Source: a virus
Strand: one strand, 5' to 3'
IMG/VR virus record: IMGVR_UViG_3300045988_129166
DNA length: 64,000 bases
Shown here: positions 1 through 64,000 of the stretch, one piece after another
Layout of the letters: every line of letters begins with the position of its first letter
Position numbering within the stretch: the first letter of the stretch is position 1
The notes under the pieces: model-generated
The model's input: the letters and a program-made list of their open reading frames with translations, nothing else
What the model was told of the DNA's origin: nothing
Databases searched by the model: none
Program-made: the position numbers and the translations under genes

Positions 1-47
1 AAATTCAACAGATCAGTGCTTTAAATTCAACAGATCAGTGCTTTAAA
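1..47. repeat. Tandem direct repeat, 22-bp period x ~2.1 copies (TTCAACAGATCAGTGCTTTAAA), truncated by the window start
   Basis: s[i]=s[i+22] for i=1..25; match breaks at 26/48. Confidence 0.9.
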
Positions 48-155
48 ACGGCATAATGTGAGTTTATTCTACAAAATTCAATAGGTTGAGAGTTGAAAAC
101 TATATTCTATAGATTAGTAGTAATCGGAATGTATAACAATTAAAACATAAACAAC

Positions 156-416
156 ATGAACGTATATGACTTTGCGCCTGACTTAGATTTGAGTAAGGAG
201 GAAGAAGGTTCTATTTTTGGGGTGAAAGGAATAGAAGACGGTGATGGTATAGTATATGCTAAGGTAGTTAGCTGTGTAGAAGTTAAGGATTACAGTTGTG
301 ATAGGTGTATTTTTTATGATTGTTATAAGGATAAATGTTTGTTATCGCGTAGTGATAGTTGTATAGATAGAGACTGGTGTTGTAGGTACGAACAGGCTGC
401 CATAGAGGGGGAGTAG
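156..416 (+). CDS. Small Cys-rich protein (CDRCIF-motif family, putative Zn-binding)
   Basis: 86-aa ORF; motif C-V-E..D..CDRCIF...Y..C shared with ORF 18533..18730. Confidence 0.6.
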   Translation: MNVYDFAPDLDLSKEEEGSIFGVKGIEDGDGIVYAKVVSCVEVKDYSCDRCIFYDCYKDKCLLSRSDSCIDRDWCCRYEQAAIEGE

Positions 417-523
417 GCGGCGCCTTGGGCTAAGGCCTGCGGTTGTAGGTGGAACGTAGGTCGGAGCAGAGCCGGAACAGTTTGTTGTGGAACTAAAAAA
501 AATAAAAAGGAGGAGATAGCGAT

Positions 524-604
524 ATGAAAAAGGCATTTAAGATATTTTCTATTATGTTTGTCATAGAAATAGTGTTGATAGCTATTTTAGATGCTATGGC
601 GTAA
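524..604 (+). CDS. Candidate 26-aa hydrophobic micropeptide
   Basis: AAAAGGAGGAG SD 6 nt upstream of ATG 524; MKKAFKIFSIMFVIEIVLIAILDAMA; below ORF-track size cutoff. Confidence 0.3.
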   Translation: MKKAFKIFSIMFVIEIVLIAILDAMA

Positions 605-646
605 GTGAGAAAAATTTCTTCATTAATTTTCTTATGCTTTAGACAG

Positions 647-676
647 AGTGCTCCCGTCTGCGAAGATCGGAGCACT
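647..676 (+). promoter_or_regulatory. Stem-loop (8-bp stem AGTGCTCC/GGAGCACT) with 14-nt loop containing GTCTGCGAAGAT; weak U-rich tail
   Basis: Perfect inverted repeat seen directly. Loop 12-mer identical to the loop of the terminator hairpin at 3768..3796. Confidence 0.6.
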
Positions 677-757
677 TGCTTTATGGGATTCATGGTGCGG
701 TAGGTCGGTTCGATTCCGGCGATCTCACACAACATTAAAAACAAAGGAGGAAAGAAA

Positions 758-919
758 ATGAAAGATGGTATTACATTACATCCAGAACACGGATTGAATC
801 CGTCTATAGAAGTTTGCATGATATGTGGCGAAGAGATGGGGATTGCTTTATTAGGGAATAACATCAAGGGGCAGGCGCCGCATCATATATGCACGGGAGA
901 AATATGTGACAATTATTAA
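758..919 (+). CDS. Small zinc-finger-like protein (53 aa)
   Basis: AAAGGAGGA SD 8 nt upstream of ATG; CMICGEE...HHICTGEIC cysteine/histidine pairs; below ORF-track cutoff. Confidence 0.45.
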   Translation: MKDGITLHPEHGLNPSIEVCMICGEEMGIALLGNNIKGQAPHHICTGEICDNY

Positions 920-1688
920 CGTAAGTTTCTATGAAACAATAGCAGATCCTCGATATTTCTTTGAACAAGATTATGAAGAGATGCCGGAATATGAGGAGGA
1001 ATTAGATTTTGATTTTGATTCTTATTGCAATAAGTTTATTCCTTTTGTACAGGAATGGGCGGATAAGGTGGGCGAACGCCTTTATGAATATGGTGTGAAT
1101 AACATAAAGGTAATATCGGTCGGACATCCAAAAGATCGCAATTATGGTACTGATTGGATGGATGTAAGGATAGAGTTTTGTGATGAATGGAGGCAAAAGA
1201 TGTTATCTAACATTGGTAAGATTATTAATGATGATAAATGCAAGAAGTATGCGGAGGCTAATTATCGGTCGGTATCAGGATACATCTTTTTAGGGCCTGA
1301 AGATTTAAAGGAATTTGAAAAGAAAATAATAGAAAGAAAGTCGGATTCTGGATATGATGTAACAATATTATTAAATATGTATCTAACTTTGGCTTTTGTA
1401 AAAGAATTTGGATTTAAAGCCGGAGAAGCGTGGAGTGAAATAACAGAATATGCTTACGGATGTTTGTCGTATTCCGATTTTGCAACAACAGAGATGCTTA
1501 TACCAGAAGGTTCGGAGCATTTATTCAAAGACATTTACACGGCAAAGGCCGACGAATTATATCATCATGTCCTGGATAAATTCGGATGGGCGTGGCGTGA
1601 TCCGAAATATAAGTCAGAAACAGAATTATGCGCGATGCTAAAGTGGGCAAAAGAAAAAGGCTTGACCATTGAAGAGTTAAGTATTTAA
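906..1688 (+). CDS. Hypothetical protein (260 aa; track start is GTG, true start uncertain)
   Basis: Long ORF in the co-oriented early gene array; no recognisable motif. Confidence 0.75.
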   Translation: MTIINVSFYETIADPRYFFEQDYEEMPEYEEELDFDFDSYCNKFIPFVQEWADKVGERLYEYGVNNIKVISVGHPKDRNYGTDWMDVRIEFCDEWRQKMLSNIGKIINDDKCKKYAEANYRSVSGYIFLGPEDLKEFEKKIIERKSDSGYDVTILLNMYLTLAFVKEFGFKAGEAWSEITEYAYGCLSYSDFATTEMLIPEGSEHLFKDIYTAKADELYHHVLDKFGWAWRDPKYKSETELCAMLKWAKEKGLTIEELSI

Positions 1689-1715
1689 TTGTTAAACATA
1701 AGGCAGTAGTGGTGC

Positions 1716-2000
1716 GTGAGTATAGGTGCTGCCGTTAAAATATTTTATAAGATGAAAAAAGAAGAGATTCAAACTATTTTATACACAATCAAAGAAGGAG
1801 ACAGTATTAAGATCAAAGTACAAGACAAAAGTGAAGAGATAAGACTGCGGGATCATGTAAGAAGAACGCAGAAATACGGATACAGGTTTTGTTTGTCTCA
1901 TTTGCATGATGGAATTTTCTATCTGGAGAAGTTGGAAGAAGGGGATAAGGATAAATACTATAGAGTAATAAACAGAGGAAATGGAAAGACCGGAGTATAA
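1716..2000 (+). CDS. Hypothetical protein
   Basis: 94-aa ORF in packed array. Confidence 0.6.
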   Translation: MSIGAAVKIFYKMKKEEIQTILYTIKEGDSIKIKVQDKSEEIRLRDHVRRTQKYGYRFCLSHLHDGIFYLEKLEEGDKDKYYRVINRGNGKTGV

Positions 2001-2274
2001 TAAGCTACGCAAAATGGCTAAGACTACTCCAGGTCTGATAGTGGACGAGGCGCAAAACATGATGCGTGTATCGCTATACGATAATGGGGAACTTAAGAAG
2101 GTGGTAGTAGTAATGAAATGCGATTCTTTTTTACAGTCAAAAAGTAACATAGAAAAGATAATGTTATTATCATCTTCTATAGAAGATAGAAAAAACAAAG
2201 AAAAAAATAAAGCAAAATCAGAAAATGAACAGAATAACAAAAATAAGAGAAGAAATAGGAGAAAAACAGGTTGA
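1981..2274 (+). CDS. Hypothetical protein with K/N/R-rich low-complexity C-terminus
   Basis: 97-aa ORF overlapping its neighbours; basic tail NKEKNKAKSENEQNNKNKRRNRRK. Confidence 0.5.
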   Translation: MERPEYNKLRKMAKTTPGLIVDEAQNMMRVSLYDNGELKKVVVVMKCDSFLQSKSNIEKIMLLSSSIEDRKNKEKNKAKSENEQNNKNKRRNRRKTG

Positions 2275-2608
2275 TTTAACCTTTTACGGGCACTTTTGCA
2301 GCCTTATCGAAGGTGATAGAAAGATAATACTAAGAGCGATAAAAAACGGTCGTAAAAAAGGCGTAATCGGAGCCATTCAGCCTGGGAGACATGATAGAAT
2401 TTGGACCACATGGTCTATTGCTTTTGATGATCTGAAGGTAGGGGATACGGTAGAGTTCAGTACATCTGGAAAATACAATCCCGGATTTCATTCTACAGAA
2501 AAGTATGTAGGGTGTGTAGAATGGATAAAAGGATCGGAATGTGCGATAAAAACCGGCAATGGAATGGCGGTAGTATTAATTAAACACATAGAAAGGGTAG
2601 TAAAATGA
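2225..2608 (+). CDS. Hypothetical protein
   Basis: 127-aa ORF; ATGA overlap with the next gene. Confidence 0.6.
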   Translation: MNRITKIREEIGEKQVDLTFYGHFCSLIEGDRKIILRAIKNGRKKGVIGAIQPGRHDRIWTTWSIAFDDLKVGDTVEFSTSGKYNPGFHSTEKYVGCVEWIKGSECAIKTGNGMAVVLIKHIERVVK

Positions 2609-2889
2609 TGGGGTTGAGAGAATTTGTAGAACTTTTTGACAAGAATGAAGTAAAGAATTTGTTTAATGCATTGTCTTCATGTATAGAATACGTAAGGATA
2701 GATTTGCATGTATTTAATATAGGTGCTCATGTTGCGTGTCTGTACAGTAATGATCCTGAATTGCTTTCACAGGCAGAAGGTTGTAATGTGAATATGATAA
2801 TAGAGGTACCCTACTTGTTTGAAGCATTTATGGAATACGCTTCACCGGAACTGAAAGCTTATTATGATGAACTAACAAAAGAAGTATGA
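2605..2889 (+). CDS. Hypothetical protein
   Basis: 94-aa ORF; ATGA junctions on both sides. Confidence 0.6.
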   Translation: MMGLREFVELFDKNEVKNLFNALSSCIEYVRIDLHVFNIGAHVACLYSNDPELLSQAEGCNVNMIIEVPYLFEAFMEYASPELKAYYDELTKEV

Positions 2890-3368
2890 AAGAGGAAGTA
2901 GAACGGATAAAGAAGTTGGTAGGCATAGATCATAACAGATGGGAGCAACCTTGTACATGTGATAAATGCAAGAACATGTGTAAGGTCCCTTGTATTGGTA
3001 CGCCAAAAGACATAGAGGCTATTATAGATGCCGGATACGCTGACAGGTTAAAAGAAACAATGTGGATGGTAGGGTATCTTGCAGTGAAAGAAAAACCAAT
3101 AGCGATGATCCAGCCAACAGAGAAAGACGGGTGGTGCGCATTCCGCCAGCCGGACGGTCTCTGCGAGCTGCATGACCGCGGACTAAAGCCGACTGAAGGA
3201 GTTCTGGCTTCTTGCAAGGTGGTTGAAGAAGACGATATTCCAACATACGAGACATCCGTACTTAGAGCGGTAGCCCACGAGTGGGTTAAGGTAGAGAACT
3301 TCGCAACTATAATGAGGGTCGTTTTTAAATACTTGCATTACAATGAACGTAGAGAACAAGATAAATAA
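2886..3368 (+). CDS. Cys-cluster protein, YkgJ/CxxCxxCC-like putative Fe-S or Zn-chelating domain
   Basis: CTCDKCKNMCKVPC ... GWCAFRQPDGLCELHDRGLKP resembles the YkgJ-family Cys pattern (from memory). Contains a GC-rich codon island. Confidence 0.6.
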   Translation: MKEEVERIKKLVGIDHNRWEQPCTCDKCKNMCKVPCIGTPKDIEAIIDAGYADRLKETMWMVGYLAVKEKPIAMIQPTEKDGWCAFRQPDGLCELHDRGLKPTEGVLASCKVVEEDDIPTYETSVLRAVAHEWVKVENFATIMRVVFKYLHYNERREQDK

Positions 3369-3747
3369 GATAGCTAAGATCTTAAAAGAAAAAGGATTTA
3401 TTGTGTATAAGAAAGGCGGAAAGGAACCAGGTGTGTTTTACGCCAAAGAAGGTGACAGCCGGATAGGATTCGTTTATCCCAACAACGGATATATATACGA
3501 CAGGATAAAAATGTGGTCTTTTTCAAGGGTATATAAACCACATAAGAAAACCGGGTCTTCGTGCTTAATGTGTGTCAGCGACGAATTTACTATAGAGAAT
3601 GCGATTAAGAGCATAGAGGATAGATTGTGGGTAAATTACATAAAAGACGGTAACAGAAAACGACCAGAAGAATATAAAAATATAAGAGAATTTGTTGGTA
3701 GCTTCACTAAATTCTACAACTCTGTAGAATTAGTTGAGGTTAAGTAG
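3343..3747 (+). CDS. Hypothetical protein
   Basis: 134-aa ORF followed by a terminator at 3768. Confidence 0.65.
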   Translation: MNVENKINKIAKILKEKGFIVYKKGGKEPGVFYAKEGDSRIGFVYPNNGYIYDRIKMWSFSRVYKPHKKTGSSCLMCVSDEFTIENAIKSIEDRLWVNYIKDGNRKRPEEYKNIREFVGSFTKFYNSVELVEVK

Positions 3748-3767
3748 TTTTCCATGTAAGTTAGTTA

Positions 3768-3803
3768 CCGGCACTGGTCTGCGAAGATAGGTGCCGTTTT
3801 TTT
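3768..3803 (+). terminator. Rho-independent terminator (stem CCGGCAC/GTGCCG, loop TGGTCTGCGAAGATAG, T7 run)
   Basis: Hairpin plus TTTTTTT seen directly, 21 nt after the stop of 3343..3747. Loop carries the same GTCTGCGAAGAT 12-mer as the hairpin at 647. Confidence 0.7.
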
Positions 3804-3824
3804 ATTCAAGAAAGGAGGACAAAG

Positions 3825-4103
3825 ATGGAGAAAAGAGACAAGAAGATGCCTTACGAGGTAGTCATACAGGAAAGAAAAAGAGTGGATTTGTACGGTAACG
3901 TAGTGTATTATATCCATTGGTTTGATAAATATGGGTACAATATCACAAAAGAATGGAAATTCTGGAGCAAGGGCCCGAAAAAGAAATATGATAGAGTTAA
4001 TCGTTATCTAACGGATAGTTGGCTGAAGGAATACTGTGGGAATAACAATTTAAAGATAAGTAGAATTGAGGAACTTGATTATTATTATAAAATAACAGAT
4101 TAA
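3825..4103 (+). CDS. Hypothetical protein
   Basis: AAAGGAGGA SD 8 nt upstream of ATG; 92 aa. Confidence 0.75.
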   Translation: MEKRDKKMPYEVVIQERKRVDLYGNVVYYIHWFDKYGYNITKEWKFWSKGPKKKYDRVNRYLTDSWLKEYCGNNNLKISRIEELDYYYKITD

Positions 4104-4107
4104 TATT

Positions 4108-4392
4108 ATGACAGCAGCAGAAAAATTGCGTATGGAAATAGCGCAAGAAGCACCATTTAGTAAGGACGAATTTATTAGTAAAATCTCTCGTCTAATTAAG
4201 GCGTATGGATATGCAAGTTTTATTTGCGACAAGCATATTAGAGAAACCGATGTATCGCCTAACGGTAACACGATCCGTATGGCACATGAACAAGTGGCAA
4301 TTGATTTTGCTCGTTCTGAGGGTTTCTCGGTATCATATAAACATAACAGTTATGGTGTTAGATACATAGTATTCACTTTGTGTAAAATATAA
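4108..4392 (+). CDS. Hypothetical protein
   Basis: 94-aa ORF in array. Confidence 0.65.
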   Translation: MTAAEKLRMEIAQEAPFSKDEFISKISRLIKAYGYASFICDKHIRETDVSPNGNTIRMAHEQVAIDFARSEGFSVSYKHNSYGVRYIVFTLCKI

Positions 4393-4396
4393 AGAC

Positions 4397-4738
4397 ATGG
4401 AAGACAGACTTATTACAACAAAAGAAGTAGGGAATTATCGTATAAAAATATACTATGATACTGACATGGAATGTCCTTGTAAAAGTTGGGATATGGCAGC
4501 ATGTTTCTTATGGGAATATAGCGATTCATACCAACTGCAAGATGTGTGCGATTGGAGAGAAGTATTTGGTAAATACGGAGATGGTCGACACTCGCTTATA
4601 GATGCACTACATAAACTTATTAGTGAATATGTTAAATGGAAAGACTTGCTGAATTATTTTAAGAAAGGCAAGATTGACGTTTCTATGTATGTAAGCCGCT
4701 ATCTTTCTATAAATCACAACAAGAAATCCAGAAAGTAA
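4397..4738 (+). CDS. Hypothetical protein
   Basis: 113-aa ORF. Confidence 0.65.
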   Translation: MEDRLITTKEVGNYRIKIYYDTDMECPCKSWDMAACFLWEYSDSYQLQDVCDWREVFGKYGDGRHSLIDALHKLISEYVKWKDLLNYFKKGKIDVSMYVSRYLSINHNKKSRK

Positions 4739-4832
4739 ATCCGCTTTATGCTTTCAAGGTGGCCACTGCTTATTTTAGAGAACAAGGGAAGGTTCCGGTA
4801 TTTGAAGATAGTAACTGTAGATTAATAAAACT

Positions 4833-5069
4833 ATGAGCATAAAAGTAATAAGATACAGGTTGCCCTCTTATTGGGCTTGCCCGTTAATCAATGATGATTA
4901 CACTGGATTAACGGATGAAGAATGTGAGGAAATCCAACGCTTCTTGGAAGCAGCAGAAGGTTATCCGGTAGATGTAGATTTGGAAACACAAGGGTTTTAC
5001 CGTTGTAATGACGCAGGAACACTTCCCGGAGAGTGTGCAGATTTTATTTTTCATAAGTGTAATGATTAA
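4833..5069 (+). CDS. Hypothetical small acidic Cys-containing protein
   Basis: 78-aa ORF. Confidence 0.55.
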   Translation: MSIKVIRYRLPSYWACPLINDDYTGLTDEECEEIQRFLEAAEGYPVDVDLETQGFYRCNDAGTLPGECADFIFHKCND

Positions 5070-5080
5070 ACTAAAATAAT

Positions 5081-5977
5081 ATGGAAACTACAAACAAACT
5101 GTTTTATTCAGGTACAAAATTCTTTACAGAAAATGAAGAAGATTATAGAATAACAGTTAGAATCTCTTTGGATGATGACTGCAAAAATAACATATGCGAC
5201 TGGAGCATAACAGCCGACGTTGACTGGAAAAACAAGCATGGAAAATATGAGGATTACTTAGGAGGCTGCTGCCACGATGAAGTCGTAAAACATTTTCCGG
5301 AATTGGCGAAATTCATATCGTTGCATCTTTGTAACCATTATGGTGCTCCTATGTATCCGGTAGATAATGGTATGTATCACATAAAAAATAGTGGTATGTC
5401 TGTGGCAATGGAGTATTTGCGTATATCAAAACAAGAATGCGTAGAATTATATAAAGCCTCTGAGGATAAGTTGTATTTCAAGTATCTGCTTTTCAATCTG
5501 GGGATTGTGGATAGACAGAAAAGAGAATCAGAAGAACTTATTGCGGAACTTGAAAAATTGTGTGGTAAGAAGTGGGTTAATCCATATAAGCCGGAAGAAG
5601 AAAGATTTGTTTTAACACTAACGGACGAGGAACGTTTGCTTATTGAAGAGCGCATTAAAGCTGGGTATTATTCCGCAGAAAGTATCGAAAAACGTAGGGA
5701 AGAGACTCATAAGGCAGAGATGTTGAAAAAGCGTGCTGAAATTTGTGAGCAATATGATAAGAAAATCAGACAAGCAGAAGCAGAAAAGAAGATAATGCTT
5801 TGTGTGTTTGATTATGGGTTGTCTACCGATAATGTTATATATTATCCTCACACGAACACTTTGTCTTTCAACTGGGACAGCTATGAAGAAAAAATCACAC
5901 AAGAAGAGTTTGATGATTTTGTGAATAAGGTAGACCGCTCTCAATTGCCAGAAGATATTAGGTTTGAGCTTAAATAA
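5081..5977 (+). CDS. Hypothetical protein (298 aa)
   Basis: Long ORF; no motif recognised. Confidence 0.75.
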   Translation: METTNKLFYSGTKFFTENEEDYRITVRISLDDDCKNNICDWSITADVDWKNKHGKYEDYLGGCCHDEVVKHFPELAKFISLHLCNHYGAPMYPVDNGMYHIKNSGMSVAMEYLRISKQECVELYKASEDKLYFKYLLFNLGIVDRQKRESEELIAELEKLCGKKWVNPYKPEEERFVLTLTDEERLLIEERIKAGYYSAESIEKRREETHKAEMLKKRAEICEQYDKKIRQAEAEKKIMLCVFDYGLSTDNVIYYPHTNTLSFNWDSYEEKITQEEFDDFVNKVDRSQLPEDIRFELK

Positions 5978-6278
5978 AATACAGGATATGGAAAGATTGA
6001 ATTTTGAAACATTGTTTCGTATCGTAAGATGGGATTACAACCGTTGTTTTAAGGATGAGTCGTTAGATAAGGATTTGTTCGTGGAAAAATATGGGAAAGT
6101 TACGGGTGAACATTATTATAACAAGTTCGTTCATGAGTTTGACGGGAACATCCTGAAGATGATTGGTTACTTCAGAGGTTCCGAAAAAGAGGGGCAAGTC
6201 TTCTGCGATATGATAACCGAACGTATTGAAAAATGCGAAAAGAGAATGTCATATGATAAAGGTAAGTTAAACAATTAA
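5964..6278 (+). CDS. Hypothetical protein
   Basis: 104-aa ORF with a short overlap upstream. Confidence 0.6.
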   Translation: MSLNKIQDMERLNFETLFRIVRWDYNRCFKDESLDKDLFVEKYGKVTGEHYYNKFVHEFDGNILKMIGYFRGSEKEGQVFCDMITERIEKCEKRMSYDKGKLNN

Positions 6279-6290
6279 AAAGATATTTAT

Positions 6291-6818
6291 ATGAACAATT
6301 CAATAGTCGCTCACTTGTGGGCTCATGAACAAGAAGAATCAGCATCAGGGAGCAATTTCTTCTTTGAAGGTACAAGTATTTATTCTTATGGGCATCACTT
6401 TGAAGTCGGAAGAATAGTAAAAAACAAACAAGGGAAGAAAGCATACCTGATAAATGAAGATTATTATTCTGCTACCACGAGCAAACATCAATGCTATGTT
6501 CGTAATGCGATACCAACTTGGGCAATGGTTTTCAGTGTAAAGGAAGATGATTATTTTCCATTCTCATCTACTGATGTAGTAGGATACGAGTATAAACTTC
6601 TCTACCATGAGAAATTCTTCGAACATCTTCATATGAAGAGGCTGGTCATTGACGAAAATATTCCTTTTCCAGTAAGCACATGGGAGCGCTCATATCGGTA
6701 TAAAGGATATGGTTACAATATGTGCCGGGAGACAAAGAAAAAACTTCTACAGGCTATTAAAGGTGTAAACGTAGAGGAGGAAGATGTATCTTTGTACACT
6801 ACTGGAGGATGGGATTAA
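6291..6818 (+). CDS. Hypothetical protein (175 aa)
   Basis: ORF immediately upstream of the methyltransferase. Confidence 0.7.
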   Translation: MNNSIVAHLWAHEQEESASGSNFFFEGTSIYSYGHHFEVGRIVKNKQGKKAYLINEDYYSATTSKHQCYVRNAIPTWAMVFSVKEDDYFPFSSTDVVGYEYKLLYHEKFFEHLHMKRLVIDENIPFPVSTWERSYRYKGYGYNMCRETKKKLLQAIKGVNVEEEDVSLYTTGGWD

Positions 6819-6836
6819 CTTATAAAACATAGATAT

Positions 6837-7499
6837 ATGAATACATCATTTGAGAAATCTAAAAACAGTACAGATGAATGGTACACACCTAAAGAAATTA
6901 TAGACGCTTTAGGGAAATTTGATTTAGATCCATGTGCGCCTATGCGTCCGTTATGGAGGACAGCCAGGGTTATGTATAACAAAGAGCAAGATGGATTAAA
7001 ACAAAAATGGGAAGGAAGGGTATGGTTAAACCCACCTTATTCAAGACCGACTATAGAGCATTTTATTACTCGTATGGTAGAGCACAATAATGGAATAGCT
7101 CTTCTTTTTAATCGTCTTGACAATAAGATGTTTCAGGATGTTGTATTCCCGAAAGCAAAAGGTATATTGTTCATGAAAGGAAGGATAAAATTCCACAGAG
7201 AAGATGGAACAATAGGTGAAAGTCCAGGATGTGGGTCTATTCTGGTTGCATTCGGCGAAGAGAATGCGGAAACATTAAGATCTTCTAATATTGAAGGAAG
7301 ATATATACAGGTCAATCAAGAACCGTGTAACACCCATGTAGATTGGGAACAACGTAGATACGAGATGGCAAAAACCATGCTTCCGATCACATCCGTATCA
7401 GGGCGTGGACCTCACGGTGAATTAATATTGGAGACGTGTGATAAGGCGGCTGAATTAGCTGTAATATATGCGGATGCTTTAATTAAAGAGCTGAAATGA
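6837..7499 (+). CDS. Phage Dam-type DNA N6-adenine methyltransferase
   Basis: N-terminal EWYTPKEIIDALGKFDLDPCAP and catalytic NPPYS (motif IV) match the phage Dam MTase family. Confidence 0.8.
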   Translation: MNTSFEKSKNSTDEWYTPKEIIDALGKFDLDPCAPMRPLWRTARVMYNKEQDGLKQKWEGRVWLNPPYSRPTIEHFITRMVEHNNGIALLFNRLDNKMFQDVVFPKAKGILFMKGRIKFHREDGTIGESPGCGSILVAFGEENAETLRSSNIEGRYIQVNQEPCNTHVDWEQRRYEMAKTMLPITSVSGRGPHGELILETCDKAAELAVIYADALIKELK

Positions 7500-7642
7500 A
7501 ATCAACAGTATATGATCATCTTGAGAATGATTATAGATTTTATGGACTTCCTCTATTTAAAGCTACGGCTGTAAAATATGGATGGAATAATCCTATAGGG
7601 GAAGACAGTGGGAGAGAGAAAAAATATAATTTACAGTATTAA
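7496..7642 (+). CDS. Candidate small ORF (48 aa)
   Basis: ATGA overlap with the stop of the upstream gene; fills a 150-nt gap; below track cutoff. Confidence 0.35.
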   Translation: MKSTVYDHLENDYRFYGLPLFKATAVKYGWNNPIGEDSGREKKYNLQY

Positions 7643-7653
7643 GTGGATATATT

Positions 7654-8490
7654 ATGAGCACAAGTAAAGAATACAAGGCGGTAAGAAACTGCATACTAAA
7701 TGAACTTCACCTTACCAAAGAAGATATAATCAAAAACATAGAATCATTATTGGAAAAGCTTGTAAAAAGGTGCATGCATAATACATACGGAGGAAACAAT
7801 CAGATAGAAAATTGGATCAGATGTATGGTAAATGATGAGCTTAAACAAAGGAATTATGGTTTTGTAGAAAGAATAAGCAAGGAAGTCATAAAAGATCATG
7901 TGTTGAATGAGTTGAACATAATTGTAAGACCAAAAAATGAAAGATGCGTATGTGAAAATAGAGTACCATCAAGAAAAGATGGTTTGTATCTAATCTACGG
8001 AAACGGACACGCTGAGCCGTTTACTGGAGAGAATTTCAAAAAGAATGTGCGTTATATCGGATTAAAACACAAAGACGTATCGTTTGCTATCTCGCTGACG
8101 GAGCATGATAGTGTACGGTTGCTTGACAATGATAGCCGTAAAGAATCCGGAAGTGAGACATATTACGAACGTGAATGTGATGCGCTGTTTGATATTGATG
8201 GACGCGGCAACACGGAACGACTTGTAGCCAGAAATCCAAAATTGAGAAATCTGCTGGAAGATGACGAGTATATACCATCTCTTGGTCAATTAAATTTAAT
8301 GAACCATTATATGGACGAACTAAACAAAGCATTCGCTTATGTTTCGGCATCTCCCCTCTCCTCGGCGCGGTATTGGTCCAGTACCGAGTACAGCAAGGTC
8401 AGCGCATGGTTCGTGAGCTTCTCCATTGGCGGCACGCACAGCAACATCGAGTACAATAGTTACAGGGTTCGGGCGGTAATTGATTTTTAA
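7654..8490 (+). CDS. Hypothetical protein (278 aa) with an atypical GC-rich, Ser/Ala-rich C-terminal segment
   Basis: ORF immediately upstream of the ABC ATPase; last ~45 codons lie in a GC-rich island at 8340..8470. Confidence 0.65.
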   Translation: MSTSKEYKAVRNCILNELHLTKEDIIKNIESLLEKLVKRCMHNTYGGNNQIENWIRCMVNDELKQRNYGFVERISKEVIKDHVLNELNIIVRPKNERCVCENRVPSRKDGLYLIYGNGHAEPFTGENFKKNVRYIGLKHKDVSFAISLTEHDSVRLLDNDSRKESGSETYYERECDALFDIDGRGNTERLVARNPKLRNLLEDDEYIPSLGQLNLMNHYMDELNKAFAYVSASPLSSARYWSSTEYSKVSAWFVSFSIGGTHSNIEYNSYRVRAVIDF

Positions 8491-8502
8491 AAAGGATTAC
8501 AT

Positions 8503-9309
8503 ATGATAACATCGGTAAAAATAAAAGACAATACAAAAACTCCATTTGAATACGTTTCTAATATAGAAGCATTTGAAAATGGCAGAGAATTTATTTTCAA
8601 GCCAGGAGTGAATGTAATTATAGGTAAAAACGGTAGTGGAAAATCAACCTTGCTTAACATCATATCAATGTATGCGTTATGCGAGAAATCCATGTGCTCT
8701 GAAATGCCGATCGAAGCGCTGGACTTTCCACCCATATTTGATGATAATGACAAGGTTCTTGATGGGATTGACATATCATCTGATTATGAAGGGAAAGTAT
8801 TCCGTTTATTGCCATCAACGGAAACGAATCGAAATGACGTATTGAAAAACATCAGCAATTTCGATTTGTATGTGAATAATATTCGAAGATCTTATGGAGA
8901 GAAAGTGGTGTTATCATTGGAATCACTTTTTAATTTAATGTTCGGCCAAAAGGATTATACATTTCCAATACAAGATCTTGTAGAATACAAGAAAAAAACA
9001 AATACGTTTTGGATTAAAAGAATTGATAATCTGTTGAAGTATTACAAAAGAAACCGTATAACATTAACAAAAAGCAGTTTTGAATACACGGTTCTCATGG
9101 ATGAGCCGGACAGGAATCTTGACATTGACAACATAATGCAAATTTATAATGTATTATCATTCCATAAACCACAAACACAAATTATAGCCATAGTACACAA
9201 TCCGGCATTGATTTACAAATTAAGCAAATTGGATTGTGTGAATTTCATAGAGATGACAGAAGGATATCTAAAGGATGTTGTCAATTTCATAAGTGAAACA
9301 AATAAATGA
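8503..9309 (+). CDS. Minimal ABC-type ATPase (SMC/Rad50/RecF-like, AAA_21/23-like)
   Basis: Walker A GKNGSGKSTLLN; signature-like SYGEKVVLSL; Walker B/D-loop VLMDEPDRNLD; H-loop IIAIVHN. Confidence 0.8.
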   Translation: MITSVKIKDNTKTPFEYVSNIEAFENGREFIFKPGVNVIIGKNGSGKSTLLNIISMYALCEKSMCSEMPIEALDFPPIFDDNDKVLDGIDISSDYEGKVFRLLPSTETNRNDVLKNISNFDLYVNNIRRSYGEKVVLSLESLFNLMFGQKDYTFPIQDLVEYKKKTNTFWIKRIDNLLKYYKRNRITLTKSSFEYTVLMDEPDRNLDIDNIMQIYNVLSFHKPQTQIIAIVHNPALIYKLSKLDCVNFIEMTEGYLKDVVNFISETNK

Positions 9310-9315
9310 AAGAGA

Positions 9316-9660
9316 ATGAGAAAAGAACTGAAAATAATAGGATCAAGAGATCGGCACGTATTTACAGCGACATTCATTCGTTTTGGATTCAGGGATGGGT
9401 ATAAAGGGCCTGTAAAGACAATACTTTTACAAGACGTGTTACTCGATGGTAAAGTAGTAACAGACCATTTGTGGTTTGATTTGACAAAAGGATTCAAAAA
9501 CGCTGATTTATTACCGGGAGATGTGGTTGAGTTCTGCGCAAGGGTTAGCGTTTACGAGAAAGGATATAAAGGATATAGGAATAACGTATTCGGTAGACCG
9601 ATAGAAAAGGATTATCGATTGTCAAGACCAACAAAGATTAAAAAGATTGGGGATAAATAA
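9316..9660 (+). CDS. Hypothetical protein (114 aa)
   Basis: ORF 7 nt downstream of the ATPase gene. Confidence 0.65.
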   Translation: MRKELKIIGSRDRHVFTATFIRFGFRDGYKGPVKTILLQDVLLDGKVVTDHLWFDLTKGFKNADLLPGDVVEFCARVSVYEKGYKGYRNNVFGRPIEKDYRLSRPTKIKKIGDK

Positions 9661-9733
9661 ATATAATTTAACAAAATTTAGGCGTGGTAGCATGTTAAAC
9701 TTTTATATTTGTACTTAATTAATTAAAGAAAAA

Positions 9734-10048
9734 ATGAACTGGAAGAAATTTAAAGAGGAAAAACCTCCAGAGGGAGAAGAAGTGTTGGCTTACCATCCAA
9801 GTTGGATAGATGAAGATTTCAACCCAAGAGGTATAAGAATAGGGTTTTGGAATGGAGGGGACGATTTTAAATCAGCCCATTGGTGGGATTATCAAGATTG
9901 TTATATCACAATCTCTCATTGTGATTGTGATGATAATTCTCTTTTCAGTGATAGAATAAAAAACAGCATAGAGCCAGAGTTATGGATATCACTTGATGTT
10001 ATTACAAATTACTTACCTAACATAAAACAAAATCACTTATCACAATGA
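9734..10048 (+). CDS. DUF551-like phage protein
   Basis: N-terminal W..F.EEKPPEGEEVLAY resembles the DUF551 signature W...LPEEGEEVLVY (from memory). Confidence 0.6.
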   Translation: MNWKKFKEEKPPEGEEVLAYHPSWIDEDFNPRGIRIGFWNGGDDFKSAHWWDYQDCYITISHCDCDDNSLFSDRIKNSIEPELWISLDVITNYLPNIKQNHLSQ

Positions 10049-10143
10049 GCTATTTTATGATTATTTAACCAACAAAATCACCATACTTTAGAAGGTGGAT
10101 GAATTGGGTTGATTAATTTTGAATCAAAATTACAGATAAAAAA

Positions 10144-11022
10144 ATGATTTCATACAAATACAACATCTATCATTCAAAGAAAACGAAGTATCTAGACAAG
10201 ATGCTTCGTGAATGTTGTTTTGTATGGAATCATGCTTTAGCTCTACAACGTAGGTATTACAAACTGTTTGGGAAATATATATCAATTGGTAAGATGAAGA
10301 AACATTTTACCAAAAGAATTAAAAGAAATCTTCTTCATTCTCAAACAACACAAGAAATACTTGAGCGTCTTGATGAATCTTATAATCGTTTCTTTAAGAA
10401 GTTGGCTAAACGACCTCCTAAGTTTAAATCACCGGAGAAATTCAATTCTTTTGTATTCAAACAAGGTGGTTTTACCCTGAATGGTAATTGTTTAACAATT
10501 AACAAAGGAAACAAACGATTTAGATTCTCATACAGTAGACCTTATGAAGGTAATGTTAAGCAAATAAGAATAGTTAGAGAAACCTGTTCACGTTTTAGTT
10601 TGATTATAATTACAGATCATAATCATTCAAACTCTTATAGAAAGACACATGATGGTGCATCTATAGGATTGGATTTTGGTCTGAAAACTTATCTAACTAA
10701 AAGCGATGGTAGCAAAATTGGATCTCCTCTATTCTTCAAACAATATCAAAACAAGATTAGAAAACTAAACAAACGGCTTTCTAATGCAAAGAAAGGATCT
10801 AACAATAGAAGAAGGAGACTGTTTGAACTCCAACAAAAGTATCGTAAAATAAACGATCTTCGATCAGACTTTCAATGGAAATTAGCTCATGATTTGTGTA
10901 AACAATATGATTATATTTTTATTGAAGATCTAAACATTGAAGGGATGAAACGTTTGTGGGGAAAGAAAGTTTCCGATCTTAGTCACTCTTCTGGCGTTAG
11001 TTATAAAAGGCATCTTATCTAA
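10144..11022 (+). CDS. tnpB: TnpB-like protein (IS200/IS605 OrfB family), C-terminally truncated: zinc finger and RuvC-III absent
   Basis: RuvC-I GLDFGLKTYLT (Asp present); RuvC-II YIFIEDLNIEGMKR (Glu present); ORF stops ~100 aa before a canonical TnpB C-terminus; no tnpA nearby. Confidence 0.8.
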   Translation: MISYKYNIYHSKKTKYLDKMLRECCFVWNHALALQRRYYKLFGKYISIGKMKKHFTKRIKRNLLHSQTTQEILERLDESYNRFFKKLAKRPPKFKSPEKFNSFVFKQGGFTLNGNCLTINKGNKRFRFSYSRPYEGNVKQIRIVRETCSRFSLIIITDHNHSNSYRKTHDGASIGLDFGLKTYLTKSDGSKIGSPLFFKQYQNKIRKLNKRLSNAKKGSNNRRRRLFELQQKYRKINDLRSDFQWKLAHDLCKQYDYIFIEDLNIEGMKRLWGKKVSDLSHSSGVSYKRHLI

Positions 11023-11121
11023 TAATGAAATGATGATGATGGACGTTTTGCAGTGGTGTTCTGAAAGATTTAAAAATAGTATAGAGAAAGGAAAGAAATC
11101 AACTAATTAAATATTAATACA

Positions 11122-11592
11122 ATGAATCGCTGGTTTGAAATTACGGTAAAAGCCGAGATTGATAATATCGAGAACGGCAAAAAAAAGAAAGTAACTGAAA
11201 AGTATTTGGTAGATGCCTTATCTTATACAGAGGCAGAATCAAGATCTTTAGAGATTTTCAAGGATTTATTTCAAGTGTTCGACATTGTTAAAATAAATCC
11301 TATTAAAGTGTCGGAAATCTTCTTCAACGGAGAAGCTGAGTACTGGTATAAGTGTAAGGTAAATTACATTACACTGGATGAAAAGAAAGGTAAAGAAAAG
11401 AAAACGCCATGCTATATGTATGTCCAGGCCGGCAATCCGAAAGACGCTGAGGCTGTGTTAACTAAAGGTATGCAGGGCACGTTAGGAGACTGGAATTGCG
11501 AAGCTATTGCTGAAACGAAGATCATTGACGTATTCAAATACGATCTTCAGAAGGGAGCTGAAAAATTAGGCGAGAAGAAGAGTGAAGAGTAA
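11122..11592 (+). CDS. Hypothetical protein (156 aa)
   Basis: ORF in array. Confidence 0.7.
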   Translation: MNRWFEITVKAEIDNIENGKKKKVTEKYLVDALSYTEAESRSLEIFKDLFQVFDIVKINPIKVSEIFFNGEAEYWYKCKVNYITLDEKKGKEKKTPCYMYVQAGNPKDAEAVLTKGMQGTLGDWNCEAIAETKIIDVFKYDLQKGAEKLGEKKSEE

Positions 11593-11821
11593 GGCTGATG
11601 TAGTTTCCAACATAGCGCTTGTTGTGGCGATAATATCATTGCTTTCAGCAGGCGCTTTCCTTCTGATAGTGATTAAGACAGACGAGGTATCTAAATTATT
11701 AATGAACGTACCTTATCTACTGGCTTCAGCGGGATTGTTCTTTTCAATAATATCATTATTATTCGAATGGAAAGCAAGGAAAAGAAGCTATACGTCTGCG
11801 AACGATGTGGACGAAAAGTGA
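11582..11821 (+). CDS. Small membrane protein (two predicted TM helices)
   Basis: 79 aa; hydrophobic stretches IALVVAIISLLSAGAFLLIVI and LLASAGLFFSIISLLF. Confidence 0.5.
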   Translation: MKSKADVVSNIALVVAIISLLSAGAFLLIVIKTDEVSKLLMNVPYLLASAGLFFSIISLLFEWKARKRSYTSANDVDEK

Positions 11822-12291
11822 TGATAAGAAGTCATGGCTTATGCCAGGCTTGCAGGAGCAAAGAGTTGACTCCGAAGAAAAAAAACAGAATTACATCCAT
11901 TAAAAACAGCAGCAAGAAGAAAAAGTTAGAGAACCCGGATTTATCCGGGTTTTTTCGTCTTATGTTGGAGGAGTTGAGTACTATTCGAATGTCTATGACC
12001 GGTAAGGCTATTCATTTTCCTACAGTATGTAACATCTGTCACATACTTCCGAAAAGGATATATAAGTCGGTTGCTACTTGCAGAGATAATATAGTTTTCC
12101 TACATGAATCGGAGCATACGGTATTCGACATGTATCTTGACCGGATGGAATTTGATAAACTTGAAACAGAATTTCCTTTTGTGTGGAAGTATGCGGTAAA
12201 GAAGGTACTGGATATGGAAAGCAGGGGAATGATTAAAGAAAGAGGTAGATTAATTATTGAAATAATTGACAGATATGAGAAAACTTTATAA
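11767..12291 (+). CDS. Zinc-ribbon protein with HNH-like CxxCH...HxxxH arrangement (possible nuclease)
   Basis: N-terminal CERCG...CQAC; later CNICH ... N ... HESEH. Confidence 0.6.
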   Translation: MESKEKKLYVCERCGRKVMIRSHGLCQACRSKELTPKKKNRITSIKNSSKKKKLENPDLSGFFRLMLEELSTIRMSMTGKAIHFPTVCNICHILPKRIYKSVATCRDNIVFLHESEHTVFDMYLDRMEFDKLETEFPFVWKYAVKKVLDMESRGMIKERGRLIIEIIDRYEKTL

Positions 12292-12451
12292 AATAAGAAT
12301 AGAAGCTGACAATGAAACTATCTTTTATGCTCACATACAGAGAGAGAGTTATGGTAAGGATATAGCTATCGCAGTGAAAGATAGAGATAAAGATGAAGTG
12401 GAAACAGTGTTACATTGTATTAAAGAAGAATTGATTAGAGGAAGATCATGA
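12266..12451 (+). CDS. Hypothetical small protein
   Basis: 61-aa ORF; ATGA overlap downstream. Confidence 0.45.
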   Translation: MTDMRKLYKIRIEADNETIFYAHIQRESYGKDIAIAVKDRDKDEVETVLHCIKEELIRGRS

Positions 12452-13764
12452 AAGAGAAAATAAAAATATTGACAGATTTAGGGTTTGCGCCTATGGTGGA
12501 AGGAGAAGGAAATACGTTGTTTAGAATGAACGATGTTGTGATGTCGGTGTCAAATCCTAATCAAACACCAGAGCAGTTGAAGAAGGAGGTTATGTCTTTA
12601 ATAAAGAACAGAGACATAGCAGAAAGAGGCGGACAGGTTCCAGTAGTTGAAGAGCCGGCGCCTGAGCCAGAGCAGGCCCAGGGAGAAGAACCGGAAGCTC
12701 CGGTAGAGGAAGCAGATCCTAACCCTGGAGAGGAAGATTCGAATCCGTTTACAGAAAATCAAGAAACGTTAGAGCCGTTTTATATCTGCGATGAGTTGAA
12801 GAAGATTGAGACTCCCAAATTCGTAAGATTGACATTAGACGATAATCGTTTTTATGTAAGGAAGATGGATGATGGAACGGCCAAGATATATGCTTCAGTA
12901 ACAACCTTAATCAAAGATGGGTATGTAGATGATAAGACCGCACTTCAGGAATGGAAGCAAGAGATAAAGATGCTTGGTCGCAATCCGGAAGAGGTGGCGC
13001 AGTATGAAGCTGATAAGGGAACGATCATGCACTACTTATACGGATTGTACCTAACAGGTAGAGATATGGTCTTAAATCGAAGTTTTATAGTTAAGACAGT
13101 GCAAGAAGGCAAGCTGAAGATATCGAAAAAGAATCTTGACAAATTCTTTGGTAGCATAGATGATCTTGACGATATGATTGTCAGAGTTATGAAGTTTGCT
13201 AAGTTTTGTTCGGAGTATAAGGTTAAGCCGATGATGATTGAAAGAATATTGTCATTAGAAGACTATTTGGTAGCTACGCCGATAGATGCGATGGTTAAAA
13301 TGACATTCAAGTACAAAGAAGAAGGTTATTTTGGAGCCGTGTATCAAAGGGCTACAGGGCAGTTTAAAAAAGGTGATCCGAAGAAGGAGGTAAGAGAAGT
13401 GGAGAAGGAAGAAGTGGTTATTCTCGACTTTAAATCAGGGGGAATATGGGAATCATACGCATTTCAATTAGAAGCTGAAAGAAGAATGGTTAAAGCATGG
13501 TATGGGATTGATGCACGTATTATGAACTTTTCTCCAAAAAGCACGAGCAGCAAAGGATATACGCTGAAAGAATGGACAGAAGACAGTATAGCACTTGAAA
13601 AGGCGGACTGCGTGTTCCAACAAGGTATGTTGAATCACCTTAGAAAAGATAAGAAGTTCAAAGTGAGAAAAGGAGTGCTGAATATCAATAAGCCGTACAA
13701 TGAAGAGGATCATACGGTCGTGTATGATATTGCAGAGGAAATGTCTAAAAGATTCATAATATGA
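12448..13764 (+). CDS. Putative PD-(D/E)XK-type nuclease with N-terminal Pro/Glu-rich linker
   Basis: 438 aa; PIDAMV ... VVILDFKSGG fits hhD...D-x-K (motifs II/III); functional call is tentative. Confidence 0.7.
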   Translation: MKEKIKILTDLGFAPMVEGEGNTLFRMNDVVMSVSNPNQTPEQLKKEVMSLIKNRDIAERGGQVPVVEEPAPEPEQAQGEEPEAPVEEADPNPGEEDSNPFTENQETLEPFYICDELKKIETPKFVRLTLDDNRFYVRKMDDGTAKIYASVTTLIKDGYVDDKTALQEWKQEIKMLGRNPEEVAQYEADKGTIMHYLYGLYLTGRDMVLNRSFIVKTVQEGKLKISKKNLDKFFGSIDDLDDMIVRVMKFAKFCSEYKVKPMMIERILSLEDYLVATPIDAMVKMTFKYKEEGYFGAVYQRATGQFKKGDPKKEVREVEKEEVVILDFKSGGIWESYAFQLEAERRMVKAWYGIDARIMNFSPKSTSSKGYTLKEWTEDSIALEKADCVFQQGMLNHLRKDKKFKVRKGVLNINKPYNEEDHTVVYDIAEEMSKRFII

Positions 13765-13994
13765 ACGATATTGTTATTCCTGAAGGAGATTATATAGAAA
13801 TCGTAAAACCGATATGTATCAATCCTTTTGGTGATTATTTTATTAACATCAAAAGGGGTTCAAGATTAAGATTATCGAAAGATTTGAAAATAGGAGATAA
13901 ATATGCAATATGTGTACTTGCATCTCATAAGAAATATGGCAAGACCATCGAAACAATAATGCCTATATTGGTCAGAAATACAAGAAGAGTATGA
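13761..13994 (+). CDS. Hypothetical protein
   Basis: 77-aa ORF with ATGA overlaps. Confidence 0.6.
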   Translation: MNDIVIPEGDYIEIVKPICINPFGDYFINIKRGSRLRLSKDLKIGDKYAICVLASHKKYGKTIETIMPILVRNTRRV

Positions 13995-14341
13995 AAAGAA
14001 AAATTAGAAGAACAGGAGAGATAATAGACGTAATCACTTTCAGTAGCTCAACTACAAGAAGCGACCATGACAGAATACAGTTCTATGGTGATAATGGGAA
14101 TGTGATAAGTGAGAGTTTAAATTTTTATCTCGATACCCTTCCTGTAAATGACGAAAACAAAGATGTAGACTGGGAGCAACGTAGATTCGATCTTATTAAG
14201 GCTTATTCTATTGAGTTTGTTAAAGCACAAAATAGAAAAGGTGAAATAGATTGCGGAGTATATGTACCAGATGTGGTGTCATGGTCTATAACTATAGCAG
14301 ATAGAATCATAGAAGCAATGAGAGGAGTCAAAAATGCTTGA
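13991..14341 (+). CDS. Hypothetical protein
   Basis: 116-aa ORF. Confidence 0.6.
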   Translation: MKRKIRRTGEIIDVITFSSSTTRSDHDRIQFYGDNGNVISESLNFYLDTLPVNDENKDVDWEQRRFDLIKAYSIEFVKAQNRKGEIDCGVYVPDVVSWSITIADRIIEAMRGVKNA

Positions 14342-15347
14342 TTTTAGAAGATACGAAAACGTACCCCGGTTTCAACTTGACCGCAGGCCTGGCAGGAGCC
14401 GACTAAAGCTGACCTGCCCGGCTTGCGGAAAAAGCCGGTGCCTCACTCCTTATATTGATGTGGCAACAGGTCAGGTTGTTGGTAACGAGTTCGGAAGATG
14501 CGATCATGAACGGACTTGCGGTTACGATAAACGACCCACTGGTAAGGATGTAGGTGACAAAGATCTTTGGATTTCAGGAAACAAGTGTATAAGAGCTTAT
14601 CGCCCTCCTGTAAATCCTGACGTTGTAAATTACATACCTTTTAGCGAGTTTGAGAGGACTGTGGTTCCAGACGACAGAAACACCGTATTTAGATTTTTAT
14701 CGTCTCTATGGGGAAAAGAAAGGGTATCTGATGCGTTCAGAAGGTATCATGTCGGAACAATGGATTTATGGGGATGGAAAGGGTGTTGTATATTCTGGCA
14801 GATAGACAAAGATTTTGTATGTAGAACCGGCAAGATCATGGACTTTTATATAAAGACCGACAGCCAGGGGAATGAGATTGATGTAAAAAGAGTGAAGGAA
14901 AAAGACGGTGACAATGAGCGGCCTCATGTTATGTTTTATCACTCGTTGCATGCAAGAGACTTCTTGTTTAGGCAATGCCTGTTCGGAGAGCATCTTCTAA
15001 GCCAGTATCCGGATAAGGTGGTTAATCTGGTGGAATCAGAAAAGACGGCTATTATATGCGCTGTGAATAAACCAGATGAGTTATTTGTAGCTACCGGTGG
15101 GTTGCAGAATCTAAGGCCGGAAGTGATAGATGTTTTAAAAGATAGAAAGACTGTAGCTTTTCCGGACAAAGGACAAGCATTTGAGACATGGAGTAAAAAG
15201 ATAGATGGGATGATGATGAAGTCAAGGATAAAAGTATCGGACTATCTTCAAAATGTTGAAAATGTAGGAGACGGAGATGATGTGGCAGATTTGATAATTA
15301 GTAACAAGATAAAAGAAAAATATCATGAGCCTGGATGTTTATATTAA
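14334..15347 (+). CDS. Putative DNA primase (N-terminal zinc ribbon plus TOPRIM-like C-terminal region)
   Basis: LTCPACGKSRC...GRCDHERTCG zinc ribbon; VVNLVESEKTAIICA conserved Glu and downstream acidic FPDKG; sits next to the DnaB-like gene. Confidence 0.7.
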   Translation: MLDFRRYENVPRFQLDRRPGRSRLKLTCPACGKSRCLTPYIDVATGQVVGNEFGRCDHERTCGYDKRPTGKDVGDKDLWISGNKCIRAYRPPVNPDVVNYIPFSEFERTVVPDDRNTVFRFLSSLWGKERVSDAFRRYHVGTMDLWGWKGCCIFWQIDKDFVCRTGKIMDFYIKTDSQGNEIDVKRVKEKDGDNERPHVMFYHSLHARDFLFRQCLFGEHLLSQYPDKVVNLVESEKTAIICAVNKPDELFVATGGLQNLRPEVIDVLKDRKTVAFPDKGQAFETWSKKIDGMMMKSRIKVSDYLQNVENVGDGDDVADLIISNKIKEKYHEPGCLY

Positions 15348-15675
15348 GAACAAGAAGAAAGAAGATCGTGAATGGGTTGCAAACATTACCCACAACATGA
15401 ACAAGATGGCACAAAGGATATTCGTATCAGAAAATAAAGAAACGCTGTACGATTATGTTTGGAGACCAGAAGAATTGTATAGAGAAATATATACCAATGA
15501 GATGAAGAATGTACTTACAAAAGGTATATGTATTATGATCTCCAAGAGAAAAAGTCTTTTGAAATACGAGCCAGAAAATGGATGGGGGTCTTATGATTCA
15601 TTTCTTAAGTTTCTTATCGAATATAAAGAGGCGTGTGAAGATCATCCGGGTTATATAATTGAAGCAAGTAGATAA
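15325..15675 (+). CDS. Hypothetical protein
   Basis: 116-aa ORF. Confidence 0.6.
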   Translation: MSLDVYIKNKKKEDREWVANITHNMNKMAQRIFVSENKETLYDYVWRPEELYREIYTNEMKNVLTKGICIMISKRKSLLKYEPENGWGSYDSFLKFLIEYKEACEDHPGYIIEASR

Positions 15676-15934
15676 TATGAAAAATTACAAAAACACTTTA
15701 AATGAGGTAGTGGTGATCGAATCATCACCAGAAACGTATTTTGTTTACGCTATTCGTAATGCTATTCGTATCTCTAAATGTGCGTATCCGACAGCCAAGA
15801 AAGTAATTTTCAAAAGAGAGGACGTAGAGGTAGAGATTTCGGAAATGGAAACTGAGAGCAGTTTGTATGAAAAGTTTAAAGAAAAACAAAAGAATAGGGT
15901 ATGGAACTTAATGAGCGCCAACAACGGGTTTTAA
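15659..15934 (+). CDS. Hypothetical protein
   Basis: 91-aa ORF. Confidence 0.55.
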   Translation: MKQVDNMKNYKNTLNEVVVIESSPETYFVYAIRNAIRISKCAYPTAKKVIFKREDVEVEISEMETESSLYEKFKEKQKNRVWNLMSANNGF

Positions 15935-16467
15935 GAGGCGAAATTTGTCCTTATTGTGGAAGAGAAACCGAGTTGGTCAATGCCGATAAAATATATAGCA
16001 GAAAAGACTTAGGGATGGTTATGATGTGCAAACCATGCAATGCTTATGTCGGTGTTCATGAATCAGGGCCGAATAAGGGAAAAGCTAAAGGCCGGCTTGC
16101 GGGGCCATCACTGAGGTCTCTTAAGATAAGAGTCCATGCCGAACTTGATAGACTATGGTCTACGCCGGAGGAACGGAAAAGGATGTATAAAGATTTATCT
16201 GAATTTCTATCTATACCGGAAGAGTACACACATATAGGTATGTTTGGCGAGAAGACGATGGGAAAAGTCTTTCAGTTCTGTCATGCAAACAAAGAACGAT
16301 CAGGTTCGAGAATAGAATGGCATAAGCCTGGAGATAAGTGCCCTAATAAGAACAATCAAATAGTGTCAGGAAGTAGTGCATGTAGAGGATGTCCTGAGTA
16401 TCTTCATGATGAGAAAGACGGGTATGTCTGGTGTGATCCTGATATGAGCTACGGCAGGTTGAAATAG
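15901..16467 (+). CDS. Zinc-finger protein (CPYCG...CKPCN), function unknown
   Basis: Two CxxC pairs at the N-terminus and a later CRGCPEY. Confidence 0.65.
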   Translation: MELNERQQRVLRGEICPYCGRETELVNADKIYSRKDLGMVMMCKPCNAYVGVHESGPNKGKAKGRLAGPSLRSLKIRVHAELDRLWSTPEERKRMYKDLSEFLSIPEEYTHIGMFGEKTMGKVFQFCHANKERSGSRIEWHKPGDKCPNKNNQIVSGSSACRGCPEYLHDEKDGYVWCDPDMSYGRLK

Positions 16468-16519
16468 GGCGCGAATTGCCTATCTTTGTGCTATTATTAA
16501 TCAAAAAAAATATAAGCAC

Positions 16520-16798
16520 ATGGGTAGATCGACAGAGTACTACAGGACTCATCCCGAAGCCAGGAAGAAAAAGGCTAAAAAAGACAAGGAGATAAATGCC
16601 AGACCGGAACAGAAAGCCAAACGCCGAGAGCTTGGTCGTAAAAACTACGAAACGGACAAGAAGAAGGGAAAGGGCTGGAGGAAAGGCAAGGATTGTTCTC
16701 ATACCAAGAACGGTCTTAGGTATAAATCAGTAAAAGCTAATAGGGGATCCAAATCGGATACGAAAGGTGACAAAAATGCAAGAGGAGATAGCAAATAG
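16520..16798 (+). CDS. Highly basic Lys/Arg-rich small protein (possible nucleic-acid binding)
   Basis: 92 aa; more than 35% K/R. Confidence 0.5.
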   Translation: MGRSTEYYRTHPEARKKKAKKDKEINARPEQKAKRRELGRKNYETDKKKGKGWRKGKDCSHTKNGLRYKSVKANRGSKSDTKGDKNARGDSK

Positions 16799-17900
16799 GA
16801 TAGATATAAGAAGGATATTCAAGACCTCTAAACAGGTTATGGAAGAGGCGTATGAGAATATATTGAAATACAGGCGGGGAGAGCTTATCCCCGCTAAAAC
16901 CGGATACGATTATATTGACGAAGCTTTACTTGGAGGTATTTTTCCTCAGCACGCTATTGCCATAGGAGCCCGGCCATCTGTAGGTAAATCGTATGTGGCC
17001 CAAAAGATATTGGAAAATGTGATGAATCCGATGATCAACCCGCAAGCAGAAGATTATTTTCTTGTTAATTGCGAGTTCGAAATGAATCCTCAAGATCTTC
17101 TTCTTCGTAGAATGAGCCAAGATATGAAAAAGCGAGCTCCTGAAATATTAAGAAGGCAAGATTCTAATACAGTAGAAGAGATGAGGATGTTTGAAATCCT
17201 TCAAGGTGAAATCAGGAATAATATAATATACATCGATGCTCCGTGTACGGTAAAAGAGTTTGAGGCGGCTGTGTATCATATAGCTACCAAACACAAAGAC
17301 AAACGTCTTATAATATTTAAAGTCGATCATATTGCTTTGATAAAAAGAATGGGGTTAGATCCTAAGTCGGCTATAGATGATTTGGTGGCGGTTATGAACG
17401 AAGCTAAATTAGTATATAAAAACATATTTTTCCTCATCATATCCCAATTCAACAGAGAGATAGAAGGAAGGATAAAAAGCCCACAAGAGCAGCCTCCGCG
17501 TCTTTCTGATTTTTACCAATCTGATACGCTGGGTCAGTTATGTACGTTAATGATAGGTTTGCACAATCCTCGTAGGTACGGGCTGGATAAGTATATGATA
17601 TTTGGGAAAGATTGGTATCAGACTCTTGATAGGTTTAAAACTGAAAACAAAACATCATTCAGGACAGCCGGACTTGTGTTTCATCATATACTGAAGGTAA
17701 GGCAAGTTAGTATGGAAGAGCTTACTAATACAATCCACCCAGAGATCCTGCCGGGACATGGATGGATGTACGGGGAGGGCGGGACGAAGTTCGTGAACCC
17801 CAACCAGCCGCCGACGCCTCCCAAGCTCTATACTGTGGAAGACGTTACGGACAATCAGGAACAAGAACAAGAGACAAAAGAAGAACAGTCATTGTATTAA
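16767..17900 (+). CDS. DnaB-like replicative helicase (RecA-fold C-terminal domain)
   Basis: Walker A GARPSVGKS matches DnaB GARPSMGKT; H2-like LIIFKVDHIALIK. Confidence 0.85.
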   Translation: MTKMQEEIANRIDIRRIFKTSKQVMEEAYENILKYRRGELIPAKTGYDYIDEALLGGIFPQHAIAIGARPSVGKSYVAQKILENVMNPMINPQAEDYFLVNCEFEMNPQDLLLRRMSQDMKKRAPEILRRQDSNTVEEMRMFEILQGEIRNNIIYIDAPCTVKEFEAAVYHIATKHKDKRLIIFKVDHIALIKRMGLDPKSAIDDLVAVMNEAKLVYKNIFFLIISQFNREIEGRIKSPQEQPPRLSDFYQSDTLGQLCTLMIGLHNPRRYGLDKYMIFGKDWYQTLDRFKTENKTSFRTAGLVFHHILKVRQVSMEELTNTIHPEILPGHGWMYGEGGTKFVNPNQPPTPPKLYTVEDVTDNQEQEQETKEEQSLY

Positions 17901-17914
17901 AAAAAATAAGAACC

Positions 17915-18517
17915 ATGAGACTAACAGTAGAAGAAAACGAATACCTGATAAGTAAGTTCCTTTTGGTTCTTACTGAGTTTGCAGGAGATGAAAGAGAGAT
18001 GTTTTTAATCAACTCCATACATGATAAGGCGGTGGCGGATATGAATTATCGTCTTCCGTCTTTAATAAGCAGAGAACGTAAAAGACGAGTTATTGAGCTC
18101 CTTAAAGAAGGAACCAGAATAATCAAGGACTTTTCCGGCTATGCAGGTGATATGGGTATGATTAACGAATACGATCGCCTAAAGAAAGAAATAGGAACCG
18201 TCCAAGACCAGCTTGGTGACGTAGAAGGTCAACTTCGGGCAGCAGGAGAAGTTATTAAAAAAGAACTTGATATGATTGCTGACCGAATCAAAGAAGATCT
18301 TCTTGATCGAGAACTGGCTAAAAGTAATGCCGAGGCTGAAAGAAAAGCCAAAGTAGATCCGAGATACGAAGTAGCTTTAGGTGATTACAAGGAGATGCTG
18401 GAAGTGATTTTTACAACCAGAAACAAGTATTCTACGGTAGATTCTGTACATGACGATCTTCGACAGTCGGTATCTACCGGTAGAAATTCGATTATTAAAG
18501 AAGGGTACAACAGTTAA
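17915..18517 (+). CDS. Coiled-coil hypothetical protein (start trimmed to the in-frame ATG at 17915)
   Basis: Track ORF 17762..18517 overlaps the DnaB-like gene by 138 nt; the first ATG lies after the upstream stop. Confidence 0.65.
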   Translation: MRLTVEENEYLISKFLLVLTEFAGDEREMFLINSIHDKAVADMNYRLPSLISRERKRRVIELLKEGTRIIKDFSGYAGDMGMINEYDRLKKEIGTVQDQLGDVEGQLRAAGEVIKKELDMIADRIKEDLLDRELAKSNAEAERKAKVDPRYEVALGDYKEMLEVIFTTRNKYSTVDSVHDDLRQSVSTGRNSIIKEGYNS

Positions 18518-18532
18518 AAACAAGGAGGGAAT

Positions 18533-18730
18533 ATGGAAAAGAAGGAATTTAAAGTAGGAGAAGTATTTGCTGCCGGACTTGTAAGATTAAAATGTGTGGA
18601 AGGTGATACATGCGATAGGTGTATATTTGAAAAATACTATTATTGTTCATGTACAGACATGATTATTGGTCCATGTAAACATATTGATAGACAAGATAAC
18701 AAGAATGTTATTTTCATTAAAGCTGATTAG
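18533..18730 (+). CDS. Small Cys-rich protein (CDRCIF-motif family, paralog of 156..416)
   Basis: AAGGAGGGA SD upstream; KCVEGDTCDRCIFEKYYYCSC. Confidence 0.6.
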   Translation: MEKKEFKVGEVFAAGLVRLKCVEGDTCDRCIFEKYYYCSCTDMIIGPCKHIDRQDNKNVIFIKAD

Positions 18731-18732
18731 GT

Positions 18733-19446
18733 ATGTACATCAATTTCAGACAACTTGCAGCATCAGACATGACTCCTAATGATCTGGCTAATCTTCTTGC
18801 CATAAGACAGAAGGATTCGGTTATGATCGAAGCCATGCCGGAGGAAGATGCTGGGAGGTATATAGAGCTTGGCCTGGTTGAGAAATTAAAATCAGGCGTG
18901 ATGAGATTGACCAACAAAGGAACGTCTTTTGTGAATTATATAGAGACACCGGAAATGACGGACGAGGTCCTGGAAACGTTGAAGATTATGATAGGAATGT
19001 ACGAATCATATTCAAAAGACATAGGTGTCAGTAGAAAAGAAGCGGAATCCAGATTGTGTTGGTTTATGGGTAACACCTCATTCAAGAAAGAGGTCATACT
19101 TCAGGTAACGGAATCTTATATAGCAGAGTCAGGAGATTATACAATGAGCTTATGTAACTTCATATGGAAACCGCCTTCTCAGGCTTTTTCAGTTCATATG
19201 AACCTTAAAAATTCAAAGCTCTTTGACTTAATAGCTGAAAAATTTAAGATCGCTACCGAGCCTTATTTGGAGTCTAAGAAGAATAAGGAAATGGATTGGT
19301 TGTTTGCCGTATCTAAATTGCCTACGCCGCCGGCTAAAGGCAATCCGGATTATTTGTTTACCGGAAGTTCTGAAACAGACAAAGAGCGATTGAAAAACAT
19401 AAAAACGTATTTGTTTAACAAAATTAGAAAGCAATGGAAAAAGTAA
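18733..19446 (+). CDS. Hypothetical protein (237 aa), first gene of the ACP/NfeD/flotillin operon
   Basis: ORF translationally coupled to the ACP-like gene (13-nt overlap). Confidence 0.7.
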   Translation: MYINFRQLAASDMTPNDLANLLAIRQKDSVMIEAMPEEDAGRYIELGLVEKLKSGVMRLTNKGTSFVNYIETPEMTDEVLETLKIMIGMYESYSKDIGVSRKEAESRLCWFMGNTSFKKEVILQVTESYIAESGDYTMSLCNFIWKPPSQAFSVHMNLKNSKLFDLIAEKFKIATEPYLESKKNKEMDWLFAVSKLPTPPAKGNPDYLFTGSSETDKERLKNIKTYLFNKIRKQWKK

Positions 19447-19685
19447 GAATCAGAAAGATAATAGAGGATATAATTATTACTCAGTTTCTTAATTCAGAAA
19501 TAGATATAGTTCATGAAGAAGATGTGTCGTTTAAAGAACTTGGATTAGATTCTGTTGATCAAATTGAACTGGAAGTGATGGTGGAACAAAAATTCAATAT
19601 TGTTATTATTGATTATGATATGGAGACCATCAAAGATATGACTGATCTTGTTTACAAAATAATAACAGAAGGATATGGGAAGTGA
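19434..19685 (+). CDS. Acyl carrier protein-like protein
   Basis: FKELGLDSVDQIELEVMVEQKFNI aligns with E. coli ACP [25 protein letters not shown], including the phosphopantetheine Ser in DS(L/V)D. Confidence 0.7.
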   Translation: MEKVRIRKIIEDIIITQFLNSEIDIVHEEDVSFKELGLDSVDQIELEVMVEQKFNIVIIDYDMETIKDMTDLVYKIITEGYGK

Positions 19686-20169
19686 CATAATTTTATGCAT
19701 GGCTTTAATAGCATCATTTGCTTTTGTTATACAGTTTTTGTTGTCGATATTAGGATCTGATCTGGATACGGATATTGACATTGACAGTGCTTCTGATTTA
19801 AGCATGTCTTTGTCGGACATCATATCATTCAAGGGCATAACACATTTTATTCTTGGATATAGCTGGACTACCTACTTTTCGGGTTCCCATTTAGTAGGGG
19901 TTGTGATAGGGTCGTTTTTCTTTATCGTTTTGTTTTACGTATATAAGTTACTTCTTAAGTTAAAACAAGAAATGGTGTACGAATGTCCGGAAGATTTAAA
20001 CGGAAAAGAAGTGGAGATAGTATTTAGATCAGGGAAGAATCATTATATGGTAAATATTTCGAAAAATGGAAGACAAGAGCAAATGAGAGTAAGATGCTTG
20101 TCTGGAAAAACCTACAAAAACGGCGACAAGGCGAATATAAAATATGAAGAAGGAGAATTAAGTATCTAA
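19675..20169 (+). CDS. NfeD/YqiJ-like membrane protein (TM N-terminus plus C-terminal OB-fold-like region)
   Basis: Hydrophobic N-terminal segments; C-terminal GKEVEIVFRSGKNHYMVNI; located immediately upstream of the flotillin gene, as in yqiJK / nfeD-floT operons. Confidence 0.6.
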   Translation: MGSDIILCMALIASFAFVIQFLLSILGSDLDTDIDIDSASDLSMSLSDIISFKGITHFILGYSWTTYFSGSHLVGVVIGSFFFIVLFYVYKLLLKLKQEMVYECPEDLNGKEVEIVFRSGKNHYMVNISKNGRQEQMRVRCLSGKTYKNGDKANIKYEEGELSI

Positions 20170-20200
20170 TTTTTTTATCAACAATTAAATTTTAAAAGTT

Positions 20201-21901
20201 ATGACAACAATCATGTACGTGTCAGCTATCTTAGCTGTAGTGATTATTTTGACAATCATCGGAGTCTTATCAAGGTATCGTAGATGTAAGCCTAATCAGG
20301 TCTTGGTCGTTTACGGTAAGACAGGTGGGGAAAAGAAGTCGGCGAAATTATATCATGGTGGAGCGGCATTCGTCTTGCCTATTATTCAAAGCTATGATGT
20401 TTTGTCAATGGAGCCTATGCAAATAGATTGCAAGCTTACCGGTGCTTTGTCATCTCAGAATATTAGAGTAGATGTACCTACGACCATTACAGTAGCTATC
20501 AGTACAAATCCCGAAATCATGCAAAATGCGGCAGAAAGACTTTTGGGGATGGATACCGAATCTACTGAAAATCTTATTACGGACATCGTTTACGGTCAGA
20601 TGCGTTTGATTATTGCTGAAATGACAATCGAAAAACTTAATTCTGACAGGGATGAGTTTTTGGATAAGGCAAGAAAGAACATTGATAACGAGCTTAACAA
20701 GTTAGGTCTTTACCTCCTGAACATCAACATCAGTGACATCAGAGACGAAGCAGGTTATATTATGAACCTTGGTAAGGAGGCTGAAAGTAGGGCTCTGAAC
20801 GAAGCACAAGCTAATATCGAAGAGCAGGAGAAGCTGGGTGCTATTAAGATTGCTGTACAGCAGAAGGAGAAAGAAACGGCTGTGGCTAATACCAAAAAAG
20901 AACAAGAGATTCAAATTGCTTGTACTGAAAAAGAAAAGGAAACGATAGTAGCTGAAACGAAGAAAGAAAAAGAAATAGCCTTGGCTTTAACCGATAAAGA
21001 GAAACAGATCGGCGTAGCTCAAGCAGATAGAGACAGGGCTGCGGTTATCGCAAAAACTTTAACCGACAAGGAATCGGCGATTGTAAGATCTAAGGCAGAA
21101 CTTGAAGTAAATAAAGCCGAGGCTGAAAGGATGGAAGAAGTCGGAAAGAATAAGGCTGAAGCTGACAAGGAAGCAGCTATAGCAATACAAGACTCTGAAG
21201 CTCAGATTAAGAAGGCTGAGGCTGAGAAAAATGCGTCTATAGGATACAACAATGCCCAGAAGGAGGTTGCTGTGTCAGTATCAGAACTACAGATTATCAA
21301 AGCTCAATCAGAAAAGAAGGCCGGAGAAGAAAAAGTTAAATCGGAAGCGGCTGTAAAAACGGCAAAAGAGCTTGCTGATAAAGAAGTGGAAGAAGCTAAG
21401 GCTAAGAAAGTTCAGGCTGCGCTTAAGGCTGAAAAGATTGTGCCGGCTGAAACCCAGAAGGAAGAGGCTATCTTACAAGCTGATGCCGAGGCCGAGAAGA
21501 TCAAACGCCGGGCTGAGGCTGAGGCAGCAGCACATTTGGCAAAAGCTGAGGCAGAGGCAAAAGCTATTCAGATGAAGCTGGAGGCAGAAGCCGAAGGTAA
21601 GAAAAAGTCGTTAATGGCAGAAGCCGACGGATTTAAGGCTATGGTGGAAGCAGCAGAATCCAATCCCCAGATCGCCATCCAGTACAAGATGGTTAATCAG
21701 TGGAAAGAAATTGCTGGAGAACAGGTTAAGGCGTTCGAGCACATCAATCTCGGAAATATCACGGTATTTGACGGTGGTCAAAACAGCACCGGTAATTTCC
21801 TTAACAATGTTGTTAAGGCCGTTGCTCCAGCGCTGGGAGTCATTGATCAGCTTCCGATTGCAGATACTTTAAAGAAGTTAAAAGGAGATGACAAAAAATA
21901 A
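20201..21901 (+). CDS. Flotillin-like SPFH/band-7 protein (YqiK/FloT-like) with long Ala/Glu/Lys-rich coiled-coil
   Basis: N-terminal TM; GGAAFVLPIIQSYDVLSMEPMQID matches FloT GGGTFVLPVFQQAEPLSL and YqiK GGALVLPVLHEIIPVNM; repetitive EAEAKA coiled-coil region. Confidence 0.85.
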   Translation: MTTIMYVSAILAVVIILTIIGVLSRYRRCKPNQVLVVYGKTGGEKKSAKLYHGGAAFVLPIIQSYDVLSMEPMQIDCKLTGALSSQNIRVDVPTTITVAISTNPEIMQNAAERLLGMDTESTENLITDIVYGQMRLIIAEMTIEKLNSDRDEFLDKARKNIDNELNKLGLYLLNINISDIRDEAGYIMNLGKEAESRALNEAQANIEEQEKLGAIKIAVQQKEKETAVANTKKEQEIQIACTEKEKETIVAETKKEKEIALALTDKEKQIGVAQADRDRAAVIAKTLTDKESAIVRSKAELEVNKAEAERMEEVGKNKAEADKEAAIAIQDSEAQIKKAEAEKNASIGYNNAQKEVAVSVSELQIIKAQSEKKAGEEKVKSEAAVKTAKELADKEVEEAKAKKVQAALKAEKIVPAETQKEEAILQADAEAEKIKRRAEAEAAAHLAKAEAEAKAIQMKLEAEAEGKKKSLMAEADGFKAMVEAAESNPQIAIQYKMVNQWKEIAGEQVKAFEHINLGNITVFDGGQNSTGNFLNNVVKAVAPALGVIDQLPIADTLKKLKGDDKK

Positions 21902-22118
21902 ATACAATGGCCCAAGGTTACACTTGGGCCTAATTGAAGAAATAAAAGCAGCATTTATAGATTTTATTCCAGCAGAAATAGTGATTTTTAGTGCTTTATT
22001 GATTAATATGTTTTTAATATGGATTTTGGGCAAGATTTAGAACCAGAAGAACTGACAGGACATTATGATCAGTGTTATGGAATTGATTTTGAAACAGAAG
22101 AAGAGGAGGATGAAGAAT

Positions 22119-22424
22119 ATGACTGACGAAGAATTTGCATTGGATAATAAGAAAAAGGTTGTTGTAAGAAAAAGAATATCTTATTTAAACAAAGGGGATA
22201 AAGTATGGATCGTGTCTTCCGACGGGTATCTGCTACACACGGACGTAGTTAGAGCCGAACGCGGACGGTCTTATGTGGATATAGACGGCATCCTGTATTG
22301 GAAGCGAGGATTAGATGGCAAGCATCGTAATCGTAATAACTACATGCAGTTTGCCATGACACCAGAAGACGGTAAGAAGTATGTCGTATATTACCCGGAA
22401 GGATTTAAAGACAATGACTTATGA
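22119..22424 (+). CDS. Hypothetical protein (start trimmed to ATG 22119 with AGGAGGA SD)
   Basis: GAGGAGGA sits 7 nt upstream of the in-frame ATG. Confidence 0.6.
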   Translation: MTDEEFALDNKKKVVVRKRISYLNKGDKVWIVSSDGYLLHTDVVRAERGRSYVDIDGILYWKRGLDGKHRNRNNYMQFAMTPEDGKKYVVYYPEGFKDNDL

Positions 22425-23440
22425 TGGTCCCGGAAACGCATTTGCTATATAAGGAGTTTAATGGCGTGAAACGTCTTGCCATTTCCTATTCCCAGATAGA
22501 TACGTTTCTTACTTGTCCAATGAAATGGTATAAGACTTATGTGGAAGGTAAAAGATCTACGGAAAAACAAGAAGCTACGTCTTATGGTACGGTTATTCAT
22601 AAGACACTGGAATACTTCTTCAAGAACGGAAGACAGCCTTCTGGTAAAGACCTTGGAGAAGCGATAAGTTACTATGCTTACCAAGAAGACATACCTTGGC
22701 AATCACCGGAAAATATGATGATAGCCATGAAGCAATCCGGGGAGCTTCTTGCTTGGATTGTGGATCTATTTAAAAAAGACGGCAATAGGTTTATGATAGC
22801 TGATAGTGATCTTAATCCCTGCGAGAAACTTATCAGGCACGGCGCCATAGTTGGAGTCGAAGAAGATTTTGTGCTGCCGTACCGTCTTCCTAAGCCTGTT
22901 GATATAAATGGGGTAATTCATACCCATGTGTACATAGTAGGATCAGTGGATCTTCATCTGGCTATAAAAAGCAAGAACGTAGTTCACCATTATGTCATAG
23001 ATTGGAAATCAGGGAATAAGGTTTTTGACTCTAAGAAGCTGGAAACGAATTTACAGCATCCTATATATTCATTTTACATCTATAGAAAATATGGTGGAGT
23101 TCTGCCAGATATGAACATCTATTTCTTTACCAGAACCAGGCAGTACCAAAAGGTTAAGGTAAATGAAGAGCGTAAAACAAAATCTATAGAAATGCTAAAT
23201 GACACTTTATCTAAAATGTATGATTTTGAAGATAATAGTGTAAAAACATTTCAGGCATACATCCAGGGAGCAGAAGGAGCCAGATATAGCAAGCGGCGTG
23301 CCACCCTAAGCCAACCTGTTTCGCAAAACAAGCTACCCTGCCCGTCGGCACTGTGTTATTATTGTGACTTTGGATTACATAACAAAAACGAATGCCCTTT
23401 CTCTTCGGATTGGGATCCGTCTAAAAAGATAAAGCGATGA
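22421..23440 (+). CDS. Cas4-like / RecB-family PD-(D/E)XK exonuclease with 1+3 Cys cluster
   Basis: N-terminal SYSQIDTFLTCPMKWY; motif III HHYVIDWKSG; C-terminal CYYCDFGLHNKNEC; Cys arrangement matches Cas4/AddB Fe-S nucleases. Confidence 0.8.
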   Translation: MMVPETHLLYKEFNGVKRLAISYSQIDTFLTCPMKWYKTYVEGKRSTEKQEATSYGTVIHKTLEYFFKNGRQPSGKDLGEAISYYAYQEDIPWQSPENMMIAMKQSGELLAWIVDLFKKDGNRFMIADSDLNPCEKLIRHGAIVGVEEDFVLPYRLPKPVDINGVIHTHVYIVGSVDLHLAIKSKNVVHHYVIDWKSGNKVFDSKKLETNLQHPIYSFYIYRKYGGVLPDMNIYFFTRTRQYQKVKVNEERKTKSIEMLNDTLSKMYDFEDNSVKTFQAYIQGAEGARYSKRRATLSQPVSQNKLPCPSALCYYCDFGLHNKNECPFSSDWDPSKKIKR

Positions 23441-23610
23441 AATACGAGGATGTTCAAAAGTTAAGAACAAAATACCGGCAAGATCCGGAAGTTATAAACG
23501 TAGAATACATGAGAGATGTTGCTGTAAGATGCGGGAATTTCAAGAAAGCGTTTGAGCTTCAGGAAAGACTGGAGGATATATGGTTTAACTACTTAAAGGG
23601 AGTCCAATGA
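23437..23610 (+). CDS. Candidate small ORF (57 aa)
   Basis: ATGA overlap with the stop of the nuclease gene and with the start of the next gene; below track cutoff. Confidence 0.45.
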   Translation: MKYEDVQKLRTKYRQDPEVINVEYMRDVAVRCGNFKKAFELQERLEDIWFNYLKGVQ

Positions 23611-23930
23611 AAGAAGATCTAACATGTGGAGTAGCGATCCTTTTGTATTTAGTTTTATTATACTTACTCACGACAGCTTTCATAAAAACAGGTAGAGCAG
23701 TAGATCGTTATAAGATGAAGAAGAAAACTGACAAAATCAAAGTAGGTCAAAGATACGAACATAAGAGCTACTTTGATGATCCATTTGAAAGAGGCAAGCA
23801 TGTGATTAAGATATTAGACATAAAAGAAGGGTACGCTCTATATGAGTACGAAGAAAAACTATATATACGTTCTTCTGTGAGTCTTGAAGATATTGCTAAA
23901 ATATATGTTTTAATTACTGATATAAAATAA
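23607..23930 (+). CDS. Hypothetical protein with N-terminal TM segment
   Basis: 107 aa; AILLYLVLLYLLTTAF hydrophobic stretch. Confidence 0.6.
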   Translation: MKEDLTCGVAILLYLVLLYLLTTAFIKTGRAVDRYKMKKKTDKIKVGQRYEHKSYFDDPFERGKHVIKILDIKEGYALYEYEEKLYIRSSVSLEDIAKIYVLITDIK

Positions 23931-23936
23931 GGGATT

Positions 23937-24323
23937 ATGGAAAAGAAAGTTACAATCAAAGAAGGAATGGATATTTTTTACAAAAATGCAGGGAAAGGTA
24001 TATGGGTCTATATTGGACTTTTTGGAAATAAAGTACTATCCATTTTAAAAAACAAAGGTGTTATTGCATGCGAAAACGATGCTGAATATTGCGTGTTGAT
24101 GGATGGAGAAGATCATTTTATAAGTATAGCAAAAGACATGAGTCACGACTATTGTTGTGAGTACGTTGTAGAAAGAGCAGAAGCCTACAGAGACTACCCC
24201 TCCAAAGGTGCTACGTGCAGTGTATGCCTGTTTGAAGATAATGAGAATAAAGCAAGGGAGATGTTGAAAGAGGCGATAATAGAACTTTCAAAAAATAATA
24301 TAATAGATTGTGATGGGCTTTGA
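23937..24323 (+). CDS. Hypothetical protein
   Basis: 128-aa ORF. Confidence 0.6.
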   Translation: MEKKVTIKEGMDIFYKNAGKGIWVYIGLFGNKVLSILKNKGVIACENDAEYCVLMDGEDHFISIAKDMSHDYCCEYVVERAEAYRDYPSKGATCSVCLFEDNENKAREMLKEAIIELSKNNIIDCDGL

Positions 24324-26766
24324 ACTTAGACCTTACCAGAAAGAGGCAGTAGATGCCGGGCTTAAGTTTCTTACAGGAAGATCTAAGAAGCCTGGCATAA
24401 TCGTAGCTCCATGCGGATGTCATGCAAAAGGATACGGAATACTCATGTATGACGGGACAATAAAGAAAGTGGAGGATATTGTAGTTGGAGATAGGGTAAT
24501 GGGTGATGATGGAACCCCAAGAACTGTCCTGGAATTGCATAATGGAATAGATGACATGTATGAAATAAGACCTTTAAAAGGGAAGCCTTTTATCGTGAAT
24601 AAAGGCCATATAATGTCAATGTATAGATTAAAAGATAAACGAAAAGATGGTCCATCTATAGAAGAAGTAAGCATCGGGGAGTATATAAAATTTGCTCCTT
24701 ATCATAAGACGATTCTTAAGCTTAGAAGACCAAACGGTTTCGATTTTGAGGAATCTAAAAAGAATATGCCGTTAGATCCTTATTTTTTGGGATTGTGCCT
24801 TGGAGATGGCAGTATCACCTCCAGTCTTAGCATAACTACTCAACGACAAGAAATAGTAGAATATTTATATTCGTTTGTTAAGCAGTACAATATGTATATA
24901 AGAGTAGCAGAGAAGAAAGGAACTAACAATAAGTCAAAATCTTATTTTTTATCAAAAGGATGTGGAAGAGGTGGGAACCCTATAATAAATGCTATTAAAG
25001 ATATAGGATTATACAATAGAAAATCTGGTGATAAATTTATACCAATACAATATCTTACATCAAATAAAGAAAACAGATATAAACTATTAGCTGGATTTCT
25101 TGACACAGATGCTTATTATAATAAATCAGGAAAAGGGTATGAGTATTGCAGTAAATCTGAAACAATGATGAAACAATTTGTTTTATTGTGTAGAAGTTTA
25201 GGATTGTTATGTTCAGGATACTCATGTAAACTTGTTGATGGTGTAAAATATTATAGAACTGGAATATATGGAAATTTAGAGAATATACCCGTAAGGGTTG
25301 GTATAAGAAAAGGAGCCAATAGGATAATAAATAAAAATCCATATGTTGTTGGCTTCAAGGTAGAATATGTAGGAAAAGGAGAATATTATGGTTTTACAAC
25401 AGATGGGAATCATTTATATTTGGATGAGCAATGCTTTATTCATCATAATTCGGGAAAATCTTTAATAATATCCAAGATAGCACATGAAATAAATAGACCG
25501 ACATTAGTATTACAGCCCTCAAAAGAGATTCTGGAGCAGAATTATGCAAAGGCCGTATCATTCGGTTCTAAACCTACTATATATTCTGCTTCATGTGGTA
25601 TAAAGGAACTATCGGCTATGACTTATGCTACACTTAAAAGCATAAAGAAAGACGTAGCAAGGTTGAAAGATATAGGGATAGACACCTTATTGGTGGACGA
25701 ATGCCACTCGGGGTATTCCCCGGAGGAAGGTTCTGAATTTATGGAGTTTATGAGCGAGTTTCCCGAGGCGAAGGTACTGGGCTTCACCGCCACTCCCTGC
25801 CGCCTCCGAACCTACAGTTCCATGCTGGAAGGAAATTATAGCAAGCTCAATATGCTGACGAAAGACGAGCATAACTTCTTCAAGAAAATAGTTCATGTGA
25901 CTCAAATACAAGAACTAACCTCTCAAGGGTTTTGGTGTCCACTTAAGTACGAACGATGGTCGTTTGATGAATCGGCTCTGATGTTAAACAGTACCGGAGC
26001 CGAATACACCAACGAATCTATTAAAGAAAGTATTGTACGAAACGGCTTAAACAACTCTATCTACAAGCGCCTTCTTCAACTTATGAACGAGCGTAAAGCC
26101 ATTTTGGTTTGCATGGATTCTATCGAATCATGTAATAGAATATCAGAGTTCATGAATGCCAGGATGGGAGCCATAACCGGTGTCGTAACATCGCTAACAA
26201 CCAAAAAGAAAAGAGAGCAAATCATATCCGATTTCAAAGAAGGTAAGTTGAAGGTGGTTTTTAATTATTCAACGCTTGCTACCGGATTTGATTTTCCTGA
26301 ACTTGATTGTGTGATGTTTGGTCGACCAACTTTCTCATATTCAACTTATTACCAAATATTAGGCCGCGCCGTCCGCATCCATCCTGACAAGAAAGAGGCG
26401 CTGATAGTTGATTGCTGCGACAACATGAGACGCTTTGGTCGGATAGAAGACCTGACAATCGAGCAATTCCCTTCTAAGGGCTGGTGTATGTTTGCCGGCG
26501 ATCAACTTTTGTCTAATATAAGGATGGGTGATATTATTACCAAAGACGAGATCCTTCGTCGGGCAGCCTCGCTTAAATCTGTGAATAGAGATGGTAGGAG
26601 AGAAGACGATCTTGACAGCATAATAATGTGGTTTGGAAAATATGAAGGAATTAGATTCAAGGACATACCAGTGTCGTATTTTAGGTTCTTGGCTGAGAAT
26701 ATGGCAGTAAAACCAGGAGACAGGAAAGAAAAGATTATCGAATATTATAATAGAATAAAAGCATGA
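24310..26766 (+). CDS. SF2 DEAH-type DNA/RNA helicase containing an intein in motif I
   Basis: Motif I is split as APCG | intein | SGKS; motif II LVDECH; motif III TATP; motif VI QILGRAVR. Confidence 0.9.
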   Translation: MMGFELRPYQKEAVDAGLKFLTGRSKKPGIIVAPCGCHAKGYGILMYDGTIKKVEDIVVGDRVMGDDGTPRTVLELHNGIDDMYEIRPLKGKPFIVNKGHIMSMYRLKDKRKDGPSIEEVSIGEYIKFAPYHKTILKLRRPNGFDFEESKKNMPLDPYFLGLCLGDGSITSSLSITTQRQEIVEYLYSFVKQYNMYIRVAEKKGTNNKSKSYFLSKGCGRGGNPIINAIKDIGLYNRKSGDKFIPIQYLTSNKENRYKLLAGFLDTDAYYNKSGKGYEYCSKSETMMKQFVLLCRSLGLLCSGYSCKLVDGVKYYRTGIYGNLENIPVRVGIRKGANRIINKNPYVVGFKVEYVGKGEYYGFTTDGNHLYLDEQCFIHHNSGKSLIISKIAHEINRPTLVLQPSKEILEQNYAKAVSFGSKPTIYSASCGIKELSAMTYATLKSIKKDVARLKDIGIDTLLVDECHSGYSPEEGSEFMEFMSEFPEAKVLGFTATPCRLRTYSSMLEGNYSKLNMLTKDEHNFFKKIVHVTQIQELTSQGFWCPLKYERWSFDESALMLNSTGAEYTNESIKESIVRNGLNNSIYKRLLQLMNERKAILVCMDSIESCNRISEFMNARMGAITGVVTSLTTKKKREQIISDFKEGKLKVVFNYSTLATGFDFPELDCVMFGRPTFSYSTYYQILGRAVRIHPDKKEALIVDCCDNMRRFGRIEDLTIEQFPSKGWCMFAGDQLLSNIRMGDIITKDEILRRAASLKSVNRDGRREDDLDSIIMWFGKYEGIRFKDIPVSYFRFLAENMAVKPGDRKEKIIEYYNRIKA
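24418..25449 (+). other. Intein (344 aa) with LAGLIDADG homing-endonuclease domain
   Basis: Starts at Cys (CHAKGYGIL...) and ends ...HHN followed by Ser+1; LAGLIDADG blocks LGLCLGDGS and LAGFLDTDAY; removing it restores APCGSGKS (motif I). Confidence 0.85.
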
Positions 26767-27125
26767 ACAGCAAAAGACGTAAGAAAATAGAGGATATTAT
26801 TTCCAATTTGGAAAAGCATAAAACAGATCTTGAGTTTATCAAATCAAAGCTGTCAGAGGTTAGGCATAATCTGGATTCAGCCAAGGATGATGTTGATATG
26901 ATTTTAGACGAAGAGACGGAAGCAAGAGATAATACGCCGGAGCCGTTACAAGATACAGAAAGATATTATCAATCAGATGAGGCTGTAGCTAATATGGAGG
27001 CGGTTGTTGATGATATAGAAAGTATTGTAGGGGATTTAGAGAATGCGGTTTCAACCATTGATGATAAAATCAATGACATAGAAACTGGTATTATAGGGAA
27101 TTTAGAGGCAGCCATAGGCGCATAA
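26763..27125 (+). CDS. Highly acidic coiled-coil protein (possible DNA-mimic / anti-restriction candidate)
   Basis: 120 aa, very D/E-rich (e.g. DDVDMILDEETEARD, VVDDIESIVGDLEN). Confidence 0.65.
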   Translation: MNSKRRKKIEDIISNLEKHKTDLEFIKSKLSEVRHNLDSAKDDVDMILDEETEARDNTPEPLQDTERYYQSDEAVANMEAVVDDIESIVGDLENAVSTIDDKINDIETGIIGNLEAAIGA

Positions 27126-27160
27126 CGTAAAAATATAATCATAAAATTTAACACAATATA

Positions 27161-27192
27161 TTTGTATAGATATAATACGATACATATTTTTG
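27161..27192 (+). promoter_or_regulatory. Possible Bacteroidetes-type promoter (-33 TTTG, 20-nt spacer, -7 TATTTTTG) overlapping the terminator loop
   Basis: Pattern match only, to the TTTG / TAnnTTTG consensus from established knowledge. Confidence 0.25.
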
Positions 27193-27208
27193 TATCGTAT
27201 TATTTTTT
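27172..27208 (+). terminator. Rho-independent terminator (13-bp stem, loop TATTTT, T-run)
   Basis: AATACGATACA/TGTATCGTATT inverted repeat plus TTTTT, directly after gene 26763..27125. Confidence 0.65.
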
Positions 27209-27222
27209 ATGTGTTATATTTT

Positions 27223-27957
27223 ATGAAAACAAATGTTACAATGGTATCAAAAGACCGAGAATTATTTGGCGTAATAATTAAGCAGGACACTAAAACTTCG
27301 TTTATGTCCTTAACAGACCTTCAGGAAGCCTATACGAAGAAGAGGGTTGAGATGGGGTGGAATGAAAAGAGAATAGAGAATATCCTATCTAATAAGGAGA
27401 GTGCGGAACGTGTTTACTATATCCTTGAAAAACAAGGATATAGGATAGAATCAGGATTTCCTGGTTTTATACAATCTGTTGAAAAAGAGTCACTTATAAA
27501 AGTGATGAAAAAAATGGGAGCTTATAAGACAATGGGTAGAGGAGAGAATAGGAGAACTATGTGTAATCCATATATATGGGTGCTTGTAGCTATGGAACTA
27601 AACCCTATGTTGTATGCTGAGGTTGTTACGTGGTTAACAGATAAGCTTATCTTAAACCGAATAGAGGCAGGTGATAAATACAATGTCTTGTCAAGAGCTA
27701 TATCAAGATTTCCGGATGCCGATTACTCCAAGATGGCTAAAGGCTTAAATTGGATTGTATTTAATGAGCATGAAAGCATGATAAGAAATAGGGCTACACA
27801 GGAGCAGTTGAAAGAACTTGAAACCCTACAGTCTAATCTTGCATTCTGCATAGAGATGGGAACCATCTCTTCTTTCTCTAATTTAATGAACATGATGAGA
27901 TCTATATATGTAAAGAAATGGGGAGAAGAGGCTGTAACTTCTAAAAACGTAAAATAA
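27223..27957 (+). CDS. Hypothetical protein (start trimmed to ATG 27223 after the terminator); weak KilA-N-like N-terminus
   Basis: The track start at 27190 lies inside the terminator hairpin. Confidence 0.65.
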   Translation: MKTNVTMVSKDRELFGVIIKQDTKTSFMSLTDLQEAYTKKRVEMGWNEKRIENILSNKESAERVYYILEKQGYRIESGFPGFIQSVEKESLIKVMKKMGAYKTMGRGENRRTMCNPYIWVLVAMELNPMLYAEVVTWLTDKLILNRIEAGDKYNVLSRAISRFPDADYSKMAKGLNWIVFNEHESMIRNRATQEQLKELETLQSNLAFCIEMGTISSFSNLMNMMRSIYVKKWGEEAVTSKNVK

Positions 27958-27958
27958 T

Positions 27959-28246
27959 ATGGGAGTAAAAGAAATAAGAGAACTACTTAGACTCTACAAT
28001 CTCGAACATAGTGTCGTCCAGAACAAAAACTCTGGGCGGTATTCTATTATTCTCCATAACAACATCATAGGAACGAACGTAGATGGAGAGAAGGTAGTTG
28101 TGTTCAGAACCATTCCGGATGGAAGCAATACGTTCTCTATGGAGCGAAATAGATTCTATGAGGGGTTTGTAGAGGCTTTTGATGACGATAAGGCGATTGA
28201 AGCCGTAAGACAGTATTTTGAGAAAAACAGAAATGATAGGGTATAA
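27959..28246 (+). CDS. Hypothetical protein
   Basis: 95-aa ORF. Confidence 0.6.
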   Translation: MGVKEIRELLRLYNLEHSVVQNKNSGRYSIILHNNIIGTNVDGEKVVVFRTIPDGSNTFSMERNRFYEGFVEAFDDDKAIEAVRQYFEKNRNDRV

Positions 28247-28298
28247 GACGAAGATGGATTATATTACTATCGAAATGAGGTAAAACAACGATAAAGCA

Positions 28299-28856
28299 AT
28301 GGAAAAGATGGATGATAATACTAAAAATATCCTTTATCCAAAAGGATCTATTTTTCGCATATTAAAAGATGATATAATCAGTGCCGAATTTAAAATCGTC
28401 AAAGGAGCTATAGCGGAGGCAGTATCAGACATAGAAGTAAATGATAAATATGCTGAGGTTTGTTGCAATGGGGAGACGTTCGTCATAGAAACGGATATTA
28501 TGGATATTATTCTTACCAAAGACCCCATAGAAAACAAATCGGTGAAAAATGACATCATTGACGACAAACTACGATGGGATTTGCTTCCAATGGAAGAGAT
28601 TGAGGACATTGTAAGAGTCTATCATGCTGGTGCAAAGAAGTACGGACCCAATAAATGGCAGAACCTTGACAACGGGTTTGAACGGTATCGTGCTGCGGCT
28701 GCCAGACACCTAATGGAATACATGAAAGGGGAAAGAGTGGATTCCGATACAGGATGTTTTCATCTTGCACAATGTGCATGGAATTGTATAGCTATGCTGT
28801 GGTATGATAAGCACGGGAAAGGATTAATACCATTAAATAAGGAGGAAAAGAAATGA
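28299..28856 (+). CDS. Hypothetical protein; possible all-alpha NTP pyrophosphohydrolase-like (MazG/dGTP-diphosphohydrolase-like) domain
   Basis: RWDLLPMEEIEDIVRVYHAGAKKYG...WQNL...RHLMEY...GERVDSDTG carries ExxE/ExxD-like acidic pairs; assignment from memory, low certainty. Confidence 0.6.
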   Translation: MEKMDDNTKNILYPKGSIFRILKDDIISAEFKIVKGAIAEAVSDIEVNDKYAEVCCNGETFVIETDIMDIILTKDPIENKSVKNDIIDDKLRWDLLPMEEIEDIVRVYHAGAKKYGPNKWQNLDNGFERYRAAAARHLMEYMKGERVDSDTGCFHLAQCAWNCIAMLWYDKHGKGLIPLNKEEKK

Positions 28857-29161
28857 CAAAAGAACAAATGATTCAACTGTTAGACACAGAGCTTGATGCA
28901 ATGAACAAACATAGAAGTAATATTGAAAGAATTAAAAAGGAATATTTCGATTCTGTTTATGGATTCAAGAAGGGAGATAAGGTAAGCGTTCTTTACAAAC
29001 GTTCGAAAGAACCTCTTGTTGGTTTCTTCAAGAGCATTCAAATCATGAGTACTAGAACAGTTATATTTACAATCCAGGAAGTTAATAAAGAAGGAAGACC
29101 TGGAAGAGGATCTTATTTGGTGTATGAAGGCGATTTAAGCGAAATCAAAAAAGTAGAATAA
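28853..29161 (+). CDS. Hypothetical protein
   Basis: AAGGAGGAAAAG SD; 102 aa. Confidence 0.65.
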   Translation: MTKEQMIQLLDTELDAMNKHRSNIERIKKEYFDSVYGFKKGDKVSVLYKRSKEPLVGFFKSIQIMSTRTVIFTIQEVNKEGRPGRGSYLVYEGDLSEIKKVE

Positions 29162-29162
29162 C

Positions 29163-29693
29163 ATGATTAGAGCAAGATTTTACATTAGAAAGGATGACTG
29201 TGACAATGATTACCGTCCAGTCAAATGGCCCATAAAATATCCGTATTGGTGTAGTGCAGAATCCAGTAATTCATTTGTATTGGTGGCGTATGCTGAAGAT
29301 GAAGACAGCATAAAAGAACTGTGGCCGGAGGCGTATGATATTAATGTCTTAGAGAAAGATACCGAAATTAGATTCACATTAAGATTCCCTAAGCCGGAAT
29401 GGTATGAATTGTACGAAAGGGAATTAGAAGAATGTGATAGATTTATATGGGTTACGGATGCGTGCCTGAGAGACGGTATAATAAGAAAAGTAAAAGCTAA
29501 AATAGAAGAGTATGGTGGTCTTTTGTTAGCCGACATCCCTGATAGGTTCACTCCTTATGAAATAGGAATGGATGCTTTTGAGAGCAAAGAAGAAGCTTTA
29601 AAACATGCAGAGGAACGGAGAGCGCACCTGATCGAATCTATTAAGAAACAATTGAATAAACTTGAAAATCTAAAATTTGAATGCGATGATTAA
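29163..29693 (+). CDS. Hypothetical protein
   Basis: 176-aa ORF. Confidence 0.65.
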   Translation: MIRARFYIRKDDCDNDYRPVKWPIKYPYWCSAESSNSFVLVAYAEDEDSIKELWPEAYDINVLEKDTEIRFTLRFPKPEWYELYERELEECDRFIWVTDACLRDGIIRKVKAKIEEYGGLLLADIPDRFTPYEIGMDAFESKEEALKHAEERRAHLIESIKKQLNKLENLKFECDD

Positions 29694-30399
29694 TTACGCA
29701 GCAAAAGCCAGAAAAGCTTATTTGATAAATAATTTCGATAAGATTCTTAACAGTCTTAACACGCTTCATTCAACGGTTGAGACCATGACATTGTTCGTAA
29801 ACGACCAGGCTTATAATTACATTCTTAAGCTAAAGGAGGTAATTAAAACCAGTCCTATGTATAAGCACAATATCAAGCGTCTTTTAAATGACATGGACAA
29901 AGAGATAAAGAGGTACAATGCTTCTATCTACTACATAAATAAAGAACGTAGTGAGGTTATAGCTGATATAACACAAGCGATGGAAGATTGCCTCATGCCA
30001 TACATAGACGACCTGGCCGGCGCTATAAGGGCAGCCGTGTGGTCGAAGGGCGTGTCCGAGGAGCGGACGGAGGTGGCGGTACTGTCCCTAATCGTATCCT
30101 CCTTGGCCACGACATCAGGCAGACTTATTTCAGGTGGATATCAGATTATGAAAGAAATGGGTGGAGGCTGGGGTGGTAATCCATTTACGTTTATGAGCAT
30201 TGATAAGATAAGACACTTATCTACATCATTATCTGATGCTATTACCGGTGGAGAGATTGCTCTTGAAGAAAAAGAAGCCAATGACATAACTAAGGCAATG
30301 GATGTTTTTATTGAGAAAATGTCTGATTCGGATATTGTTGATAAGGTGATCAGCATACTCGAAGAGGCAGAATCTAAAAATAAAGAGGAGCGATCGTGA
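29677..30399 (+). CDS. Hypothetical protein (240 aa) containing a GC-rich codon island
   Basis: Long ORF; GC island at 30000..30120. Confidence 0.65.
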   Translation: MNAMINYAAKARKAYLINNFDKILNSLNTLHSTVETMTLFVNDQAYNYILKLKEVIKTSPMYKHNIKRLLNDMDKEIKRYNASIYYINKERSEVIADITQAMEDCLMPYIDDLAGAIRAAVWSKGVSEERTEVAVLSLIVSSLATTSGRLISGGYQIMKEMGGGWGGNPFTFMSIDKIRHLSTSLSDAITGGEIALEEKEANDITKAMDVFIEKMSDSDIVDKVISILEEAESKNKEERS

Positions 30400-30587
30400 A
30401 TTATTTGGATGGGTATGTAGAAGAAGTTCTTTCTGAGCCGTACTATGACGATTATGGCTCTGGGGTTTTTAGGTGGTGGGTGAAAGTGTCTTACGTTTGT
30501 GAAGGAATAGGAGCTGTCACTACCTTAATGTTTGATACGAGAGAAGAAGCGGAAGCTGTAAAAACAGGTTATAAATTTTTATGTTGA
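30396..30587 (+). CDS. Hypothetical small protein
   Basis: 63-aa ORF with ATGA overlap. Confidence 0.5.
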   Translation: MNYLDGYVEEVLSEPYYDDYGSGVFRWWVKVSYVCEGIGAVTTLMFDTREEAEAVKTGYKFLC

Positions 30588-30594
30588 AAATAAT

Positions 30595-30828
30595 ATGAGG
30601 TATTTTATTTTATTGATGGCACTTGTGTTATCATCATGTTCGCATGATGATCAGGTTAATAACGGATGGGTTATATATGATCTATGTCCTTTAGAAGATG
30701 GATGTATAATGTATTATGGTAAAGACGAAAGAATTTCAATATTTTATAATAATAGGCTTATAAAATTCGTTGGATACCAAGGGGAATACAATATCGGAGA
30801 TTCTATTAAGATCGTAAAAGTGAAATAA
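30595..30828 (+). CDS. Small lipoprotein (signal peptide plus lipobox LSSC)
   Basis: MRYFILLMALVLSSCSHDD: type II signal peptide with Cys at +1. Confidence 0.6.
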   Translation: MRYFILLMALVLSSCSHDDQVNNGWVIYDLCPLEDGCIMYYGKDERISIFYNNRLIKFVGYQGEYNIGDSIKIVKVK

Positions 30829-30829
30829 T

Positions 30830-31318
30830 ATGGAAAAGAATTTAAAACTCGTATGTCCAAAATGTGGCACCCCTCACCAGCCTCATTCTCCGCACACGAT
30901 GGATGCAGATGGATTTGAAAGGTGTGAGATAAGAACTGTTATGGAAGACAGGGGGTGGTGCTACGAATGCTCTTTTTGGCAAAATATGTACGACAAACAC
31001 AAAGACGATCCGGGATGGGTTAGGATAGACGGTGAAAGCTGGGTGCTTAAGCCTATGGTGGAAAACGTACCGAGCGGATGGAACAGCCTTGGATGTGGTG
31101 GAAGAAAGATGTATATCAATATCGAAGGGAAAGGCATTGTTGTATCAAATAACTGCTGGTGCCAAGGTGATGTTTCGGACGCATTCAAGGATCTTATGCC
31201 TGATAATGCTACTTGGGCTACGAAGGAGGAATTTGACAAAGCTCCTGTAGTAGGATATATTGTAGAAGGTATTGGTTTAGTTTTCACAGATAGGGAAGGT
31301 CATGAAGTTAATGCTTAG
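30830..31318 (+). CDS. Zinc-ribbon hypothetical protein; last gene of the plus-strand module
   Basis: CPKCG...H..H at the N-terminus; several Cys/Trp-rich segments. Confidence 0.65.
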   Translation: MEKNLKLVCPKCGTPHQPHSPHTMDADGFERCEIRTVMEDRGWCYECSFWQNMYDKHKDDPGWVRIDGESWVLKPMVENVPSGWNSLGCGGRKMYINIEGKGIVVSNNCWCQGDVSDAFKDLMPDNATWATKEEFDKAPVVGYIVEGIGLVFTDREGHEVNA

Positions 31319-31673
31319 AAACTTGTTTCATATTCCTCTTAGAATAGTTGAAAGGAAATTAACTAATGGGGAAGTAGAATATTGATGCCAATATCAAAAC
31401 ATTTTTGGGAAATGGAAAAACAGGATAAAATACGATATGTTTGGCATGTCGTGTTATGCTGTTTTTTATTCATTCGAAGATGCGTATGAATTTAATTATG
31501 GTAAGAACAAAGAAGAAAAGGTAAAGGTAGTGGATTCTTGTTACAAGAAAAGATGGTAACTACAATAATCCCCGGCCATACAATAGGTGTACGGTTGGGG
31601 ATTATTGTAATATATGATTAATAACCGTCTTATCTTATACTAATACATTTTAGTACTATTTTTATATCTTTTA

Positions 31674-32123
31674 TTATAATTCTACATAGGTGTCAATAGG
31701 AACAAAGCTGCCAACTGTACTTATCTTATATATTGAATGAATAAGGTAAGTACTTGGACTTAATTTCAGTTGAGGTACTTGATTGGCCCCTTCTGTAATA
31801 AAGAAATAATAAAAAACGTCTCCAATCGTAAACTGTAATATAATATCACCTGTTACCTGTCCTTCATTAAAGTAAGCCTGGATATATTGTCCAGAATTTG
31901 ATATCGTACAATTTATAGGATTACCGCCCATCGTACATACCTTGCTATTATTAATTTCATCTAAAACATAGGAAGCCGCCATAGTTACTCCATTAAATCG
32001 GTATCTACAACCAAGAATAGGTGCAGGCTTTCGCCATGTGGTTGTAGGGGCCGAAATCGAACAAGCAAAAACAGGGATCTTGACGCCGGCAACTGTCTTA
32101 ATATTTTCAAATCTTCTTCTCAT
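31674..32123 (-). CDS. MRRRF-N-terminus family small protein (paralog set with 32331..32744 and 49139..49669)
   Basis: 5' end ATGAGAAGAAGATTT is shared at nucleotide level with the other two members. Confidence 0.65.
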   Translation of the reverse strand: MRRRFENIKTVAGVKIPVFACSISAPTTTWRKPAPILGCRYRFNGVTMAASYVLDEINNSKVCTMGGNPINCTISNSGQYIQAYFNEGQVTGDIILQFTIGDVFYYFFITEGANQVPQLKLSPSTYLIHSIYKISTVGSFVPIDTYVEL

Positions 32124-32127
32124 AATT

Positions 32128-32334
32128 TCATAAAATTAATTCAGTAAAAGGGCGGACATAATGTGAACTACCCCTTGAACCTGTATCCAAATGATCTCCT
32201 TGGATGTTTATATCATAATACCACGAATAGGTAAATTTTGTATTTCGAGTGGATGTCCACATTCTATTACTCATTATCGTACCTCCTACCATTAAAAAGC
32301 ATTCATTTATTTCATTAGCATACAATGATATCAA
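32128..32334 (-). CDS. Hypothetical small protein
   Basis: 68-aa ORF between the two paralogs. Confidence 0.4.
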   Translation of the reverse strand: MISLYANEINECFLMVGGTIMSNRMWTSTRNTKFTYSWYYDINIQGDHLDTGSRGSSHYVRPFTELIL

Positions 32335-32744
32335 AAAAACTCTCCGGCGCCACCTACATATCCATTTTGACCATTTTTAAATAAATAGCTATTAGCTTTA
32401 TTAAAAGCGTAATCTGTATTACTGGTATCATATTCAAGATACGCATTCTGATTTTCACGCCCCCAATAATCCTTTTTAATAGTTCCAATATGAGAACTAT
32501 CTTGTGCAAATATATTGTCTATTTCTCCATCCTTACCCCAACGAGATGTGCCAATATATTCGGTGGCTATAACAAAACACACTTTATCTACAAGAGCTAT
32601 TCCATTGCATAGATCATTGGAATATCCTTTATTAGACCAATTTTCTTTTGTATATAATCCTCCATCTACATGTTGGATGTATATGCCTTTATTGATTATA
32701 AGCGAGGGATTTACCCCCATCCCTATTTGAAATCTTCGTTTCAT
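32331..32744 (-). CDS. MKRRF-N-terminus family small protein (start trimmed to ATG 32744)
   Basis: 5' end ATGAAACGAAGATTT; Gly/Asn/Tyr-rich, lectin-like composition. Confidence 0.65.
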   Translation of the reverse strand: MKRRFQIGMGVNPSLIINKGIYIQHVDGGLYTKENWSNKGYSNDLCNGIALVDKVCFVIATEYIGTSRWGKDGEIDNIFAQDSSHIGTIKKDYWGRENQNAYLEYDTSNTDYAFNKANSYLFKNGQNGYVGGAGEFF

Positions 32745-32932
32745 GATTTTTGTTTGCAAGATAGCAATAATTGACAACATAAAAGAAACCGGTTCCCTAT
32801 CATCTCTTTCAGAAAAAATTTAACCCACATAATCTTTCAAGTAAGAACAAAAAACGTACAATCTACTCTTTGACAATGCTAAGATAGTATATTGGGGTCA
32901 TATCAAAACAATGCAAGCCCAATATTCTTCGT

Positions 32933-35900
32933 CTATTTATAACTTACATCATCATCCCCTTCCGAATCAGGGGTGGCGCCGATGAAGAACATCATTGACT
33001 TATTGTTCGTCTGCTGCCACCAATTATAGGCGCGCGCTACGTCTTCCGGCGTCTTGATATTATACCATTGTTTGATAAACGTCTGTTTGGCGAGTTGCCT
33101 AAATAACTTAGACTCTCCTTTGTATGTACCTGACGTCACCTTATCAAGTGAGTAGTTCCTAAGATCGGTAAGATCCTTAAGTTTCCGTCCCATAACAAAT
33201 GGGTCGTTAATGATATCAACCACGTTAAGCTCCATAATAAATGGCATCTGTGAAGCTATTTCGTTTATGGTTCTGAATCCGACGTAGGATCCGAATTGAG
33301 TAAGCCAACTTTCCTCGTTTTCATCATCATCACGCCACCCGGCAAGAAGCATAGATACGGCTTGCATGATAAGGAACGTGCCGGCATAGACACTGAGACG
33401 TTTTAGATTGGTTTTCTCTACCTCATTCATATTGTCTTTATTTTCGTTCCAAGCATCTATGATGTTTTTCATACCAGACTCGGAAGCTAAGCTAAATGTT
33501 TTGGCTATCATATTCTTTAACGTAATTGACAGTCCTTCCTCTTCTTGCATTGTCTGGAAATTGAAGCCACGTCTTTTCCACAGACGTTGAGCCGCCAGCA
33601 CCAACCATCCTCGGTGGGCGGTCATGAACCTGGCTATCCAGTTGCGTGATGCGGCAGTCCGATTTTCTTCATTCAAAGATCCGTTACATATCTGCGACAA
33701 GCTGCGAACTTGATTTCGAGTTATAGCCATCTGGGTTTCGACTTCCTCGGCAGTAACACCCGATCCAGGTTTTACGACCACCTTCCCATCCACAACATCT
33801 ACCATACTCCATAAAGTACGATCTTTTAATGCATTCCATTCTCTTTTTATGGTACTCTGTTCTTTATTTCGTTCTTTTTCCATCTTGAAATCTTGGAACG
33901 TGTAGAACCGGCCTTTATAGTATCGCACGTTATCCATAGTGGCAATCATAACCTGCGGGTCAAGAGGGTAGTTCAGGATTTCCATAAAAGCATACATCGG
34001 TGAACGCATTAAGGTCCTGGCCACTCTATTGTATCCGGCACCATACATACGATTTCGGATATTGAATATCCCCATTCTCTCACCTATGACATATAATTTG
34101 CTTTTCCTATCTATGTCTCCGGTTTCTGCTATACAAGATGGCGCAAGGCGTGAAAACTCAGCCGATGCGTATTTAAGGGAGTCTTTGCTTATATACTGTC
34201 CTACAGCTGATTCCATGATGAGGTTGATATGGCCGGTAAGGGCGCCGGTAGCTGCCACAAACGGGGACAGCGCCAGGTTCATGACCGACATAAATCTTTC
34301 AACGGCCATCATAATTCTTGTAAGGTCTACCGTATATCCTCCGATGTTCACCGTAAGTTTTTTGGTGTTCATCCTAATGCCATAATAATGATCGTTGAAG
34401 AAGTCCCTGAACATCTGATATGCTTGGGTTGCTTCAGCCTTCTTACCGCCTTCAAATTGTTTATTCAGTAACATCTGCTCCAGTCCTTGGGCAAGCTCTA
34501 TAGACTTCTGCTTTTCGTTGTATAACGATGACTGCATCATAAGCATCGAATAAGAGTAGCCAAAATCGTGAGATACGTCATCTTGGTTCTCTAATTCATA
34601 TATGTAGTATTTAGGTATGGACCGAACCCTATCTTCCGGATCATATACCTCACCCTGGCGTGTTTTACCATACAGGGAGTCATCTACGCGGTCAAGACAT
34701 AAGTCGGATACGAAGTTCCTGACCGTACTTTTAAGGCTGATACCTAACCCTTCTATACGTTCTATATCTTGTTTGGATATCTGTGGAATAGCATACAGAT
34801 TAGGGCTCTGCTCTTTATATAGATCAAGGGATTGTCTTTTTATTTCCTTGAGTTTTTGAATCATATTCCATTGCTCTACGTTTTTAGTAGCGACCTCATT
34901 ACCATCAGCATCATACTTAATGCCGAAGTCGTTGAAATACGATTCATCACGATACAGGCTCTTCTTGGGCATACGATGACCATACCCATGATCTTTTACA
35001 TAATCAGGGTTACGATCGCTATTTTCGGCCTCAGATTCAGCCACCCACGCTCTTGCAGGGTCGAAAGACAGGTATGATATGTCCATACCATAATCTTGTG
35101 TGGAAGTCCCATTCTGTACGTCCTTAACCATCTGCGCCACATCTATCTCACCTCGACCTATTTTGTCGATCATAGCCGCATATCCGGTAGGCGCCATGCG
35201 TTTATAGTACGAAAAGACCTGGCTCCTGGCAAATTCATTAACAATAGCATTGGCTTCTTCTATACCCTCTTCCCTTGTATTATTTAAAAATAAGCTGGCC
35301 ATCTTAGCATTAACAGCATTCCTAAAATCTCTACCGTCTAATTCTTTGCTTATACCGAGCTTTTCTGACAGGTAGTTGGTTTCAGATACGGTAAACAGAT
35401 ATCGGTTATCAGCAGCCTTAAACAGCTTATCCCTTAAAGCCTGAATCCTTTTTGCTTTCTTCGCCGTAGTATGACGTTGTACGAACTTCCATTCCACTTC
35501 CTTAGAGTCAGCAAGAGCATTTAAATAAGACTGATTGACTTCGTTTTCAGCCTTACTGCTTTTAGTAAGGTATTTATCAATATCTTCAAGACCCACCATC
35601 TTAGCATAATCTATCAAAATAGCGTAATCGGCTTCAATAGCTTCGGATGCAGCCCTAAAAGCATCTCTTTCAGATGAGGTAAATGTCGCTTCATTGATTT
35701 CTCCGATGTCAGCCACGTCACGGTTGTTGCCGATTATTTCCTTGATAATGGCCTTATTTTTTTCTATATCTTTTACAATGGAATCCACGTCAGTCGCATC
35801 TCTATCACTTGTCGTAGAACTAATGATGTCTTGTGCCATTTTGAGATACGAAGCCTTGTTATTTGATTCGGTACGTGCCGACTGTTCCGATTCTATGTCA

Positions 35901-38900
35901 TTCCAAAACCGATCGTTAAATGACAGGTGCCCTCCCAACATAAGTGTCTTCAGCGCAGCTTCTCCTCCTGACTCGATTTGAATCGTTCTCAATTTTTGTA
36001 AAAACGATTCTGATACGGCATTAGTGACATTATTTGATTCTTTTCTCCAAACTTCATTTATGGCTTGTATTTCTTTAGCCATCTTAAGCTGGTCTCCGGT
36101 TTTTTCAACACGTCTGGTACCAACATATATGTATTCCGAAGCTGCTTCCTTACGTTGTTTACGAAGCAGTCCTTCTTCTTCGTAGTTACTACTCTTATAG
36201 TAAGCAACCTCATCAAAATTACCACCGCTATCAATAAAAGGCTGCCTCAATATCCGTTTTTGCCGGGAAAGAGCATTAAGATACTCTTTAGTTGTTTGAG
36301 AAACCGGATGCCCTAATTCTTCTTCGGCCTTTTTGTATATGGATTCCATTCTTGTGGCATAACTTTCACTAAATTCCAGTTCCGAATTTTCAGCATCCCA
36401 CTTTTCCATCTGCTCCGTATAGATCTTTTCCTGCTCGATGGTAAAAATATCGGTATTAACCCTGTCAGACGATGGTTTAAATTTAGCGTTTTCAGTAACC
36501 GTATTTCCGTCCTTGTCAACTACTTCTCTTTTAAATACGTAATTACGATTATTGTCAACCACATCATTGATTTCTTCTTCTGATATTTCTATGTTCATAG
36601 CAGTAGCAAACGCACGCATCTGTGCCAACTTCTTATTACGATCATATTTAGCCATATCAAGAGCACTACGAAGGTAATTAGAAGTTTTGCCGTCTACTTT
36701 CTGAAGCAGTTTTTCAAATTCAGATTTGTTAAAACCATGCTTTTTAGCATATGCCAGGAAGTCGGATATGGCGGGCTGGGCATTCACCATCGCATTGTAA
36801 TTGTCTTTGGCAATCATAGCTCCAAGAGCGTTATTGAACGGACTGGAAGAATGCTCTAATATACCGAACCACCTACTTATCCAAGAAACATCGTGTTGAA
36901 CCTTGTCAAAAAATTCTTTTACTCTCTTTACCTTATCTGCCGGCACATGAAGTTCGTTCATTAACTTATCAAGCAACGTACTTTCATCAAGGTCTTGTAC
37001 TGATTTAATATCAGACTGAATACCATTGATGTCGGCAATGACGGTATTGATCCTATTTGTATAATCCTGCTTTTCACGTTCATCAAATTCGGTACTTCTG
37101 TTACGGATATATCCTCGAAGATCGTTCATGATCGGAAGAACCTGATTGTTGATAATATCTACGTTCTTTCGATCATTGGTATTGAAGTGAAGCTTACCGT
37201 CTTTGGTATCACCATGAAGGATGGTGTTCACCACATTACTTAAGTATCTGACCTGAGCTTCGGCTGTGGAGATCATGCTGTTCATGGCAGCCGCCATCTC
37301 ATTCTTGTCTATTTCGGTCTCTACTTTATTTATCTTATCTTCTATGGTCTTAAGCTGCGCAAGGGTCATAGACGTAGTTACAGCCCTATCAGAGCTTATC
37401 TGACGTAAGTCTCTTAATGTTTTCCTTAATGCCCGGATTTTAGACTCAAGAAACTTGTTCTTGTTCATAGAAGAAAGGGAATATAATGTAAAGTCATTAT
37501 CCTTTAACAGAGAGGTATCAAATCCTTTATCTATGTCAGTAATGGCAAGATCACGAATGTTTTTAATAACGTTATTCAAATCTTGTCTTTGAGTAGATAA
37601 AGCTGATTTAAGCCAACTTACTATTCCAGAGAGAAGCTGCCGGACGCGCCCCAGGAAGGAGGTGGGCTCTACCGGCGCCTGTGCTGTTCCGGTCTGCATC
37701 TCCCTGGCGAGGATCTTTCCAAGAATTTCTCTCCTAACCGCATTATCAAGCTCAGCTCCCTCATATACCTTACCGTATGTATTATAATACTGACCTGCAT
37801 ACTGGTTCCACTCCTCTGTGCCTTCTACGTCTTGCAAAACATCCTCAACAGCATTCTGATCTCTGTATGCCTCTACAAGGAAGTGGGATGTTTCTTCTAC
37901 TAAATCAGATAAAGTAGCATCTTCACCAACTGCTATTACGTTATTGGCAATATCCGCCAATGCCTTAGCAGAAGGTTCGTGCCCGTATTTGGTTTGGTAC
38001 TTCTCTATATAGTCGGTCATACCTATGACACTAACGCCCAGCGTTTTTAATATCTCTACAATAGAATTTCGTTGGTCACGTTCCTGCCTGCTATAATCCG
38101 ATACGATCTTAGCTTTAGCATCAGCATAAAGATCGTTGTCTTCTAATATGAATGAAACTACAAGCGCATCAAAATGATCGTACTTAGCATCCAATTCATT
38201 GTATCTTCCTGACTTGAGATCGTTCTTTATCTGCTCCTTGCTAACCCTCTCCGTTCCTCCGGTAGCGAGCCTCATAGTTACCTTACTATTATCCAACGAG
38301 CTTATGGTTATCATACCTTGGTCGTTCATGGAAACATCGGAACCAAAATGATTACGGAGCTCGGTGTAGGATAATGCTGAATTGAAAAGTCTAATTTGTC
38401 CTGTATGTCCTTCTCCTGTAAGATAATAGCTCCTTGTTTCAGGATCGAATATCTTGGATCCGGACAAAAGACCTTTCTTTATAAGGTAGTTAATTATCCC
38501 GCCTTTCGTTGATAAAGAAGTAGAAGCAGAAGCGGTCATGACCGGTATAAAAGACTTGGGATTATTAAGAACATACTTTCCAGCCTTGTAAGTAATGTCT
38601 GCCACGCCATCCACGGTAGATTCTTGAACGGTGCCGGATAAGAATCCTATTCTAATATCATTCCCGCCAGAGCGAAGAGCTTCTCCGTAATCTTCAAATA
38701 ATTGACTACGATCGTTCATGAAAAACAAACGAGGCTCTCCGGTCTGATACGTTACACCCACAGGATTAGAATCTGTCTGTGGTAACTCTTCTGGGCTAAA
38801 TATCTTAAGACCGTCTTTTATAACCATATAATTAACACCCTTATCCTGTACCATAGATACGGGGGTGAAGTCCGAAGATATAGTATCTTGTAGATACTGA

Positions 38901-39355
38901 CCGGCGTCTATTCCAGGTCCTTCCGGTACGGAAATACTTGACGGAACCATAGCATCCACCAACATAATATTATCACCCAGATCTTGGCTGTAGAATCCAA
39001 AGCCCGATTCTCGGATTTCATAAGGTGCATCTGATTTTGACACAAGAACAGGATTACTCATCTTAGAAGCCTTATCCAGCACCCTTTCTCTATAGGCTTC
39101 CGGAATAAGATCGATGTTGGATTTTACCTTATTATAAGCCGGTTTGTTGATAGGCACTCTCTTTCTCCAGTCGCCAAAAGCCTTTAAGAACTTATTAGAA
39201 AATACGGTTTTAAAAACAGTAGTAGCCCGCTCCCTATTTTCCATAAGAGGAATAGATGCTATTTTATCAAACAACATAGACCTGTCCCCTGATCTGGTAG
39301 AGACAGAAACAACTTTCTTTTTATTATCTCTTTTAATAATACACGTTGACGCCAT
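32933..39355 (-). CDS. Giant virion-associated protein (2140 aa); putative structural/ejection or tail-associated protein
   Basis: Uninterrupted 6.4-kb ORF; coiled-coil-rich; no enzymatic motif recognised (a DADGN motif is present but not DxDGD). Confidence 0.9.
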   Translation of the reverse strand: MASTCIIKRDNKKKVVSVSTRSGDRSMLFDKIASIPLMENRERATTVFKTVFSNKFLKAFGDWRKRVPINKPAYNKVKSNIDLIPEAYRERVLDKASKMSNPVLVSKSDAPYEIRESGFGFYSQDLGDNIMLVDAMVPSSISVPEGPGIDAGQYLQDTISSDFTPVSMVQDKGVNYMVIKDGLKIFSPEELPQTDSNPVGVTYQTGEPRLFFMNDRSQLFEDYGEALRSGGNDIRIGFLSGTVQESTVDGVADITYKAGKYVLNNPKSFIPVMTASASTSLSTKGGIINYLIKKGLLSGSKIFDPETRSYYLTGEGHTGQIRLFNSALSYTELRNHFGSDVSMNDQGMITISSLDNSKVTMRLATGGTERVSKEQIKNDLKSGRYNELDAKYDHFDALVVSFILEDNDLYADAKAKIVSDYSRQERDQRNSIVEILKTLGVSVIGMTDYIEKYQTKYGHEPSAKALADIANNVIAVGEDATLSDLVEETSHFLVEAYRDQNAVEDVLQDVEGTEEWNQYAGQYYNTYGKVYEGAELDNAVRREILGKILAREMQTGTAQAPVEPTSFLGRVRQLLSGIVSWLKSALSTQRQDLNNVIKNIRDLAITDIDKGFDTSLLKDNDFTLYSLSSMNKNKFLESKIRALRKTLRDLRQISSDRAVTTSMTLAQLKTIEDKINKVETEIDKNEMAAAMNSMISTAEAQVRYLSNVVNTILHGDTKDGKLHFNTNDRKNVDIINNQVLPIMNDLRGYIRNRSTEFDEREKQDYTNRINTVIADINGIQSDIKSVQDLDESTLLDKLMNELHVPADKVKRVKEFFDKVQHDVSWISRWFGILEHSSSPFNNALGAMIAKDNYNAMVNAQPAISDFLAYAKKHGFNKSEFEKLLQKVDGKTSNYLRSALDMAKYDRNKKLAQMRAFATAMNIEISEEEINDVVDNNRNYVFKREVVDKDGNTVTENAKFKPSSDRVNTDIFTIEQEKIYTEQMEKWDAENSELEFSESYATRMESIYKKAEEELGHPVSQTTKEYLNALSRQKRILRQPFIDSGGNFDEVAYYKSSNYEEEGLLRKQRKEAASEYIYVGTRRVEKTGDQLKMAKEIQAINEVWRKESNNVTNAVSESFLQKLRTIQIESGGEAALKTLMLGGHLSFNDRFWNDIESEQSARTESNNKASYLKMAQDIISSTTSDRDATDVDSIVKDIEKNKAIIKEIIGNNRDVADIGEINEATFTSSERDAFRAASEAIEADYAILIDYAKMVGLEDIDKYLTKSSKAENEVNQSYLNALADSKEVEWKFVQRHTTAKKAKRIQALRDKLFKAADNRYLFTVSETNYLSEKLGISKELDGRDFRNAVNAKMASLFLNNTREEGIEEANAIVNEFARSQVFSYYKRMAPTGYAAMIDKIGRGEIDVAQMVKDVQNGTSTQDYGMDISYLSFDPARAWVAESEAENSDRNPDYVKDHGYGHRMPKKSLYRDESYFNDFGIKYDADGNEVATKNVEQWNMIQKLKEIKRQSLDLYKEQSPNLYAIPQISKQDIERIEGLGISLKSTVRNFVSDLCLDRVDDSLYGKTRQGEVYDPEDRVRSIPKYYIYELENQDDVSHDFGYSYSMLMMQSSLYNEKQKSIELAQGLEQMLLNKQFEGGKKAEATQAYQMFRDFFNDHYYGIRMNTKKLTVNIGGYTVDLTRIMMAVERFMSVMNLALSPFVAATGALTGHINLIMESAVGQYISKDSLKYASAEFSRLAPSCIAETGDIDRKSKLYVIGERMGIFNIRNRMYGAGYNRVARTLMRSPMYAFMEILNYPLDPQVMIATMDNVRYYKGRFYTFQDFKMEKERNKEQSTIKREWNALKDRTLWSMVDVVDGKVVVKPGSGVTAEEVETQMAITRNQVRSLSQICNGSLNEENRTAASRNWIARFMTAHRGWLVLAAQRLWKRRGFNFQTMQEEEGLSITLKNMIAKTFSLASESGMKNIIDAWNENKDNMNEVEKTNLKRLSVYAGTFLIMQAVSMLLAGWRDDDENEESWLTQFGSYVGFRTINEIASQMPFIMELNVVDIINDPFVMGRKLKDLTDLRNYSLDKVTSGTYKGESKLFRQLAKQTFIKQWYNIKTPEDVARAYNWWQQTNNKSMMFFIGATPDSEGDDDVSYK

Positions 39356-39495
39356 AAGAATTTATTTTGTTTTGACACAAAGGTAATTAAAAATCAGGCA
39401 CATGATAAAAACAAAGCCGTCTAACTTCCCAGTCTGACGGCTTAATATACATATGAAAAAATAATTATAATCTGACGTAAATCGTCAAGTTACGC

Positions 39496-39852
39496 TTACG
39501 CATTATATTTGTACCCATTTCTATGAATAAACCTTCCTGATTCGAACCTTTCCACATCATCCGGTCCAATAGGTCCGCAGTCTTCCCTCCTTGCCTCATA
39601 CCACAGCCCCGGCTTACGGAGCCGGCAGGTTATGACGTATTTAAAGCAGTTGTGAGTAAAATGGAATACGGAGCCTACTGGGAAATACCTGGTAGTTTGA
39701 AACACTATTCTTTTTCGTTTAGTATCAAACACTATATCTCCTACTACCTTAGTCACGTAATAGCTTATGCCATTTAACGTTTCATCTGTTTGTGGTATCC
39801 AATAATAACCTTTTGCCATGCCACAAATATACGAAAAAGTCGGATAACTCAC
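39496..39852 (-). CDS. Hypothetical protein
   Basis: 118-aa ORF in the minus-strand small-gene array. Confidence 0.55.
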   Translation of the reverse strand: MSYPTFSYICGMAKGYYWIPQTDETLNGISYYVTKVVGDIVFDTKRKRIVFQTTRYFPVGSVFHFTHNCFKYVITCRLRKPGLWYEARREDCGPIGPDDVERFESGRFIHRNGYKYNA

Positions 39853-40169
39853 GTACCCGACTTCATTATTTGTTTAAACATACCAATTCCGTTTATTACA
39901 ATATGACCGCTTCGCATACGACCATTATTATGATTGTGTAGAAAATTGAAACCACTTTCTTTTTCCTGTCTTTCAAAAGAACTAATATCCTTTCCTCTAC
40001 GAGCTCTTCCAAAAGCTTTCTTGAACAACTTGCCTCTAAAGGTCTTGACGAGGATCTTGGTAGCGTTATTGCCGGCTTTTACCATTGTTTTCCTTGTCTG
40101 GTCCTCCGAGACAAAACTGCTTCGGAAAACATACGATGCTGCTGCTTGTATATCTTGTTTAGTCATCAT
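39849..40169 (-). CDS. Hypothetical basic protein
   Basis: 106 aa with ATGA coupling. Confidence 0.55.
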   Translation of the reverse strand: MMTKQDIQAAASYVFRSSFVSEDQTRKTMVKAGNNATKILVKTFRGKLFKKAFGRARRGKDISSFERQEKESGFNFLHNHNNGRMRSGHIVINGIGMFKQIMKSGT

Positions 40170-40519
40170 ATGCCAAACATTCCTTTCAGAATACTGATCT
40201 TTATTCCGTATATCAATTTCATCTCATCTCTATCATATACGCCAAAAAAGGATTCACTGGGATCCTTTGGATTTACGCTCAGTTGAATTATACAATTGTA
40301 AAGATAGACCTTAAGTTCATAATTATCAGAGTATCTATCCCGTATGGTTTCAAATGTCTTAATTAATTCTTCAACAAGTACTCTGCTGAATGAAAAAGGT
40401 TCTCTACAATTACCTTTAAATATGATATGATTTAAATCATTGGTATTATCAAATTCGTACTCTACCCGACTGTCGTCCATCATATCATAAGTGATTGACT
40501 TTTTGATTTTAAACCCCAT
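40166..40519 (-). CDS. Hypothetical protein
   Basis: 117 aa. Confidence 0.55.
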   Translation of the reverse strand: MGFKIKKSITYDMMDDSRVEYEFDNTNDLNHIIFKGNCREPFSFSRVLVEELIKTFETIRDRYSDNYELKVYLYNCIIQLSVNPKDPSESFFGVYDRDEMKLIYGIKISILKGMFGI

Positions 40520-40536
40520 GTTGTTTTGTTTTTTAG

Positions 40537-40842
40537 TTAATATAGATCTTCTGAATACAATTGTTCTCTAATGGCACTCCTATCTACTACCATTTCCTGA
40601 TTATTGCTCTTAACAAGAGCAGATGCCTCCTCTCTTGTTAGAAACCGATTCTTGCTTGTCAAAAATCCTTGAACACTGCGGTTTTTATGGGCTATTCCGT
40701 ATGCCGCAAGTTGCGATATTATGGAACAGTGTCTCAATCCACAAAATACGGTTCCAGATGGTATATTTACTGGACCGTGAGGCTTGTTCTTGTGATCTTG
40801 AACCCATATAGCTGCACATACAACAATTTCCTTATCACACAT
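40537..40842 (-). CDS. Hypothetical protein
   Basis: 101 aa. Confidence 0.5.
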   Translation of the reverse strand: MCDKEIVVCAAIWVQDHKNKPHGPVNIPSGTVFCGLRHCSIISQLAAYGIAHKNRSVQGFLTSKNRFLTREEASALVKSNNQEMVVDRSAIREQLYSEDLY

Positions 40843-40937
40843 AATTTACATATTTAAAATACCGTTTTTACCAATATGCTTCTTTTCTTCTTCAGTAGGC
40901 CATTCTTTCTTGAACTTACCATGCCACGTTCCAGGAA

Positions 40938-41135
40938 CTACCACCACTTGGCCCCCTTACTATATTCAATAGCGGCACATTCAGAACAAAGAGGCTTGCC
41001 TTCATATCCCTTTAGCGACTTATCGTAAATACGATTCTTACAAGGTCTTATAAGAGCCCAGTAATATGATGTGGCTGTATTATCTATACAGCCACATTTT
41101 GAACAAACAAACAAACTCATCCCGCAATCTCCCAA
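40938..41135 (-). CDS. Small Cys-rich zinc-ribbon-like protein
   Basis: CSKCGC...CKN...CSECA. Confidence 0.5.
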   Translation of the reverse strand: MGDCGMSLFVCSKCGCIDNTATSYYWALIRPCKNRIYDKSLKGYEGKPLCSECAAIEYSKGAKWW

Positions 41136-41842
41136 TCATTCGACATAATATCATGTTCGGTTGGATTCCAATTTGATGCTACTTTTTGACCTGTATCTAC
41201 CATCAATATATTTACGTCAGATTCTACAATAAACATACAGATATACTTTTTACCCCAATCGATTCTTTTTATCTTACGACCTAATTTAAGCTGTTCTAAA
41301 GCCTGTTCGAATGTCATGCCACGACGAGGCAGTTTGAGATACTTTTCAAGTCTGTCGGCAGCTTCATTTGGTGTATGGCCATCGTATTCGAAAGCGGTTT
41401 CTCTTTCAGGAACATCAAACAAATCCCAGTATTTGCTTTCATAGTGATTAGATACCTGACCGGTAGGTAGGATCGCCATCACAATAAACCAATCATCAGA
41501 ACCGAAGCATTTTTCTCCGTCGCTGTGTCTCCTTGATTTGCAAACTTCAACCTGTCCGCTTCTGGCTAATAGATTAAAGAAGGCAGCGTTATACAACATG
41601 CGATACCTATACAATTCATTGAAAGTGTGGTATCCGTCAGAGACTTCTCCCACGTCTACAGGCTTCTTGTTTTGAATACTACCCAAAATATTCTCTATAT
41701 AGAGCTGTATTTTATACATACCCATTTCGGTGTGGCCGTATTTGTTCAAGATATTATTGACATCGTATTGTATATTAAAATCTTTTTCAAATTCTACTTC
41801 AGGATGATTAGGATAGAAGTAGTCCACTGATGCTTCTAACAC
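41117..41842 (-). CDS. Hypothetical protein (241 aa)
   Basis: Long ORF; no motif recognised. Confidence 0.65.
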   Translation of the reverse strand: MLEASVDYFYPNHPEVEFEKDFNIQYDVNNILNKYGHTEMGMYKIQLYIENILGSIQNKKPVDVGEVSDGYHTFNELYRYRMLYNAAFFNLLARSGQVEVCKSRRHSDGEKCFGSDDWFIVMAILPTGQVSNHYESKYWDLFDVPERETAFEYDGHTPNEAADRLEKYLKLPRRGMTFEQALEQLKLGRKIKRIDWGKKYICMFIVESDVNILMVDTGQKVASNWNPTEHDIMSNDWEIAG

Positions 41843-41859
41843 TGACTTTACGTGTTCTA

Positions 41860-41991
41860 TTATCCTCGCAACATCATCATGTTTAAAAAATGCTTAAATC
41901 TTTCAACGAATTTAATATCTTCGTTGATTGCTGATTCGAACTCTTCTTTTGTCATTACTCTAACCACATCTTTAAAATCTTTTAATTCCAT
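41860..41991 (-). CDS. Candidate small ORF (43 aa)
   Basis: Fills the gap between 41842 and 42015 on the coding strand. The track's plus-strand ORF 41852..42109 is antisense and unlikely. Confidence 0.35.
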   Translation of the reverse strand: MELKDFKDVVRVMTKEEFESAINEDIKFVERFKHFLNMMMLRG

Positions 41992-42014
41992 GATTTGTTT
42001 TAAATTAATTGTTA

Positions 42015-42650
42015 CTATACTTTCTTTATCCTACAATACAAACCCCACAAAAACTCAGCGGAGAAACTATCCCATACATTATTCTTCTGCCAAAGTTCTA
42101 CTTTGTTAACAAACCAAGACCATATGGGACCCTCATATGAAGAATCAGATGATGATCCCAATCCGATTTTCTCCATTTCATTCGCCACATCAGAATAAGG
42201 ATCTAAATCGACTCCCCTAATCATGTTAATAATATCATCCTTGTCTAACGTAAATTGAAACCGCTCCTTGTTAGTAGGCGGATCTTGATTCAATTTACCA
42301 GTCGCAAGCCATTCTCCATCATGATACAATTCGGCAAGTTTCTTTACCTTATTTTTAAGAAAAGAATACTCTTGTATAACTTCCATAAAGTCAGTTTCGT
42401 TAGCTTTACCCTCTATGAAGATAACGGTTTTGCTTCCAGGTCTATGATCGTCTAAGCTTGCCGGGATTCCTAATATCGTCCATCCTTTAAACTCAGCTAT
42501 CTTAAAACGCATGACATCAAACACCTTATAGAAATCATCACAATCTACAGATTCTATTACCTTAATATCCTCTTCTGTGAATTTACCTCGTATTGGAATA
42601 ACGTGATGACCAGGGCAGCCATCGGTTCCGAAATATGCGATTCTAACCAT
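42015..42650 (-). CDS. Hypothetical protein (211 aa)
   Basis: ORF in array. Confidence 0.65.
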   Translation of the reverse strand: MVRIAYFGTDGCPGHHVIPIRGKFTEEDIKVIESVDCDDFYKVFDVMRFKIAEFKGWTILGIPASLDDHRPGSKTVIFIEGKANETDFMEVIQEYSFLKNKVKKLAELYHDGEWLATGKLNQDPPTNKERFQFTLDKDDIINMIRGVDLDPYSDVANEMEKIGLGSSSDSSYEGPIWSWFVNKVELWQKNNVWDSFSAEFLWGLYCRIKKV

Positions 42651-42651
42651 A

Positions 42652-42855
42652 TTATATATAATATTTTAGTTGTTCTGAAATCCTATACTTACTTATATCA
42701 TCGCACAGGTTACACCCTCCTGTACATCCACAAACCGAACAATACGAGTCTCTTTCTGCCTTCGATCTGGATTGAAAATCTCTTACGGCCTTAATCCATG
42801 TAGGAGAAACAATCTTACCGGAAAATACAGGTACATTTAAGATTAATATTTTCAT
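42652..42855 (-). CDS. Small Cys-cluster protein (start trimmed to MKILILN)
   Basis: CSVCGCTGGCNLC cluster. Confidence 0.5.
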   Translation of the reverse strand: MKILILNVPVFSGKIVSPTWIKAVRDFQSRSKAERDSYCSVCGCTGGCNLCDDISKYRISEQLKYYI

Positions 42856-43070
42856 GATTTTGGCAAAATATTTATATAACACGGTACCTCTACCACATCT
42901 CTTCTACGAAGTCCCTTATCAAAATAGGAAACCATATAAGTGTTTTTACCTTCGTGATCAGGTCTGGGATCAAAGCATTCAAAAACGAATCTTGTTCTAC
43001 CTTCAAGATGACCAAACATGAAAACAAATTCACCACCGTATCTTTTACTAACTAACTCTTCTACGGTCAT
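42852..43070 (-). CDS. Hypothetical protein
   Basis: 72 aa; ATGA coupling. Confidence 0.5.
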   Translation of the reverse strand: MTVEELVSKRYGGEFVFMFGHLEGRTRFVFECFDPRPDHEGKNTYMVSYFDKGLRRRDVVEVPCYINILPKS

Positions 43071-43294
43071 AATCTATCTCCTCCCAATCCTGAATTGATA
43101 CTCACATACTTAACACGGACACCATTTCCACGTCCAAGCTGACCCCAGCCGGGCGATGGCGTTCCCTTGGCCGGAGCAGGGACAGCCCTAAGCCGAGACC
43201 AGTCCTGCTTTTGCCTCATGGCTTCAGCCTCTTTGTAATACCGGTTACACAGTTCTTGATCTTCGTAACCAATGTAATCTTCCTTATTTTCCAT
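43067..43294 (-). CDS. Hypothetical protein
   Basis: 75 aa. Confidence 0.5.
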   Translation of the reverse strand: MENKEDYIGYEDQELCNRYYKEAEAMRQKQDWSRLRAVPAPAKGTPSPGWGQLGRGNGVRVKYVSINSGLGGDRL

Positions 43295-43325
43295 ATAGAA
43301 TAGTTTTTCAACAAATGTACGACAT

Positions 43326-43601
43326 TCATAAATTAATTAGATTTAAAATAAAACAATATGAATTAAAATAAAAACCCGATACGTTAAAATCGCATCGGGC
43401 CTGGTATTGAAAAAAATAGATAGTGAGCTCTACCGTCAGATCCACCACGCGGGTCTGCATCGCCTGATACTGACCTGGCTGAGGAGGAAGATACCTGGGT
43501 TCGGATACGGCTACTACCTTTCCCAATTCGTATTTAGGTACTGTATTAGTATCAAGGGTATGTACCTGAAACCCTTTCTTCAAATCTGAAAACATGATCA
43601 A
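43326..43601 (-). CDS. Hypothetical protein
   Basis: 91 aa. Confidence 0.5.
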   Translation of the reverse strand: MIMFSDLKKGFQVHTLDTNTVPKYELGKVVAVSEPRYLPPQPGQYQAMQTRVVDLTVELTIYFFQYQARCDFNVSGFYFNSYCFILNLINL

Positions 43602-43651
43602 AATATTAGTTAGGTGAAAATAGGGTGATGATCTTCATCACCCTACTGAAA

Positions 43652-44065
43652 TCATTTACCTGCTTTAACTTCAGACGCCTGGGCTGTTGTTGTCGGAACA
43701 CAACAATCCATTAATCTTAACACGCCACGAACTTTATTGAAGTACAGAAGGCGTTCTGTGCCATTTACCATAGCAGCACCCGTGACAGCTACGTTAATAG
43801 GGTTCACGACATTCACTCCCGTAACAGGGCAACAGGTGTCGGCTCCTACTGTTGAAACTGTGCTGTTTGCCGGGACCGCAATCTGTACCGGTAGAGCACT
43901 TCCGGCTGTGGGGACTACTTGCCTTATCTTAAGAAGGATAAGACCCTCACACGGAAGGGCGATCCAGGCCCGTGGGTTAATACCGAAGACTGTATTTGTC
44001 GTACTGACAATAACATTCTTCGTAACCATCTCATACAACGATCCTATTTTAGAAACACAAGCCAT
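43652..44065 (-). CDS. Hypothetical protein with paired-Cys (CC) motifs
   Basis: 137 aa; DTCCPVTG and LMDCCVPT. Confidence 0.5.
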   Translation of the reverse strand: MACVSKIGSLYEMVTKNVIVSTTNTVFGINPRAWIALPCEGLILLKIRQVVPTAGSALPVQIAVPANSTVSTVGADTCCPVTGVNVVNPINVAVTGAAMVNGTERLLYFNKVRGVLRLMDCCVPTTTAQASEVKAGK

Positions 44066-44088
44066 ATTAGCCTCCTTTCTTAATAAAA

Positions 44089-45096
44089 TCAGACAGCAGC
44101 GTTGTTATTGCAACATCCGTTGTTACATCCGCATCCGTTATTACAGCAACCTCCTCCGAATACCTGTCCCCAAGTATAAGCCTGGTAAGGAGAACAAGAG
44201 GGGTAGGCCGGGACGGCCGTCGGGCGTAATTGACCAACGATATTCTGGGTTTGTTGCTGAGATAATGCCGAAGCTGTCAAAGCCGCTTTTTCTTCACGAA
44301 GTTGAGCAATAGTGTTCTGCATCTCCCTCATTTCCAACTGACAGAATTTGTCGTTGATCATAACGGTTTGGGCGTCAAGTTTCGCAGACAAGATATTGAA
44401 TTGGCTTGTAGCTTGCTCACGATTGTTAGCCAGACCTTGGTTGAGACCGTTCTGCAAGATATTGGTTTGTTCCAACGTGCGAAGCTGGTTATCAAAACCT
44501 TGCTGAGTAATCATTCCCTGAGTCTGGCAAGTGCTTTGATTGATCAACGAACTCAAATTGCAGCAGCAAGAGCTGATTTGATTTCCTATTTCACAACCTT
44601 GTTGTTGAACTGCGTTGATAACAGCCTGAGAAGTCATACCTACCTGACCAGCTACTTTATCAATAGCACCCTGTACGTTGCAGATAGCGTTTTGAAGTTG
44701 AGTAGTAGAACAGTTCAAAGCAGAAGCAATCTGATCTATGGCGCTACGATTACCTTGAATTGCCTGCATCAAAAGTTCACGACCGTAATCGTTATTCAAC
44801 TGAGCCGGCAAACCATTGGCACAACAATCACCGCCATTTCCAAAACCGTTACCGAAGCCGCGTCCACCCCACAGCCAGAACAAAACAATTATCCAGAGCC
44901 ACCAACCGTTAGCCCCACCGAAACCGTCCTGGTTGTTACGACCGTTCATCAAAGCCGCCACCAGATTCGGATCCATTTTATTACCACCTATCAAATTAGC
45001 AAACATGCCGGGAATCATTGAAAGAAGACCGTTAGTGGCTGCACCACCACCGTTAGCCCCGGCTCCATCTAAAAGGACGATTTTATCACCACCCAT
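44089..45096 (-). CDS. Gly/Asn/Gln-rich membrane protein with Trp-rich TM helix and Cys/Gly/Asn-rich C-terminus (start uncertain, 45096 or 45153)
   Basis: GAGANGGGAATNG...WWLWIIVLFWLWGG...; Q/N-rich coiled region; C-terminus GGGCCNNGCGCNNGCCNNNAAV. Confidence 0.65.
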   Translation of the reverse strand: MGGDKIVLLDGAGANGGGAATNGLLSMIPGMFANLIGGNKMDPNLVAALMNGRNNQDGFGGANGWWLWIIVLFWLWGGRGFGNGFGNGGDCCANGLPAQLNNDYGRELLMQAIQGNRSAIDQIASALNCSTTQLQNAICNVQGAIDKVAGQVGMTSQAVINAVQQQGCEIGNQISSCCCNLSSLINQSTCQTQGMITQQGFDNQLRTLEQTNILQNGLNQGLANNREQATSQFNILSAKLDAQTVMINDKFCQLEMREMQNTIAQLREEKAALTASALSQQQTQNIVGQLRPTAVPAYPSCSPYQAYTWGQVFGGGCCNNGCGCNNGCCNNNAAV

Positions 45097-45209
45097 AATT
45101 TTATAGTATTTAATTGTTAAACATACGTGCATGAAGCACGTAACAAAGTTCATGATTGTAAGGTGGAATATAGGTGTGTTTATTTCTTATAGAAGAGAAA
45201 TATTTTCAG

Positions 45210-45260
45210 CAAAAACAGAAACAAAAAAGGTAGTGTTTTTTATTCTTTCAAAACACCACC
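45210..45260 (-). terminator. Rho-independent terminator after the Bro-N gene (minus strand)
   Basis: GGTAGTGTT/AACACCACC stem (8 of 9 bp), followed in minus sense by CUUUUUUGUUUCUGUUUUU. Confidence 0.45.
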
Positions 45261-45271
45261 TGTAAATAAAC

Positions 45272-46156
45272 TTAAGCAAACTTGCCATATTTTAGAAACA
45301 CATTTTTGAGTTTTCCTTTTATACCATTTAAGGTCACTTCATATCCGGAGCCTGTCATGTATATGGTTTGTTGATTGATTCTATCACCAGAATACTTATC
45401 TATGAAATAAGACCTATACACTCCATACCCTTTAACTACAACATTGCTATATAGCTCCCATTTGCCAAGACCGTTCCTAAACATGAATTTAGCTTCTTCA
45501 AGGAATGAGCGAAGATTCTTTTCAGCAATAATAACACCATTTTGCTCTAACTTCTTTGCAATATCACGAATCAGCCACATATTGTTATGGTCTACTTTCC
45601 TAAAAGACTCGGCAAATTCTACATCGGGCTTGTGTTCTTCTATTGTTTTCAAAGCTTGTTGCTTCTCTGCCTCTGCCTGCGACTTTTCGGCTATAGCTTT
45701 TTGAGCAGCTTCATATTGATCAGCCCAGGCTCTTGCTGCATCTGCCGGATTAGAAAAGTCAGGGACCAAAATTCCCTTTCCACCGGAACTTGTTTTATAT
45801 TCTCCTGTTTTACGAATAGAAGGAAGAACCTCAGATGTTACCCATTTCTTAAATCTCTTAGCAGACTCTAATTTTGAAGATAATATAAGAGAATATAAAC
45901 CAGATTCATTAATTATTCTTATACTATCTATATATCTGGTTTTCAATATAGATCGTTTTACGCCCCATTGATTATCAGATACTTGCAAAAGCATAGAATC
46001 ATCATCATCTACATGTCTTTTTACCGCATCTTTAGCATTTATATATCCAAGAGATTTAGCCACATCTGACGCCACAAACCAAACATCTCCTTTTGGATCT
46101 ACAATAATTCTAAGCTCTCCAAAATCCGAACTTTCAAAAACAGAAACTTTATCCAT
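45272..46156 (-). CDS. Bro-N domain protein (phage antirepressor-like)
   Basis: N-terminal FESSDFGELRIIVDPKGDVWFVASDVAKSLGY matches the Bro-N consensus. Confidence 0.8.
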   Translation of the reverse strand: MDKVSVFESSDFGELRIIVDPKGDVWFVASDVAKSLGYINAKDAVKRHVDDDDSMLLQVSDNQWGVKRSILKTRYIDSIRIINESGLYSLILSSKLESAKRFKKWVTSEVLPSIRKTGEYKTSSGGKGILVPDFSNPADAARAWADQYEAAQKAIAEKSQAEAEKQQALKTIEEHKPDVEFAESFRKVDHNNMWLIRDIAKKLEQNGVIIAEKNLRSFLEEAKFMFRNGLGKWELYSNVVVKGYGVYRSYFIDKYSGDRINQQTIYMTGSGYEVTLNGIKGKLKNVFLKYGKFA

Positions 46157-46335
46157 GATAAAAAAAAATAGGCCCAAAAGAGAATGTCAGATCCCACTAT
46201 GACAAACCCTAATGAGCCAAAAATATCTTTCAACATCAAACAACCAGAGGTGGGATCTCGTTGTTCATTGTTTCTGGAGCAAAGATAGGAACAGGATTTT
46301 AAATAGCAAATATTTTAATACTTTTTAAATCAAAC

Positions 46336-46361
46336 CAGGGCCCGCATCACTGCGAGCCCTG
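46336..46361 (-). terminator. GC-rich hairpin (11-bp stem, 1 mismatch, loop TCAC) downstream of the HTH gene; terminator-like
   Basis: CAGGGCCCGCA/TGCGAGCCCTG; minus-sense U-rich tail GUUUGAUUU. Confidence 0.45.
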
Positions 46362-46436
46362 ATCTCTAAACTAATACCATGAAAAACTTAAATCTAAAAA
46401 CTAAAGAACACACAAATGTATGAAAATGTATGCTTT

Positions 46437-46634
46437 TCACAAAGAATCTGTATCCTGTTCTTTTGTGTGATTCAAGACATGGGATATAGTTCTGATACTT
46501 AATCCGGTTTGATTTTGTATCAGATTATAAATATAGGATTTTGAAACTACAGTTCTTAATTGACCTAAATCATTCATAATGTTTTTATACATAAGATGAA
46601 TGCTGTTGTTACGTTTGATGGTACTGATTCTCAT
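46437..46634 (-). CDS. Small HTH DNA-binding protein (LacI/Xre-like helix-turn-helix)
   Basis: IYNLIQNQTGLSIRTISHVLNHT resembles the LacI-type HTH ...GVSVATVSRVLN. Confidence 0.55.
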   Translation of the reverse strand: MRISTIKRNNSIHLMYKNIMNDLGQLRTVVSKSYIYNLIQNQTGLSIRTISHVLNHTKEQDTDSL

Positions 46635-46774
46635 TTCCTACTGTTATTAGTTACGTTCGGTTCTTACTTTTTCCTTATTTCCATAATCCCTTCCTGAAAC
46701 TAATATTGCAAACTTAATAAAAATAATTCATAAACAATGAAAATCTAACTTTTCTTGTATGTTATTGATATACG

Positions 46775-46814
46775 TACATATATGAGAAAAGTGAGACTTT
46801 CACAAGCCTCACTT
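46775..46814 (-). terminator. Rho-independent terminator after the 751-aa gene (minus strand)
   Basis: AAGTGAG/CTCACTT stem, 12-nt loop, minus-sense UUUCUCAU tail, 43 nt after the stop. Confidence 0.5.
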
Positions 46815-46856
46815 CCCAAATTATAACTATGAAAAAACTATATATATGTACAAAAA

Positions 46857-49112
46857 TTACCTGCATTCTAATTTGTTAAGATCATCCAATTCAGACTTGC
46901 TTACGATCATATCTTGCGTCAGGCCAGATCTGTTTTGGTATGGAGCGTAATCGGTTTCTACCGTCTTAGCCTTCTGAGTAGAATCGTATTTCACCTCCGA
47001 TTCGGTTCCTGTCAGATTTTGGTAGATAGAGCCGGAACTACTTTCGCCAATTTTAGTGAAGACCGTATTTCTTATTCTGATAAAGCCATCATACATACCT
47101 TCAACAACAACATTGCCATCCTGTTCGGTTATGTTATGATTACGAACCTCATTTAACAGATACGGATGTTTCGTAAAAAGATCGTGATAGAAATCAGAAC
47201 CGGCATATAACATATCATAATAATCCAAATAGAACAGATCTGTAAAAGAAGGATCGGTACTGCTCATGCTATACTCAAATAACTGCTCACGATCATTACC
47301 TGCCAAAGATAGTTCAATTTGTTTTAACGTATCCGGATCCGAAACGGTAAGACCCAGCAAATGATCTGGTTTGAAATCAAGATACTTGTATGCTCCTTCG
47401 TACACTTCCGTATTATGAAGCTTATTTTCAAGATAAGATTGGTATAAATCGAATAAGAGTAAAGGATTCTCTTTGTCCTGCTTTCTGTTTATGTATCGGC
47501 TAAACTCCCGTTCTTCATTAACATACGGGCTTCCAGGAATAACAAGATGACCGAACGCCAATCTAGTAGCATTCATCTCTTCCGTATTCTGAGAATCGGT
47601 ATAAGACAGGACGTATTTTTTAATAGAATCAGCAAGGGCCTTACTATCTACGTTTTTCACGCGGAGCTTATCTAAAACACCATCTTTAAAACAATATTCT
47701 GGATAGATGCCAGGTGGAAAATAAGTTAGACTCTGCTTGGCAAGCTCAGCAGCCATATCGTACAAATCACTTAAATTATCTCTTTCTACCTTATGATATA
47801 GGTTTCCACCAAGATAAAGCAGAGAATGATTTTCAAATGCCGATACCGGATCTATGTCAGATTCCATATAAACTATATTCATATTATCCATATACTCTGG
47901 CAAAAACATAACACGACGATCCCTGCTATCTCCAAGAACGTCATCAATAGCAGAAGCTAAGGTAGGAGCATAAGTATCATCGTTGCGCCTTGCTACATAA
48001 ATATCAAGATCCAGCATCAAGCTATCAATTTTATTCAGCGATTCTTCTGTTCCGTCATATGCCTTAGACACGCCTACGATATCTATACCAAGACCTACAC
48101 AAGCCTCTTCTACGTCCCATATCATACTTCTAAGGTCTTCTTCTGTATCAGCATTAACCCTGTTTAGAAAGGCTGATATACGAGCTCGTAATGACTCAGA
48201 TCCAATAGGGCTGTAATAAGCATAATCTTGCAACTTTGATAATGACCGTCTCTTCCCTTCTGCGATATCATTATCTTCTAAAGCCACAACCGGAACGATG
48301 TTCATATTCGAAAATTCGTTGAACAGCGACAAGGCAAAACTCTTATCCGACTGATATCTTTCAACTAACTCCGGATATGAATCAGATAAAGATTCGAAAG
48401 CAGCATCAAACTCTGAAGCAACACTAATACCTCCTACTGTATTTTTTATAACCTCGTAAACTTCAGCCGGATTATATGATGCTCTCTTTCCTAATTTATT
48501 GAAGACGCCATTTTTATACACAACAGGACCGTATGGTTTTTCTACGGTTGTGAAGTAAAACTCTTTCCCAAGATCGTGTTCGTTATTGGAATAGTCTAAT
48601 AATAACCTCATAAAAGAGCTGACCTCATTAAGTACAGAAGGATTATCTAATATCCTACTTATCTCTGTCTCATTGTACAAGCCGGATCTCCTTAGATTTT
48701 CTTCATTTAGGATAAGATTACCATCCACATAAAAAGAGCTTCTAACTCTATTAATAAGAGATCGTATGCTATATATGGAATTGGATATCATAACATCTCT
48801 TACATCCTTAACATCCTGAGCCGTTAAGGGATCGGAAAAATAAGCCTGACGCTTCATATACGACAGCACATCTTCTAAAAGAGGTTCGCCATTGGGATCG
48901 GTATTAAACATCTCCCCTGGAGCCTGATTATTCCAATGACCATAATACGACAAAAAATCAGAGGTGTAAGCCTTAGCCCATACTTGAAGAGCTCGCTCGC
49001 TGTTTCCTAATAATTTTAAGGCACTTTCGTAAAGAACGGAAGGCTCACCGTTAGGAGCCTCAACCCGTTCTATTTTATTTTCCTTCTTTTCTATCTGACA
49101 TTTGACACCCAT
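46857..49112 (-). CDS. Large virion-associated hypothetical protein (751 aa), last gene of the giant-gene operon
   Basis: Long ORF; no motif recognised. Confidence 0.85.
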   Translation of the reverse strand: MGVKCQIEKKENKIERVEAPNGEPSVLYESALKLLGNSERALQVWAKAYTSDFLSYYGHWNNQAPGEMFNTDPNGEPLLEDVLSYMKRQAYFSDPLTAQDVKDVRDVMISNSIYSIRSLINRVRSSFYVDGNLILNEENLRRSGLYNETEISRILDNPSVLNEVSSFMRLLLDYSNNEHDLGKEFYFTTVEKPYGPVVYKNGVFNKLGKRASYNPAEVYEVIKNTVGGISVASEFDAAFESLSDSYPELVERYQSDKSFALSLFNEFSNMNIVPVVALEDNDIAEGKRRSLSKLQDYAYYSPIGSESLRARISAFLNRVNADTEEDLRSMIWDVEEACVGLGIDIVGVSKAYDGTEESLNKIDSLMLDLDIYVARRNDDTYAPTLASAIDDVLGDSRDRRVMFLPEYMDNMNIVYMESDIDPVSAFENHSLLYLGGNLYHKVERDNLSDLYDMAAELAKQSLTYFPPGIYPEYCFKDGVLDKLRVKNVDSKALADSIKKYVLSYTDSQNTEEMNATRLAFGHLVIPGSPYVNEEREFSRYINRKQDKENPLLLFDLYQSYLENKLHNTEVYEGAYKYLDFKPDHLLGLTVSDPDTLKQIELSLAGNDREQLFEYSMSSTDPSFTDLFYLDYYDMLYAGSDFYHDLFTKHPYLLNEVRNHNITEQDGNVVVEGMYDGFIRIRNTVFTKIGESSSGSIYQNLTGTESEVKYDSTQKAKTVETDYAPYQNRSGLTQDMIVSKSELDDLNKLECR

Positions 49113-49138
49113 AATAATTAACTTTTTTGCAAAGTTAA

Positions 49139-49669
49139 TTATAAAACTGATTTATACAATGACGGATCCCAAACTCCTTCTATATAAATCTCCGGAAAAC
49201 TCAAACTGCCATCACGAAGAGTGGAGACTTCCAAGCTGGGAATGTTGAAAACAGTACAGGTACTAGCAAACTCACCATTCAACTTGATAGCATTTCCGCT
49301 GTTATTAGCCTCATAATAAAAATAACAATAATTTTTATTAATGCTTGGATCATATTCGTACCAATATGTTAGATCTTGTATATGGTCTTCTATATTACCA
49401 ATTTTGTTTCCACCTAATATAAAAATACCATTATCGCTATGATGATAAACCACAGAGTCATAACCACCATAATTCCAATCACTATTAAACATTATGTAAC
49501 TATAATCGGAATCATGATCTTTTAATACAGGCCCTATATGTATATGAATTTTATTAAACCAACATACATAAGGTCTTTTTCCTCCAAGCCTTTTTATATC
49601 TTCATTAGATAACTTATTATAACATCCTCCCATAAAATTATCCGCAGCATTAAAAAATCTTCTTCTCAT
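49139..49669 (-). CDS. MRRRF-N-terminus family small protein (start trimmed to ATG 49669)
   Basis: 5' end ATGAGAAGAAGATTTTTT; Tyr/Asn/Gly-rich. Confidence 0.7.
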   Translation of the reverse strand: MRRRFFNAADNFMGGCYNKLSNEDIKRLGGKRPYVCWFNKIHIHIGPVLKDHDSDYSYIMFNSDWNYGGYDSVVYHHSDNGIFILGGNKIGNIEDHIQDLTYWYEYDPSINKNYCYFYYEANNSGNAIKLNGEFASTCTVFNIPSLEVSTLRDGSLSFPEIYIEGVWDPSLYKSVL

Positions 49670-49671
49670 AC

Positions 49672-52600
49672 TCAACACTCCTTATTTAACTCATTTATCG
49701 AATCCGAATTATCAGAACCTTCTACAAGATTCTTATTCCTATCTATCTCTTCCTGGCTCATGTTACTCATCATATTTTGTATTTTCCTACCAGATTGAGA
49801 TAAAGAACGGATGAATGCTCTGGAACTTATCTTAACTCCAAGATCCGGTTTTGCCCTAAACGCTTCTCCGGTACTGATATTATATAAATCATACACGCCT
49901 GAGTTCATGTAGAATTTGTATATCCAGTTTCCACCAGCTTTTTTGTACCCTAATTTGGTTAGCTCAGTTACACTCATACCAAATTTAATGCCATTACGAG
50001 CCATTATCTTCTCTGATATAGGTTCTACCTTAGCCAGAACAGACGTATATGCTTCATCGCCGCCGTACAAGAAATAAGGGGTTGTCACCCTTGATATGTG
50101 AGTAAGCGACTCTTCGGATATACGAGGTTCGTCTTTCGCAGCCTTAGATCCTTTCCTTGGATTGAATATTCTAATAAAAGGATCGTATGTCAAAAAGGTT
50201 AAGCCGTATTCTACTTTATAACCTGATACGCCGTTAAGATCCCTTATAGCCTTAGTCGTATGCGAGTGATTGATGGTGTCTATACCATACCTTGATTCCA
50301 TATCGGTCATAATACTATTAACCTCATCTCCCTCTACATAAACCTCTTCTCCTTCCGGGATAGAGGTTATGCCGGCAACCCTTCTAAGTAGCCATAAAGT
50401 AACTTCAGCAATGTCAGAGAACTTATCTCCGTTCTTCCTATAGTTATCTACTCTTCCTTCTTCAGATCCAGGTAATTCGACATTTCCTTTAACTTCGACA
50501 TTTGTTCTGGATTGTCCTTTGCCTTCTCCATCTCCCTTTTTATCGCCATCCTCCTCAGTGCGTACTGCACCGCCTTCTGCACTTCCTTCTTTTCCATCAT
50601 TTAAAATATTATCTGATTCCGACTCTATAGACCCCACAATAGCATCATACCTTGGTATGCCGCTAAGGAAATCCGCTATGTTATTCAAAAACTCTATTTT
50701 TTCCTCATTTGTCATATTAAGGCTTTCCACGGGCTCCCATATAGCAGGCAAGTTGTTTGATTTTATTGCAGTAGAAACATCTTCTATAGTTTGGTTATCC
50801 ACCGTAGGCAAAACTTTAGAAACCAAACTATTGATATCAGATTCCATTTTTTCTACTTCCTCTTTTGTGCCATATTCCTTTAGGGTGTCCATGCCATTGA
50901 CTCTAAGAGAATAATTCAAAGCCTTACTCGGAACAAAATTAATATATTTCAAAAAGTTTTTCAACTCTGATATAATTTGTTCATCAGATCTTGGCCCAAC
51001 ATAATCCACCACCACCTGATCTGTTTGAGAACGAAGCCAAGAAACGTATTCTTCTAAAGTCTTACCACCTTTCTTGGAAGGAGTGGATATCTTATCACCT
51101 ACTGTTCCTTTAGGTTCTAATCCCATTTCCTCCTTAAGACTTTTAGGATTACCTCTCTCACGAAGAAACCTCAAGTCACCTCCTACAATCTTCCTTGCTA
51201 TAAAATCAAAAATATTAGCATAAGGCGGCAATCCTTCTTTTTCTATATGAGATTCTATTTCGTTTAACATAAGAGAGAAGTTTTTCCTGGAGGTACGCTT
51301 CTTGCCAGGTAAAGACTGCGTAGCTTGTGCCGCAGGAGCCGGTTGAGCCGGTGGCGCCGGCTGAGTCTCCCGGACAACCCCTTCCTCTGGCATTTCCTCT
51401 TCGTAAACTTCCACGTCTTCCTTAGAAGTAACGGTTTTACCCTCATCAGAGAAAGGAAGATCGTCCTCTATAAGTGATTTAGGTCTGGAAGATGATTTAC
51501 CAAACTGGATCCTGATCTTAGGAGCAACAAACATCTCACCTTCAAAATCTATTCCAGATTCTACTTCAGACGTCACAATGTCTTTCACGCTCCTACTTCC
51601 ATCTTCTACCCACTTAACAACATCAGGAACCGTAGATAATTTTTCTATAGCCTCACGAGCTTTTCTAAGCCCTGAAATAGGATTCAAGTACGATACTTGA
51701 TACGAAGCCGGATCAAGACCTAACTTGGTTAGATACGCATTAAGATCTTGTATATCATCTTGACCCATCTGTAACAATTCAGAGCCACTGGATTCAAGCA
51801 GCATATCTATAAAAGAAATCCATTTCTTTCCTTCCTCTGATTCTACAGAACGTAGACTAACCGGGAAAAGATAATTAAGACCGTTTTTACCCTTGATAAC
51901 AACTACCGGAACTCTTATATTTTTGTAATTATTCCCCTTGTCATTTAATATAGAATAAGCAAATGGGAAGCCTGTGTATTTAGATCCGTTCTTAAGCACG
52001 ACTTTGCCATTTAATACATATCCTACATCAGATACTTTTTCAGCACCTTTTTCGGTAATAGGGAGATTTTCTACCTGGCCATATCCTTGACCGTTTACCT
52101 TCATGTTAAACACCGGTCTTCCGGGAAGAGTCTGGGCAACAACATGCGTGCCGACGCTGATGGTAGCCGACCGACCAGCATCTTTCTTCCACTTGTTAAA
52201 AGCCGTTCTTCTTATTTTACTTATACCATCTATGCCCCCTGTGTCAGCTTTTACAACAGAAACGAATCTGTTCCCACTCATGACCTTGATAACCATATTG
52301 GACACCAGTTTATTCTCAGCAGATTCTATTCTTTTTTTATCGCCGGACTGAACAGCATCATTGTATTCGGCAAAAAGAGACTGATTATAGGTATCATTTA
52401 CATCTATTTCGAGATTAACCTTATCTCCTTTTTTCAAAGAAGATAATGCTTCCTGATCTATTTTATCTACTTCATTCTCTCCGAATCCGACACCCGTTCT
52501 GTACGGAACCAACTCATCTGAATCAAGACGCTTATAAACCAAAGAATAGGAATTACCCACGTCCTGAATAGACACATCTGTGTAACGGTTAAGAACACGA

Positions 52601-55600
52601 GCCGATTCTTTGTCTATAGACCATCTTGCATGATAAGGCAGTTCTATCACGGTAGCCGTTTCTCCACCTATGTTAAGGAAATACCTTTTAGTTCCATTAG
52701 CGTTCGTTTCAGAGCTTATTTGAATAGGAACCAATGATTTTATAGAAGATATAAATTTATCGGCTCTAAGACCGGCAATTTCATACCTTTCATTGCCGTC
52801 GTTGGAGATTCTTCTTACCATCAACGTCTCTGGATTCTGGACGCTATCTATGTTAGCTCCCGGTGTATTGTCAGATTCGTCTAATTCATTTACAAGAGAA
52901 TCTATATTAGCATCATCCTCTCCAAAATTACTTAACGTAGATTCGGAAATACGACCTTTGTCAATAATCCTGTTTTGTTCAATATAAGGAAGGAGATCTG
53001 TGATGTTTCCAACCTGACCAAGATCTTCTATGGTAAATACCGAATCAGCAAGCTTATCTTCGTCAACCTTCTCCCCTTTATCCCGTCTGTTCATTATATC
53101 AACATACGAAGAAATAGCATCATCAAGTTCCTTCCTTTGATCTGGTTCTAAATTGGATTTAGCCATATCAATAATAGCTTTATTATCCTCATACACAGAT
53201 CTCGGACTTGTAAGCCTATCAGCCTTTTCAGATAATGATTTTATGAGATTAACGGGACTGTCACCCAAAGACGATACATAATCATCAAAATCTTGTTTGT
53301 ATTTATCATACACATCTTTTTCTCTCGCAGTAAGAAGATCGGCATTACCTGTATATAGTTTATCAATTATAGACTGCCTTACGGCCGGAACCATAATAGG
53401 ATTATCCATAGCAGCCTCATAATCTTCATCCGATACAGACTCCGTAAGCGGTGACTCTTTTATATCATCTTCTGCTTCCTTCATCCTATCTTCCCTTACT
53501 TTATCAAGAGCATGCATAAAAGCCTTGATAGTCCAAGCTTCGTCTTCCGAAATCTTACCTTCTGACACAGCTTGATCTACTACCTCATCAGTATCATATT
53601 CACCAACTTTATTAGGCTCTGCAAAATCAGGAACCTTGTCATCCCCCTTATAAGGAGTAGACCATAGAGAAGACAGCGCTTTTGAAAATCCCCTGTTTTC
53701 TTCAGCTAAGAATCTTTTATCAAGCATCTTAGACAAGAAGTTATTCATATTTCTATAGTCCATCAAACTCCTTCGGTATTCATTTACCAAGGATCTCATG
53801 GCTTTGTCTTTGGCTGTAAACTTCTTCTCCTGTCTTGATTTTACATTAAAATAATCATCAAAAGCCACAAGCGTATCATAGGCTTCTATCACATCTTGTG
53901 AACTTATGGGAGAAAGAGGCGATGATAAAACAGATTCGGTTTTACTTACCAACTCTTCTATCGAAAACTCTTTTCCTATTAACGTTGATAACTCAGACAA
54001 CGAATTGTTATAATTGGTTCTAAGATCTTCCAATTCTTTGGTTTTTCGTTGTATGGATTCAGCTTGTGGGTCTTTTCCATCTACGTTACGAGGACGAGTA
54101 GCAAGATCTTCTATTTCGGATTCAAGCTCTTCTATCCTTGACCGTATGCCACGGATAGCCATCGCCCGCTCCCTTGCCCTGTCCGACAGCCGGGAGAACG
54201 TACTTAGTGCATCCGCCACGCGAGGCTGACCCGAAAGCGTTTCTATGACAGAAGCTATGTCTTTCATTCTTGATTCCGATTGAAGACCAAGAAAAGCATT
54301 ACGAGCCACGTATTTTCTAAATTCGATCTTAGAGTCATCACCTATAAGATCTTCGGCAAAACCCTGAGCAGATCTGAAATCAGAAAGACGATTATTATAA
54401 TTATCAATAATAGAATCCTTGTATTTCTTTGCCTCTTCCAAAGACATTCCGTTGGCTTCGGCTATTTCCGAAATAGGCATCATATCAACCATCTGCCTGA
54501 AATTTTCAGCCGAATCCTCTAAGGTTCCCATTTGGTTGTCAATCGACATCTTTTCAAACATAGCATCATCAAGCTCCTTACCGGTCATAGACTGAGCATC
54601 GGAACGAACTTGAGGCCCTAAACTCATTGACTTTTTCAACGTATTCAAAGCCGCCGTATTAAGATTAGAAGATGCTTTGTTATATTCATTTACTTGCCTT
54701 TCCAGCAAGATCTGACTATTACTATACTCTTTAACCCCAAAGAAGCCTTCCCTCATACCGAACAAAGAACCGATAATAGCACCGATTCCTATTTCAGTCC
54801 ATCCTTCTTTAGACGTATATTGCTTTTTAAATCCTTCAGAAATAGCATCAAGAACATCGACGGCTCCGTTCATAGCCACATTGTCATATCTTGACTTAAC
54901 ATATTCTTCAGCCGTATTCTGTACAGCACCTTGAGACCCTTCTTCCCACAGACCTTCAGATACCGGTCTTTTCATGATATTGAAAACATTACCAGCTATC
55001 TTCTGCCCTATATTGGGATTAGTTATTTTAATAGCCATCTCTCCCGGCTTCGCAACCTCCGTCCCTAATCCAAATAAATGCTTGTTGAGCTTCTTTTCCA
55101 ACCCAGGTATAGCCTTGCCTCCTAACCCTATATACTTACCAAAAAGAAGCCAGTTGGATAATCCTACTATACCCATATTGGCGGCAAATATAGCACTACC
55201 TACATCAGCATTAGAATTACGAAAAACAGCCATTTCCTCTGCATTGGGATCACGACCATAAATCTTACGATAATAATCCTTGAAATCAGACTCGGATTGC
55301 TTCATAAAAGAATTTGCTTCAACCGATGACTCGAATCCGGCACTGGTAGCCAACAACGTCATGGTCTTAGCCGCCTCCCCTACATTTCTTCCGGTGGCAA
55401 CTCCTTTTCTTACATAGTCGTTAAACACGCTTTTAAGGCTTCCTATGCCCCTATTGGCAGCTTGCCTTGCTGCCAACTTAGCTCCGATTCTTCCACCTAA
55501 TTTAGCACCTATATTGCCCAATGATCCAACTCCAAGTCCTCCGGTCATGTACGCTGATATCATGGCTCCTACGGTAAAAGACATACCGTTACCAAGGACA

Positions 55601-56313
55601 TCATTCCATAAGAAATTACCGGTATCCTTAAAAAGCTTCTGACCGAAATTATAATCTTCTACCTCTTTCTTGTAATAATGGGGAAGAAGCATGTCTATTT
55701 GCTGGTCAAGATCACCTACAAACTTATCCATGTTAGTGTTTAACGCAGCTTTGTAACTTCCCTCCGATGCCATATTGATAAGTTTGTCAGGCAATGACAC
55801 AACTCCTTGCGCACCGTACAATGCAGACTTTAAAGCGAATTTACCTACACCATTCCAAAACTTACTCCACCCGCTCTGTCTCCTGGCATAATAATCCTCA
55901 TTATTTATACCCGGAATATAGTTGGGATATTTTGTACGCCATACCCCATCATTACCCATCTGATGACTTTCACGGATACTTACCTTCGGTCCATAGGGAT
56001 TAAGAGGCGGCGGGGCAGGTGTAGCCCCCCTGTAGCTGTTACGGGCCAGTGCCTCCGAGTAACTGTTGCTTATCTCCTTGGCTATATACGGCTCTTCGTA
56101 TTCGGCAGCAGCTATCCTTGATGCATAATCTGGAAATTTAGGTTGGGCATACACACCTTCACCAGGCATATAATTAGGAACCAGAGGCGTTGTCGTCTCT
56201 GGTAATGTAGCCGGAGTGTAATTTTCTTCTTCAGCTAATTTCCTTTGCCTTGCCACATCTTCGTAAGTGGTTTTAGCAGCAGGATTATATCTATCTATGT
56301 TATTATCAGCCAT
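49672..56313 (-). CDS. Giant virion-associated protein (2213 aa) with Gly-rich hydrophobic segments; putative ejection/internal virion protein
   Basis: 6.6-kb ORF; glycine-zipper-like stretches (GLGVGSLGNIGAKLGGRIGAKLAA); Pro/Ala-rich linker; acidic EEDGDKKGDGEGKG linker. Confidence 0.9.
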   Translation of the reverse strand: MADNNIDRYNPAAKTTYEDVARQRKLAEEENYTPATLPETTTPLVPNYMPGEGVYAQPKFPDYASRIAAAEYEEPYIAKEISNSYSEALARNSYRGATPAPPPLNPYGPKVSIRESHQMGNDGVWRTKYPNYIPGINNEDYYARRQSGWSKFWNGVGKFALKSALYGAQGVVSLPDKLINMASEGSYKAALNTNMDKFVGDLDQQIDMLLPHYYKKEVEDYNFGQKLFKDTGNFLWNDVLGNGMSFTVGAMISAYMTGGLGVGSLGNIGAKLGGRIGAKLAARQAANRGIGSLKSVFNDYVRKGVATGRNVGEAAKTMTLLATSAGFESSVEANSFMKQSESDFKDYYRKIYGRDPNAEEMAVFRNSNADVGSAIFAANMGIVGLSNWLLFGKYIGLGGKAIPGLEKKLNKHLFGLGTEVAKPGEMAIKITNPNIGQKIAGNVFNIMKRPVSEGLWEEGSQGAVQNTAEEYVKSRYDNVAMNGAVDVLDAISEGFKKQYTSKEGWTEIGIGAIIGSLFGMREGFFGVKEYSNSQILLERQVNEYNKASSNLNTAALNTLKKSMSLGPQVRSDAQSMTGKELDDAMFEKMSIDNQMGTLEDSAENFRQMVDMMPISEIAEANGMSLEEAKKYKDSIIDNYNNRLSDFRSAQGFAEDLIGDDSKIEFRKYVARNAFLGLQSESRMKDIASVIETLSGQPRVADALSTFSRLSDRARERAMAIRGIRSRIEELESEIEDLATRPRNVDGKDPQAESIQRKTKELEDLRTNYNNSLSELSTLIGKEFSIEELVSKTESVLSSPLSPISSQDVIEAYDTLVAFDDYFNVKSRQEKKFTAKDKAMRSLVNEYRRSLMDYRNMNNFLSKMLDKRFLAEENRGFSKALSSLWSTPYKGDDKVPDFAEPNKVGEYDTDEVVDQAVSEGKISEDEAWTIKAFMHALDKVREDRMKEAEDDIKESPLTESVSDEDYEAAMDNPIMVPAVRQSIIDKLYTGNADLLTAREKDVYDKYKQDFDDYVSSLGDSPVNLIKSLSEKADRLTSPRSVYEDNKAIIDMAKSNLEPDQRKELDDAISSYVDIMNRRDKGEKVDEDKLADSVFTIEDLGQVGNITDLLPYIEQNRIIDKGRISESTLSNFGEDDANIDSLVNELDESDNTPGANIDSVQNPETLMVRRISNDGNERYEIAGLRADKFISSIKSLVPIQISSETNANGTKRYFLNIGGETATVIELPYHARWSIDKESARVLNRYTDVSIQDVGNSYSLVYKRLDSDELVPYRTGVGFGENEVDKIDQEALSSLKKGDKVNLEIDVNDTYNQSLFAEYNDAVQSGDKKRIESAENKLVSNMVIKVMSGNRFVSVVKADTGGIDGISKIRRTAFNKWKKDAGRSATISVGTHVVAQTLPGRPVFNMKVNGQGYGQVENLPITEKGAEKVSDVGYVLNGKVVLKNGSKYTGFPFAYSILNDKGNNYKNIRVPVVVIKGKNGLNYLFPVSLRSVESEEGKKWISFIDMLLESSGSELLQMGQDDIQDLNAYLTKLGLDPASYQVSYLNPISGLRKAREAIEKLSTVPDVVKWVEDGSRSVKDIVTSEVESGIDFEGEMFVAPKIRIQFGKSSSRPKSLIEDDLPFSDEGKTVTSKEDVEVYEEEMPEEGVVRETQPAPPAQPAPAAQATQSLPGKKRTSRKNFSLMLNEIESHIEKEGLPPYANIFDFIARKIVGGDLRFLRERGNPKSLKEEMGLEPKGTVGDKISTPSKKGGKTLEEYVSWLRSQTDQVVVDYVGPRSDEQIISELKNFLKYINFVPSKALNYSLRVNGMDTLKEYGTKEEVEKMESDINSLVSKVLPTVDNQTIEDVSTAIKSNNLPAIWEPVESLNMTNEEKIEFLNNIADFLSGIPRYDAIVGSIESESDNILNDGKEGSAEGGAVRTEEDGDKKGDGEGKGQSRTNVEVKGNVELPGSEEGRVDNYRKNGDKFSDIAEVTLWLLRRVAGITSIPEGEEVYVEGDEVNSIMTDMESRYGIDTINHSHTTKAIRDLNGVSGYKVEYGLTFLTYDPFIRIFNPRKGSKAAKDEPRISEESLTHISRVTTPYFLYGGDEAYTSVLAKVEPISEKIMARNGIKFGMSVTELTKLGYKKAGGNWIYKFYMNSGVYDLYNISTGEAFRAKPDLGVKISSRAFIRSLSQSGRKIQNMMSNMSQEEIDRNKNLVEGSDNSDSINELNKEC

Positions 56314-59300
56314 AAATTTTTTGCAAAAAATCGTTCAACTTACTAAACTTGTCATTCATGTTAGGCATGATATTTATTCCTCTCATATACGGATCTCTCA
56401 TCTGATCAAGACGCTCTTGAACAGCCTCCTTCACGTATTTTACAAAGAAGTACTGAGGACACTTCTGGTGAATGTTATTCCAGTAATCCGCATACTCATC
56501 ATTACCCGGATCCAAAGGAACAAAATCCGAGAACAACAATGCAGGATTTTTAGAATTTTTAGTCCTTTTATCATAGAAATTGACCGCTACCTCTCTCGAA
56601 CCCCTGTCATCCATTCCTTCCAACTGAACTGATATGTTGTCAGACATATCAATGAAATTATCAACAAGGGTTTTAACAACATTCATTTCCTCAGGCTTAA
56701 GATAAGAACCATGCACCTTTACTATATCATAAAGATCATTCTTAACATCAGCCTTAGAAGCCAAACGGGGAAGACCATTACGTATGAGATACTTATCATA
56801 AGAATAGCCTTCCTTCTTTCCGGTATCTACAAAATCACAGGTTCCAAAACTTGATTTGTAACCATCCACCGGATAATTGCGCTCCTCAACCGAAGGATCT
56901 ATACCTGCCTTAAGAAGCTCATCATTTGTGATCTCTACCCTTTCTGTAACATAAGAATTTTTACCGGAACCTACTTGAGCAGTCAAGAATCTTCTAACAG
57001 TGCCATTATCTATCTCGGCATCCATATTAATGGCATTAATAGCAGTAGGATCCAGATTATTTACCTTTCCTGCCATGTAACCAGACAATCTTCTAAACTG
57101 AGCCTTCTGCAAAGACTTTTCCGGTGAATCGGCATTCCAATTGTATCTTTTGTAAGAATCAAGGTAATGATACTGAGATAACTTATCAGAAATCTGATCG
57201 GGAGATACAGACATTTTTATCTCATCCTGCATCTGACCTGCTATCATATCAGACACCCTACTGTTTTTCTCAGCATATCTTAACTGAGTAATAGTCAAAG
57301 GCTCCCCTTCCTGATAATCTTTTAGATCTATATCACCATCCTTATCTATAGTCATATAATCGGATATATTAAAATCGGGATCACCATTGAGTTTCTTCAT
57401 TCCATTAATAAGAGCCAACGTGCCAGTAGAAGAACCATTATCCTCGCCTGTAATAGCATCAGATATGTTTTTCCCCAACTTACCGGCACTCGCCTTAGCT
57501 CCTAATGACGGAGATATAGCACTAAGAATATCTATTCCTCTTGAAGGATCCATCATGTACTCTCTAAACCCTACGGCATCAGATACGCCAGTTGTTATGG
57601 CCGTGGCGAGTAGGAAAGCTCCAGCCTTATCATCTGTATCGGTAAGATTTATAAAAGAATTTCCTTTCATAAACTTAGCATTACGAACCTTCCTGATAAT
57701 ATCCTTATTTTTTTCAGTAACTATATTATCGATTTGATAATTAGTTATGTTATTTATAGCCTTTGTGGCTCCATTTGCCTTAGAATCAGAAAGAAGTAAA
57801 GCATCATAAGCTTCAGACAATCTGTTATTTCCTTGTCCGAAATATCCGTTTTTCTGACCTCCATTGTTTTTCAAATAAGAATATATCCGCTCTTCAGGAG
57901 TCATATTAGCATACAATCCTGGATCAGTTTTTTCTTCTTCGTATGATGCTGCAACGATATTGCTTCTATCTGTAGGAGATAACGAGTTATATAATTTCAA
58001 TAAATTGGCTTTACGATCTATAGAATGAGATTTAAGTAACTCGTAAGGAATATTGGCCAAATTAACAGATCCTGTCTTACCTGTGCCAGAGTTAATGGCC
58101 GTAGGCCCGTCCATAGGAGCCATCGGCACTCTCATGCCGCCTGCGGATGAGCTTTCAGTTCCCATCTTGGAGCCGTAAGTGCGCATGTACTCGGTTTCAA
58201 TCTTAGCCTGAGCAAGTTTCTCTTTTGCCAATGATATTTCAACCATAGACTTAGCATTGTCAGTCAAAAACTTTTGCTGAGCCCTATCCTCTTCTAACCT
58301 CGCAAAATAAAGATCATCTTTCTTCCTTTCAAAACTTGTATTGTCGTATCTCCATGCATCAGTCATCTTATCGAAAAGATTATTGGTAACAACAAAATTA
58401 GCAGCCGCTACCGGATCAGACGAAGCTATTATCATATCTGCCTCCCTCTTGGCTTCTGCTTTCTGATTTTTAGCTTCCTGTATCTGACTGTCAATACGAT
58501 CAATAATACTCTTATTATCACCTACTGATTTCTTTTTCGCTTCCAATGCTCCTATGTGTCTATCGTATCTTTCGACATAAGACCCAATGTATTGACTAAC
58601 CAAATCCGGATTACTGAACACCGGATTGGTGGCTGCCATGTACGATGCTTCTATTCTCATCTGATTCCTCATGTTTTCAGATAAGTTAGCAGACACAAAA
58701 TTCCTTATCTGGGAATCTGTAAGTTCATCTACATTAACTTCTATAATACCACCAGTAGGATTACCTTTAACATCATATTCTGTTGTCTGAATCTTCTTGC
58801 CTTCGTTATTTTTCCTAAAGTCACTAACCAGCTTATTTATCTCCTTAGTGTAATCTACATAAGGAGAATAATGAAGACCCCCTAACCTTGATCCTGCTTT
58901 ACCATCTGACCTCCATTTGTAATAAGGATCCAAAGCATGCCATTCATTAATAGGAGAATAAAGTTCAGGATGATTCTGTTTTATAGATTCTATTTCCTTC
59001 ATGACCCTCTTGCCTTCTTTTGTGCCGGCAATCGCGTTAATGACCGTATCATCCAACACCGAACTAATCTCTCCTTGTATGGCTCTCGTAACACCATCAG
59101 AAGAAAGATCCACGCCTTTAAATTTTTGATTGATGTTAGCAATCACACCTGACATCTTATCTTCCATATAAGCACGGGCTTCAGGCTTATCTATCTCTTG
59201 ACCCATAAGATAATCTACCTGGGTATAGATCTTTTCACGAGCAGCATCAACCTTCTGCTGTTTGTACATCATGACATCCTTAACAAGATCTATGTTGTAA

Positions 59301-59350
59301 GGACTAACATACGGGGCATATTGCCTTAAAATACTATATTGTGAAGCCAT
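56306..59350 (-). CDS. Giant virion-associated protein (1014 aa)
   Basis: Long ORF translationally coupled to its neighbours. Confidence 0.9.
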   Translation of the reverse strand: MASQYSILRQYAPYVSPYNIDLVKDVMMYKQQKVDAAREKIYTQVDYLMGQEIDKPEARAYMEDKMSGVIANINQKFKGVDLSSDGVTRAIQGEISSVLDDTVINAIAGTKEGKRVMKEIESIKQNHPELYSPINEWHALDPYYKWRSDGKAGSRLGGLHYSPYVDYTKEINKLVSDFRKNNEGKKIQTTEYDVKGNPTGGIIEVNVDELTDSQIRNFVSANLSENMRNQMRIEASYMAATNPVFSNPDLVSQYIGSYVERYDRHIGALEAKKKSVGDNKSIIDRIDSQIQEAKNQKAEAKREADMIIASSDPVAAANFVVTNNLFDKMTDAWRYDNTSFERKKDDLYFARLEEDRAQQKFLTDNAKSMVEISLAKEKLAQAKIETEYMRTYGSKMGTESSSAGGMRVPMAPMDGPTAINSGTGKTGSVNLANIPYELLKSHSIDRKANLLKLYNSLSPTDRSNIVAASYEEEKTDPGLYANMTPEERIYSYLKNNGGQKNGYFGQGNNRLSEAYDALLLSDSKANGATKAINNITNYQIDNIVTEKNKDIIRKVRNAKFMKGNSFINLTDTDDKAGAFLLATAITTGVSDAVGFREYMMDPSRGIDILSAISPSLGAKASAGKLGKNISDAITGEDNGSSTGTLALINGMKKLNGDPDFNISDYMTIDKDGDIDLKDYQEGEPLTITQLRYAEKNSRVSDMIAGQMQDEIKMSVSPDQISDKLSQYHYLDSYKRYNWNADSPEKSLQKAQFRRLSGYMAGKVNNLDPTAINAINMDAEIDNGTVRRFLTAQVGSGKNSYVTERVEITNDELLKAGIDPSVEERNYPVDGYKSSFGTCDFVDTGKKEGYSYDKYLIRNGLPRLASKADVKNDLYDIVKVHGSYLKPEEMNVVKTLVDNFIDMSDNISVQLEGMDDRGSREVAVNFYDKRTKNSKNPALLFSDFVPLDPGNDEYADYWNNIHQKCPQYFFVKYVKEAVQERLDQMRDPYMRGINIMPNMNDKFSKLNDFLQKIYG

Positions 59351-62208
59351 CAGCTATTTCTCCTTCTCTTTTTATATTTATCTTCTTCATCATCCTCCAA
59401 GCTCTTCAAATAAGGTGTAGAATAATCACCCATATTCATCACATCCTGATTACCTTGAACGTAAATAATTTGACCACTTGGAAGCATTCTCATATTTGGA
59501 GCTATAGAGGCTATGGTATTCAACGATGTACGAACATTGAACTTATTCTGTATCTCGCTGTTTATGCTGTCATAATAACGAGCAAGATTTTCATCCCTTA
59601 TAGCCATAGCTTTCAACAACCCAGATTCATAACGTTGCCTTTCTGCTATGTTCTTATCATCTGTCTGAACATAAGCCATTTCATTGAACCTGTCAGCTTC
59701 GTTTATTTGCCTTGCGTTACTGAAATTTACTTCATTAACGTACTTAGCTATATTGCTTCCAGCTATGGCGTTCATATTAGCCAGAATAGCAGCTCGCTGG
59801 GAGTCGGGCACGTCACCTACTGCGTCTAACTGAGCCGATGTCGCGCGGTTGAGCTCGTTGATATACTGATCAGCAGATTGGAGAACCGGGTCTATACGTG
59901 GTGCTTGATGCCTCTCTAGACCTTCTATTTCCAAGCCAGTGTCAAGGGTTCTCAGCATTTCCGGGAAGATAGGACCGAACGCCGCCGGTCTGCCCTGTCC
60001 TTTAGGTCCGTTGTCTTCAACCACCTCCTCTGTATCGGTGTCGGTTGCAGTCGCAGGCGTACTTGCTTTCGGTTTTACCTCTATCCTTCCAGGAGATCCA
60101 ATCTTAGGCGGTGTAAGGTCTGGTGCTATGGGACCGGCCTCAATAGGCTTCATTTCTGGTTTAACAGACTCAAGAACGAAGTCCATTTCCGGCATTAACC
60201 CGCTATCTTTTAAAGCAACAAACTTATTATAATCGGAGCCCAGAATCTTCTTAGCGGCATCAGATTTATCACCAAATAAGTCAACATAATTCTTAATTCC
60301 TTTTTCGTTTAACAATCTTTTTTGCTCTGCCGAAACAACGTCCAATCCATAATAAGAACGGGTGGCTGTTGTCTGACCAAACTTATCATCTACGGCAAAT
60401 GAATTATAAGCCTGATTACCTCCGTAGCTTCCGGCATCCTGGCCCCAGAATCCGTACTCATCTCTGAATTTCTTGGCTGCATCAGCATTCGTGATAGCAC
60501 CTACATCAGCTAACGCCCACAATGCATTTAATTGCCTGTTGTATCCTTTCTGGAAACCTTCTGTATCAAAATCACCATCCGTATTGTACTTGTTAGCCCA
60601 TCGGTTTACGTCGAGCAAATTAGATACCGCCTTATTATTTACCCTGCCGTATCCTAAATTACTTCTATGTTGTAGATTCTGATTGGCATTTACACTGGAA
60701 TCAGGATTAAGAATCTGCTCACGACCGCTAACATCAGATACAGTCATATTAAGAGTTCGTCCAAATAACTGATTGATAAGATTACTGTAGCCGATAGCAT
60801 TCTTTCTAAGTTCCTCCAGCTCCTTCTGAGTAGGTCCACCTTCAGCCATTTTTCTGGTTTGCTTAACATACTCGTCATATATCCAGTTCTTGGCATCTGA
60901 TTCTGCAATATTAAAAGCCTTGGCTTGTTTCTTTACCTGATTCAGATCAACAACCCCGCCATCCCTGAAGAAAGCATCCATCTTCTCGTTACGCTTAGAT
61001 TCTTCCTGTTTGCCATAAACGATTTCGGCAAAAGAACGGAATTGTGTTTCGAGATCGTCTATCTCCTTCTGATTTTCATTAACGTACTTAGAAAGAATAG
61101 ATGCATTGAGATTGGATGTGTTTTTATCTTTTACATCTTCATTTTTCTCTAATCTCTTATATACACGCTCCTGATCTTCGTACTTGTCAGCCAAACCGAT
61201 CTTCTTCTTATATCGATCAAGGAGTGTAGCATATGTGTCTTTAGACGTTGCCTTAATACCATAATTTTCTCTAATATAAGAAGCAAAATCATCATCGATA
61301 GTACGGTAATCTGAAATAATATGAGCTTCAGGCAAATCAACGGGAGTGCCACCATCTTCATGTCTGTTCCCTTTGGCTTCCATAGGTCCTACGGAGTCAG
61401 GAGTCAGCACATACTCGCCTTTCTCTATCTCTACGTTAGCATTATCCTCCATAGATTTAGGAAGAGGATAAATGTATTCTCCAGTCATATCGGACGTATC
61501 CATCTTCTGACCGTTACCTAAATTCACGCCACCACCTTCACGTTCCCACTTGATGAATTGCTGACGACGCTCCTTGGCAAGTTTTTCCCTTGCAGCCTGC
61601 TCGTCTCTGCTGGCTGCATACGCAGCAGATGAAGCTCCCATGATATTACGAGTAAGACCTAATCCTAAACTAACACCGGACAAGGCAGCTTGAGCCACAT
61701 TAGCACCGACCTTATTACCGGCTCTTATCCGACCAAGACTTGTACCGAACATTTGAGCTCTGCCGGTTAGATCAGGCGAATAATATGGCATAGTCATAGG
61801 ATCAAGAGGATTACCATCTTGGGAACGTTTTTCTTTATAGGAATCAGCATCAACACTACCTACATTCATTGCATTATTAACGACTGATTTCTCTACGTTT
61901 TTAACCATGCCCCTATTATCAGCGAGATATCCTGCATATCCTGCATCATGATTCTCAAAAAACGGATCGGATGTAGGCATACTACTAAATGGATTTATCT
62001 CCCCCTCCTCTGTTTCTAAAGTCACATCAGAAGGCATATATATATTCTGAATATCAGATTCACCCCATTTATTAACAGGCGTTCCATAATCAAGAATAGG
62101 CTGAGTAGAGGATACATTAATATCCTGTCTCTTATCCTGAACACTACCGCCAGGAGCGAATATCGGACGATTTTTTATGATTCGTAATCTCATACTATCT
62201 TTTTTCAC
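59350..62208 (-). CDS. Giant virion-associated protein (952 aa) with Gly/Ala-rich hydrophobic segment
   Basis: Long ORF; AGNKVGANVAQAALSGVSLGLGLT segment. Confidence 0.9.
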   Translation of the reverse strand: MKKDSMRLRIIKNRPIFAPGGSVQDKRQDINVSSTQPILDYGTPVNKWGESDIQNIYMPSDVTLETEEGEINPFSSMPTSDPFFENHDAGYAGYLADNRGMVKNVEKSVVNNAMNVGSVDADSYKEKRSQDGNPLDPMTMPYYSPDLTGRAQMFGTSLGRIRAGNKVGANVAQAALSGVSLGLGLTRNIMGASSAAYAASRDEQAAREKLAKERRQQFIKWEREGGGVNLGNGQKMDTSDMTGEYIYPLPKSMEDNANVEIEKGEYVLTPDSVGPMEAKGNRHEDGGTPVDLPEAHIISDYRTIDDDFASYIRENYGIKATSKDTYATLLDRYKKKIGLADKYEDQERVYKRLEKNEDVKDKNTSNLNASILSKYVNENQKEIDDLETQFRSFAEIVYGKQEESKRNEKMDAFFRDGGVVDLNQVKKQAKAFNIAESDAKNWIYDEYVKQTRKMAEGGPTQKELEELRKNAIGYSNLINQLFGRTLNMTVSDVSGREQILNPDSSVNANQNLQHRSNLGYGRVNNKAVSNLLDVNRWANKYNTDGDFDTEGFQKGYNRQLNALWALADVGAITNADAAKKFRDEYGFWGQDAGSYGGNQAYNSFAVDDKFGQTTATRSYYGLDVVSAEQKRLLNEKGIKNYVDLFGDKSDAAKKILGSDYNKFVALKDSGLMPEMDFVLESVKPEMKPIEAGPIAPDLTPPKIGSPGRIEVKPKASTPATATDTDTEEVVEDNGPKGQGRPAAFGPIFPEMLRTLDTGLEIEGLERHQAPRIDPVLQSADQYINELNRATSAQLDAVGDVPDSQRAAILANMNAIAGSNIAKYVNEVNFSNARQINEADRFNEMAYVQTDDKNIAERQRYESGLLKAMAIRDENLARYYDSINSEIQNKFNVRTSLNTIASIAPNMRMLPSGQIIYVQGNQDVMNMGDYSTPYLKSLEDDEEDKYKKRRRNS

Positions 62209-62261
62209 AAAGATAAGAGAAACGAACGAGAAAATCCAACGTTATGGGATACGTTTAAAAA

Positions 62262-63281
62262 TCAATCATGTACGGCAGACAAACCGCCCGAATCAGGGTC
62301 GTACTTAAGACCGCATGCCCGGCGATAGTTCTTAAGCGCTCTCTTGTACAAAAACAGCACTGTCTTGGAAACTATTTTCTTCATAGATTTGGTTAAAACC
62401 TCTTCTGTTGAAACAGACATCAGACAGCTATTCAAAAACGACCTGACATTGGAACCGAACAAGATCTTCACCATTTTTCTAAACGTTCTAAAAAGATATG
62501 ATGCAGAAAGAGACTTTAACCCATTGCGAACCAGTCTCTTATTCAAATACGAAACAGCCTTTTCAGATAGACAGAGCCTATTCTTTCCTTCGCTATCTAC
62601 CTCTGATGAAAACCACGAATATAAAGTGGTAGGATGTTTCTTAAGGTGATTAATGAAGGAAGTCATTATCCCTTCTTTTAAGGCCCTTTTGTGGGCTACG
62701 CATGCAGCAATCTTCTCTTCTCTTTTTAAAGAGCTGTCAAGGCATCTAAACACCGTCCTATCGTCTCCGATGAAATACTGAGGACGTTCTTCCTTGAACT
62801 TAGCCCGATAAGCGGCATATCCTTCCTTACGAAGCATATCTATCTGAGACCGGATATAGAACCTTACACACTTTTCTTCAGCCTCTTGCACGCTTTTAAG
62901 ATAAGGAACTGACTTTCTCCCATATCGAAGATAATCATAAACCATAGCCTCAATAAAGTCATTGTACGGAAAGAATCTTCCAAATCCAAAGTTCCAAACT
63001 ATGAAACATCGCACTCTATCTTTCCAGTAATCAGATATGAGAAAATTACTACAATATCTCAACTTCCTGTTTTTCTGATAGAAATGATGAGTATGTTTGT
63101 CATAAAATAGATTAAAATATTTCAAATTGCCTAAACACTGACCGGCTGGACGGCGTACTACATTGTACCCTAAGTTGCTGAAGCTATTGTATATAACTTC
63201 TATCGGAGAGACCTGCTCTTTCTTGAAGAGCTTGTCGTGTAACTTGTGAGGATTCATTATTTCAATTATTTTTGTCTCCAT
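62262..63281 (-). CDS. Hypothetical basic protein (339 aa), first gene of the minus-strand late operon
   Basis: ORF adjacent to the structured non-coding region; contains KHTHHFY and GYAAYRAKFK motifs (very weak resemblance to HUH/YxxK). Confidence 0.8.
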   Translation of the reverse strand: METKIIEIMNPHKLHDKLFKKEQVSPIEVIYNSFSNLGYNVVRRPAGQCLGNLKYFNLFYDKHTHHFYQKNRKLRYCSNFLISDYWKDRVRCFIVWNFGFGRFFPYNDFIEAMVYDYLRYGRKSVPYLKSVQEAEEKCVRFYIRSQIDMLRKEGYAAYRAKFKEERPQYFIGDDRTVFRCLDSSLKREEKIAACVAHKRALKEGIMTSFINHLKKHPTTLYSWFSSEVDSEGKNRLCLSEKAVSYLNKRLVRNGLKSLSASYLFRTFRKMVKILFGSNVRSFLNSCLMSVSTEEVLTKSMKKIVSKTVLFLYKRALKNYRRACGLKYDPDSGGLSAVHD

Positions 63282-63301
63282 ATTGTTTTTGTTTTTTAGT
63301 G

Positions 63302-63309
63302 CAAATATA
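63302..63309 (-). promoter_or_regulatory. Possible -7 element TATATTTG (minus sense) about 21 nt upstream of the late-operon ATG
   Basis: Pattern match to the Bacteroidetes TAnnTTTG consensus; no clean -33 TTTG. Confidence 0.2.
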
Positions 63310-63340
63310 TGATTTTATATAAAAAGAAGAAAATGCACTG

Positions 63341-63382
63341 CCTTGTATCCGGTTTGAGAGAAATAGGATACAAGGTTTTTTA
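63341..63382. terminator. Strong hairpin (10-bp perfect stem, 16-nt loop) flanked by T-run (plus sense) and A/T-rich tract: bidirectional terminator/insulator
   Basis: CCTTGTATCC/GGATACAAGG followed by TTTTTTATTTT. Confidence 0.55.
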
Positions 63383-63598
63383 TTTTATGACGGTTTGGAT
63401 AAGAGACAGGAAAACGACTCTGAACGTAACCGACTGACCGTCAGTGGTGGGACAACAAATCTTGAATTAAAACTACGCCTATGAATAGTCTCCGTTTTCC
63501 TTAATATTAAGACCATTTTCAATGATCTTACTCATTATATTATTTATATTATTTTATATACTTTACCATTTATTCATATAATTGTTTACAGTGAATGA

Positions 63599-63774
63599 AC
63601 TTAACGACCGAAGGGAGTTAAGTGAGTGAACAGATTAACAAATTACTTTTTCCGTCTATTGTATTGTTTGCCTAATTGTGTTAAAGGATTGAGTATCGTG
63701 ACCGAAGGGAACGATGCGAAAGAACATATAACATTTAAAAAACGACTGAACCTATCGACTGAAAGGAGATAGGT
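63599..63774. repeat. Array of three stem-loops with conserved 11-nt loop GAC(C/T)GAA(G/A)GGA and covarying stems (63599..63623, 63695..63715, 63750..63774), plus CGACYGAA iterons from 63415
   Basis: Stems ACTTAAC/GTTAAGT, ATCGT/ACGAT, ACCTATC/GATAGGT all perfect; loops GACCGAAGGGA, GACCGAAGGGA, GACTGAAAGGA. Confidence 0.8.
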
Positions 63775-63837
63775 GATGGAGTGACGTTAATAGTTATATT
63801 AGGTAGCCAGTGGAGAATTAGGCAGGCTGGTAGGCGA

Positions 63838-63857
63838 GACGGGCTCCCATGCCCGTC
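63838..63857. promoter_or_regulatory. GC-rich hairpin GACGGGC-TCCCAT-GCCCGTC without U-tract
   Basis: Perfect 7-bp inverted repeat seen directly. Confidence 0.5.
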
Positions 63858-64000
63858 AGGACAGTGGAGGTACGTAGGTCTGTTCTGTTAAACCAAGGCG
63901 ATGATAGTTCCATCCTTCACGAAATCGCACAAAAAGCCGGATTATCTTGATATCGTTCTTCAACCTTCGGTATCCGCATAACGAGTCTCAAATCCGGCTT

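What the first reader, a model, noticed from the sequence alone, without database searches (positions are those of the whole stretch)
647..3803. Two intergenic hairpins with an identical 12-nt loop (GTCTGCGAAGAT) and different stems, each upstream of an AAAGGAGGA-ATG gene start
The hairpin at 647..676 (stem AGTGCTCC) and the terminator at 3768..3796 (stem CCGGCAC) share the exact loop core GTCTGCGAAGAT although their stems are unrelated. Each is followed within 15-70 nt by a near-identical AAAGGAGGA Shine-Dalgarno and an ATG (758 and 3825). A conserved loop on covarying stems suggests a specific RNA-binding factor, boxB/nut-like antitermination or a translational operator, rather than generic terminators. 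The loop shares a CGAAG core with the right-end hairpin array.
Basis: seen in the sequence. Interest (0 to 1): 0.55.

Follow-up and report, generated by a model that had tools for sequence, protein, structure and literature searches.

The report
Conserved-cap terminator hairpins in gut phage
The two hairpins are real, but the shared "loop" is a small four-pair helix closed by a standard GNRA tetraloop. It tops a family of RNA hairpins in this crAss-like gut phage and other gut phages that sit at transcript ends or just upstream of tRNA-like genes.

Summary
Both hairpins (647-676 and 3769-3796) and the identical 12-mer are present as described. The 12-mer is not a loop. It folds as GUCU/AGAU closed by the GNRA tetraloop GCGA, and joins the lower stem through a 1x1 mismatch.

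The window is an epsilon crAss-like phage, 92% identical to csAssE-Sib. A covariance model finds a third member on the minus strand (39414-39443). It finds six members in the csAssE-Sib genome.

Relatives show compensatory changes in all lower stems. The cap consensus is G.U / N-N' / C-G / U-A plus a GNGA loop. The wobble pairs work on the gene-sense strand only.

H2 (followed by U7) and the third member H4 (followed by a U-rich tail) have the full anatomy of intrinsic terminators. H1 has a broken U tail. It is followed 7 nt later by a conserved, covarying tRNA-like acceptor/T-arm minihelix (684-728).

The same cap sits on about 27 unrelated stems in other gut phages and a few Bacteroidales and Clostridia genome bins. 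Eight of these lie 4-9 nt upstream of a tRNA or anticodon-less tRNA-like element.

The best reading is 3'-end hairpins (terminators) whose cap is under sequence-specific selection. No boxB/nut site, translational operator or DNA hairpin promoter is supported. What recognises the cap is unknown.

The parts
647..676 (+). H1. Hairpin with lower stem AGUGCUCC/GGAGCACU, a C.C mismatch, and the cap GUCU-GCGA-AGAU at 656-667.
   Evidence: Fold of -20.5 kcal/mol, z -4.8. Model R1 scores it 41.7 bits. Relatives show compensatory variants AAUGCUCC/GGAGCAUU and AACGCUCC/GGAGCGUU, plus G.U intermediates. In the orthologue in L288 every lower-stem pair is replaced.
677..683 (+). Interrupted U-rich tail/spacer UGCUUUA between H1 and the tRNA-like element.
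   Evidence: Read from the sequence. U-rich, but not a clean U tract.
684..728 (+). tRNA-like minihelix. Acceptor UGGGAUU (684-690) pairs with GAUCUCA (721-727), including a G3.U70-type wobble. A 13-nt linker follows, then the T arm GUCGG-UUCGAUU-CCGGC (704-720) and discriminator C728. No D arm or anticodon arm.
   Evidence: Read from the sequence. ARAGORN and Rfam are negative. In about 48 close relatives the linker is hypervariable while the helices are fixed or change in pair-preserving ways. In L288 the T stem (CCUGG/CUGGG) and acceptor pair 7-66 (U.G to G-C) covary, and the linker is 31 nt.
3769..3796 (+). H2. Hairpin with lower stem CGGCACU/GGUGCCG, a G.A mismatch, and the cap GUCU-GCGA-AGAU at 3777-3788.
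   Evidence: Fold of -16.4 kcal/mol, z -3.4. R1 scores it 41.6 bits. Present in all 80 loci fetched through the upstream gene, with the loop GCGA or GUGA and G.U variants in the stem.
3797..3803 (+). U7 tract directly after H2, the tail of an intrinsic terminator.
   Evidence: Read from the sequence. T7 to T9 in relatives.
39414..39443 (-). Lower stem AAGCCGUC/GACGGCUU, an A.A mismatch, and the cap GACU-GGGA-AGUU. It is followed by UGUUUUUAU.
   Evidence: R1 scores it 27.7 bits, E 1.4e-5, with filters off. Sequence. The csAssE-Sib orthologue carries a compensatory G-C to A-U change. It lies 52 nt after the stop of ORF 39496-39852(-) and upstream of the ATG at 39355. A TAccTTTG promoter-like box lies at 39385-39378.
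743..760 (+). AAAGGAGGA plus ATG 758. Context only, not part of the element.
   Evidence: Replaced by another gene without this Shine-Dalgarno in csAssE-type relatives.
3811..3827 (+). AAAGGAGGA plus ATG 3825. Context: start of the gene after terminator H2.
   Evidence: Conserved in close relatives.

Best explanation
H1 and H2 are two of the three members in this window of a family of strand-specific RNA hairpins. The third is H4 at 39414-39443(-). These hairpins mark the 3' ends of transcription units.

Each hairpin has a freely evolving lower stem of 6-10 bp. On top sits a conserved apical module: a G.U pair, a covarying pair, C-G, U-A, and a GNGA tetraloop. A 1x1 mismatch usually separates the module from the lower stem.

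H2 and H4 work as Rho-independent terminators. The nascent hairpin followed by a U tract releases the transcript.

H1 has only an interrupted U tail and is followed after 7 nt by a tRNA-like acceptor/T-arm minihelix. I infer that read-through RNA is cut there by RNase P. The same kind of capped hairpin would then be left a few nucleotides from the new 3' end.

The cap is far more conserved than hairpin stability requires, so I infer that a trans-acting factor recognises it. That factor is unidentified, and could come from the phage or from a Bacteroidales host.

Shown: the anatomy, conservation, covariation, strand specificity, genomic placement and the association with tRNA-like elements. Inferred: termination, RNase P cleavage and the existence of a cap-binding factor.
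For: Structure and significance:
- Folds and z-scores.
- A both-at-apex 12-mer identity occurs once, against 0.03 expected.

Family size:
- Model R1 finds 3 members in the window and 6 in csAssE-Sib, with caps GUCU..AGAU, GACU..AGUU, GCCU..AGGU and GUCU..AGGC.

Covariation:
- Across 20 hairpins, 95.8% of cells are paired, and 8 of 12 pairs carry changes on both sides. The two pairs C-G and U-A under the loop never vary. These hairpins were picked for having flanking stems, so the pairing figure is partly by construction.
- Orthologues show compensatory changes in H1, H2 and H4.
- In L288 the H1 lower stem is fully replaced.

Strand:
- The G.U pair at the base of the cap is nearly invariant, and about 40 further wobble pairs work on the gene-sense strand only. 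They would be C.A on the other strand.

Placement:
- Members lie in intergenic spacers, co-oriented with the upstream gene.
- U tails follow H2, H4, Hx and about 60% of the unrelated members.

Tetraloop:
- Its second base varies freely (C, U, A or G), as expected for GNRA.

tRNA link:
- 8 of about 27 independent cap hairpins have a tRNA T-loop motif within about 110 nt downstream on the same strand. The background rate is 0.008, giving P about 5e-11.
- Several of the downstream elements lack an anticodon arm.
- The minihelix helices covary.

Established knowledge (not tested here):
- An acceptor-stem plus T-arm minihelix suffices as a bacterial RNase P substrate.
- RNase P matures the phage P1/P7 C4 RNA and the P4 CI RNA.
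Against: - No transcript ends are known for this uncultured phage.
- H1's tail (UUGCUUUAU) is a poor U tract. Its minihelix fold is not thermodynamically exceptional (z about 0).
- One csAssE-Sib member (L202:7030-6997) is antisense to the annotated flanking genes and has no U tail.
- At least one unrelated member (L100/L172) lies in a divergent promoter region upstream of a gene. That looks like a leader attenuator rather than an end-of-operon terminator.
- The wide sample of cap hairpins was found by searching for the cap itself, so frequencies are biased.
- No candidate cap-binding protein was found.
- H2 is absent after the homologous gene in the more divergent relative L288.
Confidence: 0.55

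Rival explanations
1. The hairpin is mainly a 5'-leader module of tRNA and tRNA-like genes. Its cap sits at a roughly fixed distance upstream of the RNase P cleavage site. It either guides or insulates processing, or is itself released as a small stable hairpin RNA. The copies with U tails are the same small RNA ended by termination instead.
For: - Cap hairpins lie 4-9 nt upstream of tRNAs or tRNA-like elements in 6 phage lineages (8 hairpins), including H3 in front of the tRNA-Met-Gln-Arg-Cys cluster of csAssE-Sib.
- The distance from the cap's 3' end to the tRNA 5' end is 13-16 nt in all 8, although stem length varies from 6 to 10 (my count).
- A TTTAG motif lies 0-7 nt upstream of the stem in 6 of about 27 members, against about 0.5 expected (my count).
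Against: - H2, H4 and Hx have no tRNA-like element downstream.
- In the L288 orthologue the spacing is about 26 nt.
- The stem/spacer compensation is only suggestive with n=8.
Confidence: 0.2
2. These are ordinary intrinsic terminators. The shared cap reflects common descent or exchange of terminator modules, and has no function beyond closing the stem.
For: - GNRA tetraloops are common in terminators (established knowledge).
- H2 and H4 need nothing more than a stem and U tract to terminate.
- Other terminators in the window use other loops.
Against: - Under drift the unpaired or weakly paired apex should change faster than the stem. Here stems are fully replaced while the cap persists.
- A weak G.U and U-A cap is not what selection for stability would pick.
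- The same cap recurs 2-3 times per genome on different stems in unrelated phages, L126 and L130/L169.
- Many members lack U tails.
Confidence: 0.12
3. This is the first reader's idea: a boxB/nut-like site or translational operator. A phage early protein binds the GNRA-type cap to make RNA polymerase resist termination, or to control the Shine-Dalgarno-led gene downstream.
For: - The top of the cap (C-U-GNGA-A-G) resembles the top of lambda and P22 boxB (CU-GAAAA-AG, from memory).
- H1 and H2 lie in the early region, which lacks host-type TAnnTTTG boxes.
- The genes after them carry the rare strong Shine-Dalgarno.
- Some unrelated members sit in leaders upstream of genes.
Against: - No boxA is present; the best match is 5 of 8.
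- H2 is itself a terminator with U7.
- H4 lies in the late region.
- The family occurs in many unrelated phages and in a Prevotella chromosomal terminator.
- The gene and Shine-Dalgarno after H1 are not conserved.
- No N-like or Q-like domain was found in ten early proteins.
Confidence: 0.08
4. These are single-stranded DNA hairpin promoters for a virion-packaged RNA polymerase, as in coliphage N4.
For: - The crAss-like virion RNA polymerase of phi14:2 transcribes single-stranded DNA, and no early promoter motif is known for it.
- The pattern of a conserved apex on variable stems resembles N4 early promoters (from memory).
Against: - The wobble pairs form only on the non-template strand.
- U or T tracts follow the hairpins.
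- Members occur outside early regions and in non-crAss phages and bacteria.
- The geometry (13-bp stem, tetraloop) differs from N4 (5-7 bp stem, 3-nt loop).
Confidence: 0.03

Closest known systems
Rho-independent (intrinsic) terminators with GNRA tetraloops
   Same: A stable G+C-containing stem-loop is followed directly by a U tract, downstream of a co-oriented gene (H2, H4). The stem is closed by a GNRA tetraloop.
   Different: - A 12-nt apical module, including a near-invariant G.U pair, is conserved across paralogues and unrelated phages while the stems vary.
- Many members, H1 among them, lack a proper U tract and instead precede a tRNA-like element.
Lambda/P22 nut boxB hairpins
   Same: A small RNA hairpin whose C-G and U-A top pairs close a GNRA-type loop. 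It lies in phage early operons and has a conserved apex.
   Different: - A tetraloop rather than a pentaloop.
- It sits on a 12-14 bp stem.
- No boxA is present.
- It is often followed by a U tract.
- There are about six copies per genome.
- No N-like protein was identified.
tRNA-like processing signals cut by RNase P (P1/P7 C4 RNA, P4 CI RNA; MALAT1-mascRNA as an analogy)
   Same: A tRNA-like acceptor/T-arm structure inside a longer transcript could create a defined RNA end next to a protective structure.
   Different: - Cleavage is not shown here.
- The element is a bare minihelix with a 13-nt linker.
- The neighbouring hairpin carries a conserved cap of unknown role.
Phage T7 early RNase III sites
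   Same: Hairpins between phage early genes that share sequence features. After processing they would remain at the 3' end of the upstream RNA.
   Different: - The stems here are 12-14 bp with a single 1x1 mismatch, shorter than typical RNase III substrates.
- The conserved part is the apex, not an internal loop.

Membership tests
Intrinsic terminator | Stable stem-loop in the RNA of the transcribed strand | tested here: met
   H1 -20.5 and H2 -16.4 kcal/mol, z -4.8 and -3.4. Wobble pairs are specific to the sense strand.
Intrinsic terminator | U tract immediately 3' of the stem | tested here: inconclusive
   H2 has U7 and H4 has UGUUUUUAU, so both meet it. H1 has UUGCUUUAU, which is interrupted.
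Intrinsic terminator | Lies downstream of a co-oriented gene, in a spacer | tested here: met
   H1 lies 44 nt after the stop at 603. H2 lies 22 nt after the stop at 3747. H4 lies 52 nt after the stop at 39496.
Intrinsic terminator | Transcripts actually end there | not testable with these tools
   No transcript data exist for this uncultured phage.
boxB/nut antitermination site | boxA (CGCUCUUA / GCUCUUUA) a few nt from the hairpin | tested here: not met
   UGCUUUAG, 4 nt upstream of H1, matches at 5 of 8 positions. Nothing similar lies at H2 or H4.
boxB/nut antitermination site | Short 5-bp stem with a GNRA-like pentaloop | tested here: not met
   A tetraloop on a 4-bp cap continued by a 7-9 bp lower stem.
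boxB/nut antitermination site | Cognate arginine-rich N-type protein encoded nearby | tested here: inconclusive
   Ten early proteins have no Pfam match. N proteins are short and poorly modelled.
N4-type DNA hairpin promoter | Hairpin formed by the template strand, with a 5-7 bp stem and 3-nt loop | tested here: not met
   Pairing (G.U) holds only on the non-template strand. The stem is 12-14 bp with a 4-nt loop.
tRNA (element at 684-728) | Acceptor stem plus T arm with a GTTCRANYC loop | tested here: met
   Sequence. Covariation of the T stem and acceptor pair 7-66 against L288 and variant v5.
tRNA (element at 684-728) | D arm and anticodon arm (cloverleaf) | tested here: not met
   A 13-nt linker stands in their place. 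ARAGORN finds 0 genes. The Rfam tRNA and tmRNA models give no hit at E<=10.
Y RNA / YrlA (the relative encodes Ro60) | Ro-binding stem formed by the 5' and 3' ends, plus a tRNA-like domain; matches an Rfam model | tested here: not met
   No Rfam match at E<=10. H1 is a closed hairpin, not a terminal stem. No Ro60 gene was found near other cap hairpins.

The most novel reading that the evidence does not exclude
The cap (G.U, N-N', C-G, U-A, GNGA) is the recognition module of a so far undescribed RNA-protein system. This system would be shared by gut Bacteroidales and Clostridia phages, and perhaps their hosts. It would couple transcript 3'-end formation, by termination or by RNase P cleavage at tRNA-like elements, to a cap-binding factor that controls RNA stability, read-through or tRNA maturation. 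The anticodon-less tRNA-like elements would serve as dedicated processing signals.
Probability: 0.3. Interest if true: 0.7.

Novelty: new variant of a known kind. Interest (0 to 1): 0.5.

Why it matters
- Regulatory signals of crAss-like and other uncultured gut phages are almost unknown. Early promoters and terminators of the virion RNA polymerase have no described motif.
- A short hairpin class that can be modelled would give landmarks for transcription units in thousands of metagenomic phage genomes. This one recurs on unrelated stems and is tied to terminators and to tRNA or tRNA-like genes.
- It would also give a concrete bait for finding its binding factor.
- The conserved anticodon-less minihelix suggests that tRNA-processing enzymes are used to punctuate phage mRNAs.

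Tried and rejected
- **tRNA or known RNA family:** ARAGORN and Rfam (gathering thresholds on the whole window; E<=10 on 1-4200) found nothing.
- **Ro60/Y RNA link:** csAssE-Sib encodes Ro60, but there is no Rfam hit and no Ro60 near other cap hairpins. Dropped.
- **boxA:** checked against the E. coli-type consensus that also holds in Bacteroidetes. Poor match.
- **RfaH ops / UpxY sites:** read. No usable link.
- **phi14:2 early region:** the model gives only a generic terminator at 20 bits. The phi14:2 paper reports no early promoter motif.
- **Deeper orthologues through the 134-aa upstream protein:** the family is narrow, with nothing complete below 75% identity. The one divergent contig lacks H2 but supplied the H1 orthologue.
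- **Pfam on ten early proteins:** no hits.
- **DFDxD RNA polymerase motif in the four giant ORFs:** not found. I therefore do not call the 2140-aa protein a virion RNA polymerase.
- **Literature searches on GNRA terminators in Bacteroides and on crAss tRNA-like hairpins:** nothing relevant.
- **MAFFT alignment of the minihelix with L288:** it misplaced the acceptor strand, so those pairs were counted by hand.
- **Weak Rfam similarity of the Hx hairpin to B. thetaiotaomicron sRNAs:** GibS and BTnc049 at E 4.4 and 0.26. Too weak to use.


Full report
**What the window is.**
- Bases 122-8000 are 92% identical to phage csAssE-Sib (OR575929, 151 kb), an epsilon crAss-like phage from the human gut (paper PMC11054128).
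- Genes run rightward up to about 31.5 kb and leftward after that.
- Most genes have no Shine-Dalgarno sequence.
- Several genes have TAnnTTTG about 30 nt upstream of the ATG. These are expression signals of the Bacteroidota type. That attribution is from my own knowledge.

**Checking the observation.**
- Both hairpins, the exact 12-mer at 656-667 and 3777-3788, and the AAAGGAGGA-ATG starts at 758 and 3825 are present as stated.
- The description of a "12-nt loop" is wrong.
  - Each copy folds as a 4-bp helix GUCU/AGAU closed by the GNRA tetraloop GCGA.
  - A 1x1 mismatch joins it to the lower stem: C.C in H1 and G.A in H2.
  - Energies are -20.5 and -16.4 kcal/mol, with z-scores of -4.8 and -3.4.
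- A repeated 12-mer alone is not evidence. The window has 473 such pairs, against about 261 in resampled sequence.
- Two identical 12-mers both at the apex of a stem of at least 6 bp occur once. The mean is 0.03 in resampled sequence.

**A family, not a pair.** I built a covariance model from 20 such hairpins.
- With filters off it finds a third member in the window, on the minus strand at 39414-39443.
  - Its sequence is AAGCCGUC-A-GACU-GGGA-AGUU-A-GACGGCUU, followed by UGUUUUUAU.
  - It lies 52 nt after one gene and upstream of the 2140-aa gene.
  - A TAccTTTG box lies between the hairpin and that gene's ATG.
- The complete csAssE-Sib genome has six members:
  - H1, H2 and the H4 orthologue.
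  - Hx (GCCU-GUGA-AGGU), in a gene block that this window lacks.
  - H3 (GUCU-GUGA-AGGC), 6 nt upstream of the tRNA-Met-Gln-Arg-Cys cluster.
  - One member antisense to its neighbouring genes.
- Together these define the cap as G.U, a covarying pair (U-A, A-U or C-G), C-G, U-A, and a GNGA loop.

**Conservation and covariation.**
- About a hundred close relatives carry H1 and H2 at the homologous sites.
- H1's lower stem occurs as AGUGCUCC/GGAGCACU, AAUGCUCC/GGAGCAUU and AACGCUCC/GGAGCGUU, plus G.U intermediates.
- H2 shows GUGCCG or GUGUCG.
- The second base of the tetraloop is C, U or A.
- H4 has a G-C to A-U exchange against csAssE-Sib.
- A more divergent relative (L288) keeps a hairpin at the H1 site.
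  - All eight lower-stem pairs are replaced.
  - The cap is changed compensatorily, from GUCU-GCGA-AGAU to GUUC-GUGA-GGAU.
- The near-invariant G.U at the base of the cap and about 40 other wobble pairs would be C.A mismatches on the other strand. The structure therefore belongs to the gene-sense strand, which means to the RNA.

**What they look like functionally.**
- H2 (U7 at 3797-3803; U7-9 in relatives), H4 and Hx have the complete anatomy of intrinsic terminators between co-oriented genes.
- H1 has an interrupted U tail.
- Seven nucleotides after H1 begins a tRNA-like minihelix.
  - The acceptor UGGGAUU (684-690) pairs with GAUCUCA (721-727).
  - A 13-nt linker follows.
  - The T arm is GUCGG-UUCGAUU-CCGGC.
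- ARAGORN and Rfam do not call it, because the D arm and anticodon arm are missing.
- Its helices are nevertheless under structural constraint.
  - The linker is hypervariable among close relatives while the helices are fixed or change in pair-preserving ways.
  - In L288 the T stem becomes CCUGG/CUGGG and acceptor pair 7-66 changes from U.G to G-C.

**The same cap elsewhere.**
- A scan of viral contigs for GTCTGCGAAGATNGG returned, besides relatives, the cap on about 20 unrelated lower stems.
  - Copies occur two or three times per genome in L126 and L130/L169.
- A scan of bacterial genomes gave 7 hairpin contexts among 80 hits. They come from Prevotella, Porphyromonadaceae, Paludibacteraceae and Clostridia bins.
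  - Most have phage-like neighbours.
  - One is a Prevotella chromosomal terminator.
- Nearly all members are intergenic and co-oriented with a neighbouring gene. About 60% have U-rich tails.
- Most members without a U tail lie 4-9 nt upstream of a tRNA, or of a tRNA-like element lacking a normal anticodon arm.
  - Eight of about 27 hairpins have a T-loop motif within 110 nt downstream.
  - The background rate is 0.008, giving P about 5e-11.
- This sample was found by searching for the cap itself, so frequencies are biased. The recurrence within genomes and the tRNA adjacency are not explained by that bias.

**Most likely mechanism.**
- These are RNA hairpins that end up at or near transcript 3' ends.
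- That happens by intrinsic termination (H2, H4). For H1 and the tRNA-adjacent members, I infer it happens by RNase P cleavage at the 5' end of the downstream tRNA or minihelix.
- Acceptor/T-arm minihelices are sufficient RNase P substrates, and phage P1/P7 C4 and P4 CI RNAs are matured this way (established knowledge, not tested here).
- The cap is thermodynamically modest yet conserved while stems are replaced. That argues for sequence-specific recognition by an unknown factor.
- Rivals are a tRNA-leader module, plain terminators sharing ancestry, a nut/operator site, and a DNA hairpin promoter. They are weighed in the structured fields.

- There is no boxA.
- H2 is itself a terminator.
- The family extends to late regions, unrelated phages and a bacterial chromosome.
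- The Shine-Dalgarno gene after H1 is replaced by another gene in csAssE-type relatives.
- Ten early proteins have no recognisable domain.
- The strong Shine-Dalgarno is genuinely rare in this genome. That remains unexplained.

**Verdict.**
- The finding is best filed as a new variant of intrinsic terminator or 3'-end hairpin, with a conserved GNRA-capped module and a link to tRNA-like processing elements.
- Interest is moderate. The function of the cap is open.

Noticed in passing
window 63596-63780 (+): Three hairpins with unrelated 5-6 bp stems share an 11-nt apex, GACCGAAGGGA (twice) and GACTGAAAGGA. They lie on the strand opposite the flanking late genes and are followed by a G+C-rich patch at 63800-63900. 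The array is nearly identical in csAssE-Sib. Model R1 does not score these hairpins, so they are a separate class.
   Followed up: partly
window 1-155; L001 650-830: Tandem direct repeat AAATTCAACAGATCAGTGCTTTA (two copies) at the very start of the window. A TTTAAAAC(A/G)GCAT(A/T)(A/C)TGT(A/G)G-like motif is repeated several times upstream of the first gene in csAssE-Sib. These could be genome-end repeats or early promoters.
   Followed up: no
window 417-500: G+C-rich non-coding patch containing GTAGGTCGG-AGCAGAG-CCGG. It has the same stem as the T arm at 704-720 but a non-T loop. GGTAGG/GTAGGT motifs recur at 441-466, 699-705, 63826-63835 and 63872-63879, and twice as GGCGGTAGGGCGTG in csAssE-Sib upstream of the window start.
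   Followed up: no
window 507-603: A 26-codon hydrophobic ORF (MKKAFKIFSIMFVIEIVLIAILDAMA) with a strong AAGGAGG Shine-Dalgarno, between the G+C-rich patch and H1. Conserved in csAssE-Sib.
   Followed up: no
whole window: Strong Shine-Dalgarno sites are rare. AAGGAGG occurs 18 times against 8 expected, but only about six copies precede start codons: 524, 758, 3825, 18533, 28853 and 44065(-). Three of those six cluster in the first 4 kb. Most genes have none. TAnnTTTG sits 25-39 nt upstream of the starts at 9734, 10144, 16520, 27190, 39355(-), 43294(-) and 63281(-). It is absent in front of genes in the first 9.7 kb.
   Followed up: partly
window 32933-39355 (-): The 2140-aa ORF is 22% identical over 87% of its length to virion structural proteins of Cellulophaga phages phi17:2 and phi4:1. 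It weakly matches a crAss 'putative RNA-polymerase subunit'. A DFDxD motif is not present in it or in the other three giant ORFs.
   Followed up: partly
OR575929 72756-74725 (outside the window, about 4-5 kb beyond its right end): The close relative encodes a Ro60-like protein next to tRNA-Tyr and tRNA-Lys. It also encodes a CCA-adding / poly(A) polymerase-family enzyme, a polynucleotide kinase-phosphatase and NrnA. Together these form an RNA repair and processing gene set that may act on the tRNA-like elements.
   Followed up: partly
L130 2300-3300 (-), L169: An unrelated contig of about 149 kb shares a gene with Prevotella Lak phages. It has an 11-tRNA array with three cap hairpins, an HNH endonuclease ORF and several tRNA fragments between the tRNAs.
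   Followed up: partly

Follow-up and report, generated by a model that had tools for sequence, protein, structure and literature searches.

The 64,000-nucleotide stretch of viral DNA that we analyzed (here referred to as the window) carries a 292-amino-acid (aa) open reading frame (ORF) at positions 10144..11022 (+), described earlier as a C-terminally truncated TnpB-like gene with no tnpA beside it. The question that this locus raises is whether the gene is a decaying IS200/IS605 insertion or a domesticated protein of the TldR kind, the two readings offered in the original prediction. In the second of these, the product would be a nuclease-dead, RNA-guided repressor of a host or phage promoter, with its guide encoded at or beyond the 3' end of the gene (10900..11121). 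[quoted passage not shown] They have no identifiable transposon ends (Wiegand et al., bioRxiv 10.1101/2023.11.30.569447), their guide RNA (gRNA) scaffold lies within 500 bp and is found by covariance models made from related TnpB RNAs, and they form conserved clades with conserved gene partners (10.1101/2023.11.30.569447). The evidence presented below indicates that the window gene is very probably a decaying, deletion-truncated remnant of a tnpB-only IS and not a domesticated regulator.

The ORF encodes the N-terminal part of a TnpB

The 292-aa ORF matched the NCBIfam profile guided_TnpB (NF040570) at 147 bits (cutoff, 100; E = 8.8e-43), and this match spanned only profile positions 1-318 of 389, in line with the original description of a TnpB that retains RuvC-I and RuvC-II and ends before the zinc finger and RuvC-III. 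Pfam OrfB_IS605 was matched at 68 bits (cutoff, 30.5; E = 8e-19) and HTH_OrfB_IS605 weakly, while the Pfam search returned no zinc-ribbon/TNB domain (PF07282) in the ORF. The motifs GLDFGLK, with the RuvC-I Asp, and IFIEDLN, with the RuvC-II Glu, are both kept. RuvC-III and the ZnF are missing, and because the RuvC D-E-D triad is thereby incomplete, the leftover protein should be unable to cut DNA and is probably the product of a pseudogene. The TnpB frame ends after residue 283 of the window ORF, and what remains is open for 292 codons, with its start and left end (LE) intact.

We found no second TnpB fragment or detached 3' half in the 64-kb window using tblastn and blastn-short: TnpB residues 287-379 were not found anywhere in the window by tblastn, and the tnpB 3' DNA and the right end (RE) were not found anywhere in it by blastn-short. 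As had been predicted, no TnpA lies nearby; among the neighboring genes, which encode a Dam methylase, an AAA/SMC-like ATPase, two proteins of unknown function, a DUF4494 protein, a NinG-like protein, and a replication factor, there was no transposase of any type, Y1 and serine enzymes included. A tRNA scan of the window was empty, and a sigma-70 promoter scan gave promoter-like sites at or below the shuffle expectation. A terminator scan flagged a hairpin with an 11-bp stem (ACGAAGTATCTAGACAAGATGCTTCGT) at window positions 10183-10209 (+), inside the 5' part of tnpB, which may be either a structure of the IS near its LE or a chance hairpin.

The window gene belongs to an abundant tnpB-only IS family

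A scan of IMG/VR identified 292 loci encoding relatives of the window TnpB, and we based the family comparison on the best 80 of these, at 88-95% aa identity. An intact 379-aa TnpB ORF was present in 72 of these best 80. Non-intact copies among them had ORFs of 27, 139, 201, 304, or 327 aa, along with one copy cut by a contig end and one with a C-terminal frameshift fusion. About 10% of the best 80 copies are otherwise pseudogenised, indicating that decay is routine in this IS family. An intact member carries PF07282 (Cas12f1-like TNB, zinc ribbon) at residues 281-347, followed by the RuvC-III motif NDRDVLAARNI, and alignment to such intact copies confirmed that the zinc-ribbon/TNB domain and RuvC-III are the parts missing from the window ORF. 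ISDra2 TnpB (PDB 8EXA / 8H1J) is the reference RNA-guided IS200/IS605 nuclease, and the full-length members align to both structures over residues 11-352 (E = 6e-29), with the same domain order, the D-E-D RuvC triad, and a CxC...CxxC zinc finger. They differ from ISDra2 in that their element contains no tnpA partner, and the window copy differs further in being a truncated pseudogene.

To set the ends of the element, we counted pairwise BLAST end-points over copies in many contexts. This end-point counting defined a shared block that begins 91 nt upstream of the ATG and closes 17 nt downstream of the stop codon, and the full element is ~1,243 bp long, consisting of an 85-nt LE, the 379-aa TnpB, and an RE reaching 17 nt past the stop codon. 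At the left junction, N-TTAT is followed directly by the first bases of the element (GATTATTTAACC...), and at the right junction the element closes with ...GGGAGTATGTCAA. The flanks among the best 80 copies comprised 21 distinct left and at least 38 distinct right sequences, and in 20 distinct insertion sites the 4 bases that precede the element were TTAT without exception. In one relative (L005, IMGVR_UViG_3300045988_113203), a gene that the IS has not interrupted provides an empty site, in which CCAGTATTTAT runs directly into GTTAAAAGAT; in another relative (L027), the same site is occupied, with the IS lying between CCAGTATTTAT and GTTAAAAGAT. Comparison of the empty with the occupied site indicates insertion 3' of TTAT/TTTAT without duplication, which is the IS200/IS605 mode.

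Because the element contains only tnpB, it is non-autonomous, and since no tnpA was seen in it, a trans-acting TnpA (of the host or the phage) or some other mobilization route is implied. Two IS loci each were found on contigs 119245 and 111202, and some related phage genomes carry two copies. The ~1.24-kb IS is abundant and apparently active, and it occupies dozens of sites in epsilon crAss-like gut phages. TnpB-family "transposase" genes have already been reported in some Epsilonunovirus genomes (PMC11054128), and we consider the IS family surrounding the window copy to be of moderate annotation interest and not new in kind.

The window copy retains the left end and is fused to a phage gene remnant

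The window region matches csAssE-Sib (OR575929.1, 151 kb), an epsilon crAss-like phage, and the window itself comes from a related phage of that group. Window positions 9809-10063 correspond to positions 1-254 of the csAssE-Sib locus (L001; 96%) and window positions 10991-12300 to L001 4001-5325 (87%), and the empty site in csAssE-Sib reads GCTATTTTAT followed directly by ATTAATGGG. csAssE-Sib has a full 379-aa homolog of its own (WOZ57285.1; 79% aa identity), which sits elsewhere in its genome, within the structural module, and DNA homology between the window tnpB and the csAssE-Sib tnpB extends from 10140 to 10992 and then stops. Alignment of the window with csAssE-Sib, L005, and the IMG/VR copies resolved the locus into the following parts.

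10054..10058 (+): TTTAT target motif (TTAT core), the presumed TAM, in phage DNA directly 5' of the LE
10059..10143 (+): LE of the IS, 85 nt, intact; GATTATTTAACCAACAAAA..., common to most fetched copies
10144..10992 (+): tnpB codons 1-283, covering the HTH/WED/REC region, the RuvC-I Asp, and the RuvC-II Glu; 88-95% aa identity to intact TnpBs
10993..11022 (+): out-of-frame ORF tail GVSYKRHLI and stop codon, read from the phage gene remnant (alignment against L005 and L001)
10991..11110 (+): remnant of an 86-aa phage gene, codons 48-86 and stop codon, homologous to WOZ57362.1; includes the deletion junction
11122..11592 (+): DUF4494 gene (PF14902; E = 6.8e-41), the first intact phage gene downstream, outside the element

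Homology to most fetched copies, with their 21 distinct left flanks, starts at window positions 10053-10055, and the DNA homology of every fetched copy (best 80 of 292) to the window ends at 10992. The LE and its TTTAT flank are present at 10054-10143; the RE (...GGGAGTATGTCAA) was not found in the window. Without an RE, the remnant should no longer be mobilizable. From 10991/10992 onward, the window DNA is 87% identical to L001 and 98% identical to L005, and 10991..11110 translates to LALVIKGILSNNEMMMMDVLQWCSERFKNSIEKGKKSTN followed by a stop codon, which is the C terminus of WOZ57362.1 and of the L005 ORF that ends at 6800. In csAssE-Sib, WOZ57362.1 adjoins the DUF4494 gene, just upstream of it, and its residues 48-86 match the window remnant; the DUF4494 gene is conserved in both csAssE-Sib and L005. 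The tnpB frame and the frame of the 86-aa phage gene are one base apart. The stretch 11023..11121 had been described as non-coding, and it does lack a long ORF, yet it is not an anonymous spacer: it consists mostly of the 3' remnant of the 86-aa gene (to 11110), a gene that is intact in relatives, plus an 11-nt spacer before the next gene.

A 1,833-bp deletion separates the window copy from an intact copy at the same site

An intact element lies at exactly the window's left junction in L005. Window positions 9697-10992 align with L005 3553-4849 at 95% identity, contiguously across the left flank and the junction, and homology resumes at window position 10992 with L005 6682 (98%). The point at which the match breaks and the point at which it resumes define a 1,833-bp deletion in the window. 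Relative to L005, the missing DNA comprises the end of tnpB (codons 284-379) and the RE, then three small phage genes that encode 82, 67, and 221 aa in L005, and finally codons 1-47 of the 86-aa gene. The window junction reads ...CACTCTTCT joined to GGCGTTAG..., and the corresponding donor sequences in L005 are ...CATTCTTCT joined to TTTATTGA... and ...CATCAATT joined to GGCGTTAA.... Microhomology at the junction amounts to 1-2 nt, which would be consistent with deletion by illegitimate recombination.

These data strongly support the decaying IS200/IS605 insertion of the original prediction, in the form of the left part of an abundant IS that differs from an intact copy at the identical site by a 1,833-bp deletion; the proposed comparison of related phages thus yielded a same-site sister element, with TTAT 5' of the insertion and no duplication. 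We also considered a frameshift or nonsense pseudogene, and rejected it, as no downstream tnpB sequence remains. The original prediction had named a frameshift or an early stop, as judged against an intact neighbour copy, as the lesion that would refute its reading. The lesion here is a deletion instead, but it likewise leaves a pseudogene.

Window positions 10059..10992 represent the left ~75% of a non-autonomous, tnpB-only element of the IS200/IS605 family. We infer that the element first inserted 3' of TTTAT, just downstream of a 104-aa gene (9734..10048), and that a single later deletion brought tnpB codon 283 up against codon 48 of the 86-aa phage gene. The zinc-ribbon/TNB domain and the RuvC-III Asp would have been lost in this event, together with the ωRNA scaffold in its entirety, the RE, and small, dispensable phage genes amounting to ~1.5 kb.

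The truncated allele is recent and is found in independent assemblies

IS copies are repeated in these genomes and can confuse assemblers, and the fusion might in principle be a chimeric join of a tnpB copy and the phage backbone. However, the same junction was present in independent ENA and Logan assemblies from at least two runs (ERR321208 and ERR209201) and two projects, and the junction and its flanks were identical across them (100% over 2.7-6 kb), leaving an assembly artefact with a negligible probability. The exact 292-aa protein occurs on 11 public contigs, indicating that the carrier lineage is viable and circulating, and the three retrievable ones show 100% identity to the window across 2.7-6 kb.

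We compared the window's 283 codons to those of 64 distinct intact copies and found 3 private changes, a number too small for dN/dS; two are synonymous and one is non-synonymous (T232K). A degenerate pattern for the junction allele gave 0 matches in IMG/VR or JGI metagenome contigs. Taken together, the 3 private changes and the absence of the junction from IMG/VR and JGI indicate that the truncation is recent and restricted to one circulating lineage.

The ωRNA-like scaffold of the family lies in the deleted DNA

The intact copies bear the marks of an RNA that overlaps the 3' end of tnpB. Synonymous diversity was 0.04-0.05 in codons 341-379, versus 0.08-0.25 elsewhere, and amino acid diversity rises in those same codons, where synonymous diversity falls; this combination is as expected for an overlapping RNA constraint. 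The last ~127 nt of the intact copies (L005 5031-5157 and equivalents) fold into an ωRNA-like 3' structure of three conserved helices, with compensatory changes at 131:169, 133:167, 135:165, 147:158, 148:157, and 149:156, as well as in the terminal hairpin of csAssE-Sib. The full element carries an ωRNA-like scaffold that overlaps its last ~40 tnpB codons. In intact copies, this scaffold lies ~180-308 nt downstream of the position of the window's breakpoint, and it is wholly deleted in the window. Set against the intact TnpBs of the family, such as that of L005, the window copy has the same LE and TTAT-adjacent insertion, shares its insertion site with L005, and is 88-95% identical over residues 1-283, and it differs in lacking residues 284-379, the ωRNA-like 3' structure, and the RE.

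We built a covariance model (R1) from the 3' 127 nt of the IS family. When applied to eight held-out copies, pseudogenised ones included, R1 recovered all of them at 141-156 bits. Over the 64-kb window, with filters off, it found nothing beyond chance and nothing near the gene or within 500 bp; its best hit scored 13.6 bits (E ~0.06) at 43875-43980 (+), in an unrelated region with a GC content of 0.55, and is most likely due to chance. An independent contig with the same allele (L083) also gave no R1 hit. Window positions 10900-11121 had a folding z score of +1.74, and 193 of the 200 shuffles folded as well or better. Rfam gave no match for the whole window at gathering thresholds and none for the locus together with an intact copy at E <= 1; Rfam 15 appears to hold no family that matches the ωRNA of this IS. 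The scaffold and guide predicted in 11023..11121, and the omega-RNA-like structure sought across 10900..11121, did not materialize: the former stretch shares homology with the 3' end of a protein-coding phage gene, and it is not a guide RNA scaffold. The remnant would thus have no guide RNA of its own.

These results bear directly on the TldR reading. The window ORF is TnpB derived and phage borne and lacks exactly the C-terminal ZnF/RuvC parts that many TldRs lose, but truncation is the only feature that it shares with them. The locus keeps its LE, at the same junction as the intact IS in L005, and has no adjacent scaffold, no separate clade, and no conserved partners. R1, which detects held-out copies with ease, finds no scaffold within 500 bp or elsewhere in the window, the region from which intact copies would transcribe it is entirely deleted, and the downstream ~100 nt that might have replaced it are a phage gene remnant in a segment that folds worse than its shuffles and matches no Rfam family. 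Nor does the protein show the divergence of a lineage of its own, with three private codon changes and a junction seen in neither IMG/VR nor the JGI metagenomes. A TldR with a cis-encoded guide is refuted by the covariance model and homology results, and we regard a TldR-like repressor at this locus as extremely unlikely.

A residual role for the fragment is improbable

The truncated protein might also act with RNAs made elsewhere. In this scenario, an expressed N-terminal fragment (WED/REC and part of RuvC) would bind the ωRNAs of intact copies at other loci of the phage or host and serve as a nuclease-dead DNA binder or as a dominant-negative inhibitor of the TnpBs of the family. The open frame with its intact start and LE would permit this, related phage genomes often carry two IS copies, and the lineage circulates in several samples. 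However, the 64 kb visible, out of a genome of ~150 kb, yielded neither an intact copy nor an ωRNA. The break lies right where the TNB/ZnF begins and takes away the C-terminal part of the RuvC fold, which makes folding of the fragment doubtful, and the allele, restricted to one lineage, bears no sign of selection over its 3 private changes. We therefore consider residual activity of this kind quite improbable. A more specific version, in which the 283-residue fragment is an incipient TldR that is expressed from the LE, loads the ωRNAs of intact sister copies at other places in the phage or host genome, and binds empty donor sites without cutting them, strikes us as very improbable; were it true, the fragment could modulate homing of the IS family or phage gene expression. 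We infer instead that the leftover protein has no function.

As a deletion-truncated IS remnant, the window gene itself matters little, being a textbook case of how an IS decays through deletion, here in a variable and dispensable part of a crAss-like phage genome. It is useful as a negative control for TldR calls. Before a C-terminally truncated, tnpA-less TnpB is labeled a TldR, one should rule out that an intact sister element occupies that site, that a transposon end has been kept, and that the gRNA scaffold is missing.

The insertion region is hypervariable among related phages

We compared the interval between the 104-aa gene and the DUF4494 gene in the window (10049-11121), L001 (254-4001), L005 (5158-6682), L008, L009/L010, and L027/L030. 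The interval is hypervariable, holding from 0 to ~12 small genes depending on the phage, and it is a hot spot for the IS, which has inserted there independently at least three times, once in inverted orientation (L009/L010). Deletions beside the element were seen in other copies as well. In L030, a deletion starts exactly at the RE boundary (L030 5157), with 12 nt beside the RE missing, and in L008, a deletion also starts at the RE boundary (5156-5250), with ~730 bp missing. The frameshifted TnpB of L008 (415 aa) consequently runs into this 86-aa gene as well, at a point only 27 nt away from where the window is joined. That two independent deletions end in the 86-aa gene suggests that its 3' end, or signals for the start of DUF4494 expression, must be kept. 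On the other side of the insertion site, the 114-aa gene at window positions 9316-9660 is missing from L005, in which window positions 9272-9697 have no counterpart, a small indel between close relatives.

Follow-up and report, generated by a model that had tools for sequence, protein, structure and literature searches.

In bacteria, nfeD and floA form a conserved operon encoding two interacting proteins that keep unfolded membrane proteins stable during stress, and the rule for such operons is that the NfeD gene lies directly upstream of the gene for the SPFH protein, on the same strand (PMC11222466). Genes for SPFH-domain proteins are also found in phages, where their role has been called unclear (PMC13239085). 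Few phages have a flotillin gene: only 11 of 50,697 GenBank phage records matched the flotillin discussed here, and most of these are short unverified scaffolds. The protein had no family match in the PHROGs collection, and our literature search turned up no work on what flotillins do in phages, nor any on a Bacteroides flotillin.

The flotillin gene belongs to a block of four genes within a stretch of viral DNA of 64,000 nucleotides from the IMG/VR collection (hereafter the window; GC content 38.3%). The window shares 96.7% nucleotide identity and an identical gene order across the region with csAssE-Sib (OR575929.1), an epsilon crAss-like phage of the proposed genus Epsilonunovirus with a complete genome of 151 kb. 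A difference between the two lies in the SNF2-type helicase, which has an intein in the window and is free of it in csAssE-Sib. The csAssE-Sib record already labels the genes considered here as "acyl carrier protein", "transmembrane protein" and "flotillin family protein", while the published analysis of this phage does not mention them. The block sits in the replication module of csAssE-Sib, in agreement with the phage-module context proposed in a preliminary description of this DNA.

All four open reading frames lie on the plus strand and encode proteins of 237 (18733-19446), 83 (19434-19685), 164 (19675-20169) and 566 amino acids (20201-21901). The first and second overlap by 13 nt and the second and third by 11 nt; the third and fourth are separated by a gap of 31 nt. 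Translational coupling of all four genes, as assumed in the preliminary description, is hence possible at two of the three junctions only, although the reading frames and both overlaps were correctly given. A scan of the block for promoters and terminators yielded no enrichment over shuffled sequences, using a sigma-70 consensus that is not appropriate for Bacteroides, and it found no plus-strand terminators within the block.

The 566-amino-acid protein is a flotillin, but it is no FloT equivalog. Its hydrophobic anchor (IMYVSAILAVVIILTIIGVLS, residues ~4-25), read from the sequence and aligning with the anchors of the host proteins, is followed by an SPFH domain (residues 30-211; PF01145 Band_7, 7.6e-26, 91.7 bits against a gathering score of 23.6), a coiled coil rich in A, E and K (residues ~215-450), and a Flot domain (residues 450-559; PF15975, 9.8e-10, 39 bits against 27). 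With both Pfam domains above their gathering scores, the earlier assignment as a flotillin with an SPFH domain and an A/E/K coiled coil is confirmed. The closest solved relatives are human flotillin-2 (7e-23) and flotillin-1 (5e-19), not stomatin or HflK/C, and the score with the NCBIfam FloT equivalog model (NF058507; 143.8 bits) falls far below the cut-off of 700.

Directly upstream of the flotillin gene, and on the same strand, lies the gene for the 164-amino-acid protein, which has three transmembrane helices and an acidic loop of the form D-x-D-x-D, and ends in an OB-fold barrel (residues ~110-164). In the predicted fold, the N-terminal transmembrane helices precede a five- or six-stranded OB-fold barrel like that of solved NfeD domains. 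No NfeD or YqiJ match was obtained for this protein in Pfam, NCBIfam or PHROGs. PF01957 (NfeD) matched neither the phage protein nor its homologues from B. xylanisolvens and P. vulgatus at E<=1, and among the 71 members of the partner family it recognized a single one (6e-5). The Pfam YqiJ_N and YqiJ_OB models both match E. coli YqiJ but not the phage partner, and an hhalign comparison of the partner family with E. coli YqiJ is not significant (probability 2.7%, E 0.017), with topologically equivalent regions being aligned. A profile built from four partner sequences found no match among PDB sequences; the corresponding 71-sequence profile ranked YuaF first at an E-value of only 0.054, which is marginal. 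The former label "NfeD/YqiJ-like", not borne out by the Pfam, NCBIfam or PHROG models, is supported by the predicted fold, the genomic context and a marginal profile match.

The closest relatives found for this pair of genes reside on Bacteroides and Phocaeicola chromosomes, where a transmembrane partner is encoded directly upstream of the flotillin in 29 of 29 loci and neither an ACP nor a counterpart of the 237-amino-acid protein occurs near the pair (0 of these 29 Bacteroidaceae loci). Phage and chromosomal flotillins are 63-66% identical over their full length, and the partners 32-38%. These values concern donors located with peptide patterns derived from the phage protein, a procedure by which closer donors outside Bacteroides and Phocaeicola could be missed. 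The GC content of the phage flotillin gene (42.8%) lies between that of the window (38.3%) and those of the host genes (44.7-49%). In simple neighbour-joining trees calculated without support values, the flotillin and partner topologies agree, each with the two phage lineages in a single clade whose sister group consists of Bacteroides and Phocaeicola. As judged from these sequence comparisons, the NfeD-like/flotillin pair appears to have been copied from a Bacteroides-type two-gene chromosomal operon and captured once as a unit. We know of no cultured host for any epsilon crAss-like phage, and the chromosomal location of the closest relatives found for the pair provides direct genomic evidence for a host among the Bacteroidaceae.

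A scan of IMG/VR found 164 flotillin-encoding stretches; among the best 80 of these, which represent one species-level cluster only, the four-gene block is present in each of the 79 loci covering it, and the eightieth ends at a contig end within the block. The best 80 loci of a second scan belong to this species-level cluster as well. Divergent phage relatives were reached by a separate search for contigs encoding the proteins, and here the four-gene block was found again in a lineage whose flotillin is 82% identical. Conservation of the block in related phages, which the preliminary description had proposed to examine, is therefore borne out by both the covering loci and the divergent lineage. 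The piN/piS ratio is 0.04 for the flotillin and 0.06 for its partner at piS values of 0.15-0.20; many synonymous changes have accrued while the protein was preserved, and the NfeD-like/flotillin pair is under strong purifying selection. Six of 84 flotillin alleles are disrupted, four of them by nonsense mutations and two by frameshifts in poly-A tracts, and the flotillin is consequently not essential in every genome. The preliminary description had set a recent host-gene pickup lacking conservation in relatives against its own reading. A pickup is indeed what the sequence comparisons indicate, but an old and maintained one, since the block is conserved and the pair is preserved. None of the outcomes which that description named as contrary to its reading was thus seen outright.

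The 237-amino-acid protein (p237) has a different background. It combines an N-terminal winged helix-turn-helix with a C-terminal helical domain that has no assigned fold, is common to other crAss-like phages, and is also found in relatives that are devoid of flotillin; it is a core gene of the replication module and stands outside the membrane module. A variable cargo slot lies between p237 and a PD-(D/E)XK exonuclease (PDDEXK_1 match in Pfam, 1.2e-20), whose gene, together with that of a 119-amino-acid protein (p119; both within 22065-23440, plus strand), belongs to the core of the replication module and forms the downstream boundary of the slot. Relatives with p237 at 36-63% identity carry other cargo or nothing in the same slot: the counterpart p236 directly adjoins the exonuclease gene in one lineage (L206), and in another (L204) p236 is followed by a p119-like protein of 101 amino acids and then the exonuclease, with nothing in between. 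By eye, in an unscored comparison of the translations, this 101-amino-acid protein resembles p119 and not an ACP. The short proteins that follow p237 in two further lineages (L122/L121; 105 aa, 65 aa) were considered as ACPs and rejected, as they have no detectable ACP likeness.

At the other end of the pair, a 50-amino-acid reading frame (21888-22040, plus strand) with a C-terminal transmembrane helix begins before the flotillin stop, with an overlap of 14 nt. It may be a third membrane component specific to the phage, and whether it is a real gene is uncertain. The divergent lineage L086 has a counterpart that is 38% identical and overlaps the flotillin gene to the same extent (14 nt). In the csAssE-Sib record the frame is listed as hypothetical; no counterpart was found downstream of the host flotillins. 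Its GC content is 28.8%, and truncation or disruption affects 13 of 32 alleles.

The 83-amino-acid protein matches the Pfam PP-binding family (PF00550; 6.2e-6, 26.8 bits, the gathering score being 20.8), PHROG 5934 "acyl carrier protein" (2.2e-8) and ACPs in the PDB (about 1e-5), and every NCBIfam ACP model remains below its cut-off. The PP-binding match passes the Pfam threshold and the D39-S40-V41-D42 motif is present in the window, which supports the earlier identification of the protein as ACP-like. The 56 distinct IMG/VR proteins all retain Ser40. Of 111 cluster representatives, 26 have F, P, Y or A at this position, with some of these variants occurring on 9-20 contigs, and the L119 lineage has Asp. 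The GC content of the gene (28.6%) deviates strongly from that of the window. Its piN/piS is 0.36 overall, about seven-fold above that of the flotillin pair, and stops or frameshifts are present in 8 of 62 alleles with the neighbouring genes intact. In another lineage the ACP-like gene adjoins a DNA methylase and two radical-SAM genes, and flotillin is absent. The annotation of the csAssE-Sib genome (151 kb) lists no PPTase, ligase, synthase or acyltransferase and no fatty-acid or polyketide enzyme. The ACP-like gene is hence a separate cargo under relaxed constraint, and its product is probably an independent and dispensable accessory rather than a working partner of the flotillin pair. Given the missing annotation of partner genes, the non-conserved serine and the frequent disruptions, a classical carrier role seems doubtful. 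The 11-nt overlap with the nfeD-like gene would allow co-translation and, with it, a functional link.

Variation of the ACP-like protein is concentrated on the helix-II/serine surface, the hot-spot changes being S40 to F/P/Y/A, V41 to I/L/A, and Q43 to R. Positive selection is not supported, because piN/piS is 0.36-0.42, and thus below 1, in all three segments of the gene. Targeting by a DGR can be rejected as well, for the changes hit T, C and G in addition to A and are not adenine-specific. Relaxed constraint with possible local diversification is, in our view, the safer reading. It may also be considered that the protein acts as a protein-binding decoy, and not as a carrier, whose helix-II/serine surface is engaged in an arms race with the host; if true, this would account for the frequent natural knock-outs of the gene.

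Taken together, we regard it as reasonably probable that the region is a mosaic of three evolutionary layers and not one four-gene machine. The first layer is p237, the core winged-helix protein of an epsilon crAss-like replication module of the Epsilonunovirus type; the second, the variable cargo slot between p237 and the exonuclease; and the third, the filling of this slot by the ACP-like gene and by an nfeD-like/flotillin operon of Bacteroidaceae-type origin, which appears to have entered in a single capture and has then been kept by strong purifying selection. Beyond the gene identities, host origin, single capture, selection and slot variability seen in the sequences, we infer that the phage makes its own flotillin during infection. 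This protein would oligomerise via its conserved SPFH and C-terminal Flot domains and, with its cognate NfeD-like partner, build SPFH-type scaffolds on the inner membrane of the host that would supplement, or co-assemble with, those of the host's own flotillin. By analogy with bacterial FloA-NfeD and FloT, the benefit to the phage could lie in adequate membrane fluidity and membrane-protein stability in the exploited cell.

A different use of the same pair is conceivable, though we deem it unlikely: it might join or displace the host flotillin and thereby disable a membrane-associated function (defence, envelope-stress signalling or a protease platform), or mediate superinfection exclusion during long-term carriage. 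The SPFH and Flot domains, which provide the oligomerisation surfaces, are 77% and 82% identical to those of P. vulgatus, whereas the coiled coil has diverged (52%) and is about 33 residues longer than in the host protein, whose C-terminal tail is missing from the phage flotillin; this pattern fits a protein that joins host assemblies yet behaves differently. The repressor and antirepressors encoded by epsilon crAss-like phages (PMC11054128) suggest persistent states that would favour exclusion, and membrane-remodelling proteins of B. subtilis affect the outcome of phage infection (PMC8844932). However, strong purifying selection also preserves the NfeD-like partner that the phage itself encodes, and this fits an autonomous pair better than a poison subunit. 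Furthermore, PADLOC returned no meaningful anti-phage defence match, and our literature search found no known SPFH-based exclusion or anti-defence system. In an extension of this idea, for which we see a rather slim chance, the virus-built SPFH scaffold would be an active infection tool that mixes with host flotillin or forms cages of its own, and that sequesters or disables membrane-bound factors (proteases, envelope-stress or abortive-infection effectors) or controls lysis timing or superinfection. If true, this would be the first case of a functional SPFH system in a virus.

Highly improbable, in our judgement, is an integrated system in which an acyl-loaded ACP and p237 act together with the NfeD-like protein and the flotillin, for instance by acylating or lipid-loading the scaffold. 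The arrangement of the four genes on one strand with two overlaps, their joint conservation in two phage lineages, and the DSxD serine and Pfam-passing PP-binding domain of the window's ACP speak for such a unit, and the preliminary description had presented the membrane operon as fused to an ACP. This picture is not supported: the host operon comprises the two membrane genes only, related phages have p237 and the ACP elsewhere without flotillin, and p237 is a wHTH protein that other crAss-like phages have as well. The ACP-like gene, in addition, differs in GC content and selective constraint, is disrupted next to intact neighbours, lacks the serine in many variants, and has no PPTase or acyl-loading enzyme annotated alongside it in csAssE-Sib. 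That the pair is DNA carried along neutrally, or an artefact of assembly or contamination, as the host origin of the flotillin gene, a few nonsense alleles and the likely bacterial nature of several of the short GenBank "phage" scaffolds might suggest, is effectively refuted by selection (piN/piS 0.04-0.06 at the piS given above) and by distribution. Phage replication genes flank the pair on both sides in the complete csAssE-Sib genome (151 kb) as well as in 164 contigs of IMG/VR, and lineages with an 18% difference between their flotillins have the pair in common.

The mosaic reading carries a caution for the annotation of phage genomes, in which tight packing and overlapping stops alone do not define a functional operon; it was the comparison with relatives that split the apparent "operon" into three unrelated layers. 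The strong purifying selection found in a widespread human-gut phage implies that the membrane-scaffold function probably matters during infection, and the phage pair offers a natural, minimal NfeD-flotillin system for probing these poorly understood scaffolds.

The pair has the same gene order as the bacterial nfeD-flotillin operons (B. subtilis yuaF-floT, S. aureus nfeD-floA, E. coli yqiJ-yqiK), with which it shares a small transmembrane/OB-barrel protein, a short gap, and a flotillin composed of anchor, SPFH domain, EA-rich coiled coil and Flot domain. Unlike these operons, it is virus-encoded and placed inside a replication module, and its partner protein has diverged beyond the reach of the Pfam NfeD and YqiJ models; its flotillin departs from the host protein in the longer coiled coil and the absent C-terminal tail. 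The ACP-like protein resembles the phage-encoded ACPs of PHROG 5934 as a small acidic protein with a PP-binding fold and a DSxD motif, but differs from them in that its gene has no annotated biosynthetic partners, its serine is variable, and it is often disrupted. Among phage genes for SPFH proteins, that of Vibrio phage KIT04 likewise has a small transmembrane protein encoded directly upstream of its flotillin, and a further example is the SPFH lipoprotein of the Schitoviridae phage GIB1. In contrast to these other cases, the lineage studied here took a complete two-gene host operon and is abundant in human guts. With a host-derived, non-structural and non-replicative gene set in a variable slot and kept by selection, the locus is similar to the "morons" of other phages, and overall it is a rare but conventional case of host-gene capture.

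The four open reading frames and the 13-nt and 11-nt overlaps claimed in the preliminary description were exactly reproduced in coordinates and strand (all +): a winged-helix protein of 237 amino acids (p237; 18733-19446), an 83-amino-acid acyl carrier protein (ACP)-like protein with a PP-binding domain (19434-19685), a 164-amino-acid NfeD-like protein (19675-20169) and a 566-amino-acid flotillin with Band_7 and Flot domains (20201-21901). The first overlap joins the p237 and ACP-like genes and the second the ACP-like and NfeD-like genes, while a 31-nt gap separates the latter from the flotillin gene. The block is flanked by replication genes on the same strand, encoding a DnaB-like helicase (16767-17900), a PD-(D/E)XK exonuclease (22421-23440) and an SNF2-type helicase of 818 amino acids (24310-26766). 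Over positions 18000-23000, the window shares 96.7% nucleotide identity with csAssE-Sib (OR575929.1), an epsilon crAss-like phage of 151 kb from the human gut. In this database record, the three genes after that for p237 already bear the names "acyl carrier protein", "transmembrane protein" and "flotillin family protein"; the paper describing the csAssE-Sib genome makes no mention of them.

Several features of the surrounding replication module deserve a remark. A 251-amino-acid ORF (17762-18517) shares 139 nt with the DnaB-like gene; since its conservation is limited to the last ~205 residues in many related loci, translation probably begins at an internal Met, near MRLTVEENEY. The SNF2/ResIII helicase is interrupted by an intein that includes a homing-endonuclease region (Hom_end_hint, 9.4e-18, residues 37-87; weak LAGLIDADG matches). 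Its csAssE-Sib orthologue comprises only 473 amino acids, and the intein is therefore absent there; Hint/intein signals are found in the same helicase of the relatives L122/L123 and L207. GC skew and AT skew reverse sign near position ~32000, consistent with the switch from the + strand (replication module) to - strand genes in the csAssE-Sib annotation.

Judged by its profile matches, the 566-amino-acid protein is a bona fide flotillin. Both Pfam Band_7 (7.6e-26) and Flot (9.8e-10) exceed their gathering scores, human flotillin-2 and flotillin-1 rank as the best relatives among solved structures, and PHROG families yield no match. Among the sequence tests for family membership, it fails only that for FloT equivalog status, as it lies far below the NCBIfam cut-off. 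The identity of its upstream neighbor is less direct. No match to the 164-amino-acid protein was found in Pfam, NCBIfam, PHROGs or PADLOC, and only one of 71 scanned members of its family (243 representatives in an exhaustive HMMER search, mostly 160-180 amino acids) touches Pfam NfeD. The AlphaFold model (pLDDT 61 overall, 73-80 in the C-terminal domain) predicts three transmembrane helices followed by a six-stranded barrel. When the 71-sequence family profile was compared with 177,635 PDB sequences, YuaF, the NfeD partner of Bacillus subtilis FloT, ranked first, with a marginal E-value (0.054) that yet covers the entire OB domain. Together with the position of the gene immediately upstream of that for flotillin, the family, the predicted fold and the YuaF rank support the assignment as a short NfeD-like protein, by fold and context only and outside the curated sequence model. 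The proposed NfeD/YqiJ-like character is thereby retained in its first half; similarity to Escherichia coli YqiJ is not significant.

The origin of this pair can be traced to the host. A scan of one genome for each bacterial species identified 29 loci in Bacteroides, Phocaeicola and related bacteria with full-length flotillins 63-66% identical to that of the phage, each preceded immediately by a homologue (165-177 amino acids, 32-38% identity) of the phage 164-amino-acid protein. Homologues of the ACP or p237 were present within 6 kb of the host pair in none of the 29 loci. The flanking genes are not alike in B. xylanisolvens and P. vulgatus, and the pair therefore behaves as an autonomous two-gene operon. 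Neighbor-joining trees of both proteins agree in their topology: in each, the two phage lineages form a single group whose sister is Bacteroides plus Phocaeicola. The GC content of the flotillin gene is host-like (42.8%, versus 38.3% for the window). Identity to the P. vulgatus flotillin amounts to 77% in the SPFH domain, 82% in the C-terminal Flot region and 52% in the coiled coil; the coiled coil of the phage protein is ~33 residues longer, and the C-terminal tail of the host flotillin is absent from it. We infer from these sequences that the whole operon was captured once from a Bacteroidaceae-like host and then diverged over a long period. In practical terms, the pair is valuable mainly as a marker that links an uncultured, abundant group of gut phages to its host. 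The unverified "phage" scaffold MT836799.1, which carries murA, a GNAT gene and, at its end, a Bacteroides-type NfeD-like gene, has the look of bacterial chromosome sequence rather than of phage DNA; several other GenBank "phage" flotillin matches (MT83xxxx "Bacteriophage sp." scaffolds among them) are short, unannotated fragments.

Within IMG/VR, 164 stretches encode a relative of the window flotillin. Conservation of the block in related phages, a point raised in the preliminary description, is borne out: the four genes occur in the same order in 79 of the best 80 of these loci, the remaining contig ending upstream of the ACP-like gene, and this order is shared by a more divergent lineage, L086 (identities of 76% for p237, 60% for the NfeD-like partner and 82% for flotillin). 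Within the species-level population, piN/piS values are 0.05 for p237, 0.06 for the NfeD-like gene and 0.04 for the flotillin gene, with disruptions in 0/96, 0/82 and 6/84 distinct alleles, respectively (the six being four nonsense changes and two poly-A frameshifts). Values of piS for these last two genes are 0.15-0.20, and many synonymous changes have therefore built up while the proteins stayed preserved. This pattern indicates that the pair is functional, yet dispensable in some genomes.

The block as a whole, in contrast to the single four-gene operon originally proposed, is a mosaic: the host operon consists of two genes, and p237 and the ACP occur beside other cargo. Homologues of p237 reach down to 36% identity, and every one is located between DnaB and a PD-(D/E)XK nuclease or helicase (in L121 and L207, no such nuclease was seen, and p237 is followed by other genes and then the helicase). 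The stretch between p237 and the nuclease holds the ACP, NfeD-like and flotillin genes (plus short ORFs) in the window lineage and L086; an ACP, a cytosine methylase and two radical-SAM proteins in L119/L120 and L205; 105- and 176-amino-acid proteins without family matches in L122; likewise 101- and 51-amino-acid proteins in L208; only a 101-amino-acid protein in L204, which by eye (unscored) resembles the 119-amino-acid protein preceding the window exonuclease; and nothing in L206, where the p237 counterpart, p236, adjoins the nuclease. Because the content differs in this way among relatives, p237 is a core gene followed by a slot that is a hot spot for cargo, and the ACP is a cargo separate from the flotillin pair. 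The cargo at L119 5675-8946 and L205 5175-8456, whose methylase is of the cytosine-5 DNA type and which includes two small ORFs, may form a cassette for modifying DNA or a metabolite. IS605/TnpB (Cas12f-like) elements are found in L120 (592-1812), L204 (6544-8128, including a Y1 transposase) and L208 (from 9292), at insertion sites that differ among related phages and all lie within the replication module; in csAssE-Sib, two TnpB genes lie at other genomic positions. A 50-amino-acid ORF with a C-terminal transmembrane helix (21888-22040, +) shares 14 nt with the end of the flotillin gene and has a counterpart at the same position in L086 (38% identity) and none downstream of the host flotillins; being truncated or disrupted in 13/32 alleles, it is a putative gene of doubtful reality.

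The 83-amino-acid protein is, as first described, an ACP homologue with the DS(V)D serine in the window (D39-S40-V41-D42): it scores 26.8 bits against Pfam PP-binding (gathering score 20.8), matches PHROG 5934 "acyl carrier protein", and many solved ACPs match at about 1e-5. Co-expression with the nfeD-like gene is possible, given their 11-nt overlap. It is nevertheless unlikely that the protein acts as a classical carrier in connection with flotillin, because the gene differs from its neighbors in GC content (28.6%) and has a piN/piS (0.36) ~7 times theirs, eight of 62 distinct alleles contain premature stops or frameshifts with the flanking genes intact, Ser40 is variable, and neither a PPTase nor an acyl-handling enzyme is annotated across the whole csAssE-Sib genome. 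The amino acid variation clusters at the DSxD motif and helix II (residues 39-51, within the stretch 19548-19625, codons 39-63). Among 111 cluster representatives of the same length, 26 have F, P, Y or A instead of Ser40, and several of these 26 occur on 9-20 contigs; the L119 lineage has Asp at this position. Such variation could reflect relaxed constraint or an arms-race surface; since the changes are not adenine-specific, a diversity-generating retroelement (DGR) is ruled out.

Flotillins are reported, in a B. subtilis study, to maintain membrane fluidity. A conserved bacterial operon pairs nfeD with flotillin, and the two products interact at the membrane; the Staphylococcus aureus pair stabilizes unfolded membrane proteins under stress without ATP (PMC11222466). 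We consider it most economical, by analogy, that the phage would make its own NfeD-like/flotillin pair together with its replication genes and would thereby maintain a working inner membrane in the Bacteroides/Phocaeicola cell that it infects. The main rival, to which we assign a rather low probability, is that the pair interferes with host flotillin assemblies or excludes other phages. Two observations suggest this: the oligomerization domains are conserved and the coiled coil has diverged, and epsilon crAss-like phages encode a repressor and antirepressors (PMC11054128).

In our view, the phage pair descends from, and would work like, a bacterial nfeD-flotillin operon. Phage-encoded SPFH genes have previously been noted and left unexplained (PMC13239085), and the gene names ACP, transmembrane and flotillin already stand in GenBank. 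New are the NfeD-like assignment, the Bacteroidaceae origin of the pair as a two-gene unit, the evidence for purifying selection, the finding that what was taken for one operon of four genes consists of three layers, and the recognition of an ACP that is prone to decay and has a variable serine. An example of a phage SPFH gene outside this group is found in the T5-like Vibrio phage KIT04 (L209, 2680-4350), which like the window encodes a flotillin (473 amino acids; Band_7 4.6e-24; 29% identical to that of the window) with a small transmembrane protein upstream; this protein has 82 amino acids, two transmembrane segments, an acidic loop and no OB domain, and the KIT04 flotillin with its small membrane partner looks like an independent acquisition.

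What the first reader, a model, noticed from the sequence alone, without database searches (positions are those of the whole stretch)
63405..64000. Array of three stem-loops with a conserved 11-nt loop and covarying stems, plus CGACYGAA iterons, in a ~700-bp non-coding region
The region between the late-operon start (63281) and the window end is non-coding. At 63599, 63695 and 63750 there are three hairpins whose stems differ completely (ACTTAAC, ATCGT, ACCTATC) but whose loops are GACCGAAGGGA, GACCGAAGGGA and GACTGAAAGGA. Stem covariation with loop conservation is the signature of a selected structure whose loop is the recognition element. In the minus sense the loop reads UCCCUUCGGUC, which embeds a C(UUCG)G tetraloop. 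The octamer CGAC(C/T)GAA recurs at least six times (63415, 63431, 63743, 63757, 63606, 63700). Nearby are a perfect palindrome ACTGACCGTCAGT (63428..63440), a GC hairpin at 63838 and a 9-bp long-range inverted repeat AGCCGGATT/AATCCGGCT (63926/63991) cut by the window end. This could be a replication origin with iterons, a protein-operator array on DNA or RNA, or a structured ncRNA. The adjacent first late gene (62262..63281) is a basic protein with HxH / YxxK-like motifs, so a nicking-initiator/hairpin-origin pairing is a hypothesis worth testing.
Basis: seen in the sequence. Interest (0 to 1): 0.72.

Follow-up and report, generated by a model that had tools for sequence, protein, structure and literature searches.

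The report
Three GA-rich RNA-type hairpins in phage
A very abundant human-gut crAss-like phage has, next to an uncharacterised DNA/RNA-binding-type gene, three conserved 41-base hairpin "rods" made of alternating normal base pairs and G·A pairs; they look like a new structured non-coding RNA whose function is unknown.

Summary
The three hairpins are real, strand-specific and under selection. They are not stems with an open 11-nt loop. Each is a 41-nt rod on the window + strand: 2 bp, tandem G·A, 2 bp, tandem G·A, 7 bp, tandem G·A, 2 bp, GNA triloop. Compensatory changes occur in the stems and inside the supposed loop. The motif occurs nowhere else in the window or the 150-kb reference genome, and matches no Rfam family. 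The window is an epsilon crAss-like phage, 97.8% identical to csAssE-Sib (OR575929.1). The ~750-bp non-coding region always accompanies the adjacent 339-aa orphan gene, which has a winged-helix-like C-terminal half. Some genomes carry a second copy, about 60% identical in protein, at another site. One genome lacks a 290-bp block holding all three hairpins. My best reading is a + strand non-coding RNA whose hairpins are repeated protein-docking sites, perhaps for the neighbouring protein. Expression and binding are untested. A single-stranded-DNA role remains possible.

The parts
63591..63631 (+). Hairpin unit 1 (41 nt): GU-GA-AU-GA-ACUUAAC-GA-CC-GAA-GG-GA-GUUAAGU-GA-GU-GA-AC
   Evidence: Covariance-model hit of 60.6 bits. 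RNAfold gives ((..((..(((((((..((...))..)))))))..))..)). All three stem variants seen in related genomes make G·U on the + strand. Diversity pi is 0.006, against 0.029 in the next spacer.
63685..63725 (+). Hairpin unit 2 (41 nt): 7-bp stem GUAUCGU/ACGAUGC with a U·G pair, apex GACCGAAGGGA
   Evidence: Covariance-model hit of 56.5 bits. A variant, ACGATAC, turns the U·G into U-A. The orthologues in L209 and L204 keep the structure with different stems and GGA or GUA triloops.
63742..63782 (+). Hairpin unit 3 (41 nt): stem ACCUAUC/GAUAGGU, apex GACUGAAAGGA
   Evidence: Covariance-model hit of 58.6 bits. Pair 4:8 is U-A here, U·G in most relatives and C-G in two. Four genomes have GAC--GAA-GGA, with both partners deleted.
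63553..63582 (+). Promoter-like site TTTATA-18-TATAAT, ending 8 nt before unit 1
   Evidence: Consensus scan on L001 9354-9383, 10 of 12 matches. This is weak: 3 sites were found in the region against 3.7 expected. A -10-like hexamer sits at the same place in L204 (CATAAT) and L209 (TATAGT).
63523..63812 (.). 290-bp block (AT-rich stretch plus all three hairpins) that is absent from one related genome
   Evidence: L049 joins ...CATTTTCAA directly to GAGAATTAGG....
63813..63933 (+). G-rich segment conserved between lineages (GTAGCCA..GGCAGG..GTAGGCGAG-hairpin-CAGGACAG), including the GC hairpin 63838-63857. Its strand is uncertain.
   Evidence: Alignment of three lineages. GC skew is +0.2 to +0.44 here, against negative values in the flanking genes. 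The commonest variant of the GC hairpin gives A·C on the + strand but G·U on the - strand.
63934..64000 (-). Long stem AAGCCGGAUU/AAUCCGGCUU followed by a U-run on the minus strand. It is the likely terminator of the upstream tail-lysozyme gene. Its loop holds a fourth mini-hairpin, GA-UA-CC-GAA-GG-UU-GA, at 63960-63974 (-).
   Evidence: Inverted repeat I9. Compensatory changes: G-C to U-A in 3 genomes and GAUU/AAUC to AGCC/GGCU in L209. The G-to-A variant in 9 genomes is U·G only on the minus strand. L209 has GA-UU-CC-GAA-GG-AU-GA at the mini-hairpin site.
63341..63381 (+). T1: terminator-type hairpin (CCUUGUAUCC/GGAUACAAGG, inner UUU/AAA, GNRA-type cap) plus U6, oriented antisense to the 339-aa gene
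   Evidence: Present with different stems in every lineage, including L212, L214 and L255. It is the most conserved piece of the region, pi 0.0006.
63433..63445 (.). Small palindromic hairpin, CUGA-NNN-UCAG core
   Evidence: The core is conserved in L209 and L204, and the flanking pair varies A-T / C-G / T·G among genomes.
63302..63309 (-). Bacteroidota-type -7 promoter box TATATTTG (TAnnTTTG) for the 339-aa gene
   Evidence: Read from the sequence. The block GCAAAT.TA is conserved in all six aligned sequences. The consensus itself is from my own knowledge.
62262..63281 (-). 339-aa orphan gene that always accompanies the non-coding region. Its C-terminal half is helical with a winged-helix-like element.

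Best explanation
The three hairpins belong to a structured non-coding RNA read from the window + strand, antisense to the flanking genes. It would start near 63590 and run toward about 63930-64000.

Each hairpin is a 41-nt rod. Short Watson-Crick segments (2, 2, 7 and 2 bp) alternate with three tandem sheared G·A/A·G pairs, and a C-G-closed GNA triloop caps the rod. This gives three nearly identical, sequence-specific surfaces on otherwise different helices. That is the arrangement expected for repeated docking sites of one protein.

The most likely partner is the divergently encoded 339-aa winged-helix-like protein, which is inherited and duplicated together with the region. The RNA would then titrate, scaffold or regulate that protein.

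SHOWN: the structure, the strand, the selection, the restriction to this locus and the linkage to the gene.
INFERRED: that the molecule is RNA rather than single-stranded DNA, that it is transcribed from the proposed promoter, and the identity of the binding partner.
For: STRUCTURE. In 26 distinct units, 90.8% of cells are paired, against 36-48% when partners are slid. Eleven of 13 pairs show double-sided changes, and 0 of 500 shuffles reach the observed values. Inside the '11-mer', pair 3:9 is C-G, A-U or G-C, and pair 4:8 is C-G, U-G, U-A or co-deleted. L212 replaces 2 bp plus a triloop by 1 bp plus a GUGA tetraloop.

STRAND. All five stem substitutions seen among related genomes keep pairing on the + strand, as G·U or as U·G turned into U-A. 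On the - strand they would be A·C. The + strand RNA folds at -50.4 kcal/mol with z -3.94. The - strand folds at -27.4 with z -0.47.

RNA RATHER THAN DNA. Each unit folds at -9 to -17 kcal/mol with RNA parameters, against -1 to -7 with DNA parameters. A GNRA-capped terminator hairpin with a U-run, T1, lies on the same strand in all lineages. A -10-like hexamer sits 8 nt upstream of unit 1. GC skew is positive downstream.

SELECTION. Diversity is 0.006-0.023 in the units and 0.029-0.05 in the spacers.

SPECIFICITY. The only covariance-model hits below E 0.1 are in these regions, always in the same orientation. The exact hairpin motif is absent from the rest of the genome. Matches to the motif pattern in unrelated viral and bacterial contigs lack complementary arms.

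LINKAGE. A 540-1100-bp non-coding region lies upstream of this gene family in every lineage recovered. Some genomes carry two diverged gene-plus-region copies. The model of the protein has a winged-helix-like element.
Against: - There are no expression data.
- The promoter call is at chance level for the region (3 found, 3.7 expected). The host is probably a Bacteroidota member whose promoters differ from the sigma-70 consensus.
- No terminator was detected by the scan.
- C-GNA-G mini-hairpins and tandem G·A pairs are also very stable in DNA (my own knowledge).
- Similar GA-type hairpins lie on the opposite strand at 63960-63974, at L209 4890-4916 and at L214 2551-2575. So either both strands matter or the form is DNA.
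- One genome lacks the hairpins altogether, so they are not essential, unless that contig is misassembled.
- The units counted for covariation are paralogues and population variants, and the structure was derived from them.
Confidence: 0.5

Rival explanations
1. The hairpins act as single-stranded DNA on the + strand. One option is hairpin promoters for the phage's virion RNA polymerase, as in coliphage N4. With the + strand as template, transcription would then run toward the 339-aa gene and the polymerase genes. The other option is priming or origin signals, like the three hairpins of the phage G4 complementary-strand origin or the single-strand origins of rolling-circle plasmids.
For: - The structure is strand-specific.
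- The C-GNA-G apex matches the exceptionally stable d(GCGAAGC)-type DNA mini-hairpin (my own knowledge).
- The virion RNA polymerase of a crAss-like phage transcribes single-stranded but not double-stranded DNA in vitro.
- N4 uses DNA hairpin promoters extruded from supercoiled DNA. From my own knowledge, there are three of them, with 5-7-bp stems and 3-nt loops.
- An AT-rich stretch adjoins the hairpins.
- GA-type hairpins occur on both strands.
Against: - DNA-parameter stabilities are low, -0.9 to -7 kcal/mol, and G·T pairs are frequent.
- The locus sits among virion and late genes, and the motif is absent near any other gene block.
- Early transcripts of phage phi14:2 share no upstream motif.
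- GC skew shows no turning point here.
- T1 on the same strand is a typical RNA terminator.
- The 41-nt rod with three G·A tandems is far more elaborate than the N4 element.
Confidence: 0.2
2. The RNA is a decoy or sponge for a host factor or an anti-phage system, for example an antitoxin-RNA mimic in the manner of pseudo-ToxI or a CsrB-like titrator. On this reading it is not a partner of the neighbouring phage protein.
For: - It is an array of roughly 40-nt hairpin units with GGA-rich apices and flanks.
- It has accessory character. There is a second copy in some genomes and a natural deletion in one.
- Phages are known to carry antitoxin-RNA mimics (my own knowledge).
Against: - The units are neither tandem nor identical.
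- No known partner family is encoded nearby, and no PADLOC model matches at E below 0.004. The single marginal match, to distant homologue P0033, has E = 0.0042.
- The strict co-inheritance with the 339-aa gene across very divergent lineages points to a partner encoded by the phage itself.
Confidence: 0.15
3. The three conserved 11-mers are double-stranded-DNA operators or iterons, bound by the winged-helix protein for autoregulation or for a plasmid-like origin.
For: - There is a weak Rep3_C match in a homologue, E 0.03, below the family cut-off.
- The three 11-mers are in direct orientation next to an AT-rich stretch.
Against: - A double-stranded site does not need flanking arms that covary to stay complementary.
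- It does not need compensatory changes inside the 11-mer, or loss of both partners of a pair together.
- It would not show strong strand asymmetry.
- GC skew has no turning point here.
Confidence: 0.07
4. The hairpins are chance palindromes or neutral repeats with no function.
For: None beyond the lack of functional data.
Against: - The motif is unique in the window and the genome.
- The stems and apex covary.
- Diversity is reduced in the units.
- The hairpins are kept in lineages with only about 60% protein identity in the neighbouring gene.
Confidence: 0.02

Closest known systems
Coliphage N4 early promoters (DNA hairpins recognised by the virion RNA polymerase)
   Same: Both are a small set of short hairpins with a purine-rich 3-nt loop, conserved apical and flanking bases and differing stems. 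Both are strand-specific, and both occur in a phage that injects its own RNA polymerase.
   Different: - The N4 hairpins are plain stems on the template strand next to early genes, read by a T7-like enzyme.
- Here the rods carry three G·A tandems and sit in a late or virion gene block.
- The crAss polymerase has a two-barrel fold.
- Stability is much higher as RNA than as DNA.
Arrays of protein-binding RNA hairpins (ToxI-type antitoxin repeats; CsrB/RsmZ GGA-loop sponges; lambda boxB/nut sites)
   Same: Both present repeated units of about 40 nt, or hairpins, that show the same short motif several times in one transcript. In ToxIN the array lies beside the gene of the protein it controls.
   Different: - ToxI repeats are identical, tandem, on the toxin's strand and followed by a terminator before the gene.
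- Csr loops are open ANGGA loops.
- boxB is a single GNRA-like pentaloop.
- None has the G·A-tandem rod, and none of the partner protein families is present.
d(GCGAAGC)/GNA mini-hairpins and the three-hairpin complementary-strand origin of phage G4 (and ssoA-type origins)
   Same: Both have a C-GNA-G apex, three hairpins within about 200 nt and strand- and orientation-specific structure.
   Different: - Those act in single-stranded-DNA replicons.
- This is a 151-kb double-stranded-DNA phage with no skew turning point here.
- The hairpins can be lost.
Kink-turn / box C/D and other tandem sheared G·A motifs
   Same: Both have tandem 5'-GA/3'-AG pairs next to Watson-Crick helices. Unit 3 even has CUGA on the 5' side and GAUG on the 3' side.
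   Different: - There is no 3-nt bulge. The 'complex' units have a 1-nt bulge at most.
- The order of the box-like elements is inverted.
- No L7Ae-type protein was identified.
Large ornate phage-associated RNAs of unknown function (GOLLD, ROOL, HEARO)
   Same: Both are long, conserved, highly structured non-coding regions in phage genomes.
   Different: There is no Rfam match at all, even at E up to 10. The architecture differs.

Membership tests
Any Rfam 15 RNA family | A covariance-model match at or near the gathering score | tested here: not met
   Window 62000-64000 at E up to 10 gave only chance-level hits. L204, L209, L212 and L214 at E up to 1 gave nothing relevant.
HUH (Rep/relaxase/transposase) nickase with a hairpin origin | Conserved His-hydrophobic-His motif and a catalytic Tyr in the adjacent protein | tested here: not met
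   DKHTHHFY is NGRFDRWY at 83% identity. The invariant residues of the 13-sequence alignment are M1, N97, G154, P167, F170, K190, N247, G254 and G276, with no His, Tyr, Asp or Glu among them. No Pfam match.
HUH (Rep/relaxase/transposase) nickase with a hairpin origin | An open, conserved loop carrying the nick site | tested here: not met
   The 11-mer is internally paired, with 3:9 and 4:8 covarying and only 3 nt unpaired.
Iteron-type replication origin | Several near-identical double-stranded direct repeats of about 17-22 bp | tested here: not met
   Only the 11-mer and the GA dinucleotides are shared. The arms differ and covary as inverted repeats. CGACYGAA has 3 exact copies, not 6.
Iteron-type replication origin | Genome-scale signature of an origin (a GC-skew turning point) | tested here: not met
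   Cumulative skew turns at about 17 kb and 110 kb of OR575929.1, not at 78 kb. Skew here follows gene orientation, so this is weak evidence.
N4-type DNA hairpin promoter | A 5-7-bp stem with a 3-nt loop on the template strand, upstream of early genes | tested here: inconclusive
   The 7-bp stems and 3-nt terminal loop are met. However, there is an extra G·A/2-bp apex, the locus is in the virion-gene block, and the motif is absent elsewhere in the genome. Template activity is not testable here.
N4-type DNA hairpin promoter | A T7-like single-subunit virion RNA polymerase | not tested
   crAss-like virion polymerases have the two-barrel fold according to the literature (abstracts). The polymerase of this phage was not analysed here.
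Type III toxin-antitoxin (ToxIN/CptIN/TenpIN) | Tandem identical RNA repeats, then a terminator, then the toxin gene, all on one strand | tested here: not met
   The units are 53 and 16 nt apart, differ in sequence and lie on the strand opposite to the gene. T1 is also antisense to the gene.
Type III toxin-antitoxin (ToxIN/CptIN/TenpIN) | A ToxN/AbiQ-family endoribonuclease | tested here: not met
   No Pfam or PADLOC match for the protein or its homologues.
   It needs 3:8 pairing, which is U·C in GAACGTAGTGA and C·C in GAGCGAAGCGA. Most copies of unit 3 would read UUCA. The minus strand has z -0.47.
Kink-turn | Canonical stem, 3-nt bulge, then tandem G·A/A·G | tested here: not met
   Tandem G·A pairs are present, but with no bulge in the simple units and a 1-nt bulge in the complex units.
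Intrinsic terminators (for the three hairpins) | A GC-rich stem followed by a U-run | tested here: not met
   No T-run follows any of the three on either strand. The scan found no terminators. T1 and the 63934-64000 stem do have U-runs.
Winged-helix nucleic-acid-binding proteins (the 339-aa protein) | A helix-turn-helix followed by a beta-hairpin wing | tested here: inconclusive

The most novel reading that the evidence does not exclude
The module is a previously undescribed phage ribonucleoprotein system. It would consist of an RNA carrying several 'GA-rod' hairpins (Watson-Crick steps alternating with tandem sheared G·A pairs under a GNA or GNRA cap) and a cognate orphan winged-helix protein that reads them. 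The pair would be kept together across the lineages of epsilon crAss-like phage recovered here and copied as a unit to new genomic sites. It would control some step of infection, for example expression or loading of the injected proteins encoded just downstream.
Probability: 0.3. Interest if true: 0.75.

Novelty: new variant of a known kind. Interest (0 to 1): 0.6.

Why it matters
Epsilon crAss-like phages of this species are extremely common in human-gut metagenomes. The neighbouring protein's 90%-identity cluster alone has 5145 member sequences. Almost nothing is known about their regulation.

The hairpins give a well-defined, covariation-supported RNA or single-stranded-DNA motif with no database match. 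It is tied to an orphan protein family and sits directly upstream of the block that encodes the injected proteins and virion RNA polymerase.

If it is an RNA-protein pair, it offers a handle on crAss-like gene control and a new RNA-recognition mode built on repeated tandem G·A pairs. If it is a DNA hairpin signal, it would be the first candidate cis-element for the crAss virion polymerase or for replication.

Either answer can be tested directly with RNA-seq and gel-shift assays.

Tried and rejected
- Rfam scans of the window region, the reference locus and four divergent loci found nothing.
- tRNA and tmRNA scan: none.
- Exact-pattern scans of viral contigs and bacterial genomes for TGA-N7-GACYGAARGGA-N7-GA hit only this phage species as true hairpins. 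Other hits have non-complementary arms: the number of paired positions peaks at 2-3 of 7, as expected by chance.
- Pfam, PHROGs, NCBIfam, PADLOC and PDB sequence searches of the 339-aa protein and its distant homologues found nothing.
- The first AlphaFold2 model (8 sequences, pLDDT 58) gave meaningless Foldseek hits. The second model (13 sequences, pLDDT 75.9) gave only low-Z winged-helix hits. The afdb50 library was unavailable.
- The HUH nickase idea was rejected on conservation.
- A coding reading of the region, including recoded stop codons, was rejected. TAA, TGA and TAG are all present in every frame, and there are 1-2-nt indels between genomes.
- A trans-acting antisense role within the phage was rejected. 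There is no complementarity of 13 nt or more elsewhere in the genome outside AT-rich runs.
- A replication origin judged by GC skew was rejected.
- Hammerhead, K-turn and box C/D readings were considered from the GA/CUGA/GAUG elements and rejected on architecture.
- The literature gave no lead. The csAssE-Sib genome paper does not mention the region. One search term was wasted. The N4 promoter paper PMC2639713 is not held.
- A loose 'GA-rod' scanner has a background of about 6-13 hits per Mb. The single hits in L214 and on the opposite strand of L209 are therefore only suggestive.
Full report
WHAT THE WINDOW IS.
- Window 62200-64000 is 97.8% identical to phage csAssE-Sib, OR575929.1. This is a 151-kb epsilon crAss-like phage from the human gut, described in PMC11054128. 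That paper does not mention this region.
- In the reference, the finding lies in a 751-bp gap. On one side is the 3' end of the tail-lysozyme gene, which ends about 33 bp beyond the window. On the other is a 339-aa hypothetical gene at window 62262-63281.
- Both genes are on the window minus strand. Three large 'structural' genes follow.
- The gap has stops in all frames. Related genomes differ there by 1-2-nt indels. It is therefore non-coding.

CHECK OF THE OBSERVATION.
- The three hairpins and their 11-mers are exactly where stated.
- GACYGAARGGA has three perfect matches in the window, all on the + strand within 160 nt.
- In the 150 kb fetched of the reference genome, the motif flanked by complementary arms occurs only here.
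- The middle stem is really 7 bp with one U·G pair.
- The 'six CGACYGAA iterons' are three exact copies. The octamer is not enriched window-wide.
- The coordinates of the palindrome (63433-63445) and the long inverted repeat (63934-63943 / 63991-64000) were off by 5 and 8 nt.

THE REAL ANATOMY.
- Aligning the three copies shows that conservation extends 8 nt beyond each stem.
- The unit is 41 nt: NN-GA-NN-GA-[7 bp]-GA-NN-GNA-N'N'-GA-[7 bp]-GA-N'N'-GA-N'N'.
- RNAfold on its own returns ((..((..(((((((..((...))..)))))))..))..)) for unit 1.
- This describes Watson-Crick steps of 2, 2, 7 and 2 bp separated by three 2x2 internal loops. Each loop is 5'-GA/3'-AG, the classical tandem sheared G·A arrangement (my own knowledge). 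A 3-nt loop caps the rod.

COMPARATIVE EVIDENCE: THE SEQUENCES USED.
- Eighty IMG/VR relatives with 96-99% protein identity in the neighbouring gene.
- More distant homologues of that gene found by protein search.
- Their contigs: L209 (83% identity); L204-L208 and L211 (about 60%); L212 (42%); L214 (21%); L255 (19%).

COMPARATIVE EVIDENCE: WHAT IT SHOWS.
- L209 and L204 keep three hairpins at the same places, with different stems.
- Inside the supposed loop, positions 3:9 are C-G in the window, A-U in L209 (GAACGTAGTGA) and G-C in L204 (GAGCGAAGCGA).
- Positions 4:8 are C-G, U·G or U-A. In four genomes both partners are deleted together (GAC--GAA-GGA).
- The middle base of the triloop is free (GAA, GUA, GGA).
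- L212 has GA-C-GUGA-G-GA, which is 1 bp plus a GNRA tetraloop.
- Some orthologous units replace the middle of the 7-bp stem by a further G·A tandem (ACC-GA-AU-c-GA...GA-GU-GA-GGU).
- On 26 distinct 41-nt units, 90.8% of cells pair, against 36-48% for slid partners. Eleven of 13 pairs have double-sided changes, and no shuffle reaches the observed values.
- Caveat: the rows are paralogues and population variants, and the structure was derived from them.

STRAND.
- All five stem substitutions among related genomes preserve pairing on the + strand, as G·U or as U·G turned into U-A. On the minus strand they would be A·C.
- The G·A tandems would be C·U/U·C on the minus strand.
- As RNA, the + strand of 63588-63790 folds at -50.4 kcal/mol, z -3.94, and 0 of 200 shuffles fold as well. 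The minus strand folds at -27.4 kcal/mol, z -0.47.
The covarying variants contradict that.

SPECIFICITY AND SELECTION.
- A covariance model of the unit finds the three units in the window and the orthologous or paralogous units in other genomes, always in the same orientation.
- It finds nothing else below E = 0.1 in 429 kb.
- Pattern hits in unrelated viral contigs and bacterial genomes lack complementary arms.
- Nucleotide diversity among 81 genomes is 0.006, 0.023 and 0.014 in units 1-3. It is 0.029-0.05 in the spacers and 0.045 at the start of the neighbouring coding sequence.

THE MODULE AROUND THE HAIRPINS.
- The whole non-coding region is homologous between lineages.
- Besides the hairpins it contains five elements.
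  (i) A Bacteroidota-type -7 box (TATATTTG) for the 339-aa gene, at 63302-63309 on the minus strand.
  (ii) T1, at 63341-63381. This is a hairpin with an inner UUU/AAA helix and a GNRA-type cap, followed by U6 on the + strand, antisense to the gene. Its stems covary, and it is present even in L212, L214 and L255. It is almost invariant within the species, pi 0.0006.
  (iii) A small CUGA-NNN-UCAG hairpin.
  (iv) An AT-rich stretch with a sigma-70-like TTTATA-18-TATAAT ending 8 nt before unit 1. This is a weak call, at chance level for the region.
  (v) A conserved G-rich segment with positive GC skew.
- The stem at 63934-64000 shows compensatory changes, and a U·G variant that works only on the minus strand. 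A U-run follows it on that strand. It is most simply the terminator of the lysozyme gene.
- The loop of that stem holds a fourth GA-NN-CC-GAA-GG-NN-GA mini-hairpin on the minus strand.

MOBILITY.
- In L204-L208, L211 and 38 IMG/VR contigs, a homologue of the gene with about 60% identity lies at a different site. Its own ~750-bp upstream region, with three hairpins, comes with it. The site is between a DUF6808 gene and a 292-aa structural gene.
- At that site csAssE-Sib has only a short gap.
- Several contigs appear in both the lysozyme-site and the DUF6808-site lists. For example, _099418 appears as L024 and L227. Some genomes therefore carry two copies.
- One genome, L049, lacks 63523-63812: the AT-rich stretch and all three hairpins.

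THE NEIGHBOURING PROTEIN.
- It has no match in Pfam, PHROGs, NCBIfam, PADLOC or PDB sequences.
- The family is tiny: 22 clusters among 1.8 billion representative proteins.
No potential catalytic residue is invariant. A nickase, nuclease or transposase role is therefore unlikely.
- A 13-sequence AlphaFold2 model (pLDDT 75.9) has a confident helical C-terminal half with a helix / beta-hairpin / helix element.
- This suggests nucleic-acid binding and nothing more.

INTERPRETATION.
- SHOWN: a strand-specific, selected, locus-specific structure linked to an orphan gene.
- INFERRED: the acting molecule is RNA. Four points support this.
  - Stability is much higher with RNA parameters than with DNA parameters.
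  - G·U pairs are frequent.
  - GNRA caps occur.
  - A canonical terminator lies on the same strand.
- Three copies of an identical apex and identical G·A steps on different helices fit repeated docking sites for one protein. The co-inherited winged-helix-like protein is the obvious candidate.
- I put 0.5 on this reading.

MAIN RIVAL.
- The main rival (0.2) is a single-stranded-DNA function.
- C-GNA-G mini-hairpins are famously stable in DNA (my own knowledge).
- The crAss virion polymerase transcribes only single-stranded DNA in vitro.
- N4 uses DNA hairpin promoters.
- GA-type hairpins occur on both strands here.
- Against it:
  - DNA stability is low.
  - The locus is in the late-gene block.
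  - The motif is absent elsewhere in the genome.
  - GC skew has no turning point here.

OTHER READINGS.
- A decoy RNA for a host factor (0.15) and double-stranded operators or iterons (0.07) are less likely, for the reasons given under the rivals.

NOVELTY.
- No Rfam family, no described crAss element and no paper found describes these hairpins.
- Phage regulatory hairpin arrays and structured phage RNAs are known kinds of thing. The G·A-rod architecture and its link to this orphan protein family are new.
- The function is unproven.

Noticed in passing
L001:12777-14411(-) and L001:14797-14901(-) (OR575929.1, 3-5 kb beyond the window end): The phage encodes a Ro60/Rsr homologue next to tRNA-Lys and tRNA-Tyr. 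A sub-threshold Rfam YrlA (Y RNA-like) hit of 28.5 bits, E 0.006, lies just beyond them, overlapping a weak tRNA-like hit. This could be a phage Rsr plus Y-RNA pair.
   Followed up: no
window 63341-63381 (+): T1 is a GNRA-capped hairpin plus U6, oriented antisense to the 339-aa gene and lying just upstream of that gene's promoter. Its stems covary in all lineages, and it is the least variable piece of the region. What transcript it ends is unknown. A + strand TAnnTTTG box at 63267-63274 would give a cis-antisense RNA of about 100 nt over the gene's start.
   Followed up: partly
L056 (IMGVR_UViG_3300045988_133728), insertion at window ~63952: A ~550-bp insertion lies inside the loop of the 63934-64000 stem. 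It encodes a 117-aa fragment with a Cas12f1-like TNB domain (PF07282, E 6e-12), a TnpB remnant.
   Followed up: partly
L204-L208, L211, L217-L254 (site equivalent to OR575929.1 41576-41676): A second copy of the gene, about 60% identical in protein, together with its own upstream non-coding region and three hairpins, lies between a DUF6808 gene and a 292-aa structural gene. Some genomes carry both copies.
   Followed up: yes
window 63960-63974 (-); L209:4890-4916 (+); L214:2551-2575 (+): GA-tandem mini-hairpins of the same style lie on the strand opposite to the three main units. One is GA-UA-CC-GAA-GG-UU-GA inside the lysozyme terminator loop. The scanner's background is about 6-13 per Mb, so the L209 and L214 cases are only suggestive.
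   Followed up: partly
window 63461-63522: A 62-nt stretch between the palindrome and the AT-rich block is nearly invariant within the species (pi 0.008) and partly conserved between lineages. No structure or motif was assigned to it.
   Followed up: no
window 63838-63857: In the GC hairpin, the commonest population variant (GACGAGC/GCCCGTC) is A·C on the + strand but G·U on the - strand. The L204 version pairs better on the + strand. The strand on which this element acts is unresolved.
   Followed up: partly
L214:1906-3000 and L255:2392-2930: Distant homologues of the gene (19-21% identity) also have upstream non-coding regions of 540-1100 bp. Each has an antisense T1-like terminator and an AT-rich stretch. 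L214 also has repeated GAGCGAA / GCGAGC-GACA-GCGAGC elements on the gene-sense strand.
   Followed up: partly
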